A stretch of DNA of 64,000 nucleotides from an uncultured virus (IMG/VR IMGVR_UViG_3300023239_000006). Lineage: Duplodnaviria > Heunggongvirae > Uroviricota > Caudoviricetes. This document shows positions 1 to 64,000 of this stretch, one piece after another. The stretch covers positions 62,001 through 126,000 of IMG/VR virus record IMGVR_UViG_3300023239_000006, one strand, 5' to 3'. How positions within the stretch are numbered: the stretch's first letter is position 1; each line of letters begins with the position of its first letter. A program made the position numbers and the translations under genes. A model generated the notes under the pieces. The model made no database searches and was not told the DNA's origin. It saw only the letters and a list, made by a program, of their open reading frames with translations.

Positions 1-22
1 ATTGTATTTATCGGAGAAAAAT

Positions 23-889
23 ATGAATCAAAATGTAAATATACCGCAAACGCCAAAATTAAATCCTTTGGCTAATTGGTATAGACAGCCTAAAATCTAT
101 GTGAGATTGCCTAGTCAAGGTCGATTCTATCCCCCAGGTGCATTAGACGTTAGTGCAAACGAAGAATATCCTGTATACTCAATGACTGCCAAAGACGAGT
201 TAATGTTTAAAACTCCTGATGCACTGTTAAGCGGGCAAAGTACAGTTGAAGTTATTAAAAGTTGTATTCCTGCTATTTTAGATCCCTGGGCAATGCCCAG
301 TATTGATCTAGACTTTGCACTCATTGCTATCCGCATCGCTACCTACGGCGAAAACATGGAAGTTAGAGTAGACTGTCCACATTGCAAAGAAGAAAATACC
401 TACGATATCAACCTGTCAGACTGGATTGGTATCTTTAGCCAATTTACTTACAATTCAATTGTAGAAGCTGGGCCGCTAAACGTGCATGTGAGACCTTACA
501 ACTATAAAGAAGTTACAAAAGCATCAATTAAAACACTAGAGCAACAGAAGATCTTTGGCATTATTAACAATGAAGAAATCAGCGATGAACTAAAGTTAGA
601 AAAGTTTGGTGAAAGTTTTGTTAGACTAACTGAACTCACAGTTGATATTATTGCAGATTGCATTACACATATTGAAACTCCAGACGGATCCACTGACGAT
701 AAAGTTCAGATCAAAGACTTTATTAATAATTCATCTAAAGATGTATTTGAAGCTATCCAAACACACATTACTAAAATTAAAGATACTATAGAGTTTAAAG
801 CAAAAGATGTCCAATGCGGAGACTGTCATAAGGAGTTCTTACTACCTGTGACAATGGACCAATCAAATTTTTTCGCAGTAAAATCTTAA
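23..889 (+). CDS. T4 gp26-like baseplate hub / tail assembly protein
   Basis: 'LPSQGRFY...MTAKDEL...DLDFALIAIRIATYGE...CPHC' pattern and a second CxxC near the C-terminus are typical of gp26-like proteins. Start moved from TTG (2) to ATG at 23, which follows GGAG at 13-16. Confidence 0.75.
   Translation: MNQNVNIPQTPKLNPLANWYRQPKIYVRLPSQGRFYPPGALDVSANEEYPVYSMTAKDELMFKTPDALLSGQSTVEVIKSCIPAILDPWAMPSIDLDFALIAIRIATYGENMEVRVDCPHCKEENTYDINLSDWIGIFSQFTYNSIVEAGPLNVHVRPYNYKEVTKASIKTLEQQKIFGIINNEEISDELKLEKFGESFVRLTELTVDIIADCITHIETPDGSTDDKVQIKDFINNSSKDVFEAIQTHITKIKDTIEFKAKDVQCGDCHKEFLLPVTMDQSNFFAVKS
865..874 (+). other. candidate -1 programmed ribosomal frameshift site (A AAT TTT / T TTT TTC)
   Basis: In-frame codons TCA AAT TTT TTC contain two overlapping X XXY YYZ heptamers, and the -1 frame is open to 1101. 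Confidence 0.6.
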
Positions 890-897
890 ACAGCCCT

Positions 898-1101
898 TTG
901 CCGGAGATTTTACAGATAGCCAAACGGATGGAGTCTGAGGTTAAGGGAATCAAGAAAGACGTTCTCAAAATGTGTTGGTACATGAGAGGTCTTTCTTATA
1001 GTGAAGGCATGAATCTAAGTCATGATGAAAGAGAAATTGTTGCTGAGATTATTAAAGAAAACTTAGAGACTACAAAGAAAACTAACTTACCTTTCTTTTA
1101 A
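898..1101 (+). CDS. small gp51-like baseplate/tail assembly ORF (possibly the -1 frameshift extension of the upstream gene)
   Basis: 67-aa ORF ('LSYSEGMNLSHDERE'). TTG start with no clear RBS. Frame is open from 832 and overlaps the 3' end of the upstream gene in the -1 frame. Confidence 0.55.
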   Translation: MPEILQIAKRMESEVKGIKKDVLKMCWYMRGLSYSEGMNLSHDEREIVAEIIKENLETTKKTNLPFF

Positions 1102-1105
1102 TCAT

Positions 1106-1133
1106 AAAAAAGCCTGCTTAAAGCAGGCTTTTT
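1106..1133. terminator. bidirectional intrinsic terminator
   Basis: AAAAA-AGCCTGC-ttaaa-GCAGGCT-TTTT: GC-rich hairpin flanked by A and T tracts, between convergent genes. Confidence 0.85.
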
Positions 1134-1147
1134 GTTGGCTGTATATA

Positions 1148-1714
1148 TTACTTTTGACGGAACAATGTAAAGCCTTCGGCAACTACTTTACCGCTATTAA
1201 CTTTACTTTGAGTCTGCATAGCTGGTTGAGCTGGTTGAGCTGCTGCTCTGCCAGTAACTCTAACTGGATTTTTGCGTACAGGAGCCGGCGCTGTCATTGA
1301 AGTTTGTAGCATAGCAAGAATTTTCTGTTTCTCGCTAGGCTTTAAAGTGGCAATGGCCTGCTGTGCTTGTTTGTACCCAGATGCTGCTGCCATTGGTGCT
1401 GCGTTCTTAGGAGCTGCTTTCTTAGGAGCTGCTTTCTTAGGAGCCGTAACTTTAGCATATTCATCGTCATATGCTTTTTTCACAGCTGGATCTTGTTCTG
1501 CATCTGGTTCTGCATCTGGAACATCACCTGCAATGTTTGCAGTAGAAGTAGCTTTACCTTTTTGGTACGCTTTCTTAACGCCACCTGCAATGCCGCCAAT
1601 CATACCAACGCCTTTAGCAACCCCGCCAATGCCCTTAGCTAGTCCACGACCAATAGCACCTAACGGTCCTTCTTCAAGTTCTTGTGATTCAGTTAAGATT
1701 TCAGTTAGTCGCAT
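1148..1714 (-). CDS. Ala/Lys/Pro-rich hypothetical protein, probable internal head protein
   Basis: 188 aa. N-terminal 'LTE ILTE..LEE' motifs resemble T4 gp21 protease sites. Contains PKKAA repeats. AGGA RBS and an upstream ATAAATA late-type motif. Confidence 0.6.
   Translation of the reverse strand: MRLTEILTESQELEEGPLGAIGRGLAKGIGGVAKGVGMIGGIAGGVKKAYQKGKATSTANIAGDVPDAEPDAEQDPAVKKAYDDEYAKVTAPKKAAPKKAAPKNAAPMAAASGYKQAQQAIATLKPSEKQKILAMLQTSMTAPAPVRKNPVRVTGRAAAQPAQPAMQTQSKVNSGKVVAEGFTLFRQK
1398..1444. repeat. 15-bp tandem repeat x3 (encodes PKKAA)
   Basis: GCTGC(G/T)TTCTTAGGA at 1398, 1413 and 1428. Confidence 0.85.
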
Positions 1715-1763
1715 TTTAATTCATTCCTAGGCATATGTTATAATCTTTTTCAGATCTATAGTT

Positions 1764-1770
1764 TATTTAT
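1764..1770 (-). promoter_or_regulatory. T4-type late promoter-like motif (ATAAATA)
   Basis: Plus-strand TATTTAT about 50 nt upstream of the 1714 start. The same motif recurs in front of structural genes. Confidence 0.5.
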
Positions 1771-1776
1771 TACAAT

Positions 1777-2296
1777 AATGAGCTAAAGCTCATTTGCTTT
1801 TTCGCTCACGCTCAAAGCACTTCTTTTATTTAACAGTATTTTAAGAGATATGTTATTAATGCAATTAAGTATTATGCAGATTGTTCAGTCACACTTAGCC
1901 CTTGCGGGCTAAGAAAATCTAGCATTATGCGAGTTGCACAGTACACAGTAGCGTTAGAACTATAAGCATTGCTGCTTGCGTAGGCGGTTATCCGGTACCT
2001 ACTCATTCCGTCTTAATAATAACGGCGAATTACTATGCACACGCTATCGCACATAGTAATCGTGGGTCTCTCTCCCATCTTTTAGCCTTTTTTAATATTC
2101 TCTTTATAAATCAAACCGGTTGTACGTAGGCGTATCCGATCGTCGTCCTGTTAAGGATAGTGATTTATAACCTCTTCACCAAGTAGAGATTCCTTACCGT
2201 CACACATCAGAACGGATTTGGGGCACAGTTATAGTCGCCGGTGCGGGCTTTTTTGGTGATTAAATGCCTGGATTTGTTGAAATTGTCTGTGCCTAG
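1777..2296 (-). ncRNA. candidate large structured non-coding RNA (~520 nt)
   Basis: The only long ORF-free gap in the window. At least 10 inverted-repeat helices, three closed by GNRA loops when read on the minus strand (GCAA 1894-1913, GCAA 1964-1977, GUGA inside 1795-1819), plus long-range pairings. Boundaries approximate. Confidence 0.7.
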
Positions 2297-2311
2297 CGGC
2301 AATGGTGTTGC

Positions 2312-2746
2312 TTAAATTTTGGGTTTTTTGAGGATATGTGAGCCGTGAACTCGAACCTGTATGTGACCGTTGTACCAGTCAGTAGATTCTAGAACTTTGT
2401 GTTTAAATTGTTCTCTTGCCTCGATGTAGCTGCATTCTGATTTGTTTTTGCAGTAAAATAGAATTTCTCTGGTGAAGTTATTTTTGCCTAAAGTCTTAAT
2501 ATCTGCTGTAAGCGCATCGCTAGAACCATAATAGTCCTTCCAATCGCTTTCAATCTTGCCTCTAATTTTCTTTTTTTTCTTAGTGCCGTTCTTAAGTGTA
2601 ACTGTTTTATAAGTTGTTTTTGCGAACTTTGCTAGTTTTTTGCCTATATACTTGCGCCCAGAGATGACATTGGTAATAAGATATACGAAACCGATATAAT
2701 CTTCGGAGATTGCAGTAATTTCTTTCTTCTTATAGTACCATGTCAT
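2312..2746 (-). CDS. stand-alone GIY-YIG family endonuclease
   Basis: GFVYLITN...KYIGKK, YYGSS, REIL, conserved E (IEARE) and YN motifs. No appended DNA-binding domain. Confidence 0.85.
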   Translation of the reverse strand: MTWYYKKKEITAISEDYIGFVYLITNVISGRKYIGKKLAKFAKTTYKTVTLKNGTKKKKKIRGKIESDWKDYYGSSDALTADIKTLGKNNFTREILFYCKNKSECSYIEAREQFKHKVLESTDWYNGHIQVRVHGSHILKKPKI

Positions 2747-2976
2747 CGAGTACTTATTTTAGGGGGTCTTCCTACCATGCCTTTCCTGGCTGCTTTACGT
2801 TCGTCTCTTTTTGCCTGTATTTCTGTGCGCCTTAAACTTGCCTCATTGCGTATCTCACTCAGCCAATATCGTGCTCTAACACCAGCACTATCTGAACCTC
2901 GATGTTCAAAGCGATCCTGATACTTAAAGTATTCCTGAAAAGCGTGGATCATACGATCATGACTGTCTGTACTCAT
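2743..2976 (-). CDS. hypothetical protein (77 aa, basic)
   Basis: Tightly packed between gp46 and the GIY-YIG gene (4-nt ATGA overlap with the latter). Confidence 0.7.
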   Translation of the reverse strand: MSTDSHDRMIHAFQEYFKYQDRFEHRGSDSAGVRARYWLSEIRNEASLRRTEIQAKRDERKAARKGMVGRPPKISTR

Positions 2977-4758
2977 TTATTGTACTATCTCTACGTCGTT
3001 GCTGTAAGTGGTAAAGCCGCCTTCTTTTATTACTTTGAGCACATGATTTACTCGACTGGTTAAATCATCACGGTGACTGATCAAGAACACATTCTTATCA
3101 CGCTCGCGAGTCATCTTTTTAAGTACACTAATAGAACTTTCAACACCGCTAGCGTCCATACCGCTATCAACAAGCTCGTCAATAAACAATAAGTTGATAC
3201 TATGATATAAGTTTTCCCACACATCACGGAATGCCCAGCTCATACTTAGAATTAATCGATTACGTTCACCACGTGATAAGTTATCAAAGTCTAGATCTTG
3301 GCCTAACTGTGTAATAATAACACTCAAGTCATTCTGGAATTCAACGATATGTGGCAACCCAATCTTATCGAGGTAATATGTTAGGCGTTGATTCAAGTGC
3401 GCTAAGTTTTGATCAATAATTCGTTTGCGTACAAAACTATCTTTATTTGTTAGCAACTTGTGCAGGAACTCTTGATGCTCTTTGATGCGGTTAGCTTCAT
3501 TTACAGCTTGCCAGTTAATTTCCTGAACCGCACTTTTCTTAAGTTCGTTAATCTGTTCAAGATACGGATTATTATCACCTTCTTTAATTTCTAAATCTTT
3601 AATTAACCCGTTGATAGTATTCTTATGATTAAGTGCTTCCTCTAAGCTGTCGTACTGTACTCTAGGACAATCACCCAATTCACCAATTTCTTTCAAGGCA
3701 AATTCAGTGTCCATAATTATTTCCCCGGCAGATTCGAAGTTAACAGTAGCTTCTTCGAGATCTTTAAGTTTACCGGAAAGTACAGACTCATGTTTTTCAT
3801 CGTGAAATTCTTGTCCGCAGGCATGACATTGGTGATTTTTAAGAGTAGCAATTTCAGCAGTTAGCTTATCGAATCGTTTTGTATCTTTATCTTGTTCTAA
3901 TCGAGTGCGTTGCATTGCGCTAGTTAAATCGTTAATGTCTTTACGTTTTTCATTGTAGAGAGCAAGAGCCTTATGATTAACAATTTCAACTTCTGGATCA
4001 ATAGTACTAAGCGTGTCAATGCTCTTTAAAATATTTTCGATATTTTTTTCTTTAGTCTCATCCCACAGGCGCTGTTTTCGTTCTAGCGCATCGATACTCT
4101 GCTGTATACGCTCGTTGGACACTTTGATAGTTTCAATGCGAGTGTTTTCTGTCGTAATTGAATCTTTGCTAATACGGATAGCTTCTTTAAGGGTTTCTGC
4201 TTTTTCAGAAAGTAAAGTAATGCCCAATAACTGCTCAATAATGCTGCGTTGTTCACCAGCTTTCATAGACAAGAACGGTTCGGTGTAAGTGTTCAACGCC
4301 ACAAGATGCTTAAACATATCGTGACTCATGCCCATCATTTCTTCGATGGCTTTTTGTGTTTCACGACTATCACCTTGACTTTCGTCTAGGTCTTTAAGAT
4401 ATTGTTCTTGACCATTGATACTAAATTTGAGTACGTTAGGTTTACGGCCACGTTCAATATGATACTCTTGACCATCTTTGTCAAATGTCAGGGTAACTAA
4501 CATACCCTTACCGTTAATCTTGTTAACTAGATTATCTTTTTTGATGTTAGTAAGAGCAGTTCCATAAATGCCATAGCTAAGGCCGTTAATAATAGTAGTC
4601 TTACCAGTACCGTTGCGAGCACCACTATCATCTCCACCAAGGTCTAAGTTTTCACCGAGTACAAGTGTAAGCTGGCCTTTGTCAAAACTAATAGCCTGGG
4701 TTTGATTGCCCACACTCATAAAGTTGCGAACGGTTAAATTCTTTATCTTAATTGTCAT
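2977..4758 (-). CDS. gp46: recombination ATPase, T4 gp46 / SbcC / Rad50-like
   Basis: Walker A NGTGKTT, coiled coil with CHAC zinc hook, LSRGE signature, Walker B LLFIDE, ISH H-loop. Confidence 0.95.
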   Translation of the reverse strand: MTIKIKNLTVRNFMSVGNQTQAISFDKGQLTLVLGENLDLGGDDSGARNGTGKTTIINGLSYGIYGTALTNIKKDNLVNKINGKGMLVTLTFDKDGQEYHIERGRKPNVLKFSINGQEQYLKDLDESQGDSRETQKAIEEMMGMSHDMFKHLVALNTYTEPFLSMKAGEQRSIIEQLLGITLLSEKAETLKEAIRISKDSITTENTRIETIKVSNERIQQSIDALERKQRLWDETKEKNIENILKSIDTLSTIDPEVEIVNHKALALYNEKRKDINDLTSAMQRTRLEQDKDTKRFDKLTAEIATLKNHQCHACGQEFHDEKHESVLSGKLKDLEEATVNFESAGEIIMDTEFALKEIGELGDCPRVQYDSLEEALNHKNTINGLIKDLEIKEGDNNPYLEQINELKKSAVQEINWQAVNEANRIKEHQEFLHKLLTNKDSFVRKRIIDQNLAHLNQRLTYYLDKIGLPHIVEFQNDLSVIITQLGQDLDFDNLSRGERNRLILSMSWAFRDVWENLYHSINLLFIDELVDSGMDASGVESSISVLKKMTRERDKNVFLISHRDDLTSRVNHVLKVIKEGGFTTYSNDVEIVQ

Positions 4759-5765
4759 AGGTTTCTATAAATGTCCAACAACATACCTTTGTCAAATGCA
4801 TCGCTTTCGATAGCATTAATTTGATTCATAACAATTGTATCTACACTTTCAAAGCTAATATCAATTGGAACAGAATTTGATTCTATTTCTACTTTTTCGG
4901 GGATTAACATCAACTCACGTAATTTGTACTGAGGAATAAACTGCTCTTTGATAAAGTTTGCTTCTTCGAACGTAATAGGCAAGTCGATAGTCACACGGCA
5001 ATGCATCTTCTCACGTAGAAGTCCTTCTGGGTCGTCAATAATCTGACTCAGCTTGTAGGTTCTAAACGTGGGCTGCCCTGGCCATGTATGATATTCGGGC
5101 TCATTGCCCCACTCTAGAATCATCATACCGCGAACATCGTCACCTGCATCGGCATAATTATGGGGGAAAGCATTGCCAATGTAGGTTACATTGCCTTTAC
5201 TCTGTCGCTTATGAAAGTGTCCGCTGAATACATACTCTTGTCCACTAAAGTGACTAGCTTGCAACGTTCCGTGATCTGGCATCTGCACCATGGCGTTCAT
5301 ATAGAACAATGGCAACTCTAAGTGTCCAAACACATAGCGGCTTTTAAGTTTAGAAACTCCTCGCCACTCGTCGCCTATTAGCCAAGGCATAATAGTAACA
5401 TCACCTTCTGTTAATTGATCTCTAACAGGAATAATGTTAGGAAACAGTCGCATAAATTCGATGCTATTAATTTCACGCTTGTCTTTGTAGAACAGATCGT
5501 GATTGCCTAGAATAAAATAGACTTTTTCAAAACTTTTGCTCAGCTTCTCTAAGTTGCTCACAGTATAATTCATAGTACTAACGTCTGTAGTACTGCGATT
5601 ATGATGCCAGTCTCCTAGAAAGATTGCAGTTTCGCAACCTTGTTCTTTAGCAGTGTCACAGAACCAAGATACGAAATCTTCGCAATCTTGATTATGTGTA
5701 CGACTACCACTTTTAAGGCCAAAGTGAATATCTGTGAAACAAGCGACTTTTTTAAACAATGACAT
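4755..5765 (-). CDS. gp47: recombination nuclease, T4 gp47 / SbcD / Mre11-like
   Basis: Metallophosphoesterase motifs DIHFG, GDWHH, GNHD and GHFH; adjacent to gp46. Confidence 0.95.
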   Translation of the reverse strand: MSLFKKVACFTDIHFGLKSGSRTHNQDCEDFVSWFCDTAKEQGCETAIFLGDWHHNRSTTDVSTMNYTVSNLEKLSKSFEKVYFILGNHDLFYKDKREINSIEFMRLFPNIIPVRDQLTEGDVTIMPWLIGDEWRGVSKLKSRYVFGHLELPLFYMNAMVQMPDHGTLQASHFSGQEYVFSGHFHKRQSKGNVTYIGNAFPHNYADAGDDVRGMMILEWGNEPEYHTWPGQPTFRTYKLSQIIDDPEGLLREKMHCRVTIDLPITFEEANFIKEQFIPQYKLRELMLIPEKVEIESNSVPIDISFESVDTIVMNQINAIESDAFDKGMLLDIYRNL

Positions 5766-5781
5766 AGTATCTCCTAATATT

Positions 5782-5810
5782 ATTATACAGGGTTAAAGAC
5801 AAAATGTCAA
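5782..5810 (-). promoter_or_regulatory. consensus sigma70-type promoter for the gp47-gp46 operon
   Basis: Minus strand TTGACA (5810-5805), 17-nt spacer, TATAAT (5787-5782), then AGGAG RBS (5775-5771). Confidence 0.85.
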
Positions 5811-6659
5811 CTAGTCGTTATCGCCAACAGGAGGTGTAGCTGAAATAGTTGCTCCACCGCCTCCGGACCCACTGTTCTGCCTACTCCAACTTGGGTTCAT
5901 TCCGTTCATTTCAAGAATATCATCTCGAATGTTTTGATTACGCTTCTCAATATTGATAATGCGAACAAAACTGTTAGTAACAGCAGCGGTATAGTAAGCA
6001 AACGGGTTATCACTTTTGCTTTCATCAAATTGTAAACCTATCTGGGTGAGCTGAAGGATTGCTTGACCGCGCATTTCATCGTTGTAAGTATAGCCACGAA
6101 CGTTTCCTCTGGTCGCATATCTTTCACATAATTTTAAAAACATGCGAGCTAGATTGTTAGTCATTTGCCCGTGTTCTTTATTAAACACTCCTGTGGTAAA
6201 ATCACCTTTCCAGTGGCTCTTACCAACTAAGATTAGGTTATTATTAGCATCAAACTTCCAGTGTTGGAACGGAGGAAAATTCACTTTTTCGTGACTATCG
6301 GCAGTATTTTTTAAAGTCTTCTTACGACCCGGAGCAAGCGGAACATGTACAAAGGTCATAACTCTAAAAACTACATCATCTTTCTTGATAGTTTTATAGT
6401 CGATTTCGAATTCTTTAGAAGGTAACTTTTTACCACCTGCAAGTACAGCAGCTTCGTGAGCTAATTTAGCTAATCTTGATGCTCTATTGCGTTTAGCTTC
6501 CGCTATTGTACGAATATTGATCTTTTCTACATTTGGTATAATCATATCATAGTCTGCGTATTCGGGCGCAGAGTAGGTACAAAATGTGTTTTTGCTTCTG
6601 TGGATCTCTTTTAATAGATCTTTGTTAGTTAGATACTTTATTTTGGGTACGGTATTCAT
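5811..6659 (-). CDS. gp55: T4 gp55-like late-transcription sigma factor
   Basis: 'YLTNKDLLKEI...RGYTYNDEM...FDESKSDNPFAYYT...F.R.I..EK' matches the gp55 family, and the gene lies next to gp47 as in T4. Confidence 0.8.
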   Translation of the reverse strand: MNTVPKIKYLTNKDLLKEIHRSKNTFCTYSAPEYADYDMIIPNVEKINIRTIAEAKRNRASRLAKLAHEAAVLAGGKKLPSKEFEIDYKTIKKDDVVFRVMTFVHVPLAPGRKKTLKNTADSHEKVNFPPFQHWKFDANNNLILVGKSHWKGDFTTGVFNKEHGQMTNNLARMFLKLCERYATRGNVRGYTYNDEMRGQAILQLTQIGLQFDESKSDNPFAYYTAAVTNSFVRIINIEKRNQNIRDDILEMNGMNPSWSRQNSGSGGGGATISATPPVGDND

Positions 6660-6706
6660 TATATAAGGATCTCCTGTTACTAATATAATAGCACATTTTT
6701 AATGAA

Positions 6707-6713
6707 ATAAATA
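6707..6713 (+). promoter_or_regulatory. late promoter-like motif (ATAAATA) for the baseplate operon
   Basis: In the divergent intergenic gap, upstream of the GGAG RBS and the 6740 start. Confidence 0.55.
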
Positions 6714-6739
6714 GAGTATAGCGGAGATATTTAACCAAA

Positions 6740-7888
6740 ATGGCACTATCTATAAATCCTTTGGCACAACTGATTTCAACAGCGACATCTAGTATTGCAC
6801 AGGCAACAAATGAAGCAAATGCAGCTCTACCAGGTATAGGGGATGCGTTCTCAAAAGCTAACCTAGACGCTAAGATCGGAAGACTAAGCGGAGAAATTGG
6901 TAGCGGGTTAAACGGAATGACCACAGGGGCTAAGGGGTTACTATCTACAGCAAGTTCATCACTTAATGGAGTTGGCGGCTCTATCGGAAATGCCCTTGGA
7001 CAGATTAATACCACAGGACTCGGCGGACTAGGCACTAGTATCCAAAGCTCAGTAGCAGGCGGTATTAGTAGTCTACAAACGGCAGTTGGGGCAACTAGTA
7101 ATATTACAGCGGATATTTCCGGCACACTTAACAAACTAGCAGGCGGTAATCTCGGCGGCGGATTACAAGCTCTTGCTGGAGATATTAGTAAAGCAGCAGG
7201 CATGCTAAACAATTTTCTAAGCCTAAAACGTGGAGCTAATTTACCAGCCGGTGGCCAGCTATTCACTCAAAACGGACAAGCTATTAAATTACAAGCTAGT
7301 GCCAAAAACGATTGGCGTGTAAGATTAAATGCTAACTGGACATTATTTGACAGTCCGCTGTTTAGCCTGTTGGAGAATACCGGCGGTGTTGTGTGGCCTT
7401 ACTTGCCTAACATCACAGTTTCTACTAAAGCAAATTATAATTCAGTAGAAACTACTCACAGTAACTATCCTACACAGGGATATAAAAACAGTGTAGTTGA
7501 AGACATCTCTATTGTTGGAGAGTTTACTTGCGAAACAGAAACAGATGCCGCTTACTGGATAGCAGCAACTACATTTTTTAAGACCGCTACAAAGATGTTT
7601 TTTGGACAAGGAGCTAATGCAGGTAATCCTCCAATCATTTGCAACCTAAGCGGATATGGATCAAGTGTATTTGATTCAATTCCTGTTGTAGTAAAAAGTT
7701 TTAGCGTAGACCTAAAAGATGATACCAACTATATTCAGTGTAACACCTTTGGAACTAATACTTGGGTACCAGTAGTTAGCACTATTTCAGTTACAGTAAG
7801 TCCAATTTACAACAGAGCAAACTTGAGAAAGTTCAGCCTAGCAGATTATGCCAAAGGCAAAGTAGCATCAAGTACAGGATATATCTAA
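6740..7888 (+). CDS. baseplate tail-tube initiator/cap-like protein (gp48/gp54-like) with Gly-rich N-terminus
   Basis: C-terminal tube-like segment ('PYLPNITV...GNPPIICNLSGYG...IPVVVKSFSVDL'); first gene of the baseplate operon. Confidence 0.55.
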   Translation: MALSINPLAQLISTATSSIAQATNEANAALPGIGDAFSKANLDAKIGRLSGEIGSGLNGMTTGAKGLLSTASSSLNGVGGSIGNALGQINTTGLGGLGTSIQSSVAGGISSLQTAVGATSNITADISGTLNKLAGGNLGGGLQALAGDISKAAGMLNNFLSLKRGANLPAGGQLFTQNGQAIKLQASAKNDWRVRLNANWTLFDSPLFSLLENTGGVVWPYLPNITVSTKANYNSVETTHSNYPTQGYKNSVVEDISIVGEFTCETETDAAYWIAATTFFKTATKMFFGQGANAGNPPIICNLSGYGSSVFDSIPVVVKSFSVDLKDDTNYIQCNTFGTNTWVPVVSTISVTVSPIYNRANLRKFSLADYAKGKVASSTGYI

Positions 7889-7889
7889 T

Positions 7890-8189
7890 ATGGCACAATA
7901 TAAATCTACAAGTCCGTGGGCAGCTACAAGACAAAACAATCTATATTTGGAATTACTAGAAATTAGACCTGTACCTTCTGAACCCGACGATTTTAAATAT
8001 ACGATCGAAAATCAGTATAGGCATCGGCCTGATTTGTTAGCCTATGATTTATACGGTAATGTAAAATTATGGTGGGTATTTGTTCAACGTAACATGAGTG
8101 TTTTACGAGACCCAATATATGATTTTGAACCAGGAACAACCATTTTCTTGCCTAAAAAATCTAATCTAGAAAAATATCTAGGAGTATAA
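7890..8189 (+). CDS. gp53-like (LysM-type) baseplate wedge protein
   Basis: 'RPDLLAYDLYG...LWWVF...N...DP..DF..G..I.LP' motif. Confidence 0.8.
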   Translation: MAQYKSTSPWAATRQNNLYLELLEIRPVPSEPDDFKYTIENQYRHRPDLLAYDLYGNVKLWWVFVQRNMSVLRDPIYDFEPGTTIFLPKKSNLEKYLGV

Positions 8190-8190
8190 A

Positions 8191-10527
8191 TTGGCATTAT
8201 TTAGAGATCTTGGTACAGCAGCATTAAACATTGTTAAACCGGACGGAACAAATATTATTAGTTCCGGACTGTCTTCTCTGGTAAGTATCGGGTCGGCAGT
8301 ACGTACAACCTTAGAGAATCCAGCAAGAGCTACTGACAAACTAGTTGATGGCGTTAGTAAGGTAGCTACTGATCCTAACAAGCCGTTATCTGTAGTGACT
8401 AGAAATCTTCCAAGCGTGATTAAGAATCCCTTAGAAAAATTCGCATCAGTTAATTACATGTGGACATTAGCATGTCTAACTCCTAAACAATTTAATAATC
8501 CGTCCTTGTATAGAAACAATGATCAAGTGTGGACAAATGACAGTTATATAGATGATAAAACTGGTAACACATTCAGTTCAACTGTGATATTTTCTTCCGG
8601 CGGTCGATTTGATAGTCAGCGAACTAAAACAGCTAGTGGATCTCCTGAATACTATATTCAGAATTTTGTTATGAAAACTACTGTTGGTGCAAACAGTAAA
8701 ACTGGTAATAGTAACGCATTTAAATTTGAATTTGATATATATGAACCACACAGCATGGGACTGTTGTTACAGAGTCTTCAAGTAGCTGCAAACACTGCTG
8801 GATATATCAACTATCTTAGTAATGCTCCTTATGTTTTAAAATTAGACTTTATGGGATGGGACGATCTAGGTCTTGGTTACAAAGCAGTAAAATCAAAATA
8901 CTTTGTTCTTAGACTAACCTCGTGTAAGTTTAGCGTTAACGAAGGCGGCAGTACTTATAAAGTAGAAGCTGTTCCGTATAATCATCAAGGGTTTAGTGAT
9001 GATATCAATACTGCCTACACTGACTTAAAATTAGTAGCGTCTACTCAAGGAACTGTTGAAGAAATACTATCTACTGGACCAGAAAGTTTGCAAGCAGTTC
9101 TTAACAAAATTGAACAGAAGTTAGTTGCTGATAAACAAGTTGGAGTGGCTGATCAATATGAAATTCAGTTTCCAAAAGACTCTTCTTCCTTTCAGCGAGC
9201 TAATGCTCCAGTAGGAACACAAAAAGCAACATCAAGTCCCGGCCAGCTAGCAAAAATAGTAATAGCTGGAAGTAATACTGAAGTAGTAGCTGCTTTTGAT
9301 AAAAACGAAATTGGCGGTTCAAGTTTAGGATTTAGTCAAAGTAGTGGCGGCAACATGACCTTTAAGAAAGCCGGCGATCAGTATGACGCTAAGACCGGAG
9401 TTGTTAAACGAGACAACATGACTATTGATCCTAAAAACAGATCATTTCAATTTAGCCAAGGACAAACACTTACCGCAATTATTAATCAGGTAGTAGTCAG
9501 TTCTAAGTATGCACAAGATGCAGTTACCAGTGTGAAAAATCTTAAGGATGGGTTTATTAAGTGGTTCCGTCTTGATGTACAAATTGAACTACTAGACTTT
9601 GATGTACTAACTAGCGACTTTGCTAAGAAAATTACATATCGAGTAGTTCCGTATTTCGTACATCATTCTATATTTTCTAATCCTAATTCAGTACCCATTG
9701 GATATCCAAAGTTGCTAGGTAGAATTTGTAAAGGATACGAATACATATACAGCGGTCAAAACGTAGATGTCCTTAAGTTTGACATAAAAATTAATAATAT
9801 GTTCTATACTGGTATTCAACCAGGTAACCCTGCAGATGCTTCTACGGCTAGTAACCAAGATCAAAAGGGTGTAGCAGCAGAACAGCCTAAAGAGTCAAGA
9901 GTTGCCGACGGCGGATCAAGAGCTGCACAAACAGCTAACCTAGGAAGATCTAGACCTAAAAAGACTCCAGAACAGATAGTAGCAATGAAAGGCGGCACTG
10001 GCGATTCTAACACTGAGCGACAGGTAGCGGAACAGTTTCATAGAGCATTTACACAGAGCCAAGCAGAGATGGTAACTGTTAATTTGGAAATTTTAGGGGA
10101 TACCTATTGGGTAGTAGATAGCGGACAGGGAAACTATTTTGCCGCTACTGTAGAACCGCAAGCACAAATTACAGAAGACGGTACAATGAATTACGAAAGC
10201 GGCGATGTTTTCATTTATTTGACCTTTAGAACTCCAATTGATATTAATCAAGAAACAGGATTATATAATTTTCCTAAAGCTGAAAGTCCATTCACTGGGA
10301 TCTACAGGGTAACTATGTGCGAAAATATATTCAGCGACGGTATTTTTAAACAAAAACTAACTTGTATTAGAATGCCAGGACAGCCAGCTGACTATGCAGA
10401 CAGCCCAGCAGAGATTAAATCAGATCTCAGAACAGATCCAGCCAATGCATTATCTATTAAACTTGGCCCAGAAGAAAAACCTAAAACATCCGTAATAGAT
10501 AATACGCCACCAGTGGATTACACATAA
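8191..10527 (+). CDS. baseplate hub-like tail protein (gp27-like position)
   Basis: Lies between gp53 and the spike gene. C-terminal 'LEILGD...FTGIYRVTMCENIFSDGIFKQKLTCIR' resembles hub proteins. Confidence 0.55.
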   Translation: MALFRDLGTAALNIVKPDGTNIISSGLSSLVSIGSAVRTTLENPARATDKLVDGVSKVATDPNKPLSVVTRNLPSVIKNPLEKFASVNYMWTLACLTPKQFNNPSLYRNNDQVWTNDSYIDDKTGNTFSSTVIFSSGGRFDSQRTKTASGSPEYYIQNFVMKTTVGANSKTGNSNAFKFEFDIYEPHSMGLLLQSLQVAANTAGYINYLSNAPYVLKLDFMGWDDLGLGYKAVKSKYFVLRLTSCKFSVNEGGSTYKVEAVPYNHQGFSDDINTAYTDLKLVASTQGTVEEILSTGPESLQAVLNKIEQKLVADKQVGVADQYEIQFPKDSSSFQRANAPVGTQKATSSPGQLAKIVIAGSNTEVVAAFDKNEIGGSSLGFSQSSGGNMTFKKAGDQYDAKTGVVKRDNMTIDPKNRSFQFSQGQTLTAIINQVVVSSKYAQDAVTSVKNLKDGFIKWFRLDVQIELLDFDVLTSDFAKKITYRVVPYFVHHSIFSNPNSVPIGYPKLLGRICKGYEYIYSGQNVDVLKFDIKINNMFYTGIQPGNPADASTASNQDQKGVAAEQPKESRVADGGSRAAQTANLGRSRPKKTPEQIVAMKGGTGDSNTERQVAEQFHRAFTQSQAEMVTVNLEILGDTYWVVDSGQGNYFAATVEPQAQITEDGTMNYESGDVFIYLTFRTPIDINQETGLYNFPKAESPFTGIYRVTMCENIFSDGIFKQKLTCIRMPGQPADYADSPAEIKSDLRTDPANALSIKLGPEEKPKTSVIDNTPPVDYT

Positions 10528-10528
10528 T

Positions 10529-12127
10529 ATGTCACAACAAAAACGTAGCTCAGTAGCAGTAACAGACAAAAAAGATATCGGCGCAGGGCCCTACTTGGCT
10601 AAAATTATTAGTCACTTAGATCCAAGTTTTATGGGAAGTTTAGAAGTTACTTTACTTAGAAATCAAGGAAACACTATTGGCGAGGATACACAAACATACA
10701 TTGTAAAATGTGCCCAGCCATTTTATGGGTACACTGCCTATGAGAACATGGGACAAAATACTGCTACTGACGGAAAAGTTCCAACAATTGAAGCGTTTAA
10801 CGATACTCAAAAAAGCTATGGTATGTGGTTCGTACCACCAGATCCGGGAGTAACAGTATTAGTAGTATTTGTTGATGGAGATCCTAGTCAAGGATATTGG
10901 ATTGGATGTATACCTAGTAGATTTGCTAATAATATGGTTCCTGCAATCGCAGGGTCAACACAAGTCGATATGGACAAGGCGGACAAAGACAAATATAATA
11001 CTAAACAGCCATTGCCAATTGCAGAACTAAATCGTAGATTGAATGCAAAAGACCAGTCAGTTGACATTGATAATAAAAAGAGGCCATTACACCCTATTGC
11101 TGAAAGATTCTTAGAACAAGGACTAGTAGAAGATGATGTCCGGGGAGTTACTACTTCAAGTGCTAGACGTAATACTCCTAGCATGGTATTCGGAATATCT
11201 ACTCCAGGACCACTAGACAAACGTAGCCAAGCAAAGAAAGCAAGATTAGGAACATTGTCAAGCCAAACAACTGCAACAGTTCCAGTCAGCAGACTAGGCG
11301 GAACACAGTTTGTCATGGACGACGGCGACGATCGTTATCAACGTGCAACGCCAGCAGGAGGTCCAACAGCCGGCCCTGTAAAGTATGCAGATGTACTTGC
11401 CGGCGAAAAGGGCGACCCTACTATTCCGTACAGCGAATACTTCCGTATCCGTACAAGAACCGGCCACCAACTGCTAATGCATAACAGCGAAGATTTAATC
11501 TACATTGGAAATGCTAGAGGTACATCATGGGTAGAACTGACTAGCAATGGTAAAATAGATATCTATGCTGCCGATAGTATCAGTATCCATACTGAAAATG
11601 ATTTAAACATTAAAGCAGCCCGTGATATTAACATGGAAGCTGGCCGCAACATTAATATCAAAACGTTGTCTGGGCAAATGCATGTTGAAACTGCAACAAA
11701 TTTTGAAGTATTTGCCAATGCTGATGGCAAAATTACTATAGGTAAGAATCTTGATATACTTGTAGGTGCAAATACAAAAGTATCTCAAGTAGGAACATTT
11801 GATCTTAATTCAGGCGGTGATAACAAATTTAGTACTTCTGGAAACACTAGTATAGGTAGTGCAGGGGATCATAAAGAAACTGCGGCAACTATTAACATGA
11901 ACAGTGATCTTGCTGCTGATCCAGCAGTAAATGCCGACTTCGTTAGGCCGTTACCGTTACATGCTAATCCAGTAACGAGTGGTGATAGGAATTGGGCATC
12001 AACAAAATATCAGTCAGGTACCACAAACAGTATTATGAAACGCATACCTATGCACGAGCCTTGGCCGCTGCATGAGAATCAAGCACCTAACTTATTAACT
12101 CCGGATAACACGGATAGGGACGTATAA
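10529..12127 (+). CDS. gp5/VgrG-like central baseplate spike (no lysozyme domain)
   Basis: N-terminal OB-fold 'SYGMWFVPPDPGVTVLVVF..GDPSQGYWIGC', then 'RTGHQLLMH' and beta-helix-type repeats. Confidence 0.8.
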   Translation: MSQQKRSSVAVTDKKDIGAGPYLAKIISHLDPSFMGSLEVTLLRNQGNTIGEDTQTYIVKCAQPFYGYTAYENMGQNTATDGKVPTIEAFNDTQKSYGMWFVPPDPGVTVLVVFVDGDPSQGYWIGCIPSRFANNMVPAIAGSTQVDMDKADKDKYNTKQPLPIAELNRRLNAKDQSVDIDNKKRPLHPIAERFLEQGLVEDDVRGVTTSSARRNTPSMVFGISTPGPLDKRSQAKKARLGTLSSQTTATVPVSRLGGTQFVMDDGDDRYQRATPAGGPTAGPVKYADVLAGEKGDPTIPYSEYFRIRTRTGHQLLMHNSEDLIYIGNARGTSWVELTSNGKIDIYAADSISIHTENDLNIKAARDINMEAGRNINIKTLSGQMHVETATNFEVFANADGKITIGKNLDILVGANTKVSQVGTFDLNSGGDNKFSTSGNTSIGSAGDHKETAATINMNSDLAADPAVNADFVRPLPLHANPVTSGDRNWASTKYQSGTTNSIMKRIPMHEPWPLHENQAPNLLTPDNTDRDV

Positions 12128-12128
12128 C

Positions 12129-12566
12129 ATGGCCAATAAATTATATAATCAAAAAACTGTTGCAGTTAATAAAGCATCGGTCGGCGATGCAGGAGGCAGC
12201 TTTGCCTACAAAGGATTTAGTTCAAGCGAAACTAAAAAGAACTTTAAGCTCTATGATATAGACTTAGTCAAACAGGATTTACTCAATCATTTTTATATCC
12301 GTAAGGGTGAAAAATTAGAAAATCCAGAGTTTGGTACAATTATCTGGGACATGCTGTTCGAACAATTTACTGAAGATGTAAAAAATATGATTGCCAAAGA
12401 TGTTGAGGACATTATCAATTATGATCCTCGTATTGCGGTAAATCAAGTACAAATAGATAGTACTGACCAGGGTATTAGAATACAAGCAGATATTACATAT
12501 ATACCCTTTAACATTAACGAGCGCATGAGTTTTAATTTCGACAAGGACAATTCCGTCATTAACTGA
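12129..12566 (+). CDS. gp25: gp25-like baseplate wedge / sheath initiator
   Basis: 'DLLNHFYIRKGEKLENPEFGTIIWDMLFE...DPRI' motif. Confidence 0.9.
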   Translation: MANKLYNQKTVAVNKASVGDAGGSFAYKGFSSSETKKNFKLYDIDLVKQDLLNHFYIRKGEKLENPEFGTIIWDMLFEQFTEDVKNMIAKDVEDIINYDPRIAVNQVQIDSTDQGIRIQADITYIPFNINERMSFNFDKDNSVIN

Positions 12567-12608
12567 GCACATTATTTTGTTTGGTAAATATGATTATAGG
12601 ACTGAAAG

Positions 12609-15600
12609 ATGACAACGACAACAAGACAAAATAACTTAATTTTAAACCAAGATTGGACTAGAATCTATCAGACGTTTAGTAATGCTGACTTTAAAAGTTA
12701 CGACTTTGAAAATTTACGTCGTGTCATTATTACCTATCTCCGTGAAAACTATCCGGAAGATTTTAACGATTATATTGAGTCATCTGAGTACATGGCTCTT
12801 ATTGATGCTGTTGCATTTTTAGGTCAAAGTCTTGCTTTCCGTATTGATCTAGCATCAAGAGAAAACTTTATTGAGCTTGCAGAGCGTAAGGAAAGTGTCC
12901 TACGTCTTGCTCGTATGTTAAGCTACAACGCCAAAAGAAACATCTCTTCTAGCGGTCTTTTAAAATTCTCTACAGTTACAACTACCGAAGACATTCTTGA
13001 TAGTAACGGTAAAAACTTAGCACAGCAAATTATCTCTTGGAACGACCCAACTAACACTAACTGGTTAGAACAATTCATAACTGTGTTAAACTCTGCAATG
13101 GCAGATAATACAGAGTTTGGTCGTAGTCAAGGTAGTGCAACTATACAAGGCATTCCTACAGAACAATATAGATTGCGTAGCACCAGCACAGATGTTGCAG
13201 TTTACACATTTAACAAAACTGTAGCCGGCCGCGGCATGGCTTTTGAAATTGTAAGCACGTCATTTAATGGTAGCACCAGCATATACGAAGAACCGCCGGT
13301 TCCTGGTAATCAAGTAGGATTTGTCTACCGTAATGACGGCAAAGGGCCTGGTAGTTCTAACACTGGTTTTTACTTGATGTTTAAACAGGGCAGTTTAGAG
13401 CTTGCAGACTTTAATATTGAAGTTCCTACAACTAATGAAACAGTCTCAGTTGACAGTGTTAACATTAATAACAATGATGTATGGTTATACAGCCTAAGCT
13501 CAACAGGCACACAACTAAATGAATGGACTCCGGTATCTACGTTACTAGGTAACAATATTGCCTACAATAGTCTAAGTCAAGATATTAGAAATATCTACTC
13601 AGTTGTTACTAAAGAAAACGACCGTATTGATTTAAAATTTGCTGATGGAGTATACGGTAATATTCCACAAGGTGCATTTAGAGTTTACTATAGAGTTAGT
13701 AACGGATTATCATATACTATTGCACCGGCAGAAATGCGCGGTATTAACATTGCAGTTCCTTATACTAACAAACAAGGAGTACAGCATACATTAACTATTG
13801 GGCTAGCATTGCAGTCAAGTGTATCTTCAAGTGCAGCTTCTGAAGATATTGACACTATTAGAACAAATGCACCTGCGGTATATTATACACAAAATAGAAT
13901 GATTACTGGTGAAGATTACAATCTTGCACCGTTATCAAGTAGCCAAGATATTTTAAAAATTAAAGCAGTTAATAGAACAAGTAGCGGAATTTCTCGCAAC
14001 TTTGAAATTATTGATGCCAGCGGAAAATACAGTTCAGTTAATGTATTTGCAAATGACGGATTCTTATATAAAGAAGAAATTGAAAGAGCATTGACTTTTA
14101 ACTGGTCAAACCGAATAGATATTATTAATTTTATTAAGCGTAGTGTTGAGCCTGTATTTACAGACACCGATGTTTATAACTTCTACATAACTAATTTTGA
14201 TAAAATAACATTCACTGAAACTAACACTGTATGGGAACAAACAACAACTCAAGTAAATCTTACTACCGGGTATTTTAAAAACTCAGTAGACCAATCGTTA
14301 TTCCAAGTTGGCACTTATTCTACTAATAATTTAAAATATGTTAAATTTGGTGCGTTGGTTAAATTTGTTCCTCCTACAGGTAAAGCATTTAAGAATGGAC
14401 AAATTGTAGACATTAACCTTGCAGATTCGTTGCAAACTGATCGACTGTGGACCAAAGTAATTAAAGTTGTCGGCGACGGTACAAATTCTGGCAGAGGTAT
14501 ATTAACATCGGGACTAGGTCCTGTGTCGTTTAGTGATACTATTCCGTCTGGAGCAATAGCTCAGCGTATTATTCCAAAATTTGTAAATGATCTGCCTGCT
14601 GCATTAGAATCGGAAATTGTTAATCAAGTATCTCAAAATTTAAATTTTGGACTGCGATTTGAAGTTGAAGCATCAACATGGAATATTATCACTTCATCTA
14701 ACCTAGATTCAGTTAGTGACTTTAGTTTAGGACGTTCAGGTGACACTACTAGCAACAATTTAGATGCATCATGGATAATTGCATTTATTAGAGAAGCAGA
14801 TCAATATAGAGTACGGATACGAGGCCTAGACTATATTGCTGGTAGTGTTGAACAAAATAGATTTTACTATGATGTTAACCAAAAACAATACAATAATCAA
14901 GTTGGCGCAGTTGTAAAAGATACTGTAACAATTTTAGGAATCAACACAGTTAGCGATGGATCAGGTAGTGCTATCAAGCAGGATTTCGCATTTGAAGTTA
15001 CCGATACTATTAAATTTGACGATGGATATGAAAGTGCAAAAGAAATCAAAGTTGCATTTTCAGATATTGACAGCGACGGCGTTATTGATAATCCTGAGCA
15101 ATTTGAACAGATTATAGGTGAAGATGCAGATTTAAATTATCTATTCTTCCAAGAAGTAACAGATTCTGCAGGAAACACAACATACGAATTGGTTGATAAT
15201 TCTTCTAATAATATCACAGTGGTACAGAAAGAATCACTAGTTAACGTTAATGATTATGCCAACGGCAATTTAATTTATTTTTATGACTTTGCAGAAAATC
15301 GTGTTAAGCGAGTAAACAAAGTTACTAACACATTGATATTAGAAAGCTCCTACAAAGGAGTAGTTGGTAGAGATAAATTAAAATTCCAATACGTGCATAA
15401 CGCTAGTGTTGATCGCCGAATTGATCCTAGCGTAAGTAATATTATTGATGTATTTTTAATGACTAGAAGTTATGATACTGCTTATAGGATTTATCTAGCA
15501 GGCGGAAGTACAGAACCAGAAGCACCTAGCAGCGATAGTTTGCAAATAACGTTTGGTACAAATCTAAATGCGATTAAATCGATCAGCGATGAGATTATAT

Positions 15601-15989
15601 ATCATCCGGTAACCTACAAAGTATTATTTGGCAGCACTGCGGCAGCGAATCTACAAGCACAATTTAAAGTAGTTAAGAATCCTAATAAAGCAATCAACGA
15701 CAACGACCTCAAAGTAAGAATTATCACAGCTATTAATGAGTTCTTTGATATAAACAATTGGGACTTCGGAGATAGATTTTACTTAAGTGAAATGAACACA
15801 TATATACTAAACCAAACAGCACCAGACATTAGCAATTTAACAATAACACCAAGACAGGCTAGTTTAGCATTTGGTAGTTTATTTGAAATTCAAAGCGGGC
15901 CTGACGAAATTTTAATCAGCGGCGCAACAGTAGATGATGTAGAAATAGTGTCAGCAATAACAACCGCCGAAGTCGGTTCTAGCGTTTAA
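12609..15989 (+). CDS. gp6: gp6-like baseplate wedge protein
   Basis: 'DFENLR...FNDYIESSE...A..RESVLRLARMLSY', 'FADGVYGNIP' and 'QNRMITGEDY' motifs. Confidence 0.85.
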   Translation: MTTTTRQNNLILNQDWTRIYQTFSNADFKSYDFENLRRVIITYLRENYPEDFNDYIESSEYMALIDAVAFLGQSLAFRIDLASRENFIELAERKESVLRLARMLSYNAKRNISSSGLLKFSTVTTTEDILDSNGKNLAQQIISWNDPTNTNWLEQFITVLNSAMADNTEFGRSQGSATIQGIPTEQYRLRSTSTDVAVYTFNKTVAGRGMAFEIVSTSFNGSTSIYEEPPVPGNQVGFVYRNDGKGPGSSNTGFYLMFKQGSLELADFNIEVPTTNETVSVDSVNINNNDVWLYSLSSTGTQLNEWTPVSTLLGNNIAYNSLSQDIRNIYSVVTKENDRIDLKFADGVYGNIPQGAFRVYYRVSNGLSYTIAPAEMRGINIAVPYTNKQGVQHTLTIGLALQSSVSSSAASEDIDTIRTNAPAVYYTQNRMITGEDYNLAPLSSSQDILKIKAVNRTSSGISRNFEIIDASGKYSSVNVFANDGFLYKEEIERALTFNWSNRIDIINFIKRSVEPVFTDTDVYNFYITNFDKITFTETNTVWEQTTTQVNLTTGYFKNSVDQSLFQVGTYSTNNLKYVKFGALVKFVPPTGKAFKNGQIVDINLADSLQTDRLWTKVIKVVGDGTNSGRGILTSGLGPVSFSDTIPSGAIAQRIIPKFVNDLPAALESEIVNQVSQNLNFGLRFEVEASTWNIITSSNLDSVSDFSLGRSGDTTSNNLDASWIIAFIREADQYRVRIRGLDYIAGSVEQNRFYYDVNQKQYNNQVGAVVKDTVTILGINTVSDGSGSAIKQDFAFEVTDTIKFDDGYESAKEIKVAFSDIDSDGVIDNPEQFEQIIGEDADLNYLFFQEVTDSAGNTTYELVDNSSNNITVVQKESLVNVNDYANGNLIYFYDFAENRVKRVNKVTNTLILESSYKGVVGRDKLKFQYVHNASVDRRIDPSVSNIIDVFLMTRSYDTAYRIYLAGGSTEPEAPSSDSLQITFGTNLNAIKSISDEIIYHPVTYKVLFGSTAAANLQAQFKVVKNPNKAINDNDLKVRIITAINEFFDINNWDFGDRFYLSEMNTYILNQTAPDISNLTITPRQASLAFGSLFEIQSGPDEILISGATVDDVEIVSAITTAEVGSSV

Positions 15990-16011
15990 CAGAGTATTAA
16001 GAAGATAAAAT

Positions 16012-19000
16012 ATGGCAGATAAAAAATTCCCTCAAAGCGGTTTACCAATCAGAAAAACTGTTGAATTGTTACCAACAGTTTTTAGATCAGACGCGAATGA
16101 CAAATTCATGTCGGCAGTGGTTGATCCGTTAGTTCAACCAGGCACCTTACAAAAGTTAGTAGGATATGTTGGAAGACGCTATGGAAATACATACAACGGA
16201 TCTGATATCTATATTGATACTGATAATACACTACGTAGCAGATATCAGTTAGAACCTGGAGTAGTTTCTAGAACCAATAACACTGTAGACAGTTTCTACG
16301 ATTATCTCGATTTTAAAAATCAATTACAGTTCTTTGGAAATACAGAGGAACGTGACGACTTAATCACAGGCCAAGAACACTACAGTTGGAATCCTCCTAT
16401 TGACTGGGACAAGTTTATTAACTATCGCGAATACTACTGGGAACCTAGTGGACCACCAGCGATACCAGTATTCGGTCAATCAGCAAAAATTATTAGCACA
16501 TACAAAGTTGCTCTCGGATTAAACTCTTTTATCTTTACTCCTGATTCATTTACTAATAATCCAACAATTACACTATACCGTGGCCAATCATATAAATTTC
16601 AAATTAAAGCACCTAAAGAAGGGTTTGCAATTAGAACAAACTATGACACTGGCTCATTAATATTCAATCCAGCCCGCCCATATTCTGCAAACGAACAAGC
16701 GGTATATGATGGCAAACTATGGAAAGCTAAAGTAGCAATTGCGTCTGGAGCCAGCAGTAGTATTACGCTTGGAAGTCAGGATTGGGAATTTATAGCACTT
16801 GTAGCGTCAGGCACTGCCCTTGACTATAGCATTGGTGTTACTAATAATGGAATTGAAAACGGAACCTTAACTTTTAAAGTACCGTACGACGCACCTGATG
16901 TATTATTCTATCAAAGTTTAATTGATCCTAACAAGTTTGGTAGGTTTCTAATTACTGATATTGAGGCAAACACAAAGATAAACATTGATAAAGACATCAT
17001 TGGCAAAATAACCTACACTAGCAGCAACGGAATAACATTCTCAAACGGCATGGTTTTAGAATTTAGAGGACAAGTTACTCCTTTAAAATATAGTCTAGAC
17101 AGTTGGCTAGTAGAAGGAGTAGGCACAGCAATTACATTAACACGGTTTGCAGATCTTATTGTTCCTGTGTTGACAACAGATACTCCGGAAGTTGTATTTG
17201 ATAATGAAGGATTTGATACTCAGCCGTTTGACGATGCAACAACATATCCTGCACAGAAAGATTATATCACTATCAAACGTGATAGCAAAGATACTAATCC
17301 TTGGAGTCGTTATAACCGTTGGTTCCACCGAAATGTATTAGAATATTCTTACACTTTACGAGGCGAAGATTTTTCAGCAACTGAATCTCAAAGAGCAAAA
17401 CGTCCTATCATTGAGTTTAAGTCAAACATTCAATTGTTTAATCATGGTAGTATTTCTAAAGAAGTTGTAGACTATATTGATGATTATACAACAGATGTAT
17501 TTTCTAAAATAGAAGGTAGTGTTGGCTACAACATTGATGGAGAAAATTTATTTGAAGGCGCTCGAATTTTAGTAACTGCTGATACTGATATTCTTGCAAA
17601 CAATAAAATTTACGAAGTTAACTTTATTACACATAATAACAAAAAACGAATACATTTAGCAGAAACTACAGATTCTGATTCTGTAGCAGGCGCCGGAGTA
17701 TTAGTACGTCGAGGTAAGAATAACGGCGGATTGATGTATTATTTCAATGGATCAAGTTGGTTAGCTAGCCAAGCAAAAACAGCAGTCAACCAGCCTCCGC
17801 TATTTGATGTGTTTGACAGTAATGGAATAAGTTTTTCCAATACTGATACGTACCCTATAAATTCTTTTAACGGAAACAAACTATTTGCATACAAGATTGG
17901 AAACAGTATTGCGGACAAAGAATTAGGATTTAGTCTAAGTTACTTGAATATTGACAATGTGGGCGACATCCAGTTTGACTGGAATTGGGAAATTGATAAT
18001 TTCACATACACTCTTGATCAATTAGAGTTGACTAAAAATATATCTAGCGGATATTTCAAAATTAATCCAGACGATGTTTATTTAAACGGATGGACTAAAA
18101 CTGATAATACATATATCCAGCCTATCATTGATAGTCAGGTCATTACCGAAGTAACTAACACTATAAAGTTAACAACTATTAACTGGGATAATGTTACTGA
18201 TAATACTAATTTAATAATTAATTTCTATGTTAACCAACAGCAAAAACAAGTAACGCCTATTACTAGAGAGCGCGGAGTATTCACTTTTGCAAATAATTTT
18301 GCAGTTGACGACGTTGTATATGTTAAAATAATTACAGATTTGTCTCCAGATACCGGGTATTATGAAATGCCGGTTAGTCTTGAAAAGAATCCGTTAAATC
18401 AAGCATTAACAACTTTTACATTAGGCCAGGCAATTGATCACGTAGCTGGATCAGTTGAGTTTGATACTAGATATTCTGGAAATATTCCAGGCATTTCTAA
18501 TATTCGAGATCTAGATGACTACCAACCGTTTGCAAAAAGATTTTTAAAGCATTCTGGAATTGCACCGTTAGCAGTTAGTTTATTATGTGATAAAACTTCT
18601 AACATAATTAAATCAATTCAACATGCTAGAAAATCTTATACAGATTTTAAAAATAATTTTATTGCTAGGTCTACTACTATAGATTATAACGATAACTTAA
18701 TTAATTTTGTTGATGATATCATTACCGACTTAACCAAGACAAAAAATGCAGATAGTGCATTTTCAAATTCTGACATGATTGGCAGCGGCGCATTTATTGC
18801 TATCAACTATACAGTAGAAGATACTGGAATTACAACATTTGCATTATCAGAGAAATTTACACTAACTGAACTAAGCAACAGAGCAGTTTATGTTTACATA
18901 AACAATCAACAGTTATTGAACGCTACAGAATATGAATTTAATGCTACTTTTGGTTTTATAACTATTTTAGCTGACTTGGCAGAAAACGACGAAGTTGAAA

Positions 19001-22000
19001 TTAGAGAATATATTTCGACAGCAGCAAACTATATTCCGTCAACACCAACATCAATGGGACTGTATAAAAAATACACACCAATGAAATTTGTCGATGATAC
19101 TTACCAAGAACCTAGAGAAGTAATTCAAGGCCACGACGGTAGTATTACTGCCTCTTACGGCGATTTCCGTGATGATCTATTATTAGAACTAGAATACAGA
19201 ATTTACAACAACATTAAGCAAGAATATAATACAGCTATTTTTGATAATGATTTAGTAGTAGGCGGATACTACAGTAACGTATTGTATACTAAATCTCAAT
19301 TAGACGGCATTGTTGTGCAAGAGTTTTTAAAGTGGGTTCAAAACACAAATATTAACTATACAATTAACGAGTATTTTGATAGTGAAAATTCTTTCACTTA
19401 CACATACAGTAACATGACCGACCCATCTGGTACACAAAATTTGCCAGGGTACTGGAGAGGAGTATACCAGTGGTTCTTTGACACTGATCGCCCACATCGT
19501 TGCCCTTGGGAAATGTTAGGATTTTCAGAGCAGCCAGTATGGTGGGAAGCAGAGTACGGTTCTGCTCCTTATACTAGCGGCAACTTAATTCTTTGGGAAG
19601 ACCTTGAAGCTGGCATAATCCGCAAAGGCACTACTGCTGGAACGTATGATAGATACAAGCGTCCTGGATTAACAACATATATTCCGGTTGATAGTGACGG
19701 TAACTTACTAAGTCCGTTAGACGCCGGGGTATCTAAAAACTTTACATTGATAAACAACAGAGGAAGCTTCGTATTAGGGGATGTTAGCCCAGCAGAGTAT
19801 GCTTGGAGATCTAGCAGCGAATGGCCGTTTGCTGTAACATTAGCAATGTGTTTAATGAAACCGTTTGAATTTATTACAGACAGCTTTGATAGGTCCAATA
19901 CAACTACAAATATATTAGGGCAAACAATTAATTCTAAGACAGGAGTGTTTTCAACTCTTAAAGATATTGTAATATCGACAGCTAGTAACGAACTAACATC
20001 TGGGCTAGTGAAATATGTCTCAAGTTATATTAGATCTATTGGTGCAGATATTTCAGAAGTTAATACAAAGCTACGAAATCTTGATGTTAATTTATCTACT
20101 AGATTGTCAGGCTTTGTTGACAAAGCTCAACAAAAGTATATTTTAGACAGCAAGAATCCAAGTGCAACTTCTAGTAACATTTACATTCCTGCAGAAAACT
20201 ACGACATTATTTTTAATGTTAGTTCTCCGATCGCAAGTGTTTCCTATAGCGGAGTGATATTAGAAAAATCTGAAGGCGGATGGGTTATAAGTGGCTACGA
20301 TAATATTCACCCGTATTTTAACTACTATCCAGCTGTAGCTAATCAAGCCGATCCTACAATCTCAGTAGGCGGAGTTAGTGAAACATTTACTGACTGGACA
20401 ACAAATAAAACCTACAACAATGGACAGATAGTACGTCGGAATAATACATTTTATAGAGCTTTAAGAACTCATAGTAGCAGTACGGTCTTTGATACAGCCC
20501 AGTGGAAAAAATTACCACAGTTGCCACTAGTTGGCGCAGTGGAAGCACAACGTCGTAGAACTTTTAATACTTTGAATCTTTCTAGACTCAGCTATGGTGC
20601 TAGATTAGATACTGTGCAAGAAGTAGTTAACTTTCTGCTAGGGTATGAAGCATATCTAAAATCTGTTGGGTTTACCTTTAATAGATACGATCCAGCAAAT
20701 CAAGTTTCTCAAGACTGGACAACAAGCTGCAAAGAATACATGTTCTGGACCAGACAGAATTGGGCAGTAGGGTCTCTAATTACATTAAGCCCAGGCGCAG
20801 AAAAATTAGATATTACAATTCCAGTAGGAGTTGCTGATAATATTCTAGATGGATTCTACAGTTACCAGTTATTAAAAGCCGACGGAAAACCGTTAGCTCC
20901 TAATTTTATTAACGTTAACAGAAGTTTTCAAAATATCACAGTAGCGACTACTAATACTACAGAAGGTATCCATTACCTAACAGTATACTATGTGCTTAAA
21001 GAACACGTTGCTATTTTCTCTGATCGTACAGTATTCAATGATATTATCTATGACAAGTCAACTGGGTATCGCCAGGATAGGCTAAAGACACAAGGATTCC
21101 GCACAGTTGATTGGGACGGGGATTACACTAGCCCTGGCTTTTTGTTTGATAACGTTAACATTACTGCCTGGGCTCCTTTTAATGATTATAAGTTAGGAGA
21201 CATTGTTTCTTATAGAAGTTACAATTGGACTAGCCTTGTAAACCAATTAGGGTCAGAAACATTTAACAATACTAGCTGGACAAAACTAGATTCAACCCCG
21301 GAAAAACAACTAGTTGCAAACTTTGATTATAAGATCAATCAATTTGAAGATTACTATAATGTAGATGCTGAAGGTACAGGTGAAAGCCAACGTGCTCTAG
21401 CACGTCACGCAGTTGGTTACCAGACTAGAGAATATTTACAAACTCTAGCTGAAGATCCAGTAACACAGTTCCAATTATATCAGGGATTTGTTAGAGAAAA
21501 GGGCACAGCAAATGCAATTTCTAAAGTGTTTAATAAACTAAGTCGTTCAACAGGAGACAGTATTGTACTCAATGAGGAATGGGCATTTAGAGTTGGCCGC
21601 GTCGGCGGAACAGATCAATTAAGAGAAATTGAGTTTGAATTTTCAAAGAATAAATTTAAAATTGATCCCCAACCGTTTTTATTAACAGCTAATATTGATA
21701 CAGCTATCACTGATCAATATTATAGAATCGCACAATCAAATTTTACAGTATCTCCTATAGACTTTACTTTTAATGTAACTCCTGTAGCATACAGCAATGG
21801 ATTAGAAAAAACGGCTGGATATGTAAAAAATGATCAAATAGATTTTATATTGAAATCTAGAGACGACATTTTAGATCTTGATATTAATAGTGTTGTAGAA
21901 AATGATCATATCTGGATCACATTTGATTCATACACCTGGACAGTTTTACGATATAACCAAGCACCACAACTTAATATTATTGACGTATCTCTAGCAGATG

Positions 22001-25000
22001 GGCAAGTAACAATTACACTGTCACGCCGTCATAGTCTTATAGTTGACGACATTGTTGGGGTTAAGGAAATTCCTAATCTTACAGGATTTTTTAAGATTGT
22101 TGAAGTTGGAGATTATACATTAGTAGTTGAAGCAACCTCAACTACTGCACCTGAATTTGATGCTAGCACACTTACAACATTGTACACGTTGACTACTGCT
22201 CGTACTGCATCCTACGACACATTGGATCCAGAAGCAGCCGCATTATTAGTTAATGGCGCTAAACTGTGGGTTGACAACAACGGCAGTGACCTTTGGGAAG
22301 TTATTAGAAAAAATAAACAATTTGTAAACAAAGAATTAACTGAGTATGGCATTACCACTCCTATTAATGCAGGAACTAAAGTTATCTATGATGACAATTT
22401 AAAACAGACTATATCTAGTATTCCAGGATCCGGATATGTAATGAGTTATATTGAATCACATAATGGTCTAACACTAAAACAAATTATTGCTCCTCTAAGC
22501 GGGTTCGAGTCAAATGTTGTTGGATCGTTTGGTAGCAAGATGGCGATAAGTCCAGACAGTCGTTGGTTAATCGTGTCATCACCATTGGCCAGCGGAATCA
22601 AGAGTAATTACCAGGGTGGTTTTTCATCAGCATCATACATAGAGGATGATATTGTTCTATATGCTGGTAGTTTATGGAAAGCAAACAAGGATATAAACAC
22701 TAGCGATTACAGCACGATTGATCTTGATTCAGAAAATTGGGAACAAGCTAACTCTATTCCTGCACTATCGTCCGGAAGAGCTCCTGGATTTACTCAGCAA
22801 GGTATGATTTCTATTTACGAATGGAGTAACCAACAATGGAATATACATTCTTCATTTGTTAGCCCGCGTCCACAAGAATATGAATTCTTTGGCTCAGAAG
22901 TTGCAATTGGAGTAAGCGGCACAGAATATTACATGGCAGTCTCTGCAATCGGTTCACTAGAAAATCGAGGAAGAGTTTACCTATTTGAATACGACGGCGT
23001 AGAGTGGACACACAAAGAAAATTCTAGCTATGCTGGAATCTATGATCCAACAGGAGCAACTAGTTACCCAGCAGGAACAATTGTTTGGTTTAACGAATCT
23101 TTGTGGCAGTCTCTAGAAGACCAACTAGGTGACGGCAGCTCTATTACTGTAGACTCACAACAGTGGACACAACTAGATCCAGTATCTACACATACCTCAC
23201 TACCATCAAATATCTCCATTGACGATGATGGATCAACATTAGCGCTTATAAATCTTACAGAAGAAGCTACTATTGGTATATTAGGCAACACGCAATTAGC
23301 AGAATTAATTAAAGTAGGAGACGAGTTCGGTACTTCGATGACTATGAGCCGAGACGGTGGCATTCTTGTTATCGGTGCACCAAACAGCGACGGCCAATAT
23401 TTTGCAAACTACAGAGGACAATGGAGAGCAGATGTAGAGTATGCTGAAAATGATGTAGTGAAGTCTGAAACACAATATTATAAATTAACAGATGCAACAA
23501 GCATTAACGACGACCCGTCAGGCAGTGGACTGCCTTGGATTAATGTGGGCGATAGTACCACAGTATCATCTGGCAAAGTTTACATTTACCAACGGTCTAC
23601 ATTGGGAACATATGATCTCAAGCAGACAATCAATGCTGGATCGATGGTAGGGTTAAATGATATTACTACCGGCAATACAGAAATTAATGCAGGCGACCAA
23701 TTTGGATTTGCTATTGATGTTGATTATTCAGGAACTACACTAGTAATAACAAGTCCTAGGGCAGACTTAAATCTTATAAATCAAGGCTCTGCTTATGTGT
23801 TCGAAACTGCAGGACTTGCAGCCCTCGAATTTAGATTGAAGCAAAAACTAGAAAGTTTTGAACAGTATGCTGATGAATGGTTCGGCCAAAGTATCTCTAT
23901 TAGCTCTGGTACAGAAAGAATTGCCATCGGCGCAAAGAATACTCCGTTTGTTAATGTCACAATGTTTGATACTCTAGATGGTACATCGTTTGATCAGTCG
24001 CTAACACGATTTATCGATGCAAAGGGATATGCAGGCGCAGTATATGTATTTGAAAGAAAAGCAGATAGCTATTTCCTAACTGAAAAATTAGAAGCAGAGT
24101 TATCGCCGTTTGAATCTTTTGGTAATAGCATAGATTGTACTAGATCTGCAATAGCTGTAGGATCTCCCAGATTTGTTGCGCCGGTATTGTCTGGATCAGC
24201 ATTTACATACCCTGGACAAAAGATAGGCACAGTTAGATTGTTTAGAAAAGATGAAACTATCGAATCATGGGAAGTGTTATCAACTAAGCAAAAAATTGTT
24301 GACCTTGCAAAAATTCGAAGCATTGGGTTATATGACAATGTCAAAAACACAAAAATTCAAGACATAGACTATGTTGACCATGCTAATTTAAAAATATTAA
24401 ATTCTGCAGAACAGGAACTTGCATTCAAAACTCCGTTTGATCCGGCAGTGTACACACTAGGAACTGATGATCAAGTTGTTGAACCAACACAGTCATGGAC
24501 TACTAAACATGTAGGTGAACTTTGGTGGGATTTGTCACAAGCTAAGTGGATAGACTATCAGCAAGGCGATATTGCTTATCGAGTAGGCAACTGGAATACT
24601 CTTGCAGCAGGCGCAAGTATTGACATTTACGAATGGGTAGAAAGTTTACTGCTACCGTCAGAATGGAGCGGAGTTGCAGATACTAACGAAGGTATAGCCG
24701 AAGGTATTTCCGGACAGCCATTATATCCTAATGATAATGTGTATTCAGTTAAAGAACTGTTTAATTCTAATACTGGGCTAGCAACCTCAACCTTATACTA
24801 TTATTGGGTCAAGAGCAAAGTAACAGTACCTGAAAATATGCCAAGCAGAAGAATATCAGCTGCATCAGTTGCATCATATATCAGTAGCCCAGCAGGAACC
24901 GGAACAGCATTTGTTGCACTACTAGATACAGACAAAATATTAACGTATAACTTTACCTCGGTTATCTCGTCTGATACAGCATTGTTGAATATTGAATATC

Positions 25001-28000
25001 GTAAAACCACTGATAGTTTAAATGCAATACACAACGAATATCAATTGTTAACTGAAGGTGTAGCAGATAGCGTACCTACAAAACAGTTAGAAACAAAATG
25101 GATTGATAGTTTAATTGGTATAAATTTAACAGGTGACCGAGTTCCAGATTCTACATTATCTGACAAACAAAAATACGGAATAAGTTTTAGACCAAGGCAG
25201 TCAATGTTTGTTAACAATATAGCAGCACTGAAAGCAGCTATACAACGAGTTAATACTGTGTTGCAACAGGAATCGTTTGCAGATATTATCAATTTTAATA
25301 ACTTAAATTTAATTGACCAAGCACCTAATGCTGTATTAAATCGCTATGATGTTGCAGTAGATACATACGCAGACTTATTATTAGTGGGTACAGCTAAAAC
25401 TCGTCAAGCGACTTTATCAGTTAACATTGTAGACGGATTAATCGATACTATTGATATTGTTAGTCCGGGATTTGGTTACAAGCCAACAGAATTAGTTAAT
25501 CAATCAATTCCTGGAGTGTATGTTGGTCCAACGATTAGTATAACAGGTACAGGTACAGGAGCCACAGCAGCATGCCGCATTGATGGCCAGGGCAGAGTTA
25601 TTGCAGTTGTAATAACTTCAAAAGGTAAGAAATATAGTTCAGCATCTGCAACAGTAAGACAGTTCTCGGTTTTAGTTAATAGTGATGCTACTTCTAATAA
25701 TTTCTGGAGTATATATGCATGGGATGATGTAAGAAAAGTGTTCTTTAGAAGTATATCGCAATCGTATGACACAACACGTTATTGGAGTCTATCAGATTGG
25801 TGGAAAGAAGGATATACTCCAACAGACCGCATTGTTAAGGAAATTACAAATCTTTCAGAGTATCCTGCGATAACACATCTTGAGGCAGGAGATCTAGTCC
25901 GTATTAAAGAATACGGCGCTGGCGGATGGGCAGTCTTTGAAGAACTAACTAATTTGCAAAATACTAGCATTAATACATTTTTAGATAACCATCAACTAGT
26001 AGGTAGAGAAAAAGGTACTGTGGAATTATCTAGCAGTTTGTATGATATTACATCATCTGGGATTGGGTATGATACTGCCCAAACATTTGATGCTACTTAC
26101 TATGATATAGGAAATTCTACCGAATTAAGAAATATTTTTGCGGCAATCAAAGAAAACATATTTATTGGCGACTATGCAATCGAATGGAACCGACTATTCT
26201 TTAATTCTGTAAGATATGCATTTGCTGAACAGACATATATTGACTGGGCGTTTAAAACTAGTTTCTTAACGGCTACTCATAATGTAGGTCCGCTAACGCA
26301 AAAACTTAATTACAAAAATGATAACATTGAAAGTTTCCAAGAATATATTAACGAAGTTAAGCCATATAGAACAACGGTAAGAGAATATATCAGCAGATAC
26401 GACACAATAGAAGCGGCACCGTCTGCAATTTCAGATTTTGATTTACCTCCAACTTACTCAGTTGAAGCAGGAAAAATTGTTCCAGTAAACCAATACAGTA
26501 TCGAATTGCAATCGTATCCGTGGAAATGGTGGACGGATACTAACGGATATTCTATAACAGCAATTACTACATATAAATCAGGTGCAGATTATATTTCAGC
26601 TCCTGCAGTATTAATTACCGGAACAGGTACGGGTGCAACAGCGCAGGCATACATCTCAAACGGTGCAGTCTCTGGAATTAAAGTAACAAATCCGGGAACA
26701 GGATATACATCAGCGCCAACTGTTACATTAGTCGGAGGCAATCCAGCAAGTTCAGAGCAAGCAAAAGCGGTAGCATTCATTGGAGACTCGAAAGTTCGAA
26801 CTTTCGATCTAACTATGAAATTTGATAGGATTAGCAAAACAGGCCTGTTCACAACATTTTCACAGTCTCAGACACTTGTTGGAACTGGAAATGTTTCCGT
26901 GTTCAATTTAAACTATGCTCCAACTAGAGATAAAAGTAAAATTTCAGTTGTTAAAAATGGACAAGTTTTATTAAACAATCAATATTCTATTAGCTTATTC
27001 ACTTCTACCACTGATACTTATAGTTTACTAAAAGGAAAGATCAGCTTCACAGAAATCCCAGCTAGAGGAGATAGTATTGTAGTTAACTACGAAAAGAATG
27101 ATTCTTTACTAGACAGTGTTAATAGAATACAAAAATACTATGCACCTACAGCAGGAATGAAAGGCAACGAGTTAACCCAGTTAATGACAGGTATTGACTT
27201 CGGCGGCGTGCAAATACAAGGTACAACATTCGATGTCACTGGCGGCTGGGATGCACTACCATGGTTTACTGATAATTGGGATAGTGTTGAGTCGAGTGCA
27301 GATTATTATGTTGTATGCGACGGCAGTACTGTTAATATTACATTACCGTTTGTTCCGGCCACAGGTCAAGAGATTAACATCTACATTAAAAGAGTAGGCG
27401 ATCAAAGATCTATTAGAATTGACGATCCGGCATTTAACAATCAAGTAGATTCGTCAACTTCATCAAATCCTAATGCAGAAATGCCAACCTTTATCGGCGA
27501 CGGAGTTACTGCAACAGTTGATTTTGTAAATCAACTAACTGACTTTCCTTACGTTGAAACTGCTGCCGGCGACATTTTAATATTCCGTCCGGTCGAAAGT
27601 GATGGATCTGTATCAATTAACGATGGTAATTTATTAGACACTAATTTAAGCGGTGGCACACTAGCAAGTATGAGCGGCGCATATTCTACAGCTACCGGTA
27701 TCACAGCAGACGAAATTTCAATAGACGGTGACAAATTTATTAGTCCTGATCAAGTGCCTGCTACTGAAGAAAACGTACCAGGTCAGGTCCTAGATAGTGT
27801 AAGCATCAAAGTGTTTAACAACACATCAACTGGAGCTGCACCTTTACAGTCTAAAACTATCATAGCTGACGGTACTACTAAGTTATACACTATTGATTTG
27901 AATGTATTAGAAACAACGTCTGTATTAGTTTATGTTAACAAGATTAATCAAGAAGATAGTTATACAATTGATTTTGTATCTAACCAAATTGAGTTTATAG

Positions 28001-29799
28001 TGGCACCTACCGCAGAATCAATAATCGAAATAATATCTGTAGGCATTGGTGGAATTGTATTGCTAGATTATCAAGAATTTGTGGCAGATGGCGAAACTAG
28101 TTTATTCTTAACAGCAGCAAATTTTGCAGATACAAGTTCAGTATTTGTAACAATAAACGGTCAGCGAGAGGATATTGGATTTACCAATAGTTCTGCGCTA
28201 ACATCTACGACTAATAAAACATTAATCCAATTTGGAACAAATCCAGAGTTTAGAGATGTTGTTAAGATTATTTGTTTAGGATCGTCAACGGTTACTGATT
28301 CTTCAGGAGTTTCGCTAGTACAAGTTCACAAACAGTCATTTGAATTTGAAGGAAGTACTAGAAATTTTGACCTTGCAGAATTTGTTAATTTACCATCTGC
28401 ATCAGCTGCATCGTCGATGATAGTAGAAGTTAATGGAGTTGCGCTACGTGGACCAGATACTAGCTATTATGTCTACGACGGTATTACTAATAAGTTTGTG
28501 CTAGGCCTTGACCCGGTAGAGAGTGCTGGTGCAATTTTAACAAGCAATATTAAATTGTTTGTGAATAATGTAGAACGCACAGTTATCCGAGACTATGTGT
28601 ATGACGGCACTAATAAAATAATTACTATTACACCTGCAATTTTAAGTAATGGCAATACTATTAGAATTGAAAATAATCTACGATCTGAATACTATGTAGA
28701 AAATAACAACATTGTTATTGCTGCTGGAGTTGAACTTACATCAACTAATGAAACAGACAATGATATCATTGATGTTACTTGGTTTAGCGAATATCCAACT
28801 ATGAGTATTATATCAGATGAGTTCACTGGAGGAAAAGTAAATTATTTCCTACAACGAACTCCGTTGTCAATTAATTATGTATGGGTGTACAAGAACGGAA
28901 TACGATTAACTAAAGATATTGATTATTTCATCACGTTGCCAAGAGGATCTATCTACCTAACAGATAACAGTACTACTAATGATTTAATCAAAGTCGTAAT
29001 GTTTGGGACTGATATTTATAAATTGCCAAGTGCTTATGAAATACACAAAGATATGTTAAACATCTACCGTTTTACTAGATATTCAATTAATTCTGTAACA
29101 CTAGCTGTAGCATTAAACTATTATGATCAAACTATCACAGTTACCGACGCTACTGAATTAACAGCTCCTATAGCATCTAGAAATATTCCAGGTGTTGTTG
29201 AAATTAATGGCGAGCGCATAGAGTATACACGGAAAGCAGGTAACGTATTGTCTCAACTAAGGAGAGGTAGTCACGGAACATCAATTGGCAATTTATATGC
29301 TATTGGGACCCCGGTAGTTGATCAAGGATCTCGAGAAGTTATTCCGTATAACGAAAGTCAAATTAGAGAAGACTTTATTAGCGACGGAAATACTATCTTA
29401 ATTGGACCCCTAAACTATGTACCAGCTAAGTCTTCTAGAAATAACTGGGTACGTACTACAATTCCTACAACTTATGGACCATGCGACGAAATAGAAGTGT
29501 TTGTAGGCGGAAGACGATTACGTAAAGATCCGTTAGCTGTATATAATGAAATTAACGGTGCAAGTAGCCCAGGTGCAGACATTACATTAGAAGCAGAATT
29601 TTCAGTAGATGGATCTGCAGTAATTATACGACTTACTGAAGCCGTTTCTGCAGGAACTCGTATATCTATTATTAAACGAACAGGAAATTCATGGTATGAT
29701 CGAGGTGAAGATACCGCTACTAGCGGGATTACATTGCTAGAAAACGCAACTCCTATTGCTAATTTCATAGCTAAACGCACAACGAAATTGCCTGAATAA
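16012..29799 (+). CDS. giant (4595 aa) modular baseplate wedge / structural protein (gp7-like position)
   Basis: Uninterrupted 13.8-kb ORF following gp6. N-terminal 'LLPTVFRS...KF' wedge-type start, FG-GAP-like repeats, W/Y-rich carbohydrate-binding-like repeats and G-x-G-Y repeats. Confidence 0.75.
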   Translation: MADKKFPQSGLPIRKTVELLPTVFRSDANDKFMSAVVDPLVQPGTLQKLVGYVGRRYGNTYNGSDIYIDTDNTLRSRYQLEPGVVSRTNNTVDSFYDYLDFKNQLQFFGNTEERDDLITGQEHYSWNPPIDWDKFINYREYYWEPSGPPAIPVFGQSAKIISTYKVALGLNSFIFTPDSFTNNPTITLYRGQSYKFQIKAPKEGFAIRTNYDTGSLIFNPARPYSANEQAVYDGKLWKAKVAIASGASSSITLGSQDWEFIALVASGTALDYSIGVTNNGIENGTLTFKVPYDAPDVLFYQSLIDPNKFGRFLITDIEANTKINIDKDIIGKITYTSSNGITFSNGMVLEFRGQVTPLKYSLDSWLVEGVGTAITLTRFADLIVPVLTTDTPEVVFDNEGFDTQPFDDATTYPAQKDYITIKRDSKDTNPWSRYNRWFHRNVLEYSYTLRGEDFSATESQRAKRPIIEFKSNIQLFNHGSISKEVVDYIDDYTTDVFSKIEGSVGYNIDGENLFEGARILVTADTDILANNKIYEVNFITHNNKKRIHLAETTDSDSVAGAGVLVRRGKNNGGLMYYFNGSSWLASQAKTAVNQPPLFDVFDSNGISFSNTDTYPINSFNGNKLFAYKIGNSIADKELGFSLSYLNIDNVGDIQFDWNWEIDNFTYTLDQLELTKNISSGYFKINPDDVYLNGWTKTDNTYIQPIIDSQVITEVTNTIKLTTINWDNVTDNTNLIINFYVNQQQKQVTPITRERGVFTFANNFAVDDVVYVKIITDLSPDTGYYEMPVSLEKNPLNQALTTFTLGQAIDHVAGSVEFDTRYSGNIPGISNIRDLDDYQPFAKRFLKHSGIAPLAVSLLCDKTSNIIKSIQHARKSYTDFKNNFIARSTTIDYNDNLINFVDDIITDLTKTKNADSAFSNSDMIGSGAFIAINYTVEDTGITTFALSEKFTLTELSNRAVYVYINNQQLLNATEYEFNATFGFITILADLAENDEVEIREYISTAANYIPSTPTSMGLYKKYTPMKFVDDTYQEPREVIQGHDGSITASYGDFRDDLLLELEYRIYNNIKQEYNTAIFDNDLVVGGYYSNVLYTKSQLDGIVVQEFLKWVQNTNINYTINEYFDSENSFTYTYSNMTDPSGTQNLPGYWRGVYQWFFDTDRPHRCPWEMLGFSEQPVWWEAEYGSAPYTSGNLILWEDLEAGIIRKGTTAGTYDRYKRPGLTTYIPVDSDGNLLSPLDAGVSKNFTLINNRGSFVLGDVSPAEYAWRSSSEWPFAVTLAMCLMKPFEFITDSFDRSNTTTNILGQTINSKTGVFSTLKDIVISTASNELTSGLVKYVSSYIRSIGADISEVNTKLRNLDVNLSTRLSGFVDKAQQKYILDSKNPSATSSNIYIPAENYDIIFNVSSPIASVSYSGVILEKSEGGWVISGYDNIHPYFNYYPAVANQADPTISVGGVSETFTDWTTNKTYNNGQIVRRNNTFYRALRTHSSSTVFDTAQWKKLPQLPLVGAVEAQRRRTFNTLNLSRLSYGARLDTVQEVVNFLLGYEAYLKSVGFTFNRYDPANQVSQDWTTSCKEYMFWTRQNWAVGSLITLSPGAEKLDITIPVGVADNILDGFYSYQLLKADGKPLAPNFINVNRSFQNITVATTNTTEGIHYLTVYYVLKEHVAIFSDRTVFNDIIYDKSTGYRQDRLKTQGFRTVDWDGDYTSPGFLFDNVNITAWAPFNDYKLGDIVSYRSYNWTSLVNQLGSETFNNTSWTKLDSTPEKQLVANFDYKINQFEDYYNVDAEGTGESQRALARHAVGYQTREYLQTLAEDPVTQFQLYQGFVREKGTANAISKVFNKLSRSTGDSIVLNEEWAFRVGRVGGTDQLREIEFEFSKNKFKIDPQPFLLTANIDTAITDQYYRIAQSNFTVSPIDFTFNVTPVAYSNGLEKTAGYVKNDQIDFILKSRDDILDLDINSVVENDHIWITFDSYTWTVLRYNQAPQLNIIDVSLADGQVTITLSRRHSLIVDDIVGVKEIPNLTGFFKIVEVGDYTLVVEATSTTAPEFDASTLTTLYTLTTARTASYDTLDPEAAALLVNGAKLWVDNNGSDLWEVIRKNKQFVNKELTEYGITTPINAGTKVIYDDNLKQTISSIPGSGYVMSYIESHNGLTLKQIIAPLSGFESNVVGSFGSKMAISPDSRWLIVSSPLASGIKSNYQGGFSSASYIEDDIVLYAGSLWKANKDINTSDYSTIDLDSENWEQANSIPALSSGRAPGFTQQGMISIYEWSNQQWNIHSSFVSPRPQEYEFFGSEVAIGVSGTEYYMAVSAIGSLENRGRVYLFEYDGVEWTHKENSSYAGIYDPTGATSYPAGTIVWFNESLWQSLEDQLGDGSSITVDSQQWTQLDPVSTHTSLPSNISIDDDGSTLALINLTEEATIGILGNTQLAELIKVGDEFGTSMTMSRDGGILVIGAPNSDGQYFANYRGQWRADVEYAENDVVKSETQYYKLTDATSINDDPSGSGLPWINVGDSTTVSSGKVYIYQRSTLGTYDLKQTINAGSMVGLNDITTGNTEINAGDQFGFAIDVDYSGTTLVITSPRADLNLINQGSAYVFETAGLAALEFRLKQKLESFEQYADEWFGQSISISSGTERIAIGAKNTPFVNVTMFDTLDGTSFDQSLTRFIDAKGYAGAVYVFERKADSYFLTEKLEAELSPFESFGNSIDCTRSAIAVGSPRFVAPVLSGSAFTYPGQKIGTVRLFRKDETIESWEVLSTKQKIVDLAKIRSIGLYDNVKNTKIQDIDYVDHANLKILNSAEQELAFKTPFDPAVYTLGTDDQVVEPTQSWTTKHVGELWWDLSQAKWIDYQQGDIAYRVGNWNTLAAGASIDIYEWVESLLLPSEWSGVADTNEGIAEGISGQPLYPNDNVYSVKELFNSNTGLATSTLYYYWVKSKVTVPENMPSRRISAASVASYISSPAGTGTAFVALLDTDKILTYNFTSVISSDTALLNIEYRKTTDSLNAIHNEYQLLTEGVADSVPTKQLETKWIDSLIGINLTGDRVPDSTLSDKQKYGISFRPRQSMFVNNIAALKAAIQRVNTVLQQESFADIINFNNLNLIDQAPNAVLNRYDVAVDTYADLLLVGTAKTRQATLSVNIVDGLIDTIDIVSPGFGYKPTELVNQSIPGVYVGPTISITGTGTGATAACRIDGQGRVIAVVITSKGKKYSSASATVRQFSVLVNSDATSNNFWSIYAWDDVRKVFFRSISQSYDTTRYWSLSDWWKEGYTPTDRIVKEITNLSEYPAITHLEAGDLVRIKEYGAGGWAVFEELTNLQNTSINTFLDNHQLVGREKGTVELSSSLYDITSSGIGYDTAQTFDATYYDIGNSTELRNIFAAIKENIFIGDYAIEWNRLFFNSVRYAFAEQTYIDWAFKTSFLTATHNVGPLTQKLNYKNDNIESFQEYINEVKPYRTTVREYISRYDTIEAAPSAISDFDLPPTYSVEAGKIVPVNQYSIELQSYPWKWWTDTNGYSITAITTYKSGADYISAPAVLITGTGTGATAQAYISNGAVSGIKVTNPGTGYTSAPTVTLVGGNPASSEQAKAVAFIGDSKVRTFDLTMKFDRISKTGLFTTFSQSQTLVGTGNVSVFNLNYAPTRDKSKISVVKNGQVLLNNQYSISLFTSTTDTYSLLKGKISFTEIPARGDSIVVNYEKNDSLLDSVNRIQKYYAPTAGMKGNELTQLMTGIDFGGVQIQGTTFDVTGGWDALPWFTDNWDSVESSADYYVVCDGSTVNITLPFVPATGQEINIYIKRVGDQRSIRIDDPAFNNQVDSSTSSNPNAEMPTFIGDGVTATVDFVNQLTDFPYVETAAGDILIFRPVESDGSVSINDGNLLDTNLSGGTLASMSGAYSTATGITADEISIDGDKFISPDQVPATEENVPGQVLDSVSIKVFNNTSTGAAPLQSKTIIADGTTKLYTIDLNVLETTSVLVYVNKINQEDSYTIDFVSNQIEFIVAPTAESIIEIISVGIGGIVLLDYQEFVADGETSLFLTAANFADTSSVFVTINGQREDIGFTNSSALTSTTNKTLIQFGTNPEFRDVVKIICLGSSTVTDSSGVSLVQVHKQSFEFEGSTRNFDLAEFVNLPSASAASSMIVEVNGVALRGPDTSYYVYDGITNKFVLGLDPVESAGAILTSNIKLFVNNVERTVIRDYVYDGTNKIITITPAILSNGNTIRIENNLRSEYYVENNNIVIAAGVELTSTNETDNDIIDVTWFSEYPTMSIISDEFTGGKVNYFLQRTPLSINYVWVYKNGIRLTKDIDYFITLPRGSIYLTDNSTTNDLIKVVMFGTDIYKLPSAYEIHKDMLNIYRFTRYSINSVTLAVALNYYDQTITVTDATELTAPIASRNIPGVVEINGERIEYTRKAGNVLSQLRRGSHGTSIGNLYAIGTPVVDQGSREVIPYNESQIREDFISDGNTILIGPLNYVPAKSSRNNWVRTTIPTTYGPCDEIEVFVGGRRLRKDPLAVYNEINGASSPGADITLEAEFSVDGSAVIIRLTEAVSAGTRISIIKRTGNSWYDRGEDTATSGITLLENATPIANFIAKRTTKLPE

Positions 29800-29807
29800 A
29801 TACATAT

Positions 29808-30470
29808 ATGGAAACACAAGAGACTAAAATGCCAGAAAATACAGATCAAAATACTAAACAAACTCGCCCTAATGAAACGGGAGGCTTTCACTTTGAAGGT
29901 CACATTAAAATATTTGACCCTGAAACTGGAGAAGTTTTTCAAGATAAGCGAAATGCTATTCATTATGAAAACATGTCAGTGGCTATGGTACAAAGTTTAT
30001 CAAACCAAGGGCAAGGAACAGTATATGAAATGTCATTTGGCACAGGCGGAACTACTGTAGATCCTACAGGACTTATTACATATCTGACACCTAATACTGT
30101 TGGAGTTAACTCTAGTCTTTATAATCAAACATATACAAAAGTAGTTGATCAAAATTCAACTAATAATGTTGATCCTATAAGAAATAAAATGGAAGTTCGC
30201 CATATTAGCGGTGCTACTTATAGCGATATCATTATTAGTTGTTTGTTAGACTATGGTGAGCCAATTGATCAAGAAGCATTTGATAACTCAATTAGTCTAA
30301 GCGGAAATTTTGTGTTTGACGAATTAGGACTTAAATCTTACAACCCAGACGGTATCGGAAAATTATTAACTCATGTAGTTTTTCATCCAGTACAAAAATC
30401 TTTAAACAGACTCTTACAAGTTGATTATACAATTCGTGTACAGAGCTTAACCGGCTTTACAGAGGTATAA
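29808..30470 (+). CDS. virion structural protein (baseplate-associated)
   Basis: 220 aa, preceded by ATAAATA (29796-29802). 'FDELGL...LLTHVVFHPVQKS' resembles baseplate/fibre-anchor domains. Confidence 0.55.
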   Translation: METQETKMPENTDQNTKQTRPNETGGFHFEGHIKIFDPETGEVFQDKRNAIHYENMSVAMVQSLSNQGQGTVYEMSFGTGGTTVDPTGLITYLTPNTVGVNSSLYNQTYTKVVDQNSTNNVDPIRNKMEVRHISGATYSDIIISCLLDYGEPIDQEAFDNSISLSGNFVFDELGLKSYNPDGIGKLLTHVVFHPVQKSLNRLLQVDYTIRVQSLTGFTEV

Positions 30471-30473
30471 TAA

Positions 30474-32621
30474 ATGCCATATACAGTTAAATTTACCGAC
30501 AGCGACAATAAAACACCATTAACGGTGTTTGACAATACTTCTAGCACAGACACTAGTTTAACATTTCCAGGCAGGAATGTTACCGGGTACGGGCAGATTA
30601 TTGCAGAAAATTTCCTACACGTATTAGAAAACTTTGCTAGTGCCGACCAACCAATTAATCCAACTGAAGGACAACTTTGGTATGATAGTGGTAACGGATT
30701 TTTACAATTATTTGACGGAACTAATTGGAAAGCAGCTAGTAACATTCAAAAGAGTCCAAATGAACCGAGCGTAGAAACTTCTAAAGTTGGAGAACTATGG
30801 GTCGATACTACTAATCAGCAGTTACGTATCTATACAGGAACGCGATGGATTTTAGTTGGACCAAGCGAAAGTTCGTTAGACGGTCTACGATACGGACCTT
30901 CTGTGGAATCTATTATTGACTCAGATAACGCAACTAGATCTGTATTAGCATTTTATATCGCTGACATTCCGGTAATTATTATTAGTAAAGATAGTTTCAC
31001 CCCAAAAGTTACTATCTCTGGATACCCGCTAATCAAGAGTGGTATTAATATTAATATACCTGCAACTAGTGAAGAAATTACAAGCTTCGAAGGTGGATTC
31101 CTACCTAAGTATTATGGGACCTCATTAATTGCTAACGCATTAAAAGTTGATTCAACTTACACTCCTACTGACACTTCAATTATTTCAGCTAGTAAATTTT
31201 TAAGATCAGATATTACTAATACTACTGATTTTGGAATTGTTGTTAAAAACAATTCGGGAGTAACACTTGGACTTGATGGAAACTTTAATATCTCAACTAG
31301 TGCCACTTCTGCTCGAATTTATAATTCAGCCGCAGGTAGTTCTGTAGATTTGCAAGTTAACCGAAACGGTATACCTACTACAATTTTGCGTGTGCTTGAT
31401 AATAAGATAGGCATCAACAAAGCAGTTCCTGAAGAAGCATTAGATGTTGATGGAAACATTACACTAAACGGAAATTTAATAGTAACAAACGCAACCGCTA
31501 GCACTAACTTTGGCAACGGCAGCATCCGCACACTAGGCGGATTAGCAGTTACTAAAAACGTATTAATTGGAGAAGGTCTAAACGTTACCGGGACTACTCA
31601 ACTTAATGACTTGCAACCTGCAACTACTGATACCTATGATAACGGAACATCACTAAAACGCTGGAACACTGTAAGAGCAAAAACCGTTATTGCAGACACT
31701 ATCCGAGGTGTATTAGACGGCAACATTAGTGGAGATGCAAACAGAGCTATTAGTTTAAAAAATGTAACTACCTTTCAGTTAACTGGAGACGTAGTATCTC
31801 CGGCTATCCAGTTCGATGGACAAGTTGGCAGTTATACTAAAACATTTGCTACTTCACTAACTGCAAATATTATTTCAGCAAAAAGTAATCCTTTTCCTAA
31901 CGTATCTAAGAAAACAGATTTTATATTAACCTACAGAGAATCTGAAGCAGCTAGTGTATCAAGTGGATTATTAAAACAAACTAGAGATACGTTTGTAGGC
32001 GATTTAGGTATACCAATTGGTGCTATCCTTCCGTATGCAGGAGGGTCTGTACCTTATGGATTCTTATTTTGTGATGGCAGCGAAATTGAACGCATTAAAT
32101 ATCCTGAACTATTTGACATTATTTCTACAACATACAATGGTACAGCAGCTCTCAGTGGCGTAAATACATATAGATTGCCAGACTTACGAGGACGATTTCC
32201 GTTAGGTAGAGACAATATGGATAATGCTGGTACAGTTCCTAACAGTATCGGCGGGTATGTTGACGCAGGCGGTGGAACCGCTAGTCGGGTTCCAGACACT
32301 AAAGCACAGCAGTTAGGTGCCGATGCTGGTGCAAGTTCAGTGACATTATCCTTAGGAAATCTTCCAGATCACGAACACAGTTTACAAAATGCAGGCACAC
32401 AGTATTCTGCAATCCGAGTTGATACCGCAATTAATCCACCTGCAACAACTGGGTTTGGCCCAACAGCACCTGGACAAGCACAGTTCCTAAATACTTCTGG
32501 ACCTATTAAGAAGCCAAGTTCCGATTTTACATTTAGTACAGCAGTTGGTATAATGAATCCGTATCAAACATTAAATTACATTATTAGATCAGGTCCTCCT
32601 GCATTTACTACGGCGGTATAA
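30474..32621 (+). CDS. tail fibre / baseplate protein with tail-collar domain
   Basis: C-terminal collar 'PIGAILPYAG..VPYGFLFCDG...YPELF.IIS..Y...LPDLRGRFPLG...LNYII'. Shares the N-terminal domain of the next fibre genes. Confidence 0.8.
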   Translation: MPYTVKFTDSDNKTPLTVFDNTSSTDTSLTFPGRNVTGYGQIIAENFLHVLENFASADQPINPTEGQLWYDSGNGFLQLFDGTNWKAASNIQKSPNEPSVETSKVGELWVDTTNQQLRIYTGTRWILVGPSESSLDGLRYGPSVESIIDSDNATRSVLAFYIADIPVIIISKDSFTPKVTISGYPLIKSGININIPATSEEITSFEGGFLPKYYGTSLIANALKVDSTYTPTDTSIISASKFLRSDITNTTDFGIVVKNNSGVTLGLDGNFNISTSATSARIYNSAAGSSVDLQVNRNGIPTTILRVLDNKIGINKAVPEEALDVDGNITLNGNLIVTNATASTNFGNGSIRTLGGLAVTKNVLIGEGLNVTGTTQLNDLQPATTDTYDNGTSLKRWNTVRAKTVIADTIRGVLDGNISGDANRAISLKNVTTFQLTGDVVSPAIQFDGQVGSYTKTFATSLTANIISAKSNPFPNVSKKTDFILTYRESEAASVSSGLLKQTRDTFVGDLGIPIGAILPYAGGSVPYGFLFCDGSEIERIKYPELFDIISTTYNGTAALSGVNTYRLPDLRGRFPLGRDNMDNAGTVPNSIGGYVDAGGGTASRVPDTKAQQLGADAGASSVTLSLGNLPDHEHSLQNAGTQYSAIRVDTAINPPATTGFGPTAPGQAQFLNTSGPIKKPSSDFTFSTAVGIMNPYQTLNYIIRSGPPAFTTAV

Positions 32622-32634
32622 TTAGGTAGAAAAT

Positions 32635-34464
32635 ATGGCATATCAAGTTAACAAAACAGACGGCACTATTGTTGCTACAGTAGCAGATGGACAAATAGAT
32701 ACTCTATCAACAGATATAACTCTTATCGGTAAAAACTATAGCGGATTTGGAGAAGCTCTTAACGAAAACTTTATTAAACTTCTCGAACATTTTTCAAGTA
32801 CTGCTAGTCCGGTGCACCCTATTACCGGGCAACTGTGGTTTGATACGGCAGAAAATAAATTAAAAGTTTATAATGGTACTACATTTATACCAGTTAGTTC
32901 TGCTACAATTGCAAGCACACAACCCGGTACATTAGGAATTGGCGATCTTTGGTTTAGTAGTACAGATGCTCAATTATATTTCTTTGATGGAACGACACCA
33001 ATTTTATTAGGACCGGCTTATTCTGCTAGTCAATCGTTGAGTGGATTAAAAGTTGATAGTATTTTAGACACGTTAAACCAAACTCGTGTTATCACAAGTT
33101 TATATAATAACGGAATTTTATTAGGCATATTTGCTAAAGATGCATTTACTCCAAAAAATGCAATTATTGGATTTAGTGGAAACATCAGTCCAGGATTTAA
33201 TGCTGGCAGCTTATCGGGATTAAAGTTTAATGTTACTGCAACTAATTCAGATAGTTTAGGTGGCGTGCCGTCTACTACCTATGTAAGAACAGATACTAAC
33301 AATCAATTAAACGGTTCTCTAACTATTCAAGACGATCTTGGAGTTGTTATTGGATTGGCTAACGAGCTTATTTTACAAGTATCCAACGGAAACGTATTAA
33401 TCGCAAATTCTTCATCAAACAAAAATATAACATTTCAAGTTAATAAAGATGATACAACTTCAGATGCAGCCATAGTAATATCATCATCGACTAGGGTTAT
33501 TAACTTATATGAAGGCGCTACTGATAGTCAAGTCAATGTTGGCGGAAATTTAACAATTGCTGGAAACTTTACAGTTGAAGGAACAACAACTACAGTTAAC
33601 TCTACAACATTAATAGTTGATGATAAAAATATTGAATTAGCAGCATCTAACAGTCCATCTAACGCTAATGCTGACGGAGGTGGAATCACACTAAAAGGTA
33701 CTACTGATCACACCTTAACTTGGACTGATGCATCTCGTGCATGGAACAGTTCCGAACACATAAATTTAGTTACATCAGATTCAGTTCCCGCTCCGGAATA
33801 CAAAATTAATGGTGTAACAGTACTTAATACTGATACAGTTTTTGTAACAAACTTTCCTAACGTTAATCAGCTTGGTACGCAATTATCAATTACTGTTGGA
33901 CCGTATCCGTTAGGAGTTGCTGACCCGCAACTGCTGTTAGAAAATAATAGGATATCAACAGTACCTTCTGATCTTAATCTTGAGTTAGCACCAGACGGCG
34001 TAGGTAATGTTGCGTTAATTGGTGATCCTAGAATTATTGGTCTAGCTGATCCTGTTGATCAGCAAGACGCTGCTACAAAAGAATATGTTGATAATACTAT
34101 AGAACTACGAAACTTATTGTTCAGCATGGACTTATCAGACGGTAAGCCAAATAGTTACATTATTACCAACATTTTAAATAATCTTGCCCCGACTGCCTAT
34201 TACAGAGTAGGAACAATTGCAAGAATTTTATGTACTACGCTAACTAACAACACTGTGTCATTAGATTTAAATACATTGTTAGCAGCAGGTAAATCGACAG
34301 CAACTTTTAATACCCCGACAGGAACTGCACCGGCAGTAACAAATTATTCAATCGGTACGGCTACGGTACCATCGCCGTCGATCACTACAACAAGAATTAT
34401 TAAACAATTTTATTTGGGAGTAGGCGGTTGGGTATGGGTATCCGACACGATCCTTCCACCGTAA
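32635..34464 (+). CDS. tail fibre-like protein
   Basis: Shared N-terminal domain (GKNY.G.GE..NENF...GQLWFD); 'VEGTTTTVNSTT..VDDKNIEL' and 'DAATKEYVD' fibre motifs. Confidence 0.7.
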   Translation: MAYQVNKTDGTIVATVADGQIDTLSTDITLIGKNYSGFGEALNENFIKLLEHFSSTASPVHPITGQLWFDTAENKLKVYNGTTFIPVSSATIASTQPGTLGIGDLWFSSTDAQLYFFDGTTPILLGPAYSASQSLSGLKVDSILDTLNQTRVITSLYNNGILLGIFAKDAFTPKNAIIGFSGNISPGFNAGSLSGLKFNVTATNSDSLGGVPSTTYVRTDTNNQLNGSLTIQDDLGVVIGLANELILQVSNGNVLIANSSSNKNITFQVNKDDTTSDAAIVISSSTRVINLYEGATDSQVNVGGNLTIAGNFTVEGTTTTVNSTTLIVDDKNIELAASNSPSNANADGGGITLKGTTDHTLTWTDASRAWNSSEHINLVTSDSVPAPEYKINGVTVLNTDTVFVTNFPNVNQLGTQLSITVGPYPLGVADPQLLLENNRISTVPSDLNLELAPDGVGNVALIGDPRIIGLADPVDQQDAATKEYVDNTIELRNLLFSMDLSDGKPNSYIITNILNNLAPTAYYRVGTIARILCTTLTNNTVSLDLNTLLAAGKSTATFNTPTGTAPAVTNYSIGTATVPSPSITTTRIIKQFYLGVGGWVWVSDTILPP

Positions 34465-34485
34465 TGAGAACCAGGAGCGCCTTAG

Positions 34486-36792
34486 ATGTCGTATATAATT
34501 AATAAATTTAGTGGACCGCAGTTAGTTGTCCTTGAAGACGGGACAATTAATACGTCTACTAGCATTGGGTTGGTTGGCAGAAATTATGTTGGCTATGGAG
34601 AAACTCAGAATGAAAATTTTGTATTCTTATTAGAAAACTTTTCTAATGATTCGGCGCCATCGAGGCCGATCCAAGGGCAAACGTGGTTTAACTCTACCAA
34701 CAGTTTACTATACGTGTATAACGGAACTGCATGGGCTGTAGTCGGCGCAGCAATATTATCAGCTACTGCGCCAGAACAGCCAGCTAACGGTGCATTGTGG
34801 TTAGACAGCGATATCAATACATTAAACATCTGGAATGGTACTGCATGGGAATTTATCGGACCCGAAGTTGCTGAAGGATTTGACACTACTCGAGCAAAGT
34901 CTACTACTGTATTAGGTATTGATGGTAATCGGCATCCCGTCATACTATTGACTATTGACGGCACAGTAACAGCTATCTGTTCTACAAGTGCATTTACAAT
35001 TTCACTATCTGAAACAATTGAAGGATTTTTAGATGTAGTAGCAGGCATTACAATGTCAACACTTCGAACATTTAAAGGCGATATTATAGGCAATGCTTCT
35101 AGTGCAAGTCAATTAGAAGAATTAAGAACAATTAACGGTATAGGATTCAACGGCACATCTGACATTATAGTGCAGGCCAGTACCTCTAATAATTTAATTA
35201 GAGGTGATTATTTAACTGGTTCTAATTTTAACGGATCTATGCCGATTACATGGAGCGTTGATGCAAGCTCTGCAAATGTTATTGGAAAAGTTGTAGCAAG
35301 AAATAGCCAAGGCGGATTTGCTGCTGGGACTATCACTGCTGACCTAGTTGGCAACGTTGTGGGTAATGTGACTGCAACTACTGGAACTAGCGTATTTGAT
35401 ATAATACAAGCTACTCAAATTATTGGACCGGTATTAAGAGGAAATTCGTCTTCAGCAACAAGGTTACAGACAGGCAGGAATATTAACGGAACTTATTTTG
35501 ACGGATCTTCAGATGTTACAGTTACCGCTGCCGCAGGCACATTGACCGGCACAACATTAAATGGTGCAGTAACTACATCAAGTCTTACTAGTGTTGGAAT
35601 TTTAACATCTCTTAAAACCGCAGCAACCGGAGTTGAAGTTGATAGTAGTATTAAAATGTTTACCGACACAGGCGGAATTCCTACGATTAGAGGATTGGCA
35701 AGTAATAAACAAATTAAATTTGACATAGTAGATACCCGTCAAGGAAATATCACAGACATTAGGTTTATTCCATCTGCTGATTCTCTAGCGTTAGGCGGCC
35801 AAGATAGTCCGGCTCTTATACCTACTACTGGAACTATTACTAATTTAGGACACCCTACTGCTGTTTGGAATCAAGTGTATGCTAGCAACCTAGTTGGAAA
35901 TGCAGATACTGCAACCTTAGCAGCTACTGCAACAAACATAGCAGCCGGCGCAGCAGGATCTATCCCTTACCAGACAGCAGCTAGCACAACAAATTTATTG
36001 CCTGTCGGGATAGCTGGAACAGTGTTAACTGCCGGTGCAGCAGGTACATTATCTTGGCTAGCAATTGGTCAAGAGGCTCTATCAAGTGGAACACATTTAA
36101 GTTTTATTAACACAGTGAGCGGTTCGCCAGTATTGTCCTACAGTCTATCAACTCCGACAACGCTGTCAATTGATGCAACATCGTCTAATACTGCCGGTAC
36201 AGTAGTTGCTAGAGATAGCAGTGGTAATTTTAGTGCAGGTACTATAACTGCTACAGTGTCTGGTAATGTTACTGGTAACGTAACTGGAAATTCAACTACT
36301 GCAACTCAACTGCAAACAGCAAGAACAATCAACGGTACGCTGTTTAACGGTACATCGAATATTACTATCTCGGCTCCAGACACTACAAAAGTTCCGTTAG
36401 CAGGCGGCGCAATGACTGGGTATTTAACTTTGGTTGGAACTCCAGTAGCCACTAACCATGCTGCTACAAAAGCATATGTTGACAGCAGGATACCACAGTA
36501 TCAAATTATTTCAGGTTCCTCTTTTAGTACCTCAGGGTTTACTAATCAAGTTGGATCGTTCAATGATGGTGCTAACTACTTTGATTTATATCCACCGAGT
36601 GGAAAAACAATGGCTAATCTAGTGGCATTTATACCATCAATCCGCATGATTCACTTTGCAGGCGGCGTGAACGGAGACGACAGTTTACGATGCACATACT
36701 CATACCTTAGCGATAGAGTTCGAGTTTATGTACAAAATACAGAACAGCGATCTACACCAGCAGCAAACTACCTAGTAATTTGGAGTCAATAA
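34486..36792 (+). CDS. tail fibre protein
   Basis: Shared N-terminal domain; three 'AT.LQT.R.ING..F.G' repeats, two 'VVAR...G.F.AGTITA' repeats and 'HAATKAYVD'. Confidence 0.75.
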   Translation: MSYIINKFSGPQLVVLEDGTINTSTSIGLVGRNYVGYGETQNENFVFLLENFSNDSAPSRPIQGQTWFNSTNSLLYVYNGTAWAVVGAAILSATAPEQPANGALWLDSDINTLNIWNGTAWEFIGPEVAEGFDTTRAKSTTVLGIDGNRHPVILLTIDGTVTAICSTSAFTISLSETIEGFLDVVAGITMSTLRTFKGDIIGNASSASQLEELRTINGIGFNGTSDIIVQASTSNNLIRGDYLTGSNFNGSMPITWSVDASSANVIGKVVARNSQGGFAAGTITADLVGNVVGNVTATTGTSVFDIIQATQIIGPVLRGNSSSATRLQTGRNINGTYFDGSSDVTVTAAAGTLTGTTLNGAVTTSSLTSVGILTSLKTAATGVEVDSSIKMFTDTGGIPTIRGLASNKQIKFDIVDTRQGNITDIRFIPSADSLALGGQDSPALIPTTGTITNLGHPTAVWNQVYASNLVGNADTATLAATATNIAAGAAGSIPYQTAASTTNLLPVGIAGTVLTAGAAGTLSWLAIGQEALSSGTHLSFINTVSGSPVLSYSLSTPTTLSIDATSSNTAGTVVARDSSGNFSAGTITATVSGNVTGNVTGNSTTATQLQTARTINGTLFNGTSNITISAPDTTKVPLAGGAMTGYLTLVGTPVATNHAATKAYVDSRIPQYQIISGSSFSTSGFTNQVGSFNDGANYFDLYPPSGKTMANLVAFIPSIRMIHFAGGVNGDDSLRCTYSYLSDRVRVYVQNTEQRSTPAANYLVIWSQ

Positions 36793-36793
36793 T

Positions 36794-37150
36794 ATGTATT
36801 ATGTATGTATAGAGAACGCAGCAGTAACAAGTATTATGTCCTACGAGCCAGCAGTACCGAGCACAGTCAGTATTACCTTAATTACTGACGAGCAGTATGC
36901 TCAAATAATGGCACAAACACACTATTTTAATGTTGAGTCGGCTAATGTATTATCTGTTTCTGCAGAAGTAATTACGCAAAAAGAAATAGAGATTACAAAC
37001 GGCCAAGAAAGAGAATTTCTTAACAGCACAGACTGGAAAGTGTTGCGCCATATTAGACAAAAAGCACTAGGTATTACAACTAGTTTAACAGAAGAACAAT
37101 ACTTAACACTAGAGTCACAACGAGAAACAGCAGCCAGCAGAATCGTTTAA
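36794..37150 (+). CDS. putative tail fibre assembly chaperone
   Basis: 118 aa directly after a fibre gene. 'REFLNSTDWKVLRH...R' resembles the C-termini of fibre chaperones. Confidence 0.55.
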   Translation: MYYVCIENAAVTSIMSYEPAVPSTVSITLITDEQYAQIMAQTHYFNVESANVLSVSAEVITQKEIEITNGQEREFLNSTDWKVLRHIRQKALGITTSLTEEQYLTLESQRETAASRIV

Positions 37151-37193
37151 TTGGCTTCGAATAAATACAACTACACTTTGGGACTATTGAATC

Positions 37194-38966
37194 ATGGCAT
37201 ATCAAGTAAATAATTTTAACGGAACGTTTTTAACATCTGTAGCAGACGGAACCATCGATTCCACTACAGATTTACGTTTCGTTGGTAAGAACTACGCAGG
37301 TTACGGCGAAGTGCAAAATGAAAACTATCTACATTTAATGGAGCATTTTGCTAATACTACTCAACCTCCTAAAGCAGTTACCGGTCAAATTTGGTACGAT
37401 AGTGCAAACAAAAAATTAAAGTTTTATAATGAGACAGATGCAAAGTGGAAAGTTGCCGGCGGCGCCGAAGTAGCAGCTACTGCACCTAGCGGATTAGCAA
37501 TAGGTGAATTTTGGTGGGATAGCTCTGCTAAACAGTTGTATGCATATACCGGAACCGACTTTATACTAGTTGGTCCAGCAGCTAGTCCAGATTTAGGTAC
37601 AAGTTCAGTAATTGCCCAAGTAGTTAAAGATACGTTAAACTCTAGTCATACTATTCTTAAATTTATCGCCGGCGGCACGACAACCAAAACTATAGCAATT
37701 GTAAGCCAAGACGAATTTACGCTTAACAGCGGAGTGAATCCTATTACTGGATTTACTTTAATCAAGAAAGGTATTACATTAATTAATACAAATAGCTCCG
37801 GAGTAGGGTCAAGCGATGAATTAGTATGGGGAACAGCATCTAACTCTTTAAGATTAGGGGGAGTGTTGGCAACCCAGTTCTTACAACGCGGCGAAAATTC
37901 GTTTACGTCTGGAGTTAATTTTGCAACTGACGCTGGAATAACTATCGGTGTAGATAGCGACATACGCCTTTGGATTGATCCAAACGCAGGTGCTCTTATT
38001 GAAAATCAAATTGGCGAAACAATTACTGTACGGATCACGAACCCAATCGGGTCAATTGCTAAAGATGTTGCAGTGTTTAGCGACACTGGTATAACGCCGT
38101 CACAGACTAGCACATACGATCTAGGAACTACTAGTTCAATATGGCGTAACATATATGCAACTACAGTAGCAGCTAACTTAGTTGGTAACATTACTGGAAA
38201 TTCCACTGGAAATCATATTGGCAATCTAATAGCAACTGATTCTACAGTGATGATTAATGGTAGCTCAAAAGAAATTGGCTATGCTGGTGCAATACTCAGA
38301 GGAACATTATTTGGAAACGTGCAAGGAAACTTAACTGGTAACTCAGACAATGCTAGCAAGTTAGGAGAGAACAGCCCATCAGTAACATTGCCTAGTACCG
38401 CTGATAAAAGTTCAATTCCTGTTAGAAGTACAGACGGTGATATCACAGCTAGAAAATTTATAGGAACATCAAACAGTGCTGACCAACTATTAGTTGGAGC
38501 AATATATCGATCTTCTTCTACATCAGCTGATATCAATACTATTGCAGTTAGAGATAGTGCAGGTGATATTTATGGATCGATATTTCAAGGAACAGCAGCA
38601 GCAGCTAGGTACGCTGACTTGGCAGAAAAATATTTACCAGATGCAGAATATGCTCCTGGCACTGTTATGTGCATTGGCGGTAACGCAGAAGTTACTGCTA
38701 GCATGTTAGGTAACCGTGCTATTGGAGTAATTAGTACCAATCCTGCCTATATGATGAACAAAGATCTAGAAGGCGGTGTGTATGTTGCACTTAAAGGGCG
38801 TGTTCCTTGTAAAGTAGTTGGTTGTATTAAGAAAGGTGACGAGCTAGTAGCATCAAATGATGGATGTGCTATAATAGCAGCGCCACATGCAAGCGGAGTA
38901 TTTGCTGTTGCACTAGAAAGCAGTGATGACGAAGGTGCAAAAGTAATCGAAGTATTGGTACTATAA
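37194..38966 (+). CDS. tail fibre protein with C-terminal intramolecular-chaperone-like domain
   Basis: Shared N-terminal domain. C-terminal 'YADLAEKY...GTV...IGVISTNPAYMMN...VALKGRVPCKV' is typical of autocleaved chaperone domains. Confidence 0.7.
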   Translation: MAYQVNNFNGTFLTSVADGTIDSTTDLRFVGKNYAGYGEVQNENYLHLMEHFANTTQPPKAVTGQIWYDSANKKLKFYNETDAKWKVAGGAEVAATAPSGLAIGEFWWDSSAKQLYAYTGTDFILVGPAASPDLGTSSVIAQVVKDTLNSSHTILKFIAGGTTTKTIAIVSQDEFTLNSGVNPITGFTLIKKGITLINTNSSGVGSSDELVWGTASNSLRLGGVLATQFLQRGENSFTSGVNFATDAGITIGVDSDIRLWIDPNAGALIENQIGETITVRITNPIGSIAKDVAVFSDTGITPSQTSTYDLGTTSSIWRNIYATTVAANLVGNITGNSTGNHIGNLIATDSTVMINGSSKEIGYAGAILRGTLFGNVQGNLTGNSDNASKLGENSPSVTLPSTADKSSIPVRSTDGDITARKFIGTSNSADQLLVGAIYRSSSTSADINTIAVRDSAGDIYGSIFQGTAAAARYADLAEKYLPDAEYAPGTVMCIGGNAEVTASMLGNRAIGVISTNPAYMMNKDLEGGVYVALKGRVPCKVVGCIKKGDELVASNDGCAIIAAPHASGVFAVALESSDDEGAKVIEVLVL

Positions 38967-38967
38967 T

Positions 38968-39864
38968 ATGGCAAAGTTAGATTCACAGACTCCTGCAAGA
39001 ATTTCAAATCTTGACTATAATGCAATCCGCAACAAAGCGGTTACATTATTAGGTCCTGGTCTTGGTAGTAGAGGCTACGGACAAGCAACAAGTAGCTCAG
39101 CTGTGACGTCTGGGAATACTATCCTTAAATCTCATTGGGATTTACTTAGATACGATTTAATAAATGTAAAGACACACCAGGACGGAATTGAACCTCCTAT
39201 TGTTACTTTACAACCAGGTGATGTCATTCGATACGGTGCTAGCAACCCAAACACTAACTATGAAACAATTGCTGCTCAAGCAGATCTAGCAAGATTTAAT
39301 ATCGGAGCTAACCAATTAATTATTTCATCAAAAGCTAATACCTCCTACAGTAGCAGTTGGAGTACGCAAGCATCATGCACCTTAACAATTGTATTTGGCA
39401 CAGCAAACGAAGCTAGATATTTTTTTAACAGCGGTGGCAAAATTCAATTTTTTAGCAGCCGATCTGCAGGATCAAGTACGCCACAAAACAATGCTTGGAC
39501 AGAATTATTAGCAGCAGTTGGCACACAAGCGTTCGGTGGCGCCACTCCTAGTCTTGCTAATTTTTATACACTAACATCAAGCTACCAACCATTTTATCAA
39601 CTTGCTCAAAGTACTCCTTATTCTAATAATTTTTGTCAATTAGCTGCATTATGCAATGTTGCTAATAACTCAACTGGAACAGCTACATCGGTTACTTTTA
39701 AAATAACTTGGCAAGATAACTACGCTAATACAGCAGATCTAGTTAATGGAACACTATCAATTGCAATTAGTGAATTAAAAGCTACCGGAACACTAATACC
39801 TAGTGGTTCACCGTTTACAATAACTAGTCCTAGCTATTCACTATCTAGCATTACCGCAAGTTAA
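38968..39864 (+). CDS. virion structural protein
   Basis: Ser/Thr-rich; paralogue of the next gene (GYGQ, ARYFFNSGG.I.F, W..LL, WQDNY, V.GTL). Confidence 0.65.
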   Translation: MAKLDSQTPARISNLDYNAIRNKAVTLLGPGLGSRGYGQATSSSAVTSGNTILKSHWDLLRYDLINVKTHQDGIEPPIVTLQPGDVIRYGASNPNTNYETIAAQADLARFNIGANQLIISSKANTSYSSSWSTQASCTLTIVFGTANEARYFFNSGGKIQFFSSRSAGSSTPQNNAWTELLAAVGTQAFGGATPSLANFYTLTSSYQPFYQLAQSTPYSNNFCQLAALCNVANNSTGTATSVTFKITWQDNYANTADLVNGTLSIAISELKATGTLIPSGSPFTITSPSYSLSSITAS

Positions 39865-39896
39865 CATTGTTAAATAGAGTAGAGGAAAGTTAATAC

Positions 39897-40853
39897 ATGG
39901 CTGTAAATGATAAAATTAAATTCGCAGATTATAACGATATTAGAAACAAAGTTATCGAGATATTAGGCACAGGATCTGGTAATTCAGGCTACGGACAACT
40001 GATTAAAAGTTCTGCACTTTCACAATCAACTAAAGTAGGAGTAAATGATTGGACGAATTTGTTTTTCGATATATACAATGCCTATTATCATCAAACAGGT
40101 AGCGCACCGTCTTTAGGATCAATTGCAGAAAACGAAATAGTTCGATACAACGCAGCCAAGCCAAATTTTCAATACGATACAATTGCTAATACAATCGTTG
40201 CTAACAAATTTAATATTGCAGCAGGTCAAAGTGCAACACGATCTAAAGGCAGTACGAGCACCGCATGGCCTGGACCGTACGGAAACAGCTGGAATACATT
40301 AGCGCAGGCTGTTGTTACTGTAACATTTACTTCGCCGGCACAAGCTAGGTATTTTTTCAATTCAGGCGGCCAGATAAGATTTAATTCAACTAGGACAGGT
40401 GGAACGTCATCTGGACAAAATACAGGCTGGACAAATTTGTTAAACACAGTTAGTTCTATCAACGGTGGTGCAGGTCCTATATTTGGCGGGAATGCCCCTG
40501 GAACTGGTACAGAACCAAACAATGGAACTAACTTTTACCGATTATCTAATACTTACGCAGCATGGTATGCAGCTTCTGCTTCTAGTCCATACGGCGCAAA
40601 CACTTTTAGAATATTTGCCAGAAGTCCAAGTGTTGCCGATAATAGCAACGGCACCGCTTCTCAAATTGAACTTTTAGTCTATTGGCAGGATAACTATGTT
40701 GATCCTGGCGCACCTGCACCCGGCGATAGCGTAGACGGAACATTAACCCTTGCAGTTTCTACATTGTATGCTACAGGAACACTTGTTCCAACAAGCGCTG
40801 GTAGTTTTGTAGTAGAAGATCCTACTGTAACATTGGGTGCAATTAGCGCTTAA
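39897..40853 (+). CDS. virion structural protein (paralogue of 38968-39864)
   Basis: Same motifs as the upstream gene; TAAATA at 39871-39876. Confidence 0.65.
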   Translation: MAVNDKIKFADYNDIRNKVIEILGTGSGNSGYGQLIKSSALSQSTKVGVNDWTNLFFDIYNAYYHQTGSAPSLGSIAENEIVRYNAAKPNFQYDTIANTIVANKFNIAAGQSATRSKGSTSTAWPGPYGNSWNTLAQAVVTVTFTSPAQARYFFNSGGQIRFNSTRTGGTSSGQNTGWTNLLNTVSSINGGAGPIFGGNAPGTGTEPNNGTNFYRLSNTYAAWYAASASSPYGANTFRIFARSPSVADNSNGTASQIELLVYWQDNYVDPGAPAPGDSVDGTLTLAVSTLYATGTLVPTSAGSFVVEDPTVTLGAISA

Positions 40854-40912
40854 AATATTTCTCTCTAGCAGCATCGCAAATAAATAAACTGCTATGTTAA
40901 TTAGGAGAAACA

Positions 40913-41263
40913 ATGGACGATCAACTCAAACAAGCTCTGGACTTTGCCAATTATCGCCAGACATTTTCAATCCAACGACAAACACTTAAAGAAAAAATTG
41001 AAGCCAAACTAACTTACGGCGTTAGCGGAGGCATCTTTAAAATTGATAAATCTTTAATTGCCTATGTGCAAATGTTAGTAGATAGAGGGCGCACTGGAGG
41101 CGTGCCGTTAATTGATTCAAACGATAATCCTATTCTTATTACTAATCTCGAAGATTTCCGCGATAAAATCTTAGACAGATACTATACTACTACTTTTGAG
41201 TACTACGATCAATACCAAGAGTTAAAAAAAAGTAGATCAGTAGAAAAATTGTTAGATCTATGA
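40913..41263 (+). CDS. hypothetical protein
   Basis: AGGAG RBS; ATAAATA at 40880-40886; first gene of the glyco-cassette. Confidence 0.75.
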   Translation: MDDQLKQALDFANYRQTFSIQRQTLKEKIEAKLTYGVSGGIFKIDKSLIAYVQMLVDRGRTGGVPLIDSNDNPILITNLEDFRDKILDRYYTTTFEYYDQYQELKKSRSVEKLLDL

Positions 41264-42123
41264 AATGCGGCGCACTAATATTTGCACATAATAACAGAGA
41301 GGTTGATTACGCTTTACTGTCTATAATATCTGCAGGGCTAGTTAAAAAGAATTTACAAGTCCCAGTATCTCTAGTTAGTGATGAATCTACTATTGAGTGG
41401 ATGAAAACTTCTAACATTTATAGTAGAGCTGTAGAAGTATTTGATCAAATTATCCAAGTAGAAAAACCTGTTACTAATAACTATCGCAATCTACATGATG
41501 GTACAAGTAAGAAAATCGTGCCTTTTGTAAATTCTAATCGTGCCAGCGCCTACGACCTAACACCGTATGATAGGACATTACTGCTTGATAGTGATTTTTT
41601 AATATTTTCAGATAGATTAAATGAATATTGGGAAGTAGATGAAGATGTCCTAATAGCAGAATCAATGTTAGATTTTTACAGCCAATCACGCATGGGTTAT
41701 CATGACAAGTATATTTCTGATACTGGAGTACACATGTTTTGGGCTACCACTGTGATGTTTACTAAAAATAAAAACGGAAAAAGATTTTTTGACCTAGTAA
41801 ATTTCGTTAGAGAAAACTATCAATACTACGGAGATCTGTTTAGATTTGATACAAAACAATATCGAAATGATATTGCATTTAGTGTTGCTAATCACATACT
41901 TTTTGGGTTTAAAACTGATAAACGCATTAGCCTGCCAAAGTTATTAACTGCTATTGACAAAGACATATTACACAGCGTAGACGACTCTGGAAAATTAATT
42001 TTTCTAATCAATGCAAATTTAAACGATAAATTTTGCGCAGCAGCAATTAAAGATATCGATGTGCATGTTATGAACAAAGAAAGCATTGTGAGAAATGCAA
42101 AATCTCTATTGAGGTTAATATGA
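41260..42123 (+). CDS. GT-A fold glycosyltransferase-like protein
   Basis: 'TPYDRTLLLDSDFL' DxD motif and 'RNDIAFSVA'. Confidence 0.65.
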   Translation: MKCGALIFAHNNREVDYALLSIISAGLVKKNLQVPVSLVSDESTIEWMKTSNIYSRAVEVFDQIIQVEKPVTNNYRNLHDGTSKKIVPFVNSNRASAYDLTPYDRTLLLDSDFLIFSDRLNEYWEVDEDVLIAESMLDFYSQSRMGYHDKYISDTGVHMFWATTVMFTKNKNGKRFFDLVNFVRENYQYYGDLFRFDTKQYRNDIAFSVANHILFGFKTDKRISLPKLLTAIDKDILHSVDDSGKLIFLINANLNDKFCAAAIKDIDVHVMNKESIVRNAKSLLRLI

Positions 42124-42959
42124 ACTTTGGATATCTAATATTTGTAGCCAAGCACGAAACAGTTGACTATGCTAAACTAGCGTATGCATTAGCATTAAGT
42201 ATTAAGAATACACAAAAAGAAGGGTACGATAAGGTTGCAATAGTAATTGACAATCCTGCCGACTTAGATAGATTTGAATCTAAATGGGTATTTGATCACA
42301 TTATTCCGTGGGATCAAGAAACTTTTTGGAACGGTCGTAGTTGGATGGATAAGCTAACCCCGTTTGAGTACACTGTCTGTTTAGATGTTGATATGTTGTT
42401 TCTAAAAGATTATAGTCACTGGATTGATTATTTCATTGAAAATAATAAGTTATATATTCCAAATAAAAGCTACACATATCGAGGTGAGATAGTAACTAGC
42501 GACGACTATCGTAAAACTTTTACCAAAAATAATCTGCCAAATTTATATTCATTCTTTACATTCTTTAAGAAAGATAGTACACTAGTTAATGAGTTCTTTA
42601 CTCTTGGACGTTATATTATTAAAAATCCCAAGGAGTTTTCTAACTTGTTTCTTACTGCACTTAAACCAAAAGTAGTAGGGACAGATGAAGCGTTTGCCCT
42701 TAGTGCAAAGATTTTAGGAATAGAAGATATAATTGCCTATGATTTAGAATTTCCTAGGGTAGTGCATCTAAAACCGCTAGTACAGAATTGGCCATGGCCT
42801 GCCGACAGGTGTTCTGATCATGTTGGATTTTATTTTAATAAACAGGGAAAATTAAAAATAGGAAATTATCAGCAGAATGATATTGTACACTATGTTGAAA
42901 AAGATTTAATTACAACCGAAATGATAAACATCTTAGAGGAACTAGCATGGAAGAAATGA
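42120..42959 (+). CDS. GT-A fold glycosyltransferase-like protein
   Basis: 'TPFEYTVCLDVDML' DxD motif and 'TDEAFALSA'; paralogous to the upstream gene. Confidence 0.65.
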   Translation: MNFGYLIFVAKHETVDYAKLAYALALSIKNTQKEGYDKVAIVIDNPADLDRFESKWVFDHIIPWDQETFWNGRSWMDKLTPFEYTVCLDVDMLFLKDYSHWIDYFIENNKLYIPNKSYTYRGEIVTSDDYRKTFTKNNLPNLYSFFTFFKKDSTLVNEFFTLGRYIIKNPKEFSNLFLTALKPKVVGTDEAFALSAKILGIEDIIAYDLEFPRVVHLKPLVQNWPWPADRCSDHVGFYFNKQGKLKIGNYQQNDIVHYVEKDLITTEMINILEELAWKK

Positions 42960-43570
42960 GTGACTTAGAAACATTGATGGCAAATATAGAAATGCCTGAA
43001 ATTAAGTACGTTGCAGTATTTGATCCTGATACTGGGGAAGTAACCAGTGTCGGACCGTCTTATGCGTTTCCTGAAGAAAAGTTTACCTTAGATCTCGATG
43101 ACGAAACTGCACTTTCTATAATAGAAGGCAGAACAAAGATACATGCGTGTTTTGTTGACCCTACATCAAATACTCTAGAGCTAACTGGACGCAGGACAGA
43201 GCTTAAAATGGACGATGTGCTGCATAGAATAGTTGATAGTCGATGGAGCAATATAGAAAAACCAGACCTTCACATTACATACGATAATAACACTATAGTT
43301 TTTCAACTAACGGAAGAATTATATGGAACTTATATTTTAGATAAGAAGTTCCAACCGGTAAAGAAAAGAGAAGTTAGATGGGATAGGGACATGCAGCTTC
43401 ATTTTTTTATAACAGAATACAATGATCCTAATATACTTTATCAGTCTGTTGTTGTAACACTTGCTGATATTATAGCAAAATCTCACACAGTTGATGTAAC
43501 AAATTTACCAGTAAAGTTTAGTATATATACTAGGCGTGTTTTTAAAAATTACGTGATTGAAAAATTATGA
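42947..43570 (+). CDS. hypothetical protein
   Basis: 207-aa ORF overlapping both neighbours; AGAGG RBS. Confidence 0.7.
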   Translation: MEEMSDLETLMANIEMPEIKYVAVFDPDTGEVTSVGPSYAFPEEKFTLDLDDETALSIIEGRTKIHACFVDPTSNTLELTGRRTELKMDDVLHRIVDSRWSNIEKPDLHITYDNNTIVFQLTEELYGTYILDKKFQPVKKREVRWDRDMQLHFFITEYNDPNILYQSVVVTLADIIAKSHTVDVTNLPVKFSIYTRRVFKNYVIEKL

Positions 43571-44448
43571 GAATAGTTGAATTTGATATTATTTTTCTAA
43601 GTTATGATGAGCCTAATGCAGATTTGCATTACGCAGATTTATGCAATAAAGCACCATGGGCTAAACGTGTACATGGAGTTAAAGGCAGTGACACTGCTCA
43701 TAAAGCAGCAGCTGAGTTAAGCGATACTGATTGGTTCATTACAGTTGATGCAGACAATATGGTAGATCCTAAATTCTTTGATCTAGAACTAGACATGAGC
43801 GATCCTAAGATACAAGTCTACGGATGGTGTGCTAGAAATTCTATCAACGGTTTACGTTATGGTAACGGCGGCCTAAAGATTTGGAAAAAAGAGTTTGTGT
43901 TAAACATGCGCACACACGAAGCAGCAGAAAGCGATCGTGCCCAAGTTGATTTTTGTTGGGAAGATGGATACAAGAACTTTCCAAAGATCTATAGTGACAG
44001 CATTATTACAGGATCGCCTTTTCAAGCGTGGAGAGCAGGGTTTCGTGAAGGTGTTAAAATGACTCTGCTTGACGGCGAAAAAGTGCCAGCACAAGAAATA
44101 CAAGAACGTATTTGGTGGCATAATATTCATAGACTGCGTATGTGGTCGACTGTAGGTATGCACGAAGAACACGGTGCCTATGCAATCCTTGGCACACGTA
44201 TGGGAACATACATGACTAACTGTACAGATTGGAACTATGTAGATGTTAGAGACTTCGAGCTATTAAAAGATATCTACGAAGAAAAAGTTAACCACATCGA
44301 CGTCGAAGCCGATGCACAAGTGCTAGGTGAAAAGATTAAACAAGAGCTAGGTCTTAAGTGGCCTTGGTTAAATGCAGAACAGAGTAAGTACACATTAGCG
44401 CTTTATGATGAAACAATTAATTTAGGCTTAACTTATTACCGACAATGA
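43567..44448 (+). CDS. glycosyltransferase-like protein
   Basis: 'FITVDADN' DxD motif, 'NGLRYGNGGLK' and 'PFQAWRAGFRE'. Confidence 0.6.
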   Translation: MRIVEFDIIFLSYDEPNADLHYADLCNKAPWAKRVHGVKGSDTAHKAAAELSDTDWFITVDADNMVDPKFFDLELDMSDPKIQVYGWCARNSINGLRYGNGGLKIWKKEFVLNMRTHEAAESDRAQVDFCWEDGYKNFPKIYSDSIITGSPFQAWRAGFREGVKMTLLDGEKVPAQEIQERIWWHNIHRLRMWSTVGMHEEHGAYAILGTRMGTYMTNCTDWNYVDVRDFELLKDIYEEKVNHIDVEADAQVLGEKIKQELGLKWPWLNAEQSKYTLALYDETINLGLTYYRQ

Positions 44449-45113
44449 AATACGATATAATCTTCATTAGTTACAGTGAGCCTAACGCGGACGAAAACTT
44501 TAATAAACTAAAGGCAAGATTTCCCTACGCTCAACGAGTTAGCGGAGTTACAGGAATACACCAGGCACACATTGCAGCAGCTAGGAAAGCCTTTACTAAG
44601 ATGTTTTGGGTAGTTGACGGCGATGCTGTAATTGTAGACACATTCAACTTTAATTATGTAGTAAGCAAATACGATCTAGAATGTGTACATGTTTGGCGCA
44701 GCCAAAATCCAGTTAATGGACTAGAATACGGATACGGCGGAGTTAAACTACTTCCTAAGAAGTTGACTATGACTATGGACTTAGCTAGACCTGACATGAC
44801 AACAAGCATTAGTCCGCTGTTTAAGGCCATGGAAGAGATCAGTAACATTACTGCATTTAACACTGATCCTTTTAACAGTTGGAAAAGTGCATTTAGAGAA
44901 TGTTGTAAATTATCTAGTCGCGTTATTGATAGACAAGACGATACTGAAACTCAACAACGATTAAACACCTGGTGTACAGTTGGCACAGACATCGATGTAC
45001 TTGCAGGAGCAATTGCTGGCCGCAAGTACGGTGAAGAAAATAAATTAGATGTAGAAGCATTAAAAAAGATTAATAATTTTAAATGGTTAGAGGAACAGTT
45101 CTATGGACGATAA
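44445..45113 (+). CDS. glycosyltransferase-like protein (paralogue of 43567-44448)
   Basis: 'FWVVDGD', 'NGLEYGYGGVK' and 'PFNSWKSAFRE'. Confidence 0.6.
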   Translation: MKYDIIFISYSEPNADENFNKLKARFPYAQRVSGVTGIHQAHIAAARKAFTKMFWVVDGDAVIVDTFNFNYVVSKYDLECVHVWRSQNPVNGLEYGYGGVKLLPKKLTMTMDLARPDMTTSISPLFKAMEEISNITAFNTDPFNSWKSAFRECCKLSSRVIDRQDDTETQQRLNTWCTVGTDIDVLAGAIAGRKYGEENKLDVEALKKINNFKWLEEQFYGR

Positions 45114-46470
45114 ACAACGCATACAAAAATTCATTCCCATAATGAAAGAAGTTAGTCCAACTTTCTGTTTGGCCAAATGGCATCACACTACTATCTATTT
45201 GCAAACGGGAGAAACACACAGTTGCTACCATCCTGCACCTCACAAAATTCCTTTGGCTGAAATTGCACTAGACCCAAGCGCATTACATAATACTAAAGAA
45301 AAAATTAGTGAACGTGCTGAAATGATTGCAGGCAAAAAGCCTAGTGGTTGCAATTATTGCTGGAACATTGAAGCAATGGGGGAGGATTATATTAGCGATC
45401 GCAAGGAGCGTAACGCAAGTATCTATACTGAGGAAAGACTCGGAGCTATAAAAGCTAATCCTCTAGCTCCTGTAAATCCACAATACATTGAGGTAAGTTT
45501 TGGTAATGAATGCAATTTCAAATGCGGATACTGCCATCCTAAGCATAGCAGTGCATACCACAAAGAGATCAAAGATTTTGGACCGTATGATATGGTTAAA
45601 AATCACCGCAATGATATTAACTGGTTCACTGTCTATGAAGAAGATACTAATCCCTACGTAGAAGCATGGTGGAAGTGGTGGCCCGAGGTTAGTAAGACCT
45701 TAACAATATTACGAATTACTGGCGGCGAACCGCTATTACAAAAATCAACTTGGAGACTCTTAGATGAGCTTGATAATAATCCTAAACCTAATCTCGAGCT
45801 TAATATTAATAGCAACTTCGGAGTTAAGACGATACTTATCGATCGATTAGTAGAAAAGGTAAATGCTCTCTTAGCTAAAGGTGCAATTAAAGACTTTAAG
45901 ATTTTTACTAGCATGGATACATGGGGACCGCAAGCGGAATACATACGCACAGGGCTAGATTTAACTGTTTGGGAAAAGAACTTAGATACATATCTAACTA
46001 AGACCACGTTACCGGTTACATTTATGTGTACCTTTAATATTCTAACAGTAACAAACTTCCAAAGTTTACTAGAAAAGATCTTAGAATGGCGTGTTAAGTA
46101 TAATGGCTTTGATCAGAACAAATGGCAGCGTATACGCTTTGACACTCCGTTCTTAAAAGAGCCATTACAATACGACATGAATTTATTGCCTAAAGATGAG
46201 TTTATGCCTTACATGCAAAGACATCTAGACTTCATTCTAGCCAATCTAGACGATAAAAACCGTAGCAAATTCAACGACTTAGAGTATGAAAAATTCCTAA
46301 GAGTAGTAAAATACATGGAATCAGCTATCTATACCCCAGAAAAACTAAAAGAAGGCAAACGAGACTTCTTTAATTGGTTTACAGAATACGACCGCAGACG
46401 CGGTACTAATTTCTTAGAAACATTTCCAGAATTGGAAAACTTCTATTTTGATTGCGGACAAACAGAATAA
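45103..46470 (+). CDS. radical SAM protein with N-terminal Cys-rich (twitch/SPASM-like) segment
   Basis: CNFKCGYC (CxxxCxxC) and TGGEPL; extra cysteines in FCLAKW, HSCYH and CNYCW. Confidence 0.85.
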   Translation: MDDKQRIQKFIPIMKEVSPTFCLAKWHHTTIYLQTGETHSCYHPAPHKIPLAEIALDPSALHNTKEKISERAEMIAGKKPSGCNYCWNIEAMGEDYISDRKERNASIYTEERLGAIKANPLAPVNPQYIEVSFGNECNFKCGYCHPKHSSAYHKEIKDFGPYDMVKNHRNDINWFTVYEEDTNPYVEAWWKWWPEVSKTLTILRITGGEPLLQKSTWRLLDELDNNPKPNLELNINSNFGVKTILIDRLVEKVNALLAKGAIKDFKIFTSMDTWGPQAEYIRTGLDLTVWEKNLDTYLTKTTLPVTFMCTFNILTVTNFQSLLEKILEWRVKYNGFDQNKWQRIRFDTPFLKEPLQYDMNLLPKDEFMPYMQRHLDFILANLDDKNRSKFNDLEYEKFLRVVKYMESAIYTPEKLKEGKRDFFNWFTEYDRRRGTNFLETFPELENFYFDCGQTE

Positions 46471-46477
46471 GGACACT

Positions 46478-47503
46478 ATGAGCAAAACAATTTTAATTAC
46501 AGGCGGCGCCGGGTTTATAGCTCACCATTTAGTTGATAAAATTTTAACCGAAACTGATTGGAAAATAGTAACCCTTGATCGATTAGATTATAGTGGCAAT
46601 TTAAATAGATTGAACGAAGTAGTAATGGCTCACCCGGCAATCGAGCGCAAACGTGTACGGGTAGTTCATCACGATCTAAAGGCAGAACTAAATTCTCAAA
46701 TTAGATCAATGATTGGAAAAGTTGATTTAATAGCGCACCTTGCAGCAGGCAGTCACGTCGACCGATCTATTGCGTATCCTATGGAATTCGTACAAGATAA
46801 TATAGTGGGCACTGTTAATCTAATGGACTATGCTCGTAATTTAGATAGTTTAGATCTATTTGCATATTTTTCAACAGATGAAATTTTTGGTCCAGCACCT
46901 GTTGGAGTTAGCTACAAAGAAAATGACAGATATAACAGCACCAATCCTTACAGTGCTAGCAAAGCTGCCGCAGAAGAAATGGTAGTTGCATACGAGAATA
47001 CCTACGGCCTTCCAGCAATTGTTACCCACACTATGAATGTATTTGGGGAAAGACAACATCCTGAAAAGTATATTCCTATGTGTATCAGAGGTGTTCGAGA
47101 TAACGAAAAAATTACAGTACATGCTAACGCAGAAAAAACAATTGCCGGATCAAGGCATTACATACATGCTCGAGACGTTGCAGATGCATTGATGTTTTTA
47201 TATCATACTGACCTTAGTAAATTAGAACCAGACTACGGTGGCGCAAAATGTCAAAAATTCAATATTGTAGGATCTACAGAGATTGACAATTTAAAATTAG
47301 CACAGTTTATTGCAGATGTCCAAGAAAAACCGCTCAACTACGAAATGTGTGATTTCCACACTAGTCGACCTGGCCACGATTTGCGATATGCACTAGATGG
47401 TAATAAGATGAAACAGTTAGGATGGGAACCTCAGCCTGCATATAAAAGATTAGAAGAAGTAATACATTGGACATTAAAAAACAATAGATGGCTAATAGTT
47501 TAA
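46478..47503 (+). CDS. NDP-sugar 4,6-dehydratase (RmlB/RfbB-like extended SDR)
   Basis: ITGGAGFI, HLAAGSHVDRS, FSTDE, YSASK and RPGHDLRY motifs. Start at ATG 46478 after AAGGA. Confidence 0.9.
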   Translation: MSKTILITGGAGFIAHHLVDKILTETDWKIVTLDRLDYSGNLNRLNEVVMAHPAIERKRVRVVHHDLKAELNSQIRSMIGKVDLIAHLAAGSHVDRSIAYPMEFVQDNIVGTVNLMDYARNLDSLDLFAYFSTDEIFGPAPVGVSYKENDRYNSTNPYSASKAAAEEMVVAYENTYGLPAIVTHTMNVFGERQHPEKYIPMCIRGVRDNEKITVHANAEKTIAGSRHYIHARDVADALMFLYHTDLSKLEPDYGGAKCQKFNIVGSTEIDNLKLAQFIADVQEKPLNYEMCDFHTSRPGHDLRYALDGNKMKQLGWEPQPAYKRLEEVIHWTLKNNRWLIV

Positions 47504-48276
47504 TTAATATTAATAATTTATCAACAGCATTTGATAATTTTCATAAAGAAAAATATTCACACTGTGTAATTGATAATTTTTTAAATGAAGATGTTGCTAC
47601 CCAGATAGCAGCAGATTTTCTTGCGTATGATTCTGGATTATTTAACGGCAACTATGATAATCAAATTGAACTGAAGCGTACTTGTAATATATGGGATAGA
47701 TTCCCTGCGAGTATCTACCAACTAATAACATATCTTAATTCACCTACATTTATAGACGTACTATTGACATACACAGATTGCGGCACGCTATATTCTGATC
47801 CAGGAATCCACGGAGGTGGCTTACATTCTCATCCAGATGGCGGTAAACTAAATCCGCATCTTGATTATAATCTTCATCCTAAATTAGGCCTACAGAGAAA
47901 GTACAATCTTCTTATCTACCTTACTCCTGATTGGCAACTAGAATGGGGAGGAGATTTTGGCATATGGGGAAGTGATGGCACTGCTCCCACTCATCTAATT
48001 AAACAAATATCTCCTATCTTTAATAGAGCAATTTTCTTTGATACTTCCCAGTCGTTCTGGCACGGACTAGCAACTACTGTTTCATGCCCACTAAATATAT
48101 CAAGAAACAGTCTAGCAATATATTACCTAACAGATCCGCCAACTGACACCAATACTCGAAACAGAGCACTTTTTTCTCCTACTTCGGATCAAAAAAATAA
48201 TCTTGAAGTATTAGACTTAATAAAGAGGCGAAGCATTACTAATGGCAATAATGTAGAACAGTGGAATAGATTATGA
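47488..48276 (+). CDS. 2OG-Fe(II) oxygenase
   Basis: 'GGGLH...LNPHLDYN...NLLIYL..W..EWGG...P.FNRAIFF...WHG...RNSLAIYY' gives the HxD...H...R set. Confidence 0.85.
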   Translation: MANSLININNLSTAFDNFHKEKYSHCVIDNFLNEDVATQIAADFLAYDSGLFNGNYDNQIELKRTCNIWDRFPASIYQLITYLNSPTFIDVLLTYTDCGTLYSDPGIHGGGLHSHPDGGKLNPHLDYNLHPKLGLQRKYNLLIYLTPDWQLEWGGDFGIWGSDGTAPTHLIKQISPIFNRAIFFDTSQSFWHGLATTVSCPLNISRNSLAIYYLTDPPTDTNTRNRALFSPTSDQKNNLEVLDLIKRRSITNGNNVEQWNRL

Positions 48277-49601
48277 ATTTTCTTTTTGAAAACACTCAAG
48301 AACAAACAAATTTTTTAGAATGTCCAGATGTTAACTCATCAGGTATACGACGATTTACTACTAGTCCGTTTGTATCTTCTTTAATTAGATGGAAAACTAC
48401 AAAGCAGCCTCTGTCCGGTCTTAACAGCATATCTGTAAAAGTAGATTTATCAAAAAATAAAAAATTATATGACAAGTACATTATATCAACCGGAGTAGCA
48501 CATTCACCGTGGGATTGGTGCGGGTATACTGAGCTAAACACGCAGTATGATTCTTATATGTCTGAACGAAAATCAGTATTTGCCTATCTAAGCGAAAAGC
48601 AACTATCAGCAATTCGCAAAAAGAAATGCTACTTACTATTAGATCAATCGCATGAAGGCTATCATACTATTTGGCTGTTTAAGTGGTTTCACGACTGCTG
48701 TTCTCATTACAATATAAACCCAACTCAAGTAATATATGTAACTGGCAATCTTGCAGTTATTGAACAGTATAGTAATTGGTGCAGTGAGAATGTACCCCAA
48801 TCAAAACTATGCGTAATTCCAAATATACAATTTGAAGAATTTATACAAACCGCTGTTGAAAATCAAATAAGAACTCTGCCAACATCTAGTCAACAAGTAG
48901 AATACAAAACAAAAAATATAGAAGACATCAAAGTATACAACGCATTTCAAAAGCGATCACGTCCCCACCGAATCTGGCTGTTCAGCAAGTTATACGAAAA
49001 TCAATTAATGAATGATGGCGTCAATAGCATGAATTCTTTTAGTTATCGTAACTCTCACTATGAAGGTCGAGTGCTTGATCCAGAATTATACAAATCGTTT
49101 ATAAACTTGTTACCTATGTATCCTAGAAACAATCTTGATAGTAAGAATAAAAAAGGATTTGAAGGATCGTTGGGCGACTTGTTTGAACAAGATTTAAATC
49201 AGCAAGAAACATTAGACACTTGGATCAGTGTAGTTAGTGAAGCATCATTTGCTGAAGATACTTGCTTTATAAGTGAAAAAAGTTTTAAGCCAATTGCAGT
49301 CAATCATCCATTTATACTGTATGGAAACAAAAATAGTTTAAAATATTTTAGAGAGCTAGGATATAAAACATTTGGTGAATTTATTGATGAGTCTTATGAT
49401 AGTTTAGAATCTTGGGATAGACTAGATGCAATTATAAAAATAATACAAAATATTAAAGCAATGTCTTCCGATGAAAAATTAAAATGGTTCATATCAATGC
49501 AGCCTATTTTAGATCATAATTTTAAAACCTTAGAAGAAAATACAAGAAAGCGATTACCAAGTTCTATAACTTTATTGCACAACTATTTTCTTGGAAACTA
49601 A
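48273..49601 (+). CDS. hypothetical protein with glycosyltransferase-like C-terminus
   Basis: 'RPHR...SVVSE...FISEKSFKPI...PFILYG...GYKTF...DESYD'. The SEK motif is reminiscent of GT10-type nucleotide-sugar binding (inference). Confidence 0.5.
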   Translation: MNFLFENTQEQTNFLECPDVNSSGIRRFTTSPFVSSLIRWKTTKQPLSGLNSISVKVDLSKNKKLYDKYIISTGVAHSPWDWCGYTELNTQYDSYMSERKSVFAYLSEKQLSAIRKKKCYLLLDQSHEGYHTIWLFKWFHDCCSHYNINPTQVIYVTGNLAVIEQYSNWCSENVPQSKLCVIPNIQFEEFIQTAVENQIRTLPTSSQQVEYKTKNIEDIKVYNAFQKRSRPHRIWLFSKLYENQLMNDGVNSMNSFSYRNSHYEGRVLDPELYKSFINLLPMYPRNNLDSKNKKGFEGSLGDLFEQDLNQQETLDTWISVVSEASFAEDTCFISEKSFKPIAVNHPFILYGNKNSLKYFRELGYKTFGEFIDESYDSLESWDRLDAIIKIIQNIKAMSSDEKLKWFISMQPILDHNFKTLEENTRKRLPSSITLLHNYFLGN

Positions 49602-49603
49602 TA

Positions 49604-50632
49604 ATGTACAATAAACAAATTATCGAAATCAATACTGATCTCAAAAGAACACGTAAAGCTATCATTAGCTTAGGATGCTCTTTTGTTGAAGGTCAAGGCG
49701 CAGTTAATCAAGAAATTTATGACAACTATGAATGGAGTATGACAAAGACCGGAATTCCTATGAGTCCTATCTTAACTGCTAGTCAACAAACTACTTTGCT
49801 TTCTAATCATCCTGAATTGTTACTAGAAACTGGAGGTATAAATTGGACATTTATGGAATATCAAAATGCATTTGTTAATATACTATGCAAAAAATATTTT
49901 GATGCAGGCTATACTCCCATTAATTTTGGTCTAAGAGGTAAGGGTAATCGAGCTTCAATTAAAAGTTTGTATTTTCATCCTCAACTAAATTGGCAGGACA
50001 TTGACGAGTTGATAGTTATATATGTGCCAAGCGGCCCTGAACGTTTTGATTTTGTAAGTGACGAATTCAATGAACACCAGCAGTTTCAATGTGCTTGGCC
50101 TTGGTATGAAGATCAAGAAAAAAGCCCTCGGAAGACACTGTGGAAAGGATACGGTACTGCAATATACAGCGAAAAGTCAGCAATGCTAGAGCAAATATCA
50201 AATGTTATTGAATTGGAAAACTGGTGTAAACTAAAAAACGCAAAATTAATAATTACTCCTGGATTTGATAGATCGTATAAAAAAGAAAGATTTAACGAAA
50301 TTATTCAAAATACAGTAGAGAGGAATCATCTCCAACAAACTACAAAGTATACAGACTATGCACATGACAAAAAAACAACTAGACGATCTGTTGCTGACCA
50401 AACAATATTTAACGCAATTGTAGAGCAATGGCCATGGGACAAAATGTTTGTTCCGCAGGGCTGCAACACATTTATGGACTTATGCCTAAAGCAAGAAGGG
50501 CTAGAACACACTGGTTACTGGGACTACAATGGCAAGGGAACTCCTAATTATTGGATAACCAAATGCTGTCATCCTAGTGCAAAGGGGCACGATCTATTTG
50601 CACAAGAACTTTTTAAATTCATTACGGCGTAA
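49604..50632 (+). CDS. SGNH-hydrolase-like protein
   Basis: Block I-like LGCSFVEG, G..N, and C-terminal HPSAKGH. Confidence 0.55.
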   Translation: MYNKQIIEINTDLKRTRKAIISLGCSFVEGQGAVNQEIYDNYEWSMTKTGIPMSPILTASQQTTLLSNHPELLLETGGINWTFMEYQNAFVNILCKKYFDAGYTPINFGLRGKGNRASIKSLYFHPQLNWQDIDELIVIYVPSGPERFDFVSDEFNEHQQFQCAWPWYEDQEKSPRKTLWKGYGTAIYSEKSAMLEQISNVIELENWCKLKNAKLIITPGFDRSYKKERFNEIIQNTVERNHLQQTTKYTDYAHDKKTTRRSVADQTIFNAIVEQWPWDKMFVPQGCNTFMDLCLKQEGLEHTGYWDYNGKGTPNYWITKCCHPSAKGHDLFAQELFKFITA

Positions 50633-50633
50633 T

Positions 50634-51419
50634 ATGTATAAGTTGCTAAATGCAAGCCCGTTGCCTGATTATGTAACTGATTATAAATTTTTAAAATCCT
50701 TAATACTAAATTACGCAGACGATGCAACACCCGGGCACCAAATTTATTCAAATAAGTTTACTTCGTATGATTCGCCTGCCCTGTTTGAGAAAAATTTACA
50801 AACTCAGCCAGATGACTGGCATTATCGATCAAAAGAAGTAACATACGCTTGCAATCTTAATGGTTATAGAGCAGACGAGTGGCATTTAATTGACTGGCAA
50901 AATGCTGTTGTAGTATTTGGATGTTCTTGCACACTAGGAGTAGGGTTAGCTGAGGATGAAACAGTTACTGCTCAATTGTCTAAAATGTTAAATAGACCAG
51001 TGGTTAATATGGGCGCTAGTGCATCTTCTATGCAATTTTCTTTTATAAACTCAACATTACTATCTAAGTATTTTCCAACTCCGTATGCTGTAGTCAACTT
51101 ATGGACAAATATAGATAGATTTACTATTTTTAAAGATTACAAGATAGATCACGCTGGTCCGTGGGACGATACGGCTATGTATAAAGAATATGCAACTAAT
51201 ATCCATCATTCAATGACAGAAGCTAGCTACATATCTATTGCAAGTAGGGAGCTTTGGAAAAATCGGTGCAAGTATTATTCTGCTAGTTTTTTTGACCAAA
51301 CAGCACACTACACAGAAAGTGCATGGATTGAAATTGATAATCAAGCAAGGGATCTAACTCATCCTGGAAGAATATCATCTAAAAAAATGGCTCGATTAAT
51401 TTCTAGAAATATTGCTTAA
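50634..51419 (+). CDS. SGNH-hydrolase-like protein
   Basis: FGCSCTLG, VVNMG and RDLTHPG (DxxH). Start moved to ATG 50634, just after the upstream stop. Confidence 0.55.
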   Translation: MYKLLNASPLPDYVTDYKFLKSLILNYADDATPGHQIYSNKFTSYDSPALFEKNLQTQPDDWHYRSKEVTYACNLNGYRADEWHLIDWQNAVVVFGCSCTLGVGLAEDETVTAQLSKMLNRPVVNMGASASSMQFSFINSTLLSKYFPTPYAVVNLWTNIDRFTIFKDYKIDHAGPWDDTAMYKEYATNIHHSMTEASYISIASRELWKNRCKYYSASFFDQTAHYTESAWIEIDNQARDLTHPGRISSKKMARLISRNIA

Positions 51420-51721
51420 AAAATAGTTTTAGTTGATTTATTAATGTCGGTTTTAAGTCTAACTATATCAACCTTAAACTCTATTTTCACAATCTCGTCT
51501 TTATATTCTCGAAGCGTTTCTACTAATCTAGTAGCAATTGTATCTTGGTCTAAACTGATAGTCTGTTCTTTAATATTAATTTCCCATACTCTGCCGTTAG
51601 CAAACTCTAGATGAACTACATCTAGATAAGCTATAGGCACCGTATTCATATAAAGATCCTCAAAGACTTCTGGCCATTCTTTGACCAGATGTCTTGGAGG
51701 TTTAAACAGCCGACTAGGCAT
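51416..51721 (-). CDS. hypothetical protein
   Basis: 101-aa ORF at the end of a tightly packed minus-strand operon. Confidence 0.7.
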   Translation of the reverse strand: MPSRLFKPPRHLVKEWPEVFEDLYMNTVPIAYLDVVHLEFANGRVWEINIKEQTISLDQDTIATRLVETLREYKDEIVKIEFKVDIVRLKTDINKSTKTIF

Positions 51722-52358
51722 CTACTGATTCTTTAGCCTTTGTTGTTTTTTTAGCCGGAGGATCTAACTCGTCTGCATCTTTACGTAGCTTGGCTGCTTC
51801 TTTATACATGGCATCTGCTTGACTACGATAACTTTTAGCAATATCTTTATCAGACAATGCTTCGTTTGATACAGCTTGAGCACGTACTGGCGCAGGAATG
51901 TCAGTGTCAACTGCCGGTACAACTTCTTTCTTCGGTTGCTCTCGCAACTTAACTGATGGAGTTGATCCCTTAACGAAGTTACATAGCTCGTCGATTGTGC
52001 AATTCTTTTGCTCTGCAATCAATACATTTAATTGATCCAACGGCATATTATGCTGATTAGTTGGAGTCATAATAACTGAATCAGATGGAACCTTCTGCAT
52101 ACGATTATCAATTTGCATAGCCTGCAACATTGGTCTACCGTCTGGGAAATACTTGACAAACATCTGCTCACCAAATTCAAATGAATCTTGTGCAGGCTCA
52201 GTTTCGACTAGATCCATAATAGCATTATGATATTGATCTGGCAATGTTGCTGTAGGCAACACTAATGACATATGTGATTCGCCTGGCAATGTACGGAAAA
52301 CAACAATAACTTTATTACCGCTGTTTTTCATTTTACCGATGTGTTTTAATGACTGCAT
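51714..52358 (-). CDS. hypothetical protein
   Basis: 214 aa; GGAGG RBS. Confidence 0.75.
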   Translation of the reverse strand: MQSLKHIGKMKNSGNKVIVVFRTLPGESHMSLVLPTATLPDQYHNAIMDLVETEPAQDSFEFGEQMFVKYFPDGRPMLQAMQIDNRMQKVPSDSVIMTPTNQHNMPLDQLNVLIAEQKNCTIDELCNFVKGSTPSVKLREQPKKEVVPAVDTDIPAPVRAQAVSNEALSDKDIAKSYRSQADAMYKEAAKLRKDADELDPPAKKTTKAKESVDA

Positions 52359-52359
52359 A

Positions 52360-52584
52360 TTAAGCCTCCTTTTTGTTTGCTACAGATTCTAAGAATGTGT
52401 TTAACTTATTGAAAGTTTTACCTACCGCTTCTAGCTCTGCTGCTTTAAACGCCCCGCGCTGACTTGCTACTTCTATAATACTCTTTAGTGCAACTAGATC
52501 GCTGATATTAAGATCAGTACTAGATTGTGCTCCTTGAGCTGGCTGTGCTGCAACATCTTCGATTGCTTTAACTTCTTCTGTCAT
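52360..52584 (-). CDS. hypothetical protein
   Basis: 74 aa; AGGAG RBS; 'IIEVASQRGAFKAAEL..VG..FNKL' small helical protein. Confidence 0.75.
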   Translation of the reverse strand: MTEEVKAIEDVAAQPAQGAQSSTDLNISDLVALKSIIEVASQRGAFKAAELEAVGKTFNKLNTFLESVANKKEA

Positions 52585-52585
52585 A

Positions 52586-52858
52586 TTAGGTTCTCCTTAA
52601 ATGTGGACAGGCTAACATAAAGTATGTTAGTTCTTTTTGGTCTTCAAACGCCACAAACGTGGCAGATTTTAATTTTCCGTCTTTATCAATTGCAGGTGAT
52701 CGAACAACACAATATCGTCCTTTCAGTCTAGCATCAACCCAATCAATTAACTCATTATCAAATAGTACCATCTCTCCAATTTTTGTTTTGGCAAAATGTG
52801 GAGGCAATGTGCTTACTCTACGTTGTTTTAAAATAGCAATAGGGTTGAGATTGAACAT
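52586..52858 (-). CDS. hypothetical protein
   Basis: 90 aa; perfect TATAAATA just upstream. Confidence 0.7.
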   Translation of the reverse strand: MFNLNPIAILKQRRVSTLPPHFAKTKIGEMVLFDNELIDWVDARLKGRYCVVRSPAIDKDGKLKSATFVAFEDQKELTYFMLACPHLRRT

Positions 52859-52866
52859 AGTGAAAA

Positions 52867-52874
52867 TATTTATA
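52867..52874 (-). promoter_or_regulatory. T4 late promoter consensus TATAAATA
   Basis: Exact T4 gp55 consensus in an intergenic gap. Confidence 0.65.
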
Positions 52875-52885
52875 AATTATTGTTG

Positions 52886-53284
52886 TTAGGTTGCTGATTC
52901 TTGGCTAAATCTTTTTGCTAGGGCCTTGTTATATCCTATCTTACGGATATCCCCAGAAAATAGATAAAGCTCGAATGCAGCACGTTCACGTAGTACAATG
53001 ATATATTTTTTTGTTATAAAATAGGGAGATTCAATAAAGTTATCCAACCAAACTAGTACTTGAGGAGTAATAGCAAAGTCTTTAGGAAAGTCTACTTTAT
53101 ATGTTTTAATTTTAGCATGATCGTTGATAAACGTCAATGCGTGTTCACTCAAACGTTGCCCGCCTTTGTCCTTATCGCGAACGTTCCACCACCACAGACT
53201 GCGATATTGTTTGAGCGTATCCGAGTCGGCTGGTTGTCCTGCAGCCTCTAAGAATACCTTAGTATAGGTATCCTTGATGTCCAT
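52886..53284 (-). CDS. hypothetical protein
   Basis: 132-aa ORF, tightly packed. Confidence 0.7.
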   Translation of the reverse strand: MDIKDTYTKVFLEAAGQPADSDTLKQYRSLWWWNVRDKDKGGQRLSEHALTFINDHAKIKTYKVDFPKDFAITPQVLVWLDNFIESPYFITKKYIIVLRERAAFELYLFSGDIRKIGYNKALAKRFSQESAT

Positions 53285-53285
53285 A

Positions 53286-53570
53286 TTATTCTACCTTTTC
53301 ACCAGTGGTTAATTTGTATACTTCAAAGTCTTCAGTTTTAAAAAGACGATTTAGTTTCTTAGCAAGATTATGCGCATGACCAGGATTGCTAAAACTTACT
53401 TTCTTATATTTTGGGCCGGGGTAGCTAGCAACTAGACTACCACTCTTTAGATTAAAAGGTTGGCCTTTATAGAAAACCGCCCAGATAGCTTCACTATTAA
53501 GAATCTGTTCGATCTTAAAGTTTTCTTTATTTGCATGTTCTAACAATACTTTTGGCTTTGGTCTGCTCAT
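53286..53570 (-). CDS. hypothetical protein
   Basis: 94 aa, basic; AGGA RBS and TATAAATA upstream. Confidence 0.75.
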   Translation of the reverse strand: MSRPKPKVLLEHANKENFKIEQILNSEAIWAVFYKGQPFNLKSGSLVASYPGPKYKKVSFSNPGHAHNLAKKLNRLFKTEDFEVYKLTTGEKVE

Positions 53571-53600
53571 ACTATACGTGTTCCTAGTTAACCACGTATA

Positions 53601-53608
53601 TATTTATA
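53601..53608 (-). promoter_or_regulatory. T4 late promoter consensus TATAAATA
   Basis: Exact consensus in an intergenic gap. Confidence 0.65.
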
Positions 53609-53860
53609 TCAATTAAAGCCGCCCCCGTCGAACTTAACATCGATATTAGTAGTTGATTCCTTAATTACAGACAACATAGCATGTATTTCTTGTACAGTCT
53701 TGCCTAATTTGCTAGTCATAATAGCTAATTCTGCTGTTAGATCTCTAGCTTCTTGAATACTGATACGAATATCTTTTTGTTGACTACGTTCGGCAGCAAC
53801 TACCCGCTGAATTAGCTTTTCTACACTAGGTAGATTAGTAGGAAGATTACTTTGAGACAT
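53609..53860 (-). CDS. hypothetical protein
   Basis: 83-aa helical ORF overlapping the upstream gene. Confidence 0.7.
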   Translation of the reverse strand: MSQSNLPTNLPSVEKLIQRVVAAERSQQKDIRISIQEARDLTAELAIMTSKLGKTVQEIHAMLSVIKESTTNIDVKFDGGGFN

Positions 53861-54326
53861 TTGCTAGTACCTGCTTCATTTCAATTTCTGTTTTAAACGG
53901 ACCTTGATATTCATAGCGTTGTAATGTAATAAGTTTGGGACAGTGACTCTTGACCCACCCTTTTTCAAATTTAATAACATAGTATCCAGCACAGTACAAA
54001 CTCTTGCTATCTCCGCTCTTAGTAAAGAGTGGAAGCTTTCTTTGAATATCAAACATTGAGTTGTGCGGAGTGGCACTAGTTGTATATCCGTGGACTTCAT
54101 TTGGTTCTGCACCTGTTGCTTCTTTAATAATCTTAACAACAAAAAACGCTTTGCCAAACTCTCGAGTTAGACTTTCTTTGTTATCGTAAATTTTAATTCC
54201 AAATTCATTGCTTAGAACAAACCGGTTGTCATCATTCATCCTAAGTGTTCCAAACTTTTCTCCGCCTTTTTCAACAATCCAAAATTTATTGTCGATGATC
54301 GGTTTAGCATGTAGTTCTGTTGTCAT
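53847..54326 (-). CDS. hypothetical protein
   Basis: 159 aa, coupled to the RNase H gene. Confidence 0.7.
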   Translation of the reverse strand: MTTELHAKPIIDNKFWIVEKGGEKFGTLRMNDDNRFVLSNEFGIKIYDNKESLTREFGKAFFVVKIIKEATGAEPNEVHGYTTSATPHNSMFDIQRKLPLFTKSGDSKSLYCAGYYVIKFEKGWVKSHCPKLITLQRYEYQGPFKTEIEMKQVLANVSK

Positions 54327-55309
54327 AGTGTGTATCTCGCATTTAAAGGTTCAGCATATGCTTGTGCTTGATCTGAAATCTTCTTTAGATCGTACAGTCC
54401 GCAAAACTTCATAAGTCGCAGACCAACTTGACTAATGTTTTTATTAGCACTAGTTGCTTCTGCAATATTCTCAACCATAATAGATTTAATATCGTCGGGC
54501 TGGTGTGCAAGGTCGATGAGTCGACGATTGCGTTCGTAATCTTCTAGCACTCGATGTTCTAGTCCGTTGTGGTCAGTCCATCTCTGTAGCATTAGGTTGT
54601 TCCACGAAAAGCCTTTGCTTTTACGATCTTCAAACGCTTCAGTGAGGCCTACTTTTTTGCTTGTGCCTTTAGTGCGTACACCGGGATATGCTGAGAAGAC
54701 ATTATCGCTAGTATCGCCACGCATACATTTTTCAAACAACAACCACTCTGGATCTGGGATTGCTTTAGGTAGTTGTGTTTTCTTGTCAATGACTCTTTTA
54801 CCTTTTGCGTCAAATACGCCTTCATGGGTAATTGTAGTTTCCATTACACCGTTGTACTGTTTTACATTAGGCGCAATTAATTGTACAAAGTCAGTGTCAG
54901 TACTAATAATGATGTGATTGTCGTTAGGATGACTCTGTATCCAGCCAGCAATAAGATCATCTGCTTCTAGGCGAGGATGTTGCATAACTGTACAGTTAGT
55001 CTTATCTTTGATAAAGTCTTTAAACGTGTCAAATGCTTCCCAGAAGATTTTTTCTTCGTCTGCTTCTTTTTCGGTATGTGCGGCACGAGCTGCTGCACGT
55101 TGAGCTTTATAAGGCTTGTAGTAATCTTTGCGCCAGCTGCGACCTTCTAAACAGAAGATAACGTGACTGCCGTTAAAGTCTTGCCACGCCTTCTTCACGC
55201 TGTTAAGAGTGATATGAAACGCCATGCCTAGCTTAATATCAGCGTCGCCGTTAATAACGTGTCTAGCACGAAAGAATGTATTTGCTGTATCAACTATAAT
55301 GTAATTCAT
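54323..55309 (-). CDS. rnh: T4-type RNase H / 5'-3' flap exonuclease
   Basis: IIVD, WRKDYY..YKA.R, EADDLIA, STDTDFVQL and GDTSDNV acidic motifs of the FEN/5'-nuclease family. Confidence 0.9.
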   Translation of the reverse strand: MNYIIVDTANTFFRARHVINGDADIKLGMAFHITLNSVKKAWQDFNGSHVIFCLEGRSWRKDYYKPYKAQRAAARAAHTEKEADEEKIFWEAFDTFKDFIKDKTNCTVMQHPRLEADDLIAGWIQSHPNDNHIIISTDTDFVQLIAPNVKQYNGVMETTITHEGVFDAKGKRVIDKKTQLPKAIPDPEWLLFEKCMRGDTSDNVFSAYPGVRTKGTSKKVGLTEAFEDRKSKGFSWNNLMLQRWTDHNGLEHRVLEDYERNRRLIDLAHQPDDIKSIMVENIAEATSANKNISQVGLRLMKFCGLYDLKKISDQAQAYAEPLNARYTL

Positions 55310-55746
55310 TTGTTGTTCTTTTTAACTGTGTTAATATCGATCACACCAGTGTTTACTGCACCGCCGAAATCACCATCTATCACTACGCCTGCGCATAGTT
55401 CACGGAACCAACGATCGACAATCTCTTCTTCTTTGTCGCCATCAAACCCGTAACCTTCTTGCTTTAATTTTAACACAAACTGTTCGTTCCAGTCAAGCTC
55501 AAAAAACCCATTACGGATGTTGTCTTTGTTTACATGTGTTTCGATTACACCTACCCAAGGTTCTTTTAAACGAGTTGCTTTATCTTTTGCGCTAAGTTTC
55601 GCTACTTCTTCTGCTTCTTTAGCAAGCACTGCTTGTTCTGTTGCTTCTTTTGCAATTTGTATAGAACGTTCTGCATCTTCTACAGCACGTTTAGTTTCGG
55701 CTTTGATCTTATCAATGCCAAACAATTTTTCAACCCACTTGTTCAT
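55306..55746 (-). CDS. hypothetical protein
   Basis: Start chosen at ATG 55746, which overlaps the queE stop (TAATG). Confidence 0.7.
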   Translation of the reverse strand: MNKWVEKLFGIDKIKAETKRAVEDAERSIQIAKEATEQAVLAKEAEEVAKLSAKDKATRLKEPWVGVIETHVNKDNIRNGFFELDWNEQFVLKLKQEGYGFDGDKEEEIVDRWFRELCAGVVIDGDFGGAVNTGVIDINTVKKNNK

Positions 55747-56591
55747 TATGTACCCCACTCATTTTTAAACAGCGGCACTTGCAGTCGGTCACTGTATCGC
55801 AAACCGTTCTTCATAGCTAGCACTGCTACGTTCTTATTGTTCATAGCATATACACTTTCGACACCGCCGACTGGCATTAAGTAGACATGTCCTTTAAACC
55901 CTGCTGCACGGAATGCAGCAATTGCACGTTCGGCATCGGCAAAGTCTTGTTCTGTAGCAATAACAAACTTCAAATATGCTGTACCAACTTCTTCATACTC
56001 ACAAACAACTTCTGGCTTAATAGCGTCTTCCCACTTTTCACCACTGCATGGCAGTTTAGCACTTACACTGAATGTAAGTTCTTTACCTACTTCACTATTC
56101 CACTTAGCCAAGAAACCTTTAAACTCCGGAGTCAGTTTTTGAGTACCGTTTGTTTCAAAAGTAATCTCTTTCAAGTCACGCATCTTGGTGTTGTTAAGCA
56201 AATCCGGATAAGCACGTTGCCAGCCCAGTAGCGGCTCGCCGCCTGTAATAACCAAGTGTTCGTCCTTCCAATGATCCTGCGGGAGAATTTCCATAATACG
56301 ATCTACAATTGCTTCGCTTGTAAGCATCGGACTAAGAGTTTTGAACTCTGGCATCCAGCTAGCGTAGCTATCACAGCCAGTACTAACTAGTGGCAAGTCC
56401 TCGTATTTTGCAAACATATGAGCAACTACTGAAATTTCTTCAGCTTCCTTGCTTAGTTCACCTCTAGGCATGCCAAATCCGCTACACGTAAAGTTGCAAC
56501 CAAATGTGCGTAGAAATACAGAAGGGACGCCCATATAACGTCCTTCACCTTGAATGCTGTAAAACAGCTCTGCGATTTTAATTTTACTCAT
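55746..56591 (-). CDS. queE: 7-carboxy-7-deazaguanine synthase (radical SAM)
   Basis: 'ELFYSIQGEG..G.PSVFLRTFGCNF.C...CDS', ITGGEP, ETNGT and RLQ motifs; same cluster as folE. Confidence 0.9.
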   Translation of the reverse strand: MSKIKIAELFYSIQGEGRYMGVPSVFLRTFGCNFTCSGFGMPRGELSKEAEEISVVAHMFAKYEDLPLVSTGCDSYASWMPEFKTLSPMLTSEAIVDRIMEILPQDHWKDEHLVITGGEPLLGWQRAYPDLLNNTKMRDLKEITFETNGTQKLTPEFKGFLAKWNSEVGKELTFSVSAKLPCSGEKWEDAIKPEVVCEYEEVGTAYLKFVIATEQDFADAERAIAAFRAAGFKGHVYLMPVGGVESVYAMNNKNVAVLAMKNGLRYSDRLQVPLFKNEWGT

Positions 56592-56772
56592 AGTTTATTA
56601 TACACTCTTTTTCTGTAATTGCCAAGAACCGTTGCCTTGATCTAGCCATTCTAATGTGTCTCCTTCTTTCCAATTTTGCATATCTAACAGATCTTGCGGT
56701 ATTGGCATAATAAGATCGCCATTCTCGGGATCTTCTTTTAGGGTAACTGTCCAGTGTGTCATATTCTATCAC
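56584..56772 (-). CDS. hypothetical basic protein
   Basis: 62 aa, Arg-rich, overlaps both neighbours. Confidence 0.4.
   Translation of the reverse strand: MIEYDTLDSYPKRRSREWRSYYANTARSVRYAKLERRRHIRMARSRQRFLAITEKECIINYE
56597..56625 (-). promoter_or_regulatory. sigma70-type promoter for queE (likely leaderless)
   Basis: TTGGCA, 17-nt spacer, TATAAT ending 5 nt before the ATG. Confidence 0.6.
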
Positions 56773-56953
56773 TTAATAATATTTTACAAAGTAATGCGTC
56801 TTGTTCGTTATTGAACTCAAACGACATTGAATTTTCTGTAGGATGGGATGTGTACTTATCACCAGGAAGCCCAAACTGTTCTAAAACCATCGCGCAGGTT
56901 TCATTCCACCAATGACTATTTTGATTATCCCAAGGAACGAGTATAGTATTCAT
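56759..56953 (-). CDS. hypothetical protein
   Basis: 64 aa, coupled to the upstream gene; GAGG RBS. Confidence 0.65.
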   Translation of the reverse strand: MNTILVPWDNQNSHWWNETCAMVLEQFGLPGDKYTSHPTENSMSFEFNNEQDALLCKILLSDRI

Positions 56954-57192
56954 CGGCCTCTTAAATTAGTACTAGTCTTACTAATCTTAGGACCTGCGCT
57001 TTCAAAGTCCATGCCCGCCATGCGACCTTCATACTTACTACCATTCCAATTCATCAATAGTTTAACACTCTTGTTCATAACCACAGTAAGGTTACGTCCC
57101 TCGTTACACTGCATGACTTCAGCCTCCATCTCTCTTTTACTGGAAACCTGAGTAACAGTACAGGTGTTATCGTGCCTAGTTATTACACTCAT
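56950..57192 (-). CDS. hypothetical protein
   Basis: Start at ATG 57192 overlapping the PRTase stop (ATGA). Confidence 0.65.
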   Translation of the reverse strand: MSVITRHDNTCTVTQVSSKREMEAEVMQCNEGRNLTVVMNKSVKLLMNWNGSKYEGRMAGMDFESAGPKISKTSTNLRGR

Positions 57193-57686
57193 TTTGTCCA
57201 CCATTCTTCATAAGGAAATTCAATCCACACATCGTTTTCGGCTTTGTTAACTTCCATACCACAGTAGTTCATACCTACGCTGCATTGGCTAGATAAGTTA
57301 TCAACAACAACAGCAAATCTTACGTTGTTACTCCAGATCTGTTGCCAACTGGTGTCATCTGGAAAACAGCCACTTGGCCAATCATTCATCAGCCAGTTTA
57401 GTGTACTGCCTTGATCATTAATGTCGTCAACAACAAGAATGTTCTTTCCGTAAAACGCATCTTCAGCCATGCCTAGATTGCTAGTACATTCTCCGCCGTC
57501 ACGCAAACTGATATCTAACGATTGCATGGGAACGTTTAAGTAATGGCTGATCATTACAGCAGGCAATAATCCGCCTCTTGTAAGTCCTACAATGAAATCC
57601 GGCTTCCAATTATCTGCGGCAATTTCTCTACAGATAGTAGAAACTAAACCTTTAAATTTTCTGTCATTAATTATGAGTTTGTTCAT
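57189..57686 (-). CDS. type I purine phosphoribosyltransferase (Gpt/Hpt-like)
   Basis: VGLTRGGL, ILVVDDINDQGST PRPP-binding loop and WIEFPYE. Confidence 0.9.
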   Translation of the reverse strand: MNKLIINDRKFKGLVSTICREIAADNWKPDFIVGLTRGGLLPAVMISHYLNVPMQSLDISLRDGGECTSNLGMAEDAFYGKNILVVDDINDQGSTLNWLMNDWPSGCFPDDTSWQQIWSNNVRFAVVVDNLSSQCSVGMNYCGMEVNKAENDVWIEFPYEEWWTK

Positions 57687-58143
57687 TTTGTTCTTTACGA
57701 GTTTTTAAATAATATTCATTTTGAATCCATTCATCATTTACTAGAAATCCCCATTCTCGTTTGTGGGGACCTGGCATAAACAATGTCCAAGGAGTTATTC
57801 CTTCTTTTAATTCAATGCGGTGATAACTAGTAGGGCTAGACACGCGAAAATGACCGGGTCCACGCCACTTACGAATCTCGCAACTTTTTGTACCATCTGG
57901 ATTAAATTCTGGAATCCATTCATAATAGCCACCTTTTAAAATTAAAGTAAAATAACTCCATGGATGATCGTGAACATCATCTGGATCACCTTTATGGAAC
58001 TTGTGTAGAAACACATTAAACGGAAAATGCTTTCGATCTTTTAGAAAAAGATAATAACGGGTTAACAACGGTTCGTTGCTCACTCGATCCATAATTATAC
58101 GTTTACGACCCAGCCTATCTAAAAAATCGAGAAACCATTTCAT
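57667..58143 (-). CDS. cupin-like hypothetical protein
   Basis: LH...D.D..HDHPW...GGY.E...HRI metal-binding pattern. Confidence 0.55.
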   Translation of the reverse strand: MKWFLDFLDRLGRKRIIMDRVSNEPLLTRYYLFLKDRKHFPFNVFLHKFHKGDPDDVHDHPWSYFTLILKGGYYEWIPEFNPDGTKSCEIRKWRGPGHFRVSSPTSYHRIELKEGITPWTLFMPGPHKREWGFLVNDEWIQNEYYLKTRKEQNEQTHN

Positions 58144-58179
58144 TTACGTGTCTCCATATTTACTAAAGAAGCAATACAC

Positions 58180-58896
58180 TTATCGCTTATTGGATTCTTG
58201 GAGACTCAATGTATCAAAGAACTCTTTCTTTGTACCTGGATCTTTATTAAACGCACCTTTAAGCACTGAAGTAGTTGTTGAACTATCGTGTGCCATTATG
58301 CCTCGGTTCTCACAACATCCATGAGTCATTCTTAAATATACACCTACGTTTTCTGAATCAGTTGCTTTACTAATTTCTCGAGCAATGTCATTACATAGTT
58401 CCTCTTGTAGGGTGCCACGGCGAGCGCACCACTGAGCAATGCGAGTATACTTGCTAAGACCAATTAGTTTTTCTGCCGCAATAATGCCAATATAAGCAAC
58501 CCCAGTAACGGGTTGGTGATGATGTGAACACATACTACGAAGTTCACTGCGAACCACGAGCATGCCTTCGTAACGGTCTGCCGAATTGTTTGGAAATGCT
58601 GTTACGTCTGGTGCTGGATCATATCTGCCTGTCATGATTTCATTAAAGTACATTTTAGCAAGCCGCTTTGCAGTGCCTTTGCTATTTGGATCTGTTTCTC
58701 GATCAATAAGCAAGCGATCTAGCACACCTTCAAATGCTTCTGCTGCTTCGGTGATTAGTGTATCCTTTTCAACATCGCTAACGTATTCGCTGATGTTGTC
58801 TCCTGCCCAAAACCGTTTGTTATCGCGTTTGAGTTTGTCGCGGATAACCTGGCTTAGCGGTCTTCCGTCTTCTTCTCTATAATTCAATTGTGTCAA
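58180..58896 (-). CDS. folE: GTP cyclohydrolase I
   Basis: SMCSHHH, GLSKY.R, LQE and HGC..RG motifs; TTG start with GGAG RBS. Confidence 0.95.
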   Translation of the reverse strand: MTQLNYREEDGRPLSQVIRDKLKRDNKRFWAGDNISEYVSDVEKDTLITEAAEAFEGVLDRLLIDRETDPNSKGTAKRLAKMYFNEIMTGRYDPAPDVTAFPNNSADRYEGMLVVRSELRSMCSHHHQPVTGVAYIGIIAAEKLIGLSKYTRIAQWCARRGTLQEELCNDIAREISKATDSENVGVYLRMTHGCCENRGIMAHDSSTTTSVLKGAFNKDPGTKKEFFDTLSLQESNKR

Positions 58897-58938
58897 TATA
58901 TTTCTCCGATGTTTAAGCAGTGGATTGCCTGTATAGTT

Positions 58939-60012
58939 TTATTTTAGCATCTCTAATAGTTTATTGCAACTAAAATAATGTTCAGTTAATGCATCTACTT
59001 GTTTATTTAGGCTGGGTAAAAACTTTTCGTAATTTTCCATGTACTGTATAATCTTGTAGCAGATTTCTTGTCTATGGATATTATAGTTCTCCCAAGTATC
59101 AGTCCATTCGCTCGGATACTTGAAAGTATCAAATGCCATTTCGCTGTAGCTTAGTCTATCTGGCATCATTGGAACAGCGCCCACTAATGCACCTTCATAC
59201 CAACTAATGCCTAACGTTTCTTGCAAGTTTGCACTAAACACAATCTTAGATTGTCCTAGCAGATTGTGGTATTCATTCTTTGTCAGCTGTTGATCCTGAC
59301 ATACAACAAACTCATACTGAGGCAAGTGCATAGCTAAGTCACGAAAGATATCTACTTGTTTCTCTGGCGCTATGCGATGAGGGAACAGTATAAGGTCACG
59401 CTTTGGCATGTTCTTATACATAGTCAATGTATCTTCCATATACTCCATGGGCCACCCAGTCTGGACAATCTTCTTAGAAACTTTATAGTTATAAACTGTA
59501 CCTAAGTTAACCTCTAACAAATTGTTACGAAACATATCGATATGAAAATTCGTAGCAAAATAGTTATGATCGAACGCATGAAAGAAACTTTTCTCAGCGT
59601 GTCTAACCCAAGGCTTATTACCAACAAGACGTCCTAAAAAGTCTTGTGGGTCATAACTGCCAGCATGCCATAGTCCATGTGTAGTTACTGGAATACCCAG
59701 TAATTCGCTCATGTACTTGAGATTGATGATACCAGGGTGCCAAGCATCAGTAAATATAAAATGATCACCTGGGCGAACGGCTCCATTACAAAATAAACGG
59801 CCCAGCTGCTCAACTTGACTAGCCTTGTATATATTAGTTCCGCCAAAGTTGAGAAACGCTCCAGGAGTAGTTGCACTAGGAATATCCGCAGGGCCTGATA
59901 TAATTTGAACATTGTGTCCTTTCTCTCGTAGTAAGGCAGGCACATGGGACTGCCATTGTCCAGTGTACCTTGTCTCGACTGCTTCTAAATCAACGAGAAA
60001 AATTCTGCTCAT
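58939..60012 (-). CDS. GT-B fold (GT4-like) glycosyltransferase
   Basis: 'ILFPHRIAPEK' and 'SANLQETLGISWYEG' (E-x7-E-type motif), 'PDRLSYSEM'. Confidence 0.8.
   Translation of the reverse strand: MSRIFLVDLEAVETRYTGQWQSHVPALLREKGHNVQIISGPADIPSATTPGAFLNFGGTNIYKASQVEQLGRLFCNGAVRPGDHFIFTDAWHPGIINLKYMSELLGIPVTTHGLWHAGSYDPQDFLGRLVGNKPWVRHAEKSFFHAFDHNYFATNFHIDMFRNNLLEVNLGTVYNYKVSKKIVQTGWPMEYMEDTLTMYKNMPKRDLILFPHRIAPEKQVDIFRDLAMHLPQYEFVVCQDQQLTKNEYHNLLGQSKIVFSANLQETLGISWYEGALVGAVPMMPDRLSYSEMAFDTFKYPSEWTDTWENYNIHRQEICYKIIQYMENYEKFLPSLNKQVDALTEHYFSCNKLLEMLK
58941..58969 (-). promoter_or_regulatory. sigma70-type promoter for folE
   Basis: TTGCAA, 17-nt spacer ending TGc, TAAAAT; embedded in the 3' end of the upstream gene. 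Confidence 0.55.
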
Positions 60013-60247
60013 TGCGCTTTCCGTTATTATCCCAACGTGGGTTCTTGCCTAGGTAAGGCCGGCGCGGTCGCTTGCTTGCTAGGAACGCACCATAGTTAGG
60101 AGCACCTTCTTTGCGGTAAATTTCCGCAGGGTCAAACTCTCGAAGTTCCATACGACAAAAGTCTTGAAACGCTTCCAAGTCATCAAAGATCCGAACAATG
60201 TCGGGGCGATTTTTAAAATAGGCAACGTCGCGGTAATTCTTAGCCAT
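59990..60247 (-). CDS. hypothetical protein
   Basis: 85 aa; AAGGA RBS. Confidence 0.7.
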   Translation of the reverse strand: MAKNYRDVAYFKNRPDIVRIFDDLEAFQDFCRMELREFDPAEIYRKEGAPNYGAFLASKRPRRPYLGKNPRWDNNGKRNEQNFSR

Positions 60248-60277
60248 GTTAGCTTTCCTTAGTACTTAATAATATTA

Positions 60278-60658
60278 TTATGGTTTGTATTCGATGATAC
60301 CATCGGATTCACCGTCTTCTGACACTACAATTTCGTAGTATCGATTTGATCCATATGCTGGAATCAAATGCTTTTCCAAGATGTCTGTTGCAATCATTTC
60401 GCAACTCTTGTGATTCATTTTACCGTCTTTAATAAATTCTGCCAATGCCCACTTAACAAGGAAGAACTCTAATTCACGGTCTAAGTGTGTAACACTAATC
60501 TTTACTTCAACTTTGAACATGTGTCGATGTTCATTTTCAAGAAACTGGATACGTGGATCAATTGATCCAGCGTTTGGGTAATAGTGAAACCCTTCAAATT
60601 CTGTACGAACTTTAATAAACGTCATAGTTGCTGGGCGAATGTCTTGTTTAATAATCAT
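60278..60658 (-). CDS. QueD/PTPS-like T-fold protein
   Basis: 'FEGFH...HRHMFKVEV...ELEF...SCE.IA...VSEDGE' follows the PTPS layout (H...HxH, T/S-x-E, V-x-E); located in the deazaguanine cluster. Confidence 0.6.
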   Translation of the reverse strand: MIIKQDIRPATMTFIKVRTEFEGFHYYPNAGSIDPRIQFLENEHRHMFKVEVKISVTHLDRELEFFLVKWALAEFIKDGKMNHKSCEMIATDILEKHLIPAYGSNRYYEIVVSEDGESDGIIEYKP

Positions 60659-60903
60659 AGAATGTACTTTGATGATATAGGTCCTTTGCCTTGCAACCCG
60701 AAATGCTCTTTGATTGTAGATCTACAAAGTGTACGTTGATACTGTGCTGCCTCTGTTGGACCTTCTTTAGTAAATTGCATATTATCAATAATTGTAACAC
60801 ATTCTTCTAGCAATAGTCTAGCAAAATTCTCTTGATTGGTAACATTGACACCTAAAATATTTTCAGTTGCCTTGTCTAATGCACGTTTAATTTTTTGGTT
60901 CAT
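60655..60903 (-). CDS. hypothetical protein
   Basis: 82 aa, 'FARLLLEEC...IKEHFG' small phage protein. Confidence 0.65.
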   Translation of the reverse strand: MNQKIKRALDKATENILGVNVTNQENFARLLLEECVTIIDNMQFTKEGPTEAAQYQRTLCRSTIKEHFGLQGKGPISSKYIL

Positions 60904-61169
60904 CTCATACTTTCCATAGTTATAATTTTACCAAGTTCCTCACCGAGGTCTTTGTCATCGTGAATGATGTACATTTTATTATTGTCCTCATCACGTTTAC
61001 GATCATAGTTACGAACTTCTACTACAAAGCCGCCACTACCTTTGTAGACCTGTAGTTTCATGCCATCGCTATGAAAACGCTCTTCTGATTCTCTAGTGGG
61101 CTTCTCGTACTCAATCGCGTCGTCATTTTGATTAAGGACCCAGTTGCGGAATCGTTGTTTCAATGTCAT
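60900..61169 (-). CDS. hypothetical protein (possibly N-terminally longer)
   Basis: 89 aa from the ATG; frame stays open upstream to 61304. Confidence 0.65.
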   Translation of the reverse strand: MTLKQRFRNWVLNQNDDAIEYEKPTRESEERFHSDGMKLQVYKGSGGFVVEVRNYDRKRDEDNNKMYIIHDDKDLGEELGKIITMESMR

Positions 61170-61299
61170 TTTTATGCTCTTTACTTTATTAACTGCGGTG
61201 CGTGTGCCTTGAACTCGGCAACCGCTAGTGCCTATTCCACGTGAATTACGGGTTGATACTTTACTAGAGGAGTTGTGTATGCTGATCCATGTGGTCCCA

Positions 61300-61812
61300 T
61301 TACTTTACAATCTCATCGTTTTTGTATTGTGACCAGTCTGCAAACTTACTACGATCCATTAGCGTATGTAGACTATGAGACCATACGCCGGGATTGGTTG
61401 CTTTAAAATCTTTATCATCAATCTTTAGCATTGTATTATAATTCCATAACTTGATATATGGAATAGGCACACGAATCTGCGGAATAAAGTTATTGTATTC
61501 GCAGTAACCGCTTTCATGAAACTCTTCTACCTGGCTCATTGGAATATCTAGACTGCACAGATACTCTTTCTTCAAAAAGTAAAAGATCATCTCTTCCCAA
61601 CACTTATGCTCTTCGTAGTCTTTAGGGTTAAAACTATGATTAGCGCCAAAGAAGATATGCTCACAGCCCTGTAAATTCAATGCAATATTTCCTACAGGTT
61701 GTACGCCTGTAACAAACAAAGTTTTTAACCCGTATGCAGGAGTATGTTCTACTTCATTACCGATAAAGAATACAATATCGTCAGCAACGCCGTCTGCGTA
61801 ATCACGTTTCAT
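61300..61812 (-). CDS. hypothetical protein
   Basis: 170 aa, GGAGG RBS; within the deazaguanine cluster. Confidence 0.75.
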   Translation of the reverse strand: MKRDYADGVADDIVFFIGNEVEHTPAYGLKTLFVTGVQPVGNIALNLQGCEHIFFGANHSFNPKDYEEHKCWEEMIFYFLKKEYLCSLDIPMSQVEEFHESGYCEYNNFIPQIRVPIPYIKLWNYNTMLKIDDKDFKATNPGVWSHSLHTLMDRSKFADWSQYKNDEIVK

Positions 61813-62249
61813 TCTTCAAAACCTCCATCTTTCATTTCTTGTGTGCGTTTACGTTCTTGCAGTTCTGCTTCATGGACATCACACAATGTACGTATCCATC
61901 CGTCGCCTCGTCTCTTTCCAACACTACCACACTCTTCGCATGTAATGTCTGCCCACGATTCTGCCATGCTAACTAGACCGCGAATGTAGTCATCGCCGCC
62001 ATCGTAGTAGAAACGCAGTCCACCAAACTTTTCTTTAATCTGTGCCACAGTTACTTGTGGAACAACTTCCGCTGTTTTATTCTTCCAGTTGAGGTGATGC
62101 TGGATATTAGAACAGAGTGTTTCTAACAGTAGATACCAGCCAGCGCCTACAGAAAAGCCGCCGTAATCACCTGCAAACATCTTGGGAAACTGTTCTTCCA
62201 TATTCTTGGCAAATGTTTCGTACTTGTTAAGTCCTTGATCTTCACCCAT
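61809..62249 (-). CDS. hypothetical protein with C-terminal Zn-binding motif
   Basis: 'QIKEKFGGLRFY...CEECG...TLCDVH'; start at a TAATG overlap. Confidence 0.7.
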   Translation of the reverse strand: MGEDQGLNKYETFAKNMEEQFPKMFAGDYGGFSVGAGWYLLLETLCSNIQHHLNWKNKTAEVVPQVTVAQIKEKFGGLRFYYDGGDDYIRGLVSMAESWADITCEECGSVGKRRGDGWIRTLCDVHEAELQERKRTQEMKDGGFEE

Positions 62250-62452
62250 TACCATGTACTCAAATCAGTGATGTCAATTTTAGTATCGACATCTTTATCA
62301 TTGTCATTAAAGAGATTAAATTCAATAGTAATCCCTTCCCCTATGCCACTACTACGATCTACCCTGATAGTGAACCATTCTATTTCTTTAAAATGGGTCA
62401 CTATCTCGGTGAGCTTTTCAATTTGTTTACGATTAAGTGATAGTGTATTCAT
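62249..62452 (-). CDS. hypothetical protein
   Basis: 67 aa directly downstream of a sigma70-type promoter. Confidence 0.6.
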   Translation of the reverse strand: MNTLSLNRKQIEKLTEIVTHFKEIEWFTIRVDRSSGIGEGITIEFNLFNDNDKDVDTKIDITDLSTW

Positions 62453-62458
62453 ACATTA

Positions 62459-62487
62459 ATTATAGCATCAAATTGCTCAGTTAGCAA
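62459..62487 (-). promoter_or_regulatory. sigma70-type promoter (likely leaderless)
   Basis: TTGCTA, 17-nt spacer ending TGc, TATAAT 6 nt before ATG 62452. Confidence 0.65.
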
Positions 62488-62489
62488 TG

Positions 62490-63998
62490 TTATTCTGCTA
62501 CCAGTTTATCCAACTCGCCATCTTCGCGATCATCGTTCCACGAATCCTTGTCTTCACTGCCTTCTTCATAGAACAGATCGTTTGAGATATTCGTAACGCC
62601 ACCACGCAAGCGTGAGCCTTCCAAATTCTGCATAAAGCCTCTAGTCTCTGCGTCAGCAATCATAGCAAATGCGGATTCTTTGTCTGGACAGCCAAACAGC
62701 TCTTCAACAAAACGATCAAAGTACAGAATGTTACGGGGAACCCAATCACTATACTCGTCACTCATGTCACGATCTTTGTTCTTCTTCCACAGTCTCCAGT
62801 CTGGTCGGATCTTAGCCTGTTCAATATCTGCCAAGTTGTTAGCACGTTGTACAGCAACAATATGTTGATAAACATTATGACCCATCATCAGTGCATAACC
62901 AAAGCTGTCCCACGAAGTCTTGCCTTCTTTGCCAATCTTGTTTAGCATTCCTGGCTTGTAGTGACAGATATCTGAAACATTTAGTCTGCGACCAATCTCG
63001 CTTTCGAATGGAAACGGAATGTCCGGGCGCGACGCAAGTGCTTTATTATCTGGAGCTTTGTCCATAATAACACTCCACCGCTTGGCTGTATGCTGACTGT
63101 TAGTGTAAACAAGTCCGTGTGCAGTTGCAATAAACGGCGACGCACAATCAAAGCTAATTGTAAAGTTAGGATTAATATGTTTACGGACCTGACGTTGAAT
63201 ACTGGTCAAATAGCACGACCAATCTAATTGTGCAGTGCCCAAGAAGTGCATCCAATCCTTGCCTTCTAGCATACCGTCAAACCGCATAGTGATTATGCGG
63301 CGTAGTGCAATATGCATCTTACACATATTCGCACCGCCCATTGCCCACCCTTCAGCGGCTTTATCGCCCCAAACTTTCTTATCGCTAAACTCTTTAACAC
63401 CTTCGTACCACGCTTCGGCAGTATCCCAGTTACTACCTTGTAGAACGTTTAGGAACTTAGTAGCACCTAAACGATTGTCCAAGAAGTACTTGTTATTGTG
63501 ACGAGTTTTATCTAGACAGTCTTCAAATGACTTTAGTCCTGTCTTTGGACTATGAATATGGTCACATGCCCACGTAGGAACGTCTAGCATCATTGACCAA
63601 TCAGCAGTTAGTTCAAGCCAGTTAAGAATATCATCACGAGTCTTGTTAGCTTTTTTGCCTTCAAAGTCTAGCCAATCAAACTTAAGGATACCTTTACCAA
63701 TCTGGTAACCACCGGAGTCGCCCAAGATCATTGTTTTGTTGCGATCACGTTGCTGAATCATTGAGTCATGATCCATAGTCTTAACTAGATCTAGTTGTGC
63801 ATGGCCTGCTGAATACAATCCGTACTTGTAATAGAAGTATCCTTCTTCTGGGTTTAAGAAGTTCATACCTTCGATGCCTCGATCAAAACCCGCTGGAATT
63901 CGATCTTTGGGTACAAAATCTCCCTTGCGTTGTTTTGCCACGTAGGTAGAATAGAAACTACTAATCGCAGGCAAATAGACTGCGTAGTCTTTCTGTAG
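62490..63998 (-). CDS. TGT-fold guanine transglycosylase (DpdA-like), 5' end outside the window
   Basis: DSGGYQ, MMLD.P, NVLQG, GWAMGG, HFLG, SFD and MGHNV motifs. The frame remains open to the window edge (LQKDYAVYLPAI). Confidence 0.8.
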   Translation of the reverse strand, partial: LQKDYAVYLPAISSFYSTYVAKQRKGDFVPKDRIPAGFDRGIEGMNFLNPEEGYFYYKYGLYSAGHAQLDLVKTMDHDSMIQQRDRNKTMILGDSGGYQIGKGILKFDWLDFEGKKANKTRDDILNWLELTADWSMMLDVPTWACDHIHSPKTGLKSFEDCLDKTRHNNKYFLDNRLGATKFLNVLQGSNWDTAEAWYEGVKEFSDKKVWGDKAAEGWAMGGANMCKMHIALRRIITMRFDGMLEGKDWMHFLGTAQLDWSCYLTSIQRQVRKHINPNFTISFDCASPFIATAHGLVYTNSQHTAKRWSVIMDKAPDNKALASRPDIPFPFESEIGRRLNVSDICHYKPGMLNKIGKEGKTSWDSFGYALMMGHNVYQHIVAVQRANNLADIEQAKIRPDWRLWKKNKDRDMSDEYSDWVPRNILYFDRFVEELFGCPDKESAFAMIADAETRGFMQNLEGSRLRGGVTNISNDLFYEEGSEDKDSWNDDREDGELDKLVAE

Positions 63999-64000
63999 GG

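Follow-up and report, generated by a model that had tools for sequence, protein, structure and literature searches.

The window analysed here, a 64,000-nucleotide stretch of DNA from an uncultured virus, contains between positions 1715 and 2311 a gap with no open reading frame (ORF) longer than 44 aa on either strand, in line with the ORF-less stretch described in the earlier note, which took it for the only long non-coding gap; between ORFs of at least 100 aa, other gaps lie at 52358-52886, 53284-53847, 56591-57189 and 60658-61300 (528-642 nt). We found that the minus strand of the window, read from 2270 to 1777, encodes a conserved structured RNA of approximately 494 nt that belongs to uncultured T4-like giant phages. 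In an alignment of 82 non-redundant loci the conservation begins at an AGGC motif with its leader and ends past a 3′ hairpin, and the flanking sequences diverge at these points. The whole unit was present at approximately 134 viral-contig loci, and its upstream neighbour in the window is a SegE-type GIY-YIG nuclease gene on the same strand (2312-2746). The proposal of the earlier note, a large, multi-domain and possibly pseudoknotted non-coding RNA, was borne out, with the RNA lying downstream of the GIY-YIG gene and conserved in phage contigs. A blastn search of the 597-nt gap against 50,697 phage records gave no match. A pattern scan of genome contigs returned at least 121 rows, mostly chance matches in high-GC genomes, and nhmmer found no family member among the matches listed, a result that carries no information on hosts.

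Folding of the gap region on the minus strand gave -151.5 kcal/mol (z -3.61), a value equalled by 0 of 100 shuffles, so that in the comparison with shuffled sequence suggested beforehand the region folded better than the shuffles; the plus-strand fold had a z of -2.26 and 4 of 100 shuffles were as good. We assigned the RNA to the minus strand because the Rfam match lies there, because its GNRA and UUCG loops are readable there only, and because of many G-U pairs. The GNRA loops had already been read as valid on the minus strand only, and the UUCG loops and the Rfam match agree with that reading.

The 5′ third of the unit is already known. Using cmscan, window 2249-2104 on the minus strand (helices P1-P6) was matched to Rfam family RF01718, Polynucleobacter-1, with 66.4 bits against a gathering score of 37 (E 6.7e-12) and over model positions 1-141 of 141, the window copy having four non-standard pairs in P1 and P2. 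The Rfam search proposed in the earlier note therefore confirmed the RNA, and its suggestion of a possible new class falls for the 5′ third; no Rfam family matches besides. GOLLD, ROOL, OLE, HEARO and raiA were not matched, nor were group I and II introns, RNase P or tmRNA, either at gathering thresholds over the whole window or at E values up to 10 in the region 1500-2600, where permissive searching added chance-level hits only (ceN30, 18.9 against a cut-off of 65; CRISPR-DR22, 15.7 against a cut-off of 50). ARAGORN reported 0 genes in the window. An intron carrying a homing endonuclease gene was rejected, since the upstream ORF has its own stop and the downstream contexts differ and are often convergent. 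The entry for Polynucleobacter-1 in Weinberg et al. (2010; PMC2864571) gives 141 positions and 16 representatives, describes a possible cis-regulator and notes the occurrence as 'Burkholderiales, fresh water/estuary'; the full model is common to the window, and habitat and phage association agree with this published note. Literature searches found no published description of the extended architecture of the unit.

Base pairing was assessed in an alignment of the 82 non-redundant copies made with MAFFT and not fitted to any structure (A1). Helices P1, P4 and P6 of the 5′ domain were paired in 97.5%, 87.7% and 99.8% of cases, respectively, with two-sided changes, while P2, P3, P15 and the stem of the R1 hairpin described below were placed from Rfam, by eye or from single-sequence folds only. 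The domain is extended here by a leader pseudoknot, H-alpha (2176-2259), in which leader positions 2259-2256 pair with P3 loop positions 2179-2176. This pseudoknot falls beyond the 5′ limit of the Rfam model; it was 88.8% paired, and its pair 2259/2176 occurred as AU in 27 copies, GC in 24, UA in 14, GU in 8 and CG in 3. A further pseudoknot, PK1 (2237-2248), joins 2248-2246 to the P1 loop (2239-2237) and was 90.9% paired, pair 2248/2237 being GC in 56 copies and AU in 19. The domain is followed by a single-stranded linker, GGCUAAAAG (2079-2087, minus strand), that is nearly invariant in the A1 consensus.

Over the whole unit, the 66 proposed pairs were 94.1% paired in A1 compared with 79.0% in shuffles, and 52 of the 66 changed on both sides, which answers positively the covariation check on homologous loci that had been put forward in the earlier note. 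The covariation score was 0.436 against 0.179 for shuffles (0 of 500 reaching it), and slid controls scored at most 0.086; four of the covarying helices are pseudoknots. The middle of the RNA is a compact core of interlocked pseudoknots (1949-2077, minus strand), a double-pseudoknot arrangement made up of P7 (2077-2074/2066-2063), P8 (2060-2049/2040-2029; 12 bp in the window), PK2 (P8 loop 2046-2041 with 1954-1949), P9 (2023-2019/1991-1987), P10 (2002-1998/1984-1980) and P11 (2009-2005/1960-1956). On alignment A3, the 36 pairs of the core were 96.4% paired, with two-sided changes at 32, and its covariation score was 0.674 against 0.215 for shuffles (0 of 500) and at most 0.097 when partners were slid. 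A covariance model of the core (model R1) recovered 79 of its 82 sources, and PK2 and P9 were paired in 91% and 98%, respectively, although both are absent from that model. An optional insertion with a local hairpin (1961-1979) is variable within the core: columns 528-646 of A1 are gapped in most rows, and the rows that bear the insertion were misaligned there by the covariance model.

The 3′ third consists of two tandem homologous arms followed by three hairpins. Each arm has the same layout, namely a helix end, AAGUG(UG)AC, a few nucleotides, A-YYY and a 7-nt word, which we call X7. Repeat R1 (1924-1934, minus strand) is ACUC followed by X7 and lies in or near the loop of a variable hairpin (1948-1936 with 1923-1919), and repeat R2 (1871-1881) is AUCU followed by the same word. 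Between them is P14 (1894-1913), a hairpin of 8 bp with a GCAA loop that shows two-sided changes in 5 of its 8 pairs. Beyond R2, an A/U-rich spacer of variable length (1868-1825) leads to P16 (1795-1819), which has a GA/GAA internal loop and a GUGA loop and whose inner pairs 1811/1804 (GC<->AU) and 1810/1805 (CG<->UA) were 98.8% paired. The conserved unit ends with the 3′-terminal hairpin (1777-1794), which was 96.4% paired; no U tract follows it on the minus strand, and it scored as a terminator on the plus strand only.

The duplication of a motif at 1924-1935 and 1871-1882, noticed earlier in the window, is real: X7, GCAUAAU in the window, was identical between R1 and R2 in 80 of the 82 copies and took 9 forms among copies, compared with 13.2 on average and 25 at most when R1/R2 pairings were permuted. 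The word switched many times: only 48 of 80 copies shared it with their nearest neighbour, and X7 agreed in only 5 of the 13 pairs whose RNAs are 80-85% identical. The pair of words is an unusual covariation signal, of identity rather than complementarity, that points to two-site recognition. No consistent third copy or exact reverse complement was found within 1.2 kb in 30 loci, 7-mer matches to X7 in the phage's own genome were at chance level with no extended match, and mutual information gave no complementary partner column. The CACUAUCC motif was rejected as a partner in cis, since the map of cognate versus non-cognate duplexes was weak (-0.7 kcal/mol) and the motif is invariant with X7. 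A switch in which the segment upstream of R1 alternates between R1 and R2 was likewise rejected: for R2 the cognate pairing was -2.8 versus -2.2 kcal/mol (45 of 80 copies), and for R1 it was -5.1 versus -3.7 kcal/mol for non-cognate pairing (61 of 80 copies), owed mostly to the hairpin-closing nucleotides after X7. Read as codons, X7 gives a sense codon (GGA, AGA or GCA) and then UAA or UGA in 79 of 80 copies, which is reminiscent of the T4 gene 60 take-off site, of stop-start overlaps and of T-box specifiers. A conserved mini-ORF through X7 was discarded, as the R1-R2 distance (47-74 nt) is spread over the frames (31, 31 and 18 copies by residue modulo 3) and no conserved ORF or start leads into R1. 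A type III toxin-antitoxin system (ToxIN-like) was also dismissed, there being just two 11-nt repeats in a large unique fold and a protein with a GIY-YIG DNase-type fold.

Most of the helices that had been drawn from the window sequence alone recur in this structure. Those at 2104-2113/2161-2170 (P4), 2172-2188 (P3), 2197-2215 (P2), 2029-2037/2052-2060 (P8) and 1980-2002 (P10) are backed by covariation or by the Rfam consensus, and the hairpins at 1894-1913 (P14; 90.1% paired across copies), 1795-1819 (P16, with the well-paired inner pairs given above) and 1777-1794 (the 3′ hairpin, with 7 of 7 pairs changed on both sides) also held. Several proposals were not supported. Helix 2222-2228/2287-2293 takes the 3′ strand of conserved P1 and finds its partner in sequence that is not conserved. 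Local hairpin 2008-2025 is in competition with P9 and P11, two long-range helices that covary, and hairpin 1964-1977 sits in the optional insertion, which most relatives lack. The long-range pairings 2229-2236/1958-1965 and 2235-2240/2023-2028 clash with P1, PK1, P9 and P11, so pseudoknots exist as had been supposed but the true ones differ from those proposed. Some of the local hairpins described in the earlier note are specific to the window.

The neighbouring nuclease gene (2312-2746, minus strand) encodes 144 aa that match Pfam PF19835 over residues 3-129 (E 4.9e-33). The residues of the motifs GFVY, YIG, R-E-I-L, E-A-R-E-Q and Y-N-G, which we take to be the catalytic residues of the GIY-YIG domain, were at least 90% conserved among 101 homologues, and the nuclease is intact. 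Its AlphaFold2 model (pLDDT 86.7) had the I-TevI catalytic domain as the sole meaningful fold match (probability 0.92, target-normalised TM 0.67, E 0.36); a Foldseek search of the PDB gave no match at E <=0.001, and phmmer against PDB sequences returned nothing. The protein is single-domain, with a Lys-rich beta-hairpin insert at residues 40-66, and neither Pfam nor the predicted structure contains a separate DNA-binding domain. In some lineages this upstream gene is replaced by one for a PD-(D/E)xK nuclease (PF24608, PDDEXK_15).

A nuclease gene lay upstream of the RNA in 25 of 25 and 49 of 50 loci (74 of 75 in total, the two sets partly sharing contigs), usually of the SegE-type GIY-YIG kind and in a few loci PD-(D/E)xK. 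Conversely, among GIY-YIG relatives at 68-100% identity a profile placed the RNA downstream in 66 of 73 and inspection added 5, and the distance from ORF stop to RNA start is fixed and short, PD-(D/E)xK loci included. No nuclease-free 'empty' allele was seen among 13 relatives of the downstream gene. The RNA is nevertheless a unit of its own, because its conservation sets in at one and the same AGGC motif behind GIY-YIG, PD-(D/E)xK, an inserted ORF or none of these, because one copy without an upstream nuclease (L174) still scores 64.2 bits for RF01718, and because the ORFs of 257-356 aa inserted between nuclease and RNA in several loci are heterogeneous, with only 3 of 7 alike. At another locus (L380) the nuclease stands beside a gutted RNA. 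The nuclease in turn does not need the RNA, because homologues occur without it. The same-size GIY-YIG homologues that we found in 444 cultured-phage records have <60% identity (the 25 rows listed show 40-50%). In three such records the next annotated gene begins 148, 29 and 48 nt past the homologue ORF, and the RNA is absent there (0 matches to model R1 at E <=1 and no RF01718); the homologue in Synechococcus phage ACG-2014d has two tRNA genes behind it. Among 28 relatives of the PD-(D/E)xK nuclease, only 8 had the RNA downstream and 20 did not.

Most copies of the RNA share a syntenic position, with a gp46-like or radical-SAM gene on one side and a baseplate-hub gene converging from the other, so that 'a mobile cassette in unrelated contexts' would be too strong a description of the locus. 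Upstream neighbours do vary among loci (gp46-like, radical SAM and others), and recombination and replication genes (gp46/gp47-like) adjoin the locus in many copies. Six RNA runs contained 5-7% of sampled words, contigs from four of these runs cover the RNA and nuclease ORF of relatives at a likeness of at least 85%, one 159-nt RNA-library contig matches the window at 2014-2167 with zero differences, and another, at 1923-2952, takes in the RNA together with the nuclease gene and the ORF upstream. As these contigs give no strand, ends or level, and DNA carry-over is possible, they at most agree with expression.

The best reading of the locus, which we hold to be about evenly balanced between right and wrong, is an autonomous, trans-acting phage RNA gene with a resident homing-endonuclease neighbour. 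The RNA would probably be made by read-through from the preceding transcription unit and would end at, or be trimmed back to, the 3′ hairpin. Its core may hold the two arms such that the same 7-nt word is presented twice, allowing the RNA to bind two copies of one partner, perhaps a short nucleic-acid word or a dimeric protein. The GIY-YIG gene, or in some lineages the PD-(D/E)xK gene, would be a free-standing homing-type endonuclease that settled beside the RNA gene and probably cuts rival alleles of it, making nuclease and RNA tightly linked neighbours rather than obligate partners. Relatives of its protein family adjoin tRNA or ordinary genes in cultured phages. Against this reading count a linkage far tighter than expected for a selfish neighbour, the intact nuclease with its conserved motif residues, the lack of an empty allele among the 13 relatives and the missing separate DNA-binding domain.

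That linkage, near-obligate in both directions in the close GIY-YIG subfamily, instead favours a ribonucleoprotein of RNA and nuclease, with the RNA as scaffold, licence or guide, and the X7 words as specificity elements, in DNA cutting by a nuclease that lacks its own DNA-recognition domain. The fixed short distance from ORF stop to RNA, kept at PD-(D/E)xK loci, the single-domain nuclease with its Lys-rich beta-hairpin, and the rapid, concerted variation of X7 within an otherwise conserved scaffold all fit such a complex, for which it also counts that X7 positions 5 and 7 are weakly associated with residue 140 in the C-terminal tail of the nuclease (K/R vs N). We consider it unlikely nonetheless, given the same-size homologues without RNA in cultured phages, the unrelated nuclease fold at the same spot with most of its relatives lacking the RNA, the inserted ORFs, and the loci with nuclease missing (L174) or RNA gutted (L380). 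Furthermore, contrasts of protein against X7 gave no clean one-to-one column and are confounded by divergence (mean identity 0.80-0.85 versus 0.88 in controls), and a 7-nt word is too short to be a unique guide. The narrower version, in which the RNA is a specificity or licensing subunit whose X7 words direct or gate the cutting of rival phage alleles by the adjacent GIY-YIG nuclease or its PD-(D/E)xK replacement, is distinctly unlikely.

Decidedly improbable in our judgement is a role in cis as the 3′ untranslated region of the nuclease message, serving as stabiliser, terminator, throttle or insulator of convergent units, even though the RNA always lies directly 3′ of a same-strand ORF, no sigma-70-like promoter was found between the nuclease ORF and the RNA, and the contig spanning 1923-2952 joins the two. 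It also counts for this role that the 3′ hairpin has a terminator score on the plus strand and that T-even phages keep their homing-endonuclease genes under tight control. Such roles, however, need far less than some 500 nt, four covarying pseudoknots and two words that evolve in concert; the RNA is kept behind unrelated ORFs and without any nuclease at L174, and the window already has a separate, canonical bidirectional terminator at 1107-1127. A role at the DNA locus that encodes it, say at a replication origin where the RNA would serve as a structured primer or form an R-loop, would suit the adjoining gp46/gp47-like genes and the A/U-rich spacer at 1868-1825, but no DnaA-box-like or iteron repeats were noticed and the upstream neighbours vary, and we regard it as very improbable. 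Hardly credible is the original suggestion for Polynucleobacter-1, a cis-regulatory 5′ leader of the downstream gene, for which the table of Weinberg et al. (2010; PMC2864571) carries a 'y' in its cis-regulatory column. A same-strand gene does follow the RNA in the window, as it does at about half of the loci, but approximately 330 nt of further conserved structure and the 3′ hairpin separate motif and gene, and an ATAAATA late-promoter-like motif intervenes between RNA and downstream gene in several loci. The RNA is not the leader of a downstream gene because in 11 of the 29 loci listed the first sizeable downstream ORF, past short unit-adjacent ORFs, converges on the RNA, which contradicts this suggestion as a general explanation.

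With this RNA unit, the few large phage RNAs gain a further class. Like GOLLD and ROOL it is a non-coding RNA carried by phages, several hundred nucleotides long and rich in covarying helices and pseudoknots, but it matches neither in sequence or structure and is shorter than GOLLD. GOLLD and ROOL are linked to tRNA genes, whereas the RNA described here is linked to a nuclease gene. A small nuclease gene adjoining a long, conserved, same-strand structured RNA also recalls the OMEGA systems (IscB/TnpB with omega RNA; HEARO). Here, however, the nucleases are GIY-YIG (PF19835) or PD-(D/E)xK (PF24608, PDDEXK_15) rather than RuvC/HNH, and homologous nucleases exist without the RNA. Both ends of the RNA are conserved structure, with no variable guide at an RNA end or element boundary, and the sole hypervariable segment is an internal 7-nt word present twice.

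The T4 seg genes are free-standing homing endonucleases, and segB lies in a tRNA cluster. The present locus is similar in that a SegE-type GIY-YIG gene lies between genes and adjoins the gene of a conserved structured RNA, one nuclease family replaces the other there, and the homologue in ACG-2014d stands beside two tRNA genes. In contrast, occupancy at the loci surveyed was near-complete rather than sporadic (74 of 75, with no empty alleles among the 13 relatives), although one copy is nuclease-free and homologues sit elsewhere in cultured phages, and the predicted nuclease (141-147 aa) is without a separate DNA-binding domain. The near-fixed pairing of nuclease and RNA offers a case for weighing selfish endonucleases camping beside essential RNA genes against recruited partners. 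In comparison with Polynucleobacter-1 as published, the motif is here the first third of a unit in which it is joined by the leader pseudoknot, the double-pseudoknot core, the two repeats that evolve in concert and the 3′ hairpin. This unit is tied to the upstream nuclease gene rather than to the downstream gene. What was in 2010 an orphan motif of 141 nt has thereby become a defined RNA of approximately 500 nt, backed by covariation and containing four pseudoknots.

The gap at positions 1715–2311 of the window, which the earlier note had described as ORF-free and occupied by a structured minus-strand RNA, was confirmed to contain no ORF above 44 aa. A single match at gathering thresholds was returned by cmscan across the whole window, namely RF01718 (Polynucleobacter-1) on the minus strand at 2249–2104, covering the full model at 66.4 bits (cut-off 37). 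This known family spans only part of the structured region, and the suggestion of an entirely new class did not hold. A permissive Rfam scan added only two further rows, both at chance level, and ARAGORN found no genes. The minus strand folded at −151.5 kcal/mol (z −3.61; 0 of 100 shuffles equally good) versus a z of −2.26 for the plus strand, in agreement with the strand proposed from the sequence. The RNA is real and better supported than a reading of the sequence alone could show.

The window represents bases 62001–126000 of a 126.6 kb record with an estimated completeness of 36%, and its gene content is of the T4-like giant myophage type, including baseplate hub and wedge proteins, a late sigma factor and SbcC/SbcD-like gp46/gp47. 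The gp46-like protein is nearest to those of the jumbo phages PA5oct and Atu_ph07 (47–49% identity). On the minus strand the gp46-like gene (2977–4758) is followed by a 77-aa ORF (2743–2976), a SegE-type GIY-YIG ORF of 144 aa (2312–2746; PF19835, E 4.9e-33), the gap, and an Ala/Lys/Pro-rich ORF of 188 aa (1148–1714), whose product carries AAPKK-type repeats and matched no Pfam or PHROG family. The low-complexity part of this last ORF (1356–1483) draws very deep, unrelated metatranscriptome contigs. On the plus strand, a T4_baseplate (gp26/gp51-like) ORF (2–889) stops just past a ATTTTTTC run at 867–874 and has a 67-aa ORF (898–1101) on its 3′ side; a canonical bidirectional intrinsic terminator, AAAAAGCCTGCTTAAAGCAGGCTTTTT (1105–1130), separates the latter from the convergent 188-aa ORF. 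Elsewhere, a single 4595-aa ORF (16012–29799, plus strand) lies within the structural gene block, and ORFs of 100 aa or more leave further gaps of 528–642 nt (52358–52886, 53284–53847, 56591–57189 and 60658–61300), which could hold short ORFs or non-coding elements.

Viral contigs were scanned with two exact patterns, one from the 5′ domain and one from the 3′ domain of the RNA, which were found in at least 118 and at least 119 stretches, respectively; among the stretches listed, nhmmer with the window sequence identified 44 and 92 family members. The union comprised at least 134 RNA loci, 105 of them near full length, and 82 copies were left once those at least 96% identical had been removed. 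As blastn gave no match in 50,697 phage records, uncultured phages are so far the only carriers of the RNA. Similarity extends past the Rfam motif, from the nuclease ORF through a terminal hairpin at 1794–1777, beyond which the flanks diverge. Most copies have a gp46-like or radical-SAM gene as upstream neighbour; on the downstream side lies a same-strand gene of the type of the 188-aa ORF or else a baseplate-hub gene in convergent orientation. The locus is therefore largely syntenic rather than scattered. Two loci (L071 and L072) carry a histone-H1-like Hc1 ORF upstream of the nuclease. In two others the gene converging from downstream is a homing-endonuclease-like ORF (PHROG 314/15526; L156 1838–2497 and L164 785–1426), thus nuclease genes can flank the RNA on both sides.

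All elements of the RNA lie on the minus strand. The 5′ domain opens with a conserved AGGC motif near 2270 and a leader (2259–2256) that pairs with the P3 loop (2179–2176). This pseudoknot, H-alpha, is not part of the Rfam model, and one of its positions shows five pair types. PK1 (2248–2246 with 2239–2237), P1 (2244–2240 with 2227–2223), P2 and P3 as in Rfam, P4 (2167–2162 with 2112–2107), P5 and P6 (2141–2136 with 2119–2114) complete this part. In the P5 region (2160–2143) the seemingly invariant motif CACUAUCC...GGACGA shows non-standard covariation, with C2160/G2144 replaced by G/C, and A2158/C2145 plus U2157/A2146 by A/U plus C/A, which suggests that P5 includes an A-C wobble and exceeds the 2 bp assigned to it in Rfam. 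A conserved single strand, GGCUAAAAG (2087–2079), leads into a central core of P7 (2077–2074 with 2066–2063), P8 (2060–2049 with 2040–2029), P10 (2002–1998 with 1984–1980) and P11 (2009–2005 with 1960–1956), with P9 (2023–2019 with 1991–1987) knotted with both P10 and P11, an optional insertion (1979–1961 in the window), and PK2 joining the P8 loop (2046–2041) to 1954–1949. In the 3′ domain the repeat R1 (1934–1924) falls within a hairpin loop or close to one, and is followed by P14 (1913–1894) and the repeat R2 (1881–1871). Next come a UUCG hairpin, which most relatives have and which is weak in the window, a spacer rich in A, P16 (1819–1795), whose internal loop is GA/GAA and whose end loop is GUGA, and the terminal hairpin.

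Covariation in related phage contigs bore out this structure. In the MAFFT alignment of all 82 copies (A1), to which no structure was fitted, 66 pairs in 15 helices were 94.1% paired versus 79.0% in shuffles, and 52 of the 66 had changed on both sides. The covariation score of 0.436 was reached by none of 500 shuffles (0.179) and fell to at most 0.086 when partners were slid by 1–3 columns. For the central domain, a covariance model built on six seeds of equal length recovered 79 of the 82 sources; the resulting alignment (A3; 78 distinct rows, 36 pairs in 6 helices) was 96.4% paired, with 32 of 36 pairs changed on both sides and a score of 0.674 versus 0.215 in shuffles (0/500) and at most 0.097 with slid partners. 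PK2 and P9 were 91% and 98% paired in A3, although neither could be in the model. Approximately 14 insertion-bearing rows are misaligned at the 3′ end of A3 and were counted against the structure there. The structural alignment covers P7–P11 and PK2; P2, P3, P15 and the R1 stem derive from Rfam, visual inspection or single-sequence folds.

The two repeats consist of ACUC (R1) or AUCU (R2) followed by a shared 7-nt word, X7, and end two homologous arms, each made up of a helix end, AAGUG(UG)AC, a few nucleotides, A-YYY and X7. Although X7 takes nine forms across copies, the two repeats of a copy agree in 80 of 82 (random re-pairing, 1000 trials: mean 13.2, maximum 25 identical). X7 has switched often: it is shared with the nearest RNA neighbour in 48 of 80 cases and by only 5 of 13 pairs at 80–85% identity elsewhere in the RNA. 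The signal is covariation of identity, not of complementarity, and no cis partner of X7 was found. The segment 5′ of R1 pairs chiefly with nucleotides after X7, placing R1 in a loop; this pairing is stronger with a copy's own partner than with a foreign one (−5.1 vs −3.7 kcal/mol; own better in 61/80), whereas no comparable partner was found for R2 (45/80). In 79 of 80 copies X7 reads NNA then UAA or UGA. A conserved mini-ORF was rejected, since the R1–R2 spacing of 47–74 nt keeps no reading frame (31, 31 and 18 copies by residue modulo 3).

Among the 25 loci whose upstream flank is complete, 21 have a SegE_GIY-YIG ORF of 141–171 aa directly upstream of the RNA; two more have an extra ORF (257 or 272 aa) in between, and two have a PDDEXK_15 nuclease instead. 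In the second of the two pattern scans, DNA similarity showed the GIY-YIG gene at 47 of 50 loci, the exceptions being the same two PD-(D/E)xK contigs and one nuclease-free contig (L174) whose RNA still scores 64.2 bits against RF01718. Conversely, nuclease relatives are encoded in 429 stretches, and among the best 80 (68–100% identity) the RNA core lies 153–241 nt past the ORF in 66 of the 73 with sufficient downstream sequence. The seven misses comprise two with divergent RNA, three with RNA behind an inserted 294–356-aa ORF, one unplaced, and L380, in which the 3′ domain is kept and 565 nt (826–1391) with an 86-aa ORF replace the 5′ and central domains. The nuclease–RNA spacer is an insertion hot spot for ORFs of 257–356 aa (L020, L027, L139, L199, L408, L421 and L427), which are heterogeneous (3/7 alike) and matched no Pfam or PHROG family. 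The nuclease proteins are intact: across 101 sequences, the motifs GFVY, YIG, REIL, EAREQ and YNG show conservation of 90% or more.

We regard it as an even proposition that this large RNA is autonomous and acts in trans, presenting the same 7-nt word at two places, with a resident homing-type nuclease as its neighbour. Against this stand the near-complete occupancy by the nuclease, purifying selection on its ORFs, and the lack of an empty site among 13 relatives of the downstream protein, each of which aligns collinearly with the window across the cassette. Protein columns tracking X7 also count against it, but these signals are weak and divergence confounds them; the strongest comes from residue 140 in the tail, which is K/R where X7 position 5 is A and N where it is G. 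The tight linkage and the residue-140 signal would fit a true nuclease–RNA partnership, which we consider unlikely. Same-size homologues at below 60% identity occur in 444 cultured-phage records (40–50% in the 25 rows listed), mostly T4-like cyanophages but also phages of Methylophilales, Sinorhizobium and others. In three such records the next annotated gene begins 148, 29 and 48 nt past the homologue, and neither the core model (E ≤1) nor Rfam matched RNA there; only 8 of 28 PD-(D/E)xK relatives have the RNA downstream. These results lower the odds of a nuclease–RNA machine and raise those of a homing-type nuclease beside a conserved RNA gene. In cyanophage ACG-2014d (Synechococcus phage; L485 2616–2782) the homologue precedes two tRNA genes and is labelled 'NAD synthetase', a label of PHROG 447 and many records that looks like mis-annotation of a GIY-YIG nuclease.

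A role as a 3′-UTR seems improbable. In its favour, no sigma-70-like promoter was found between nuclease ORF and RNA, and the 3′ hairpin scored as a terminator on the plus strand only. Eighteen DNA runs with the label salt lake metagenome contained the exact DNA of the window, and the record may stem from several of them; six metatranscriptome runs contained 5–7% of the sampled words. Contigs of four metatranscriptome runs cover the RNA and nuclease ORF of relatives (≥85% likeness); one RNA-library contig of 159 nt is identical to 2014–2167 and another of 1031 nt spans 1923–2952, although such contigs carry no strand, end or abundance information and may include DNA carry-over. Action of the RNA on its own locus is still harder to credit, and a leader of the downstream gene is the most implausible reading, since the convergent downstream arrangement, seen at 11 of 29 loci, excludes any general role of this kind.

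An AlphaFold2 model of the nuclease (pLDDT 86.7) shows a GIY-YIG core into which a long beta-hairpin rich in Lys is inserted, together with a flexible tail, and its sole sensible structural match was the I-TevI catalytic domain (probability 0.92, target-normalised TM 0.67, E 0.36). The extended RNA, its repeats and the nuclease link were not found in print in the literature covered, which included PMC10690425, and the motif name itself was met in the full texts searched only in Weinberg et al. 2010. Part of the RNA is nonetheless a catalogued family, RF01718: Polynucleobacter-1 is listed there as a likely RNA that may be cis-regulatory, with 16 representatives from Burkholderiales and from fresh water or estuary (Weinberg et al. 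2010, PMC2864571).
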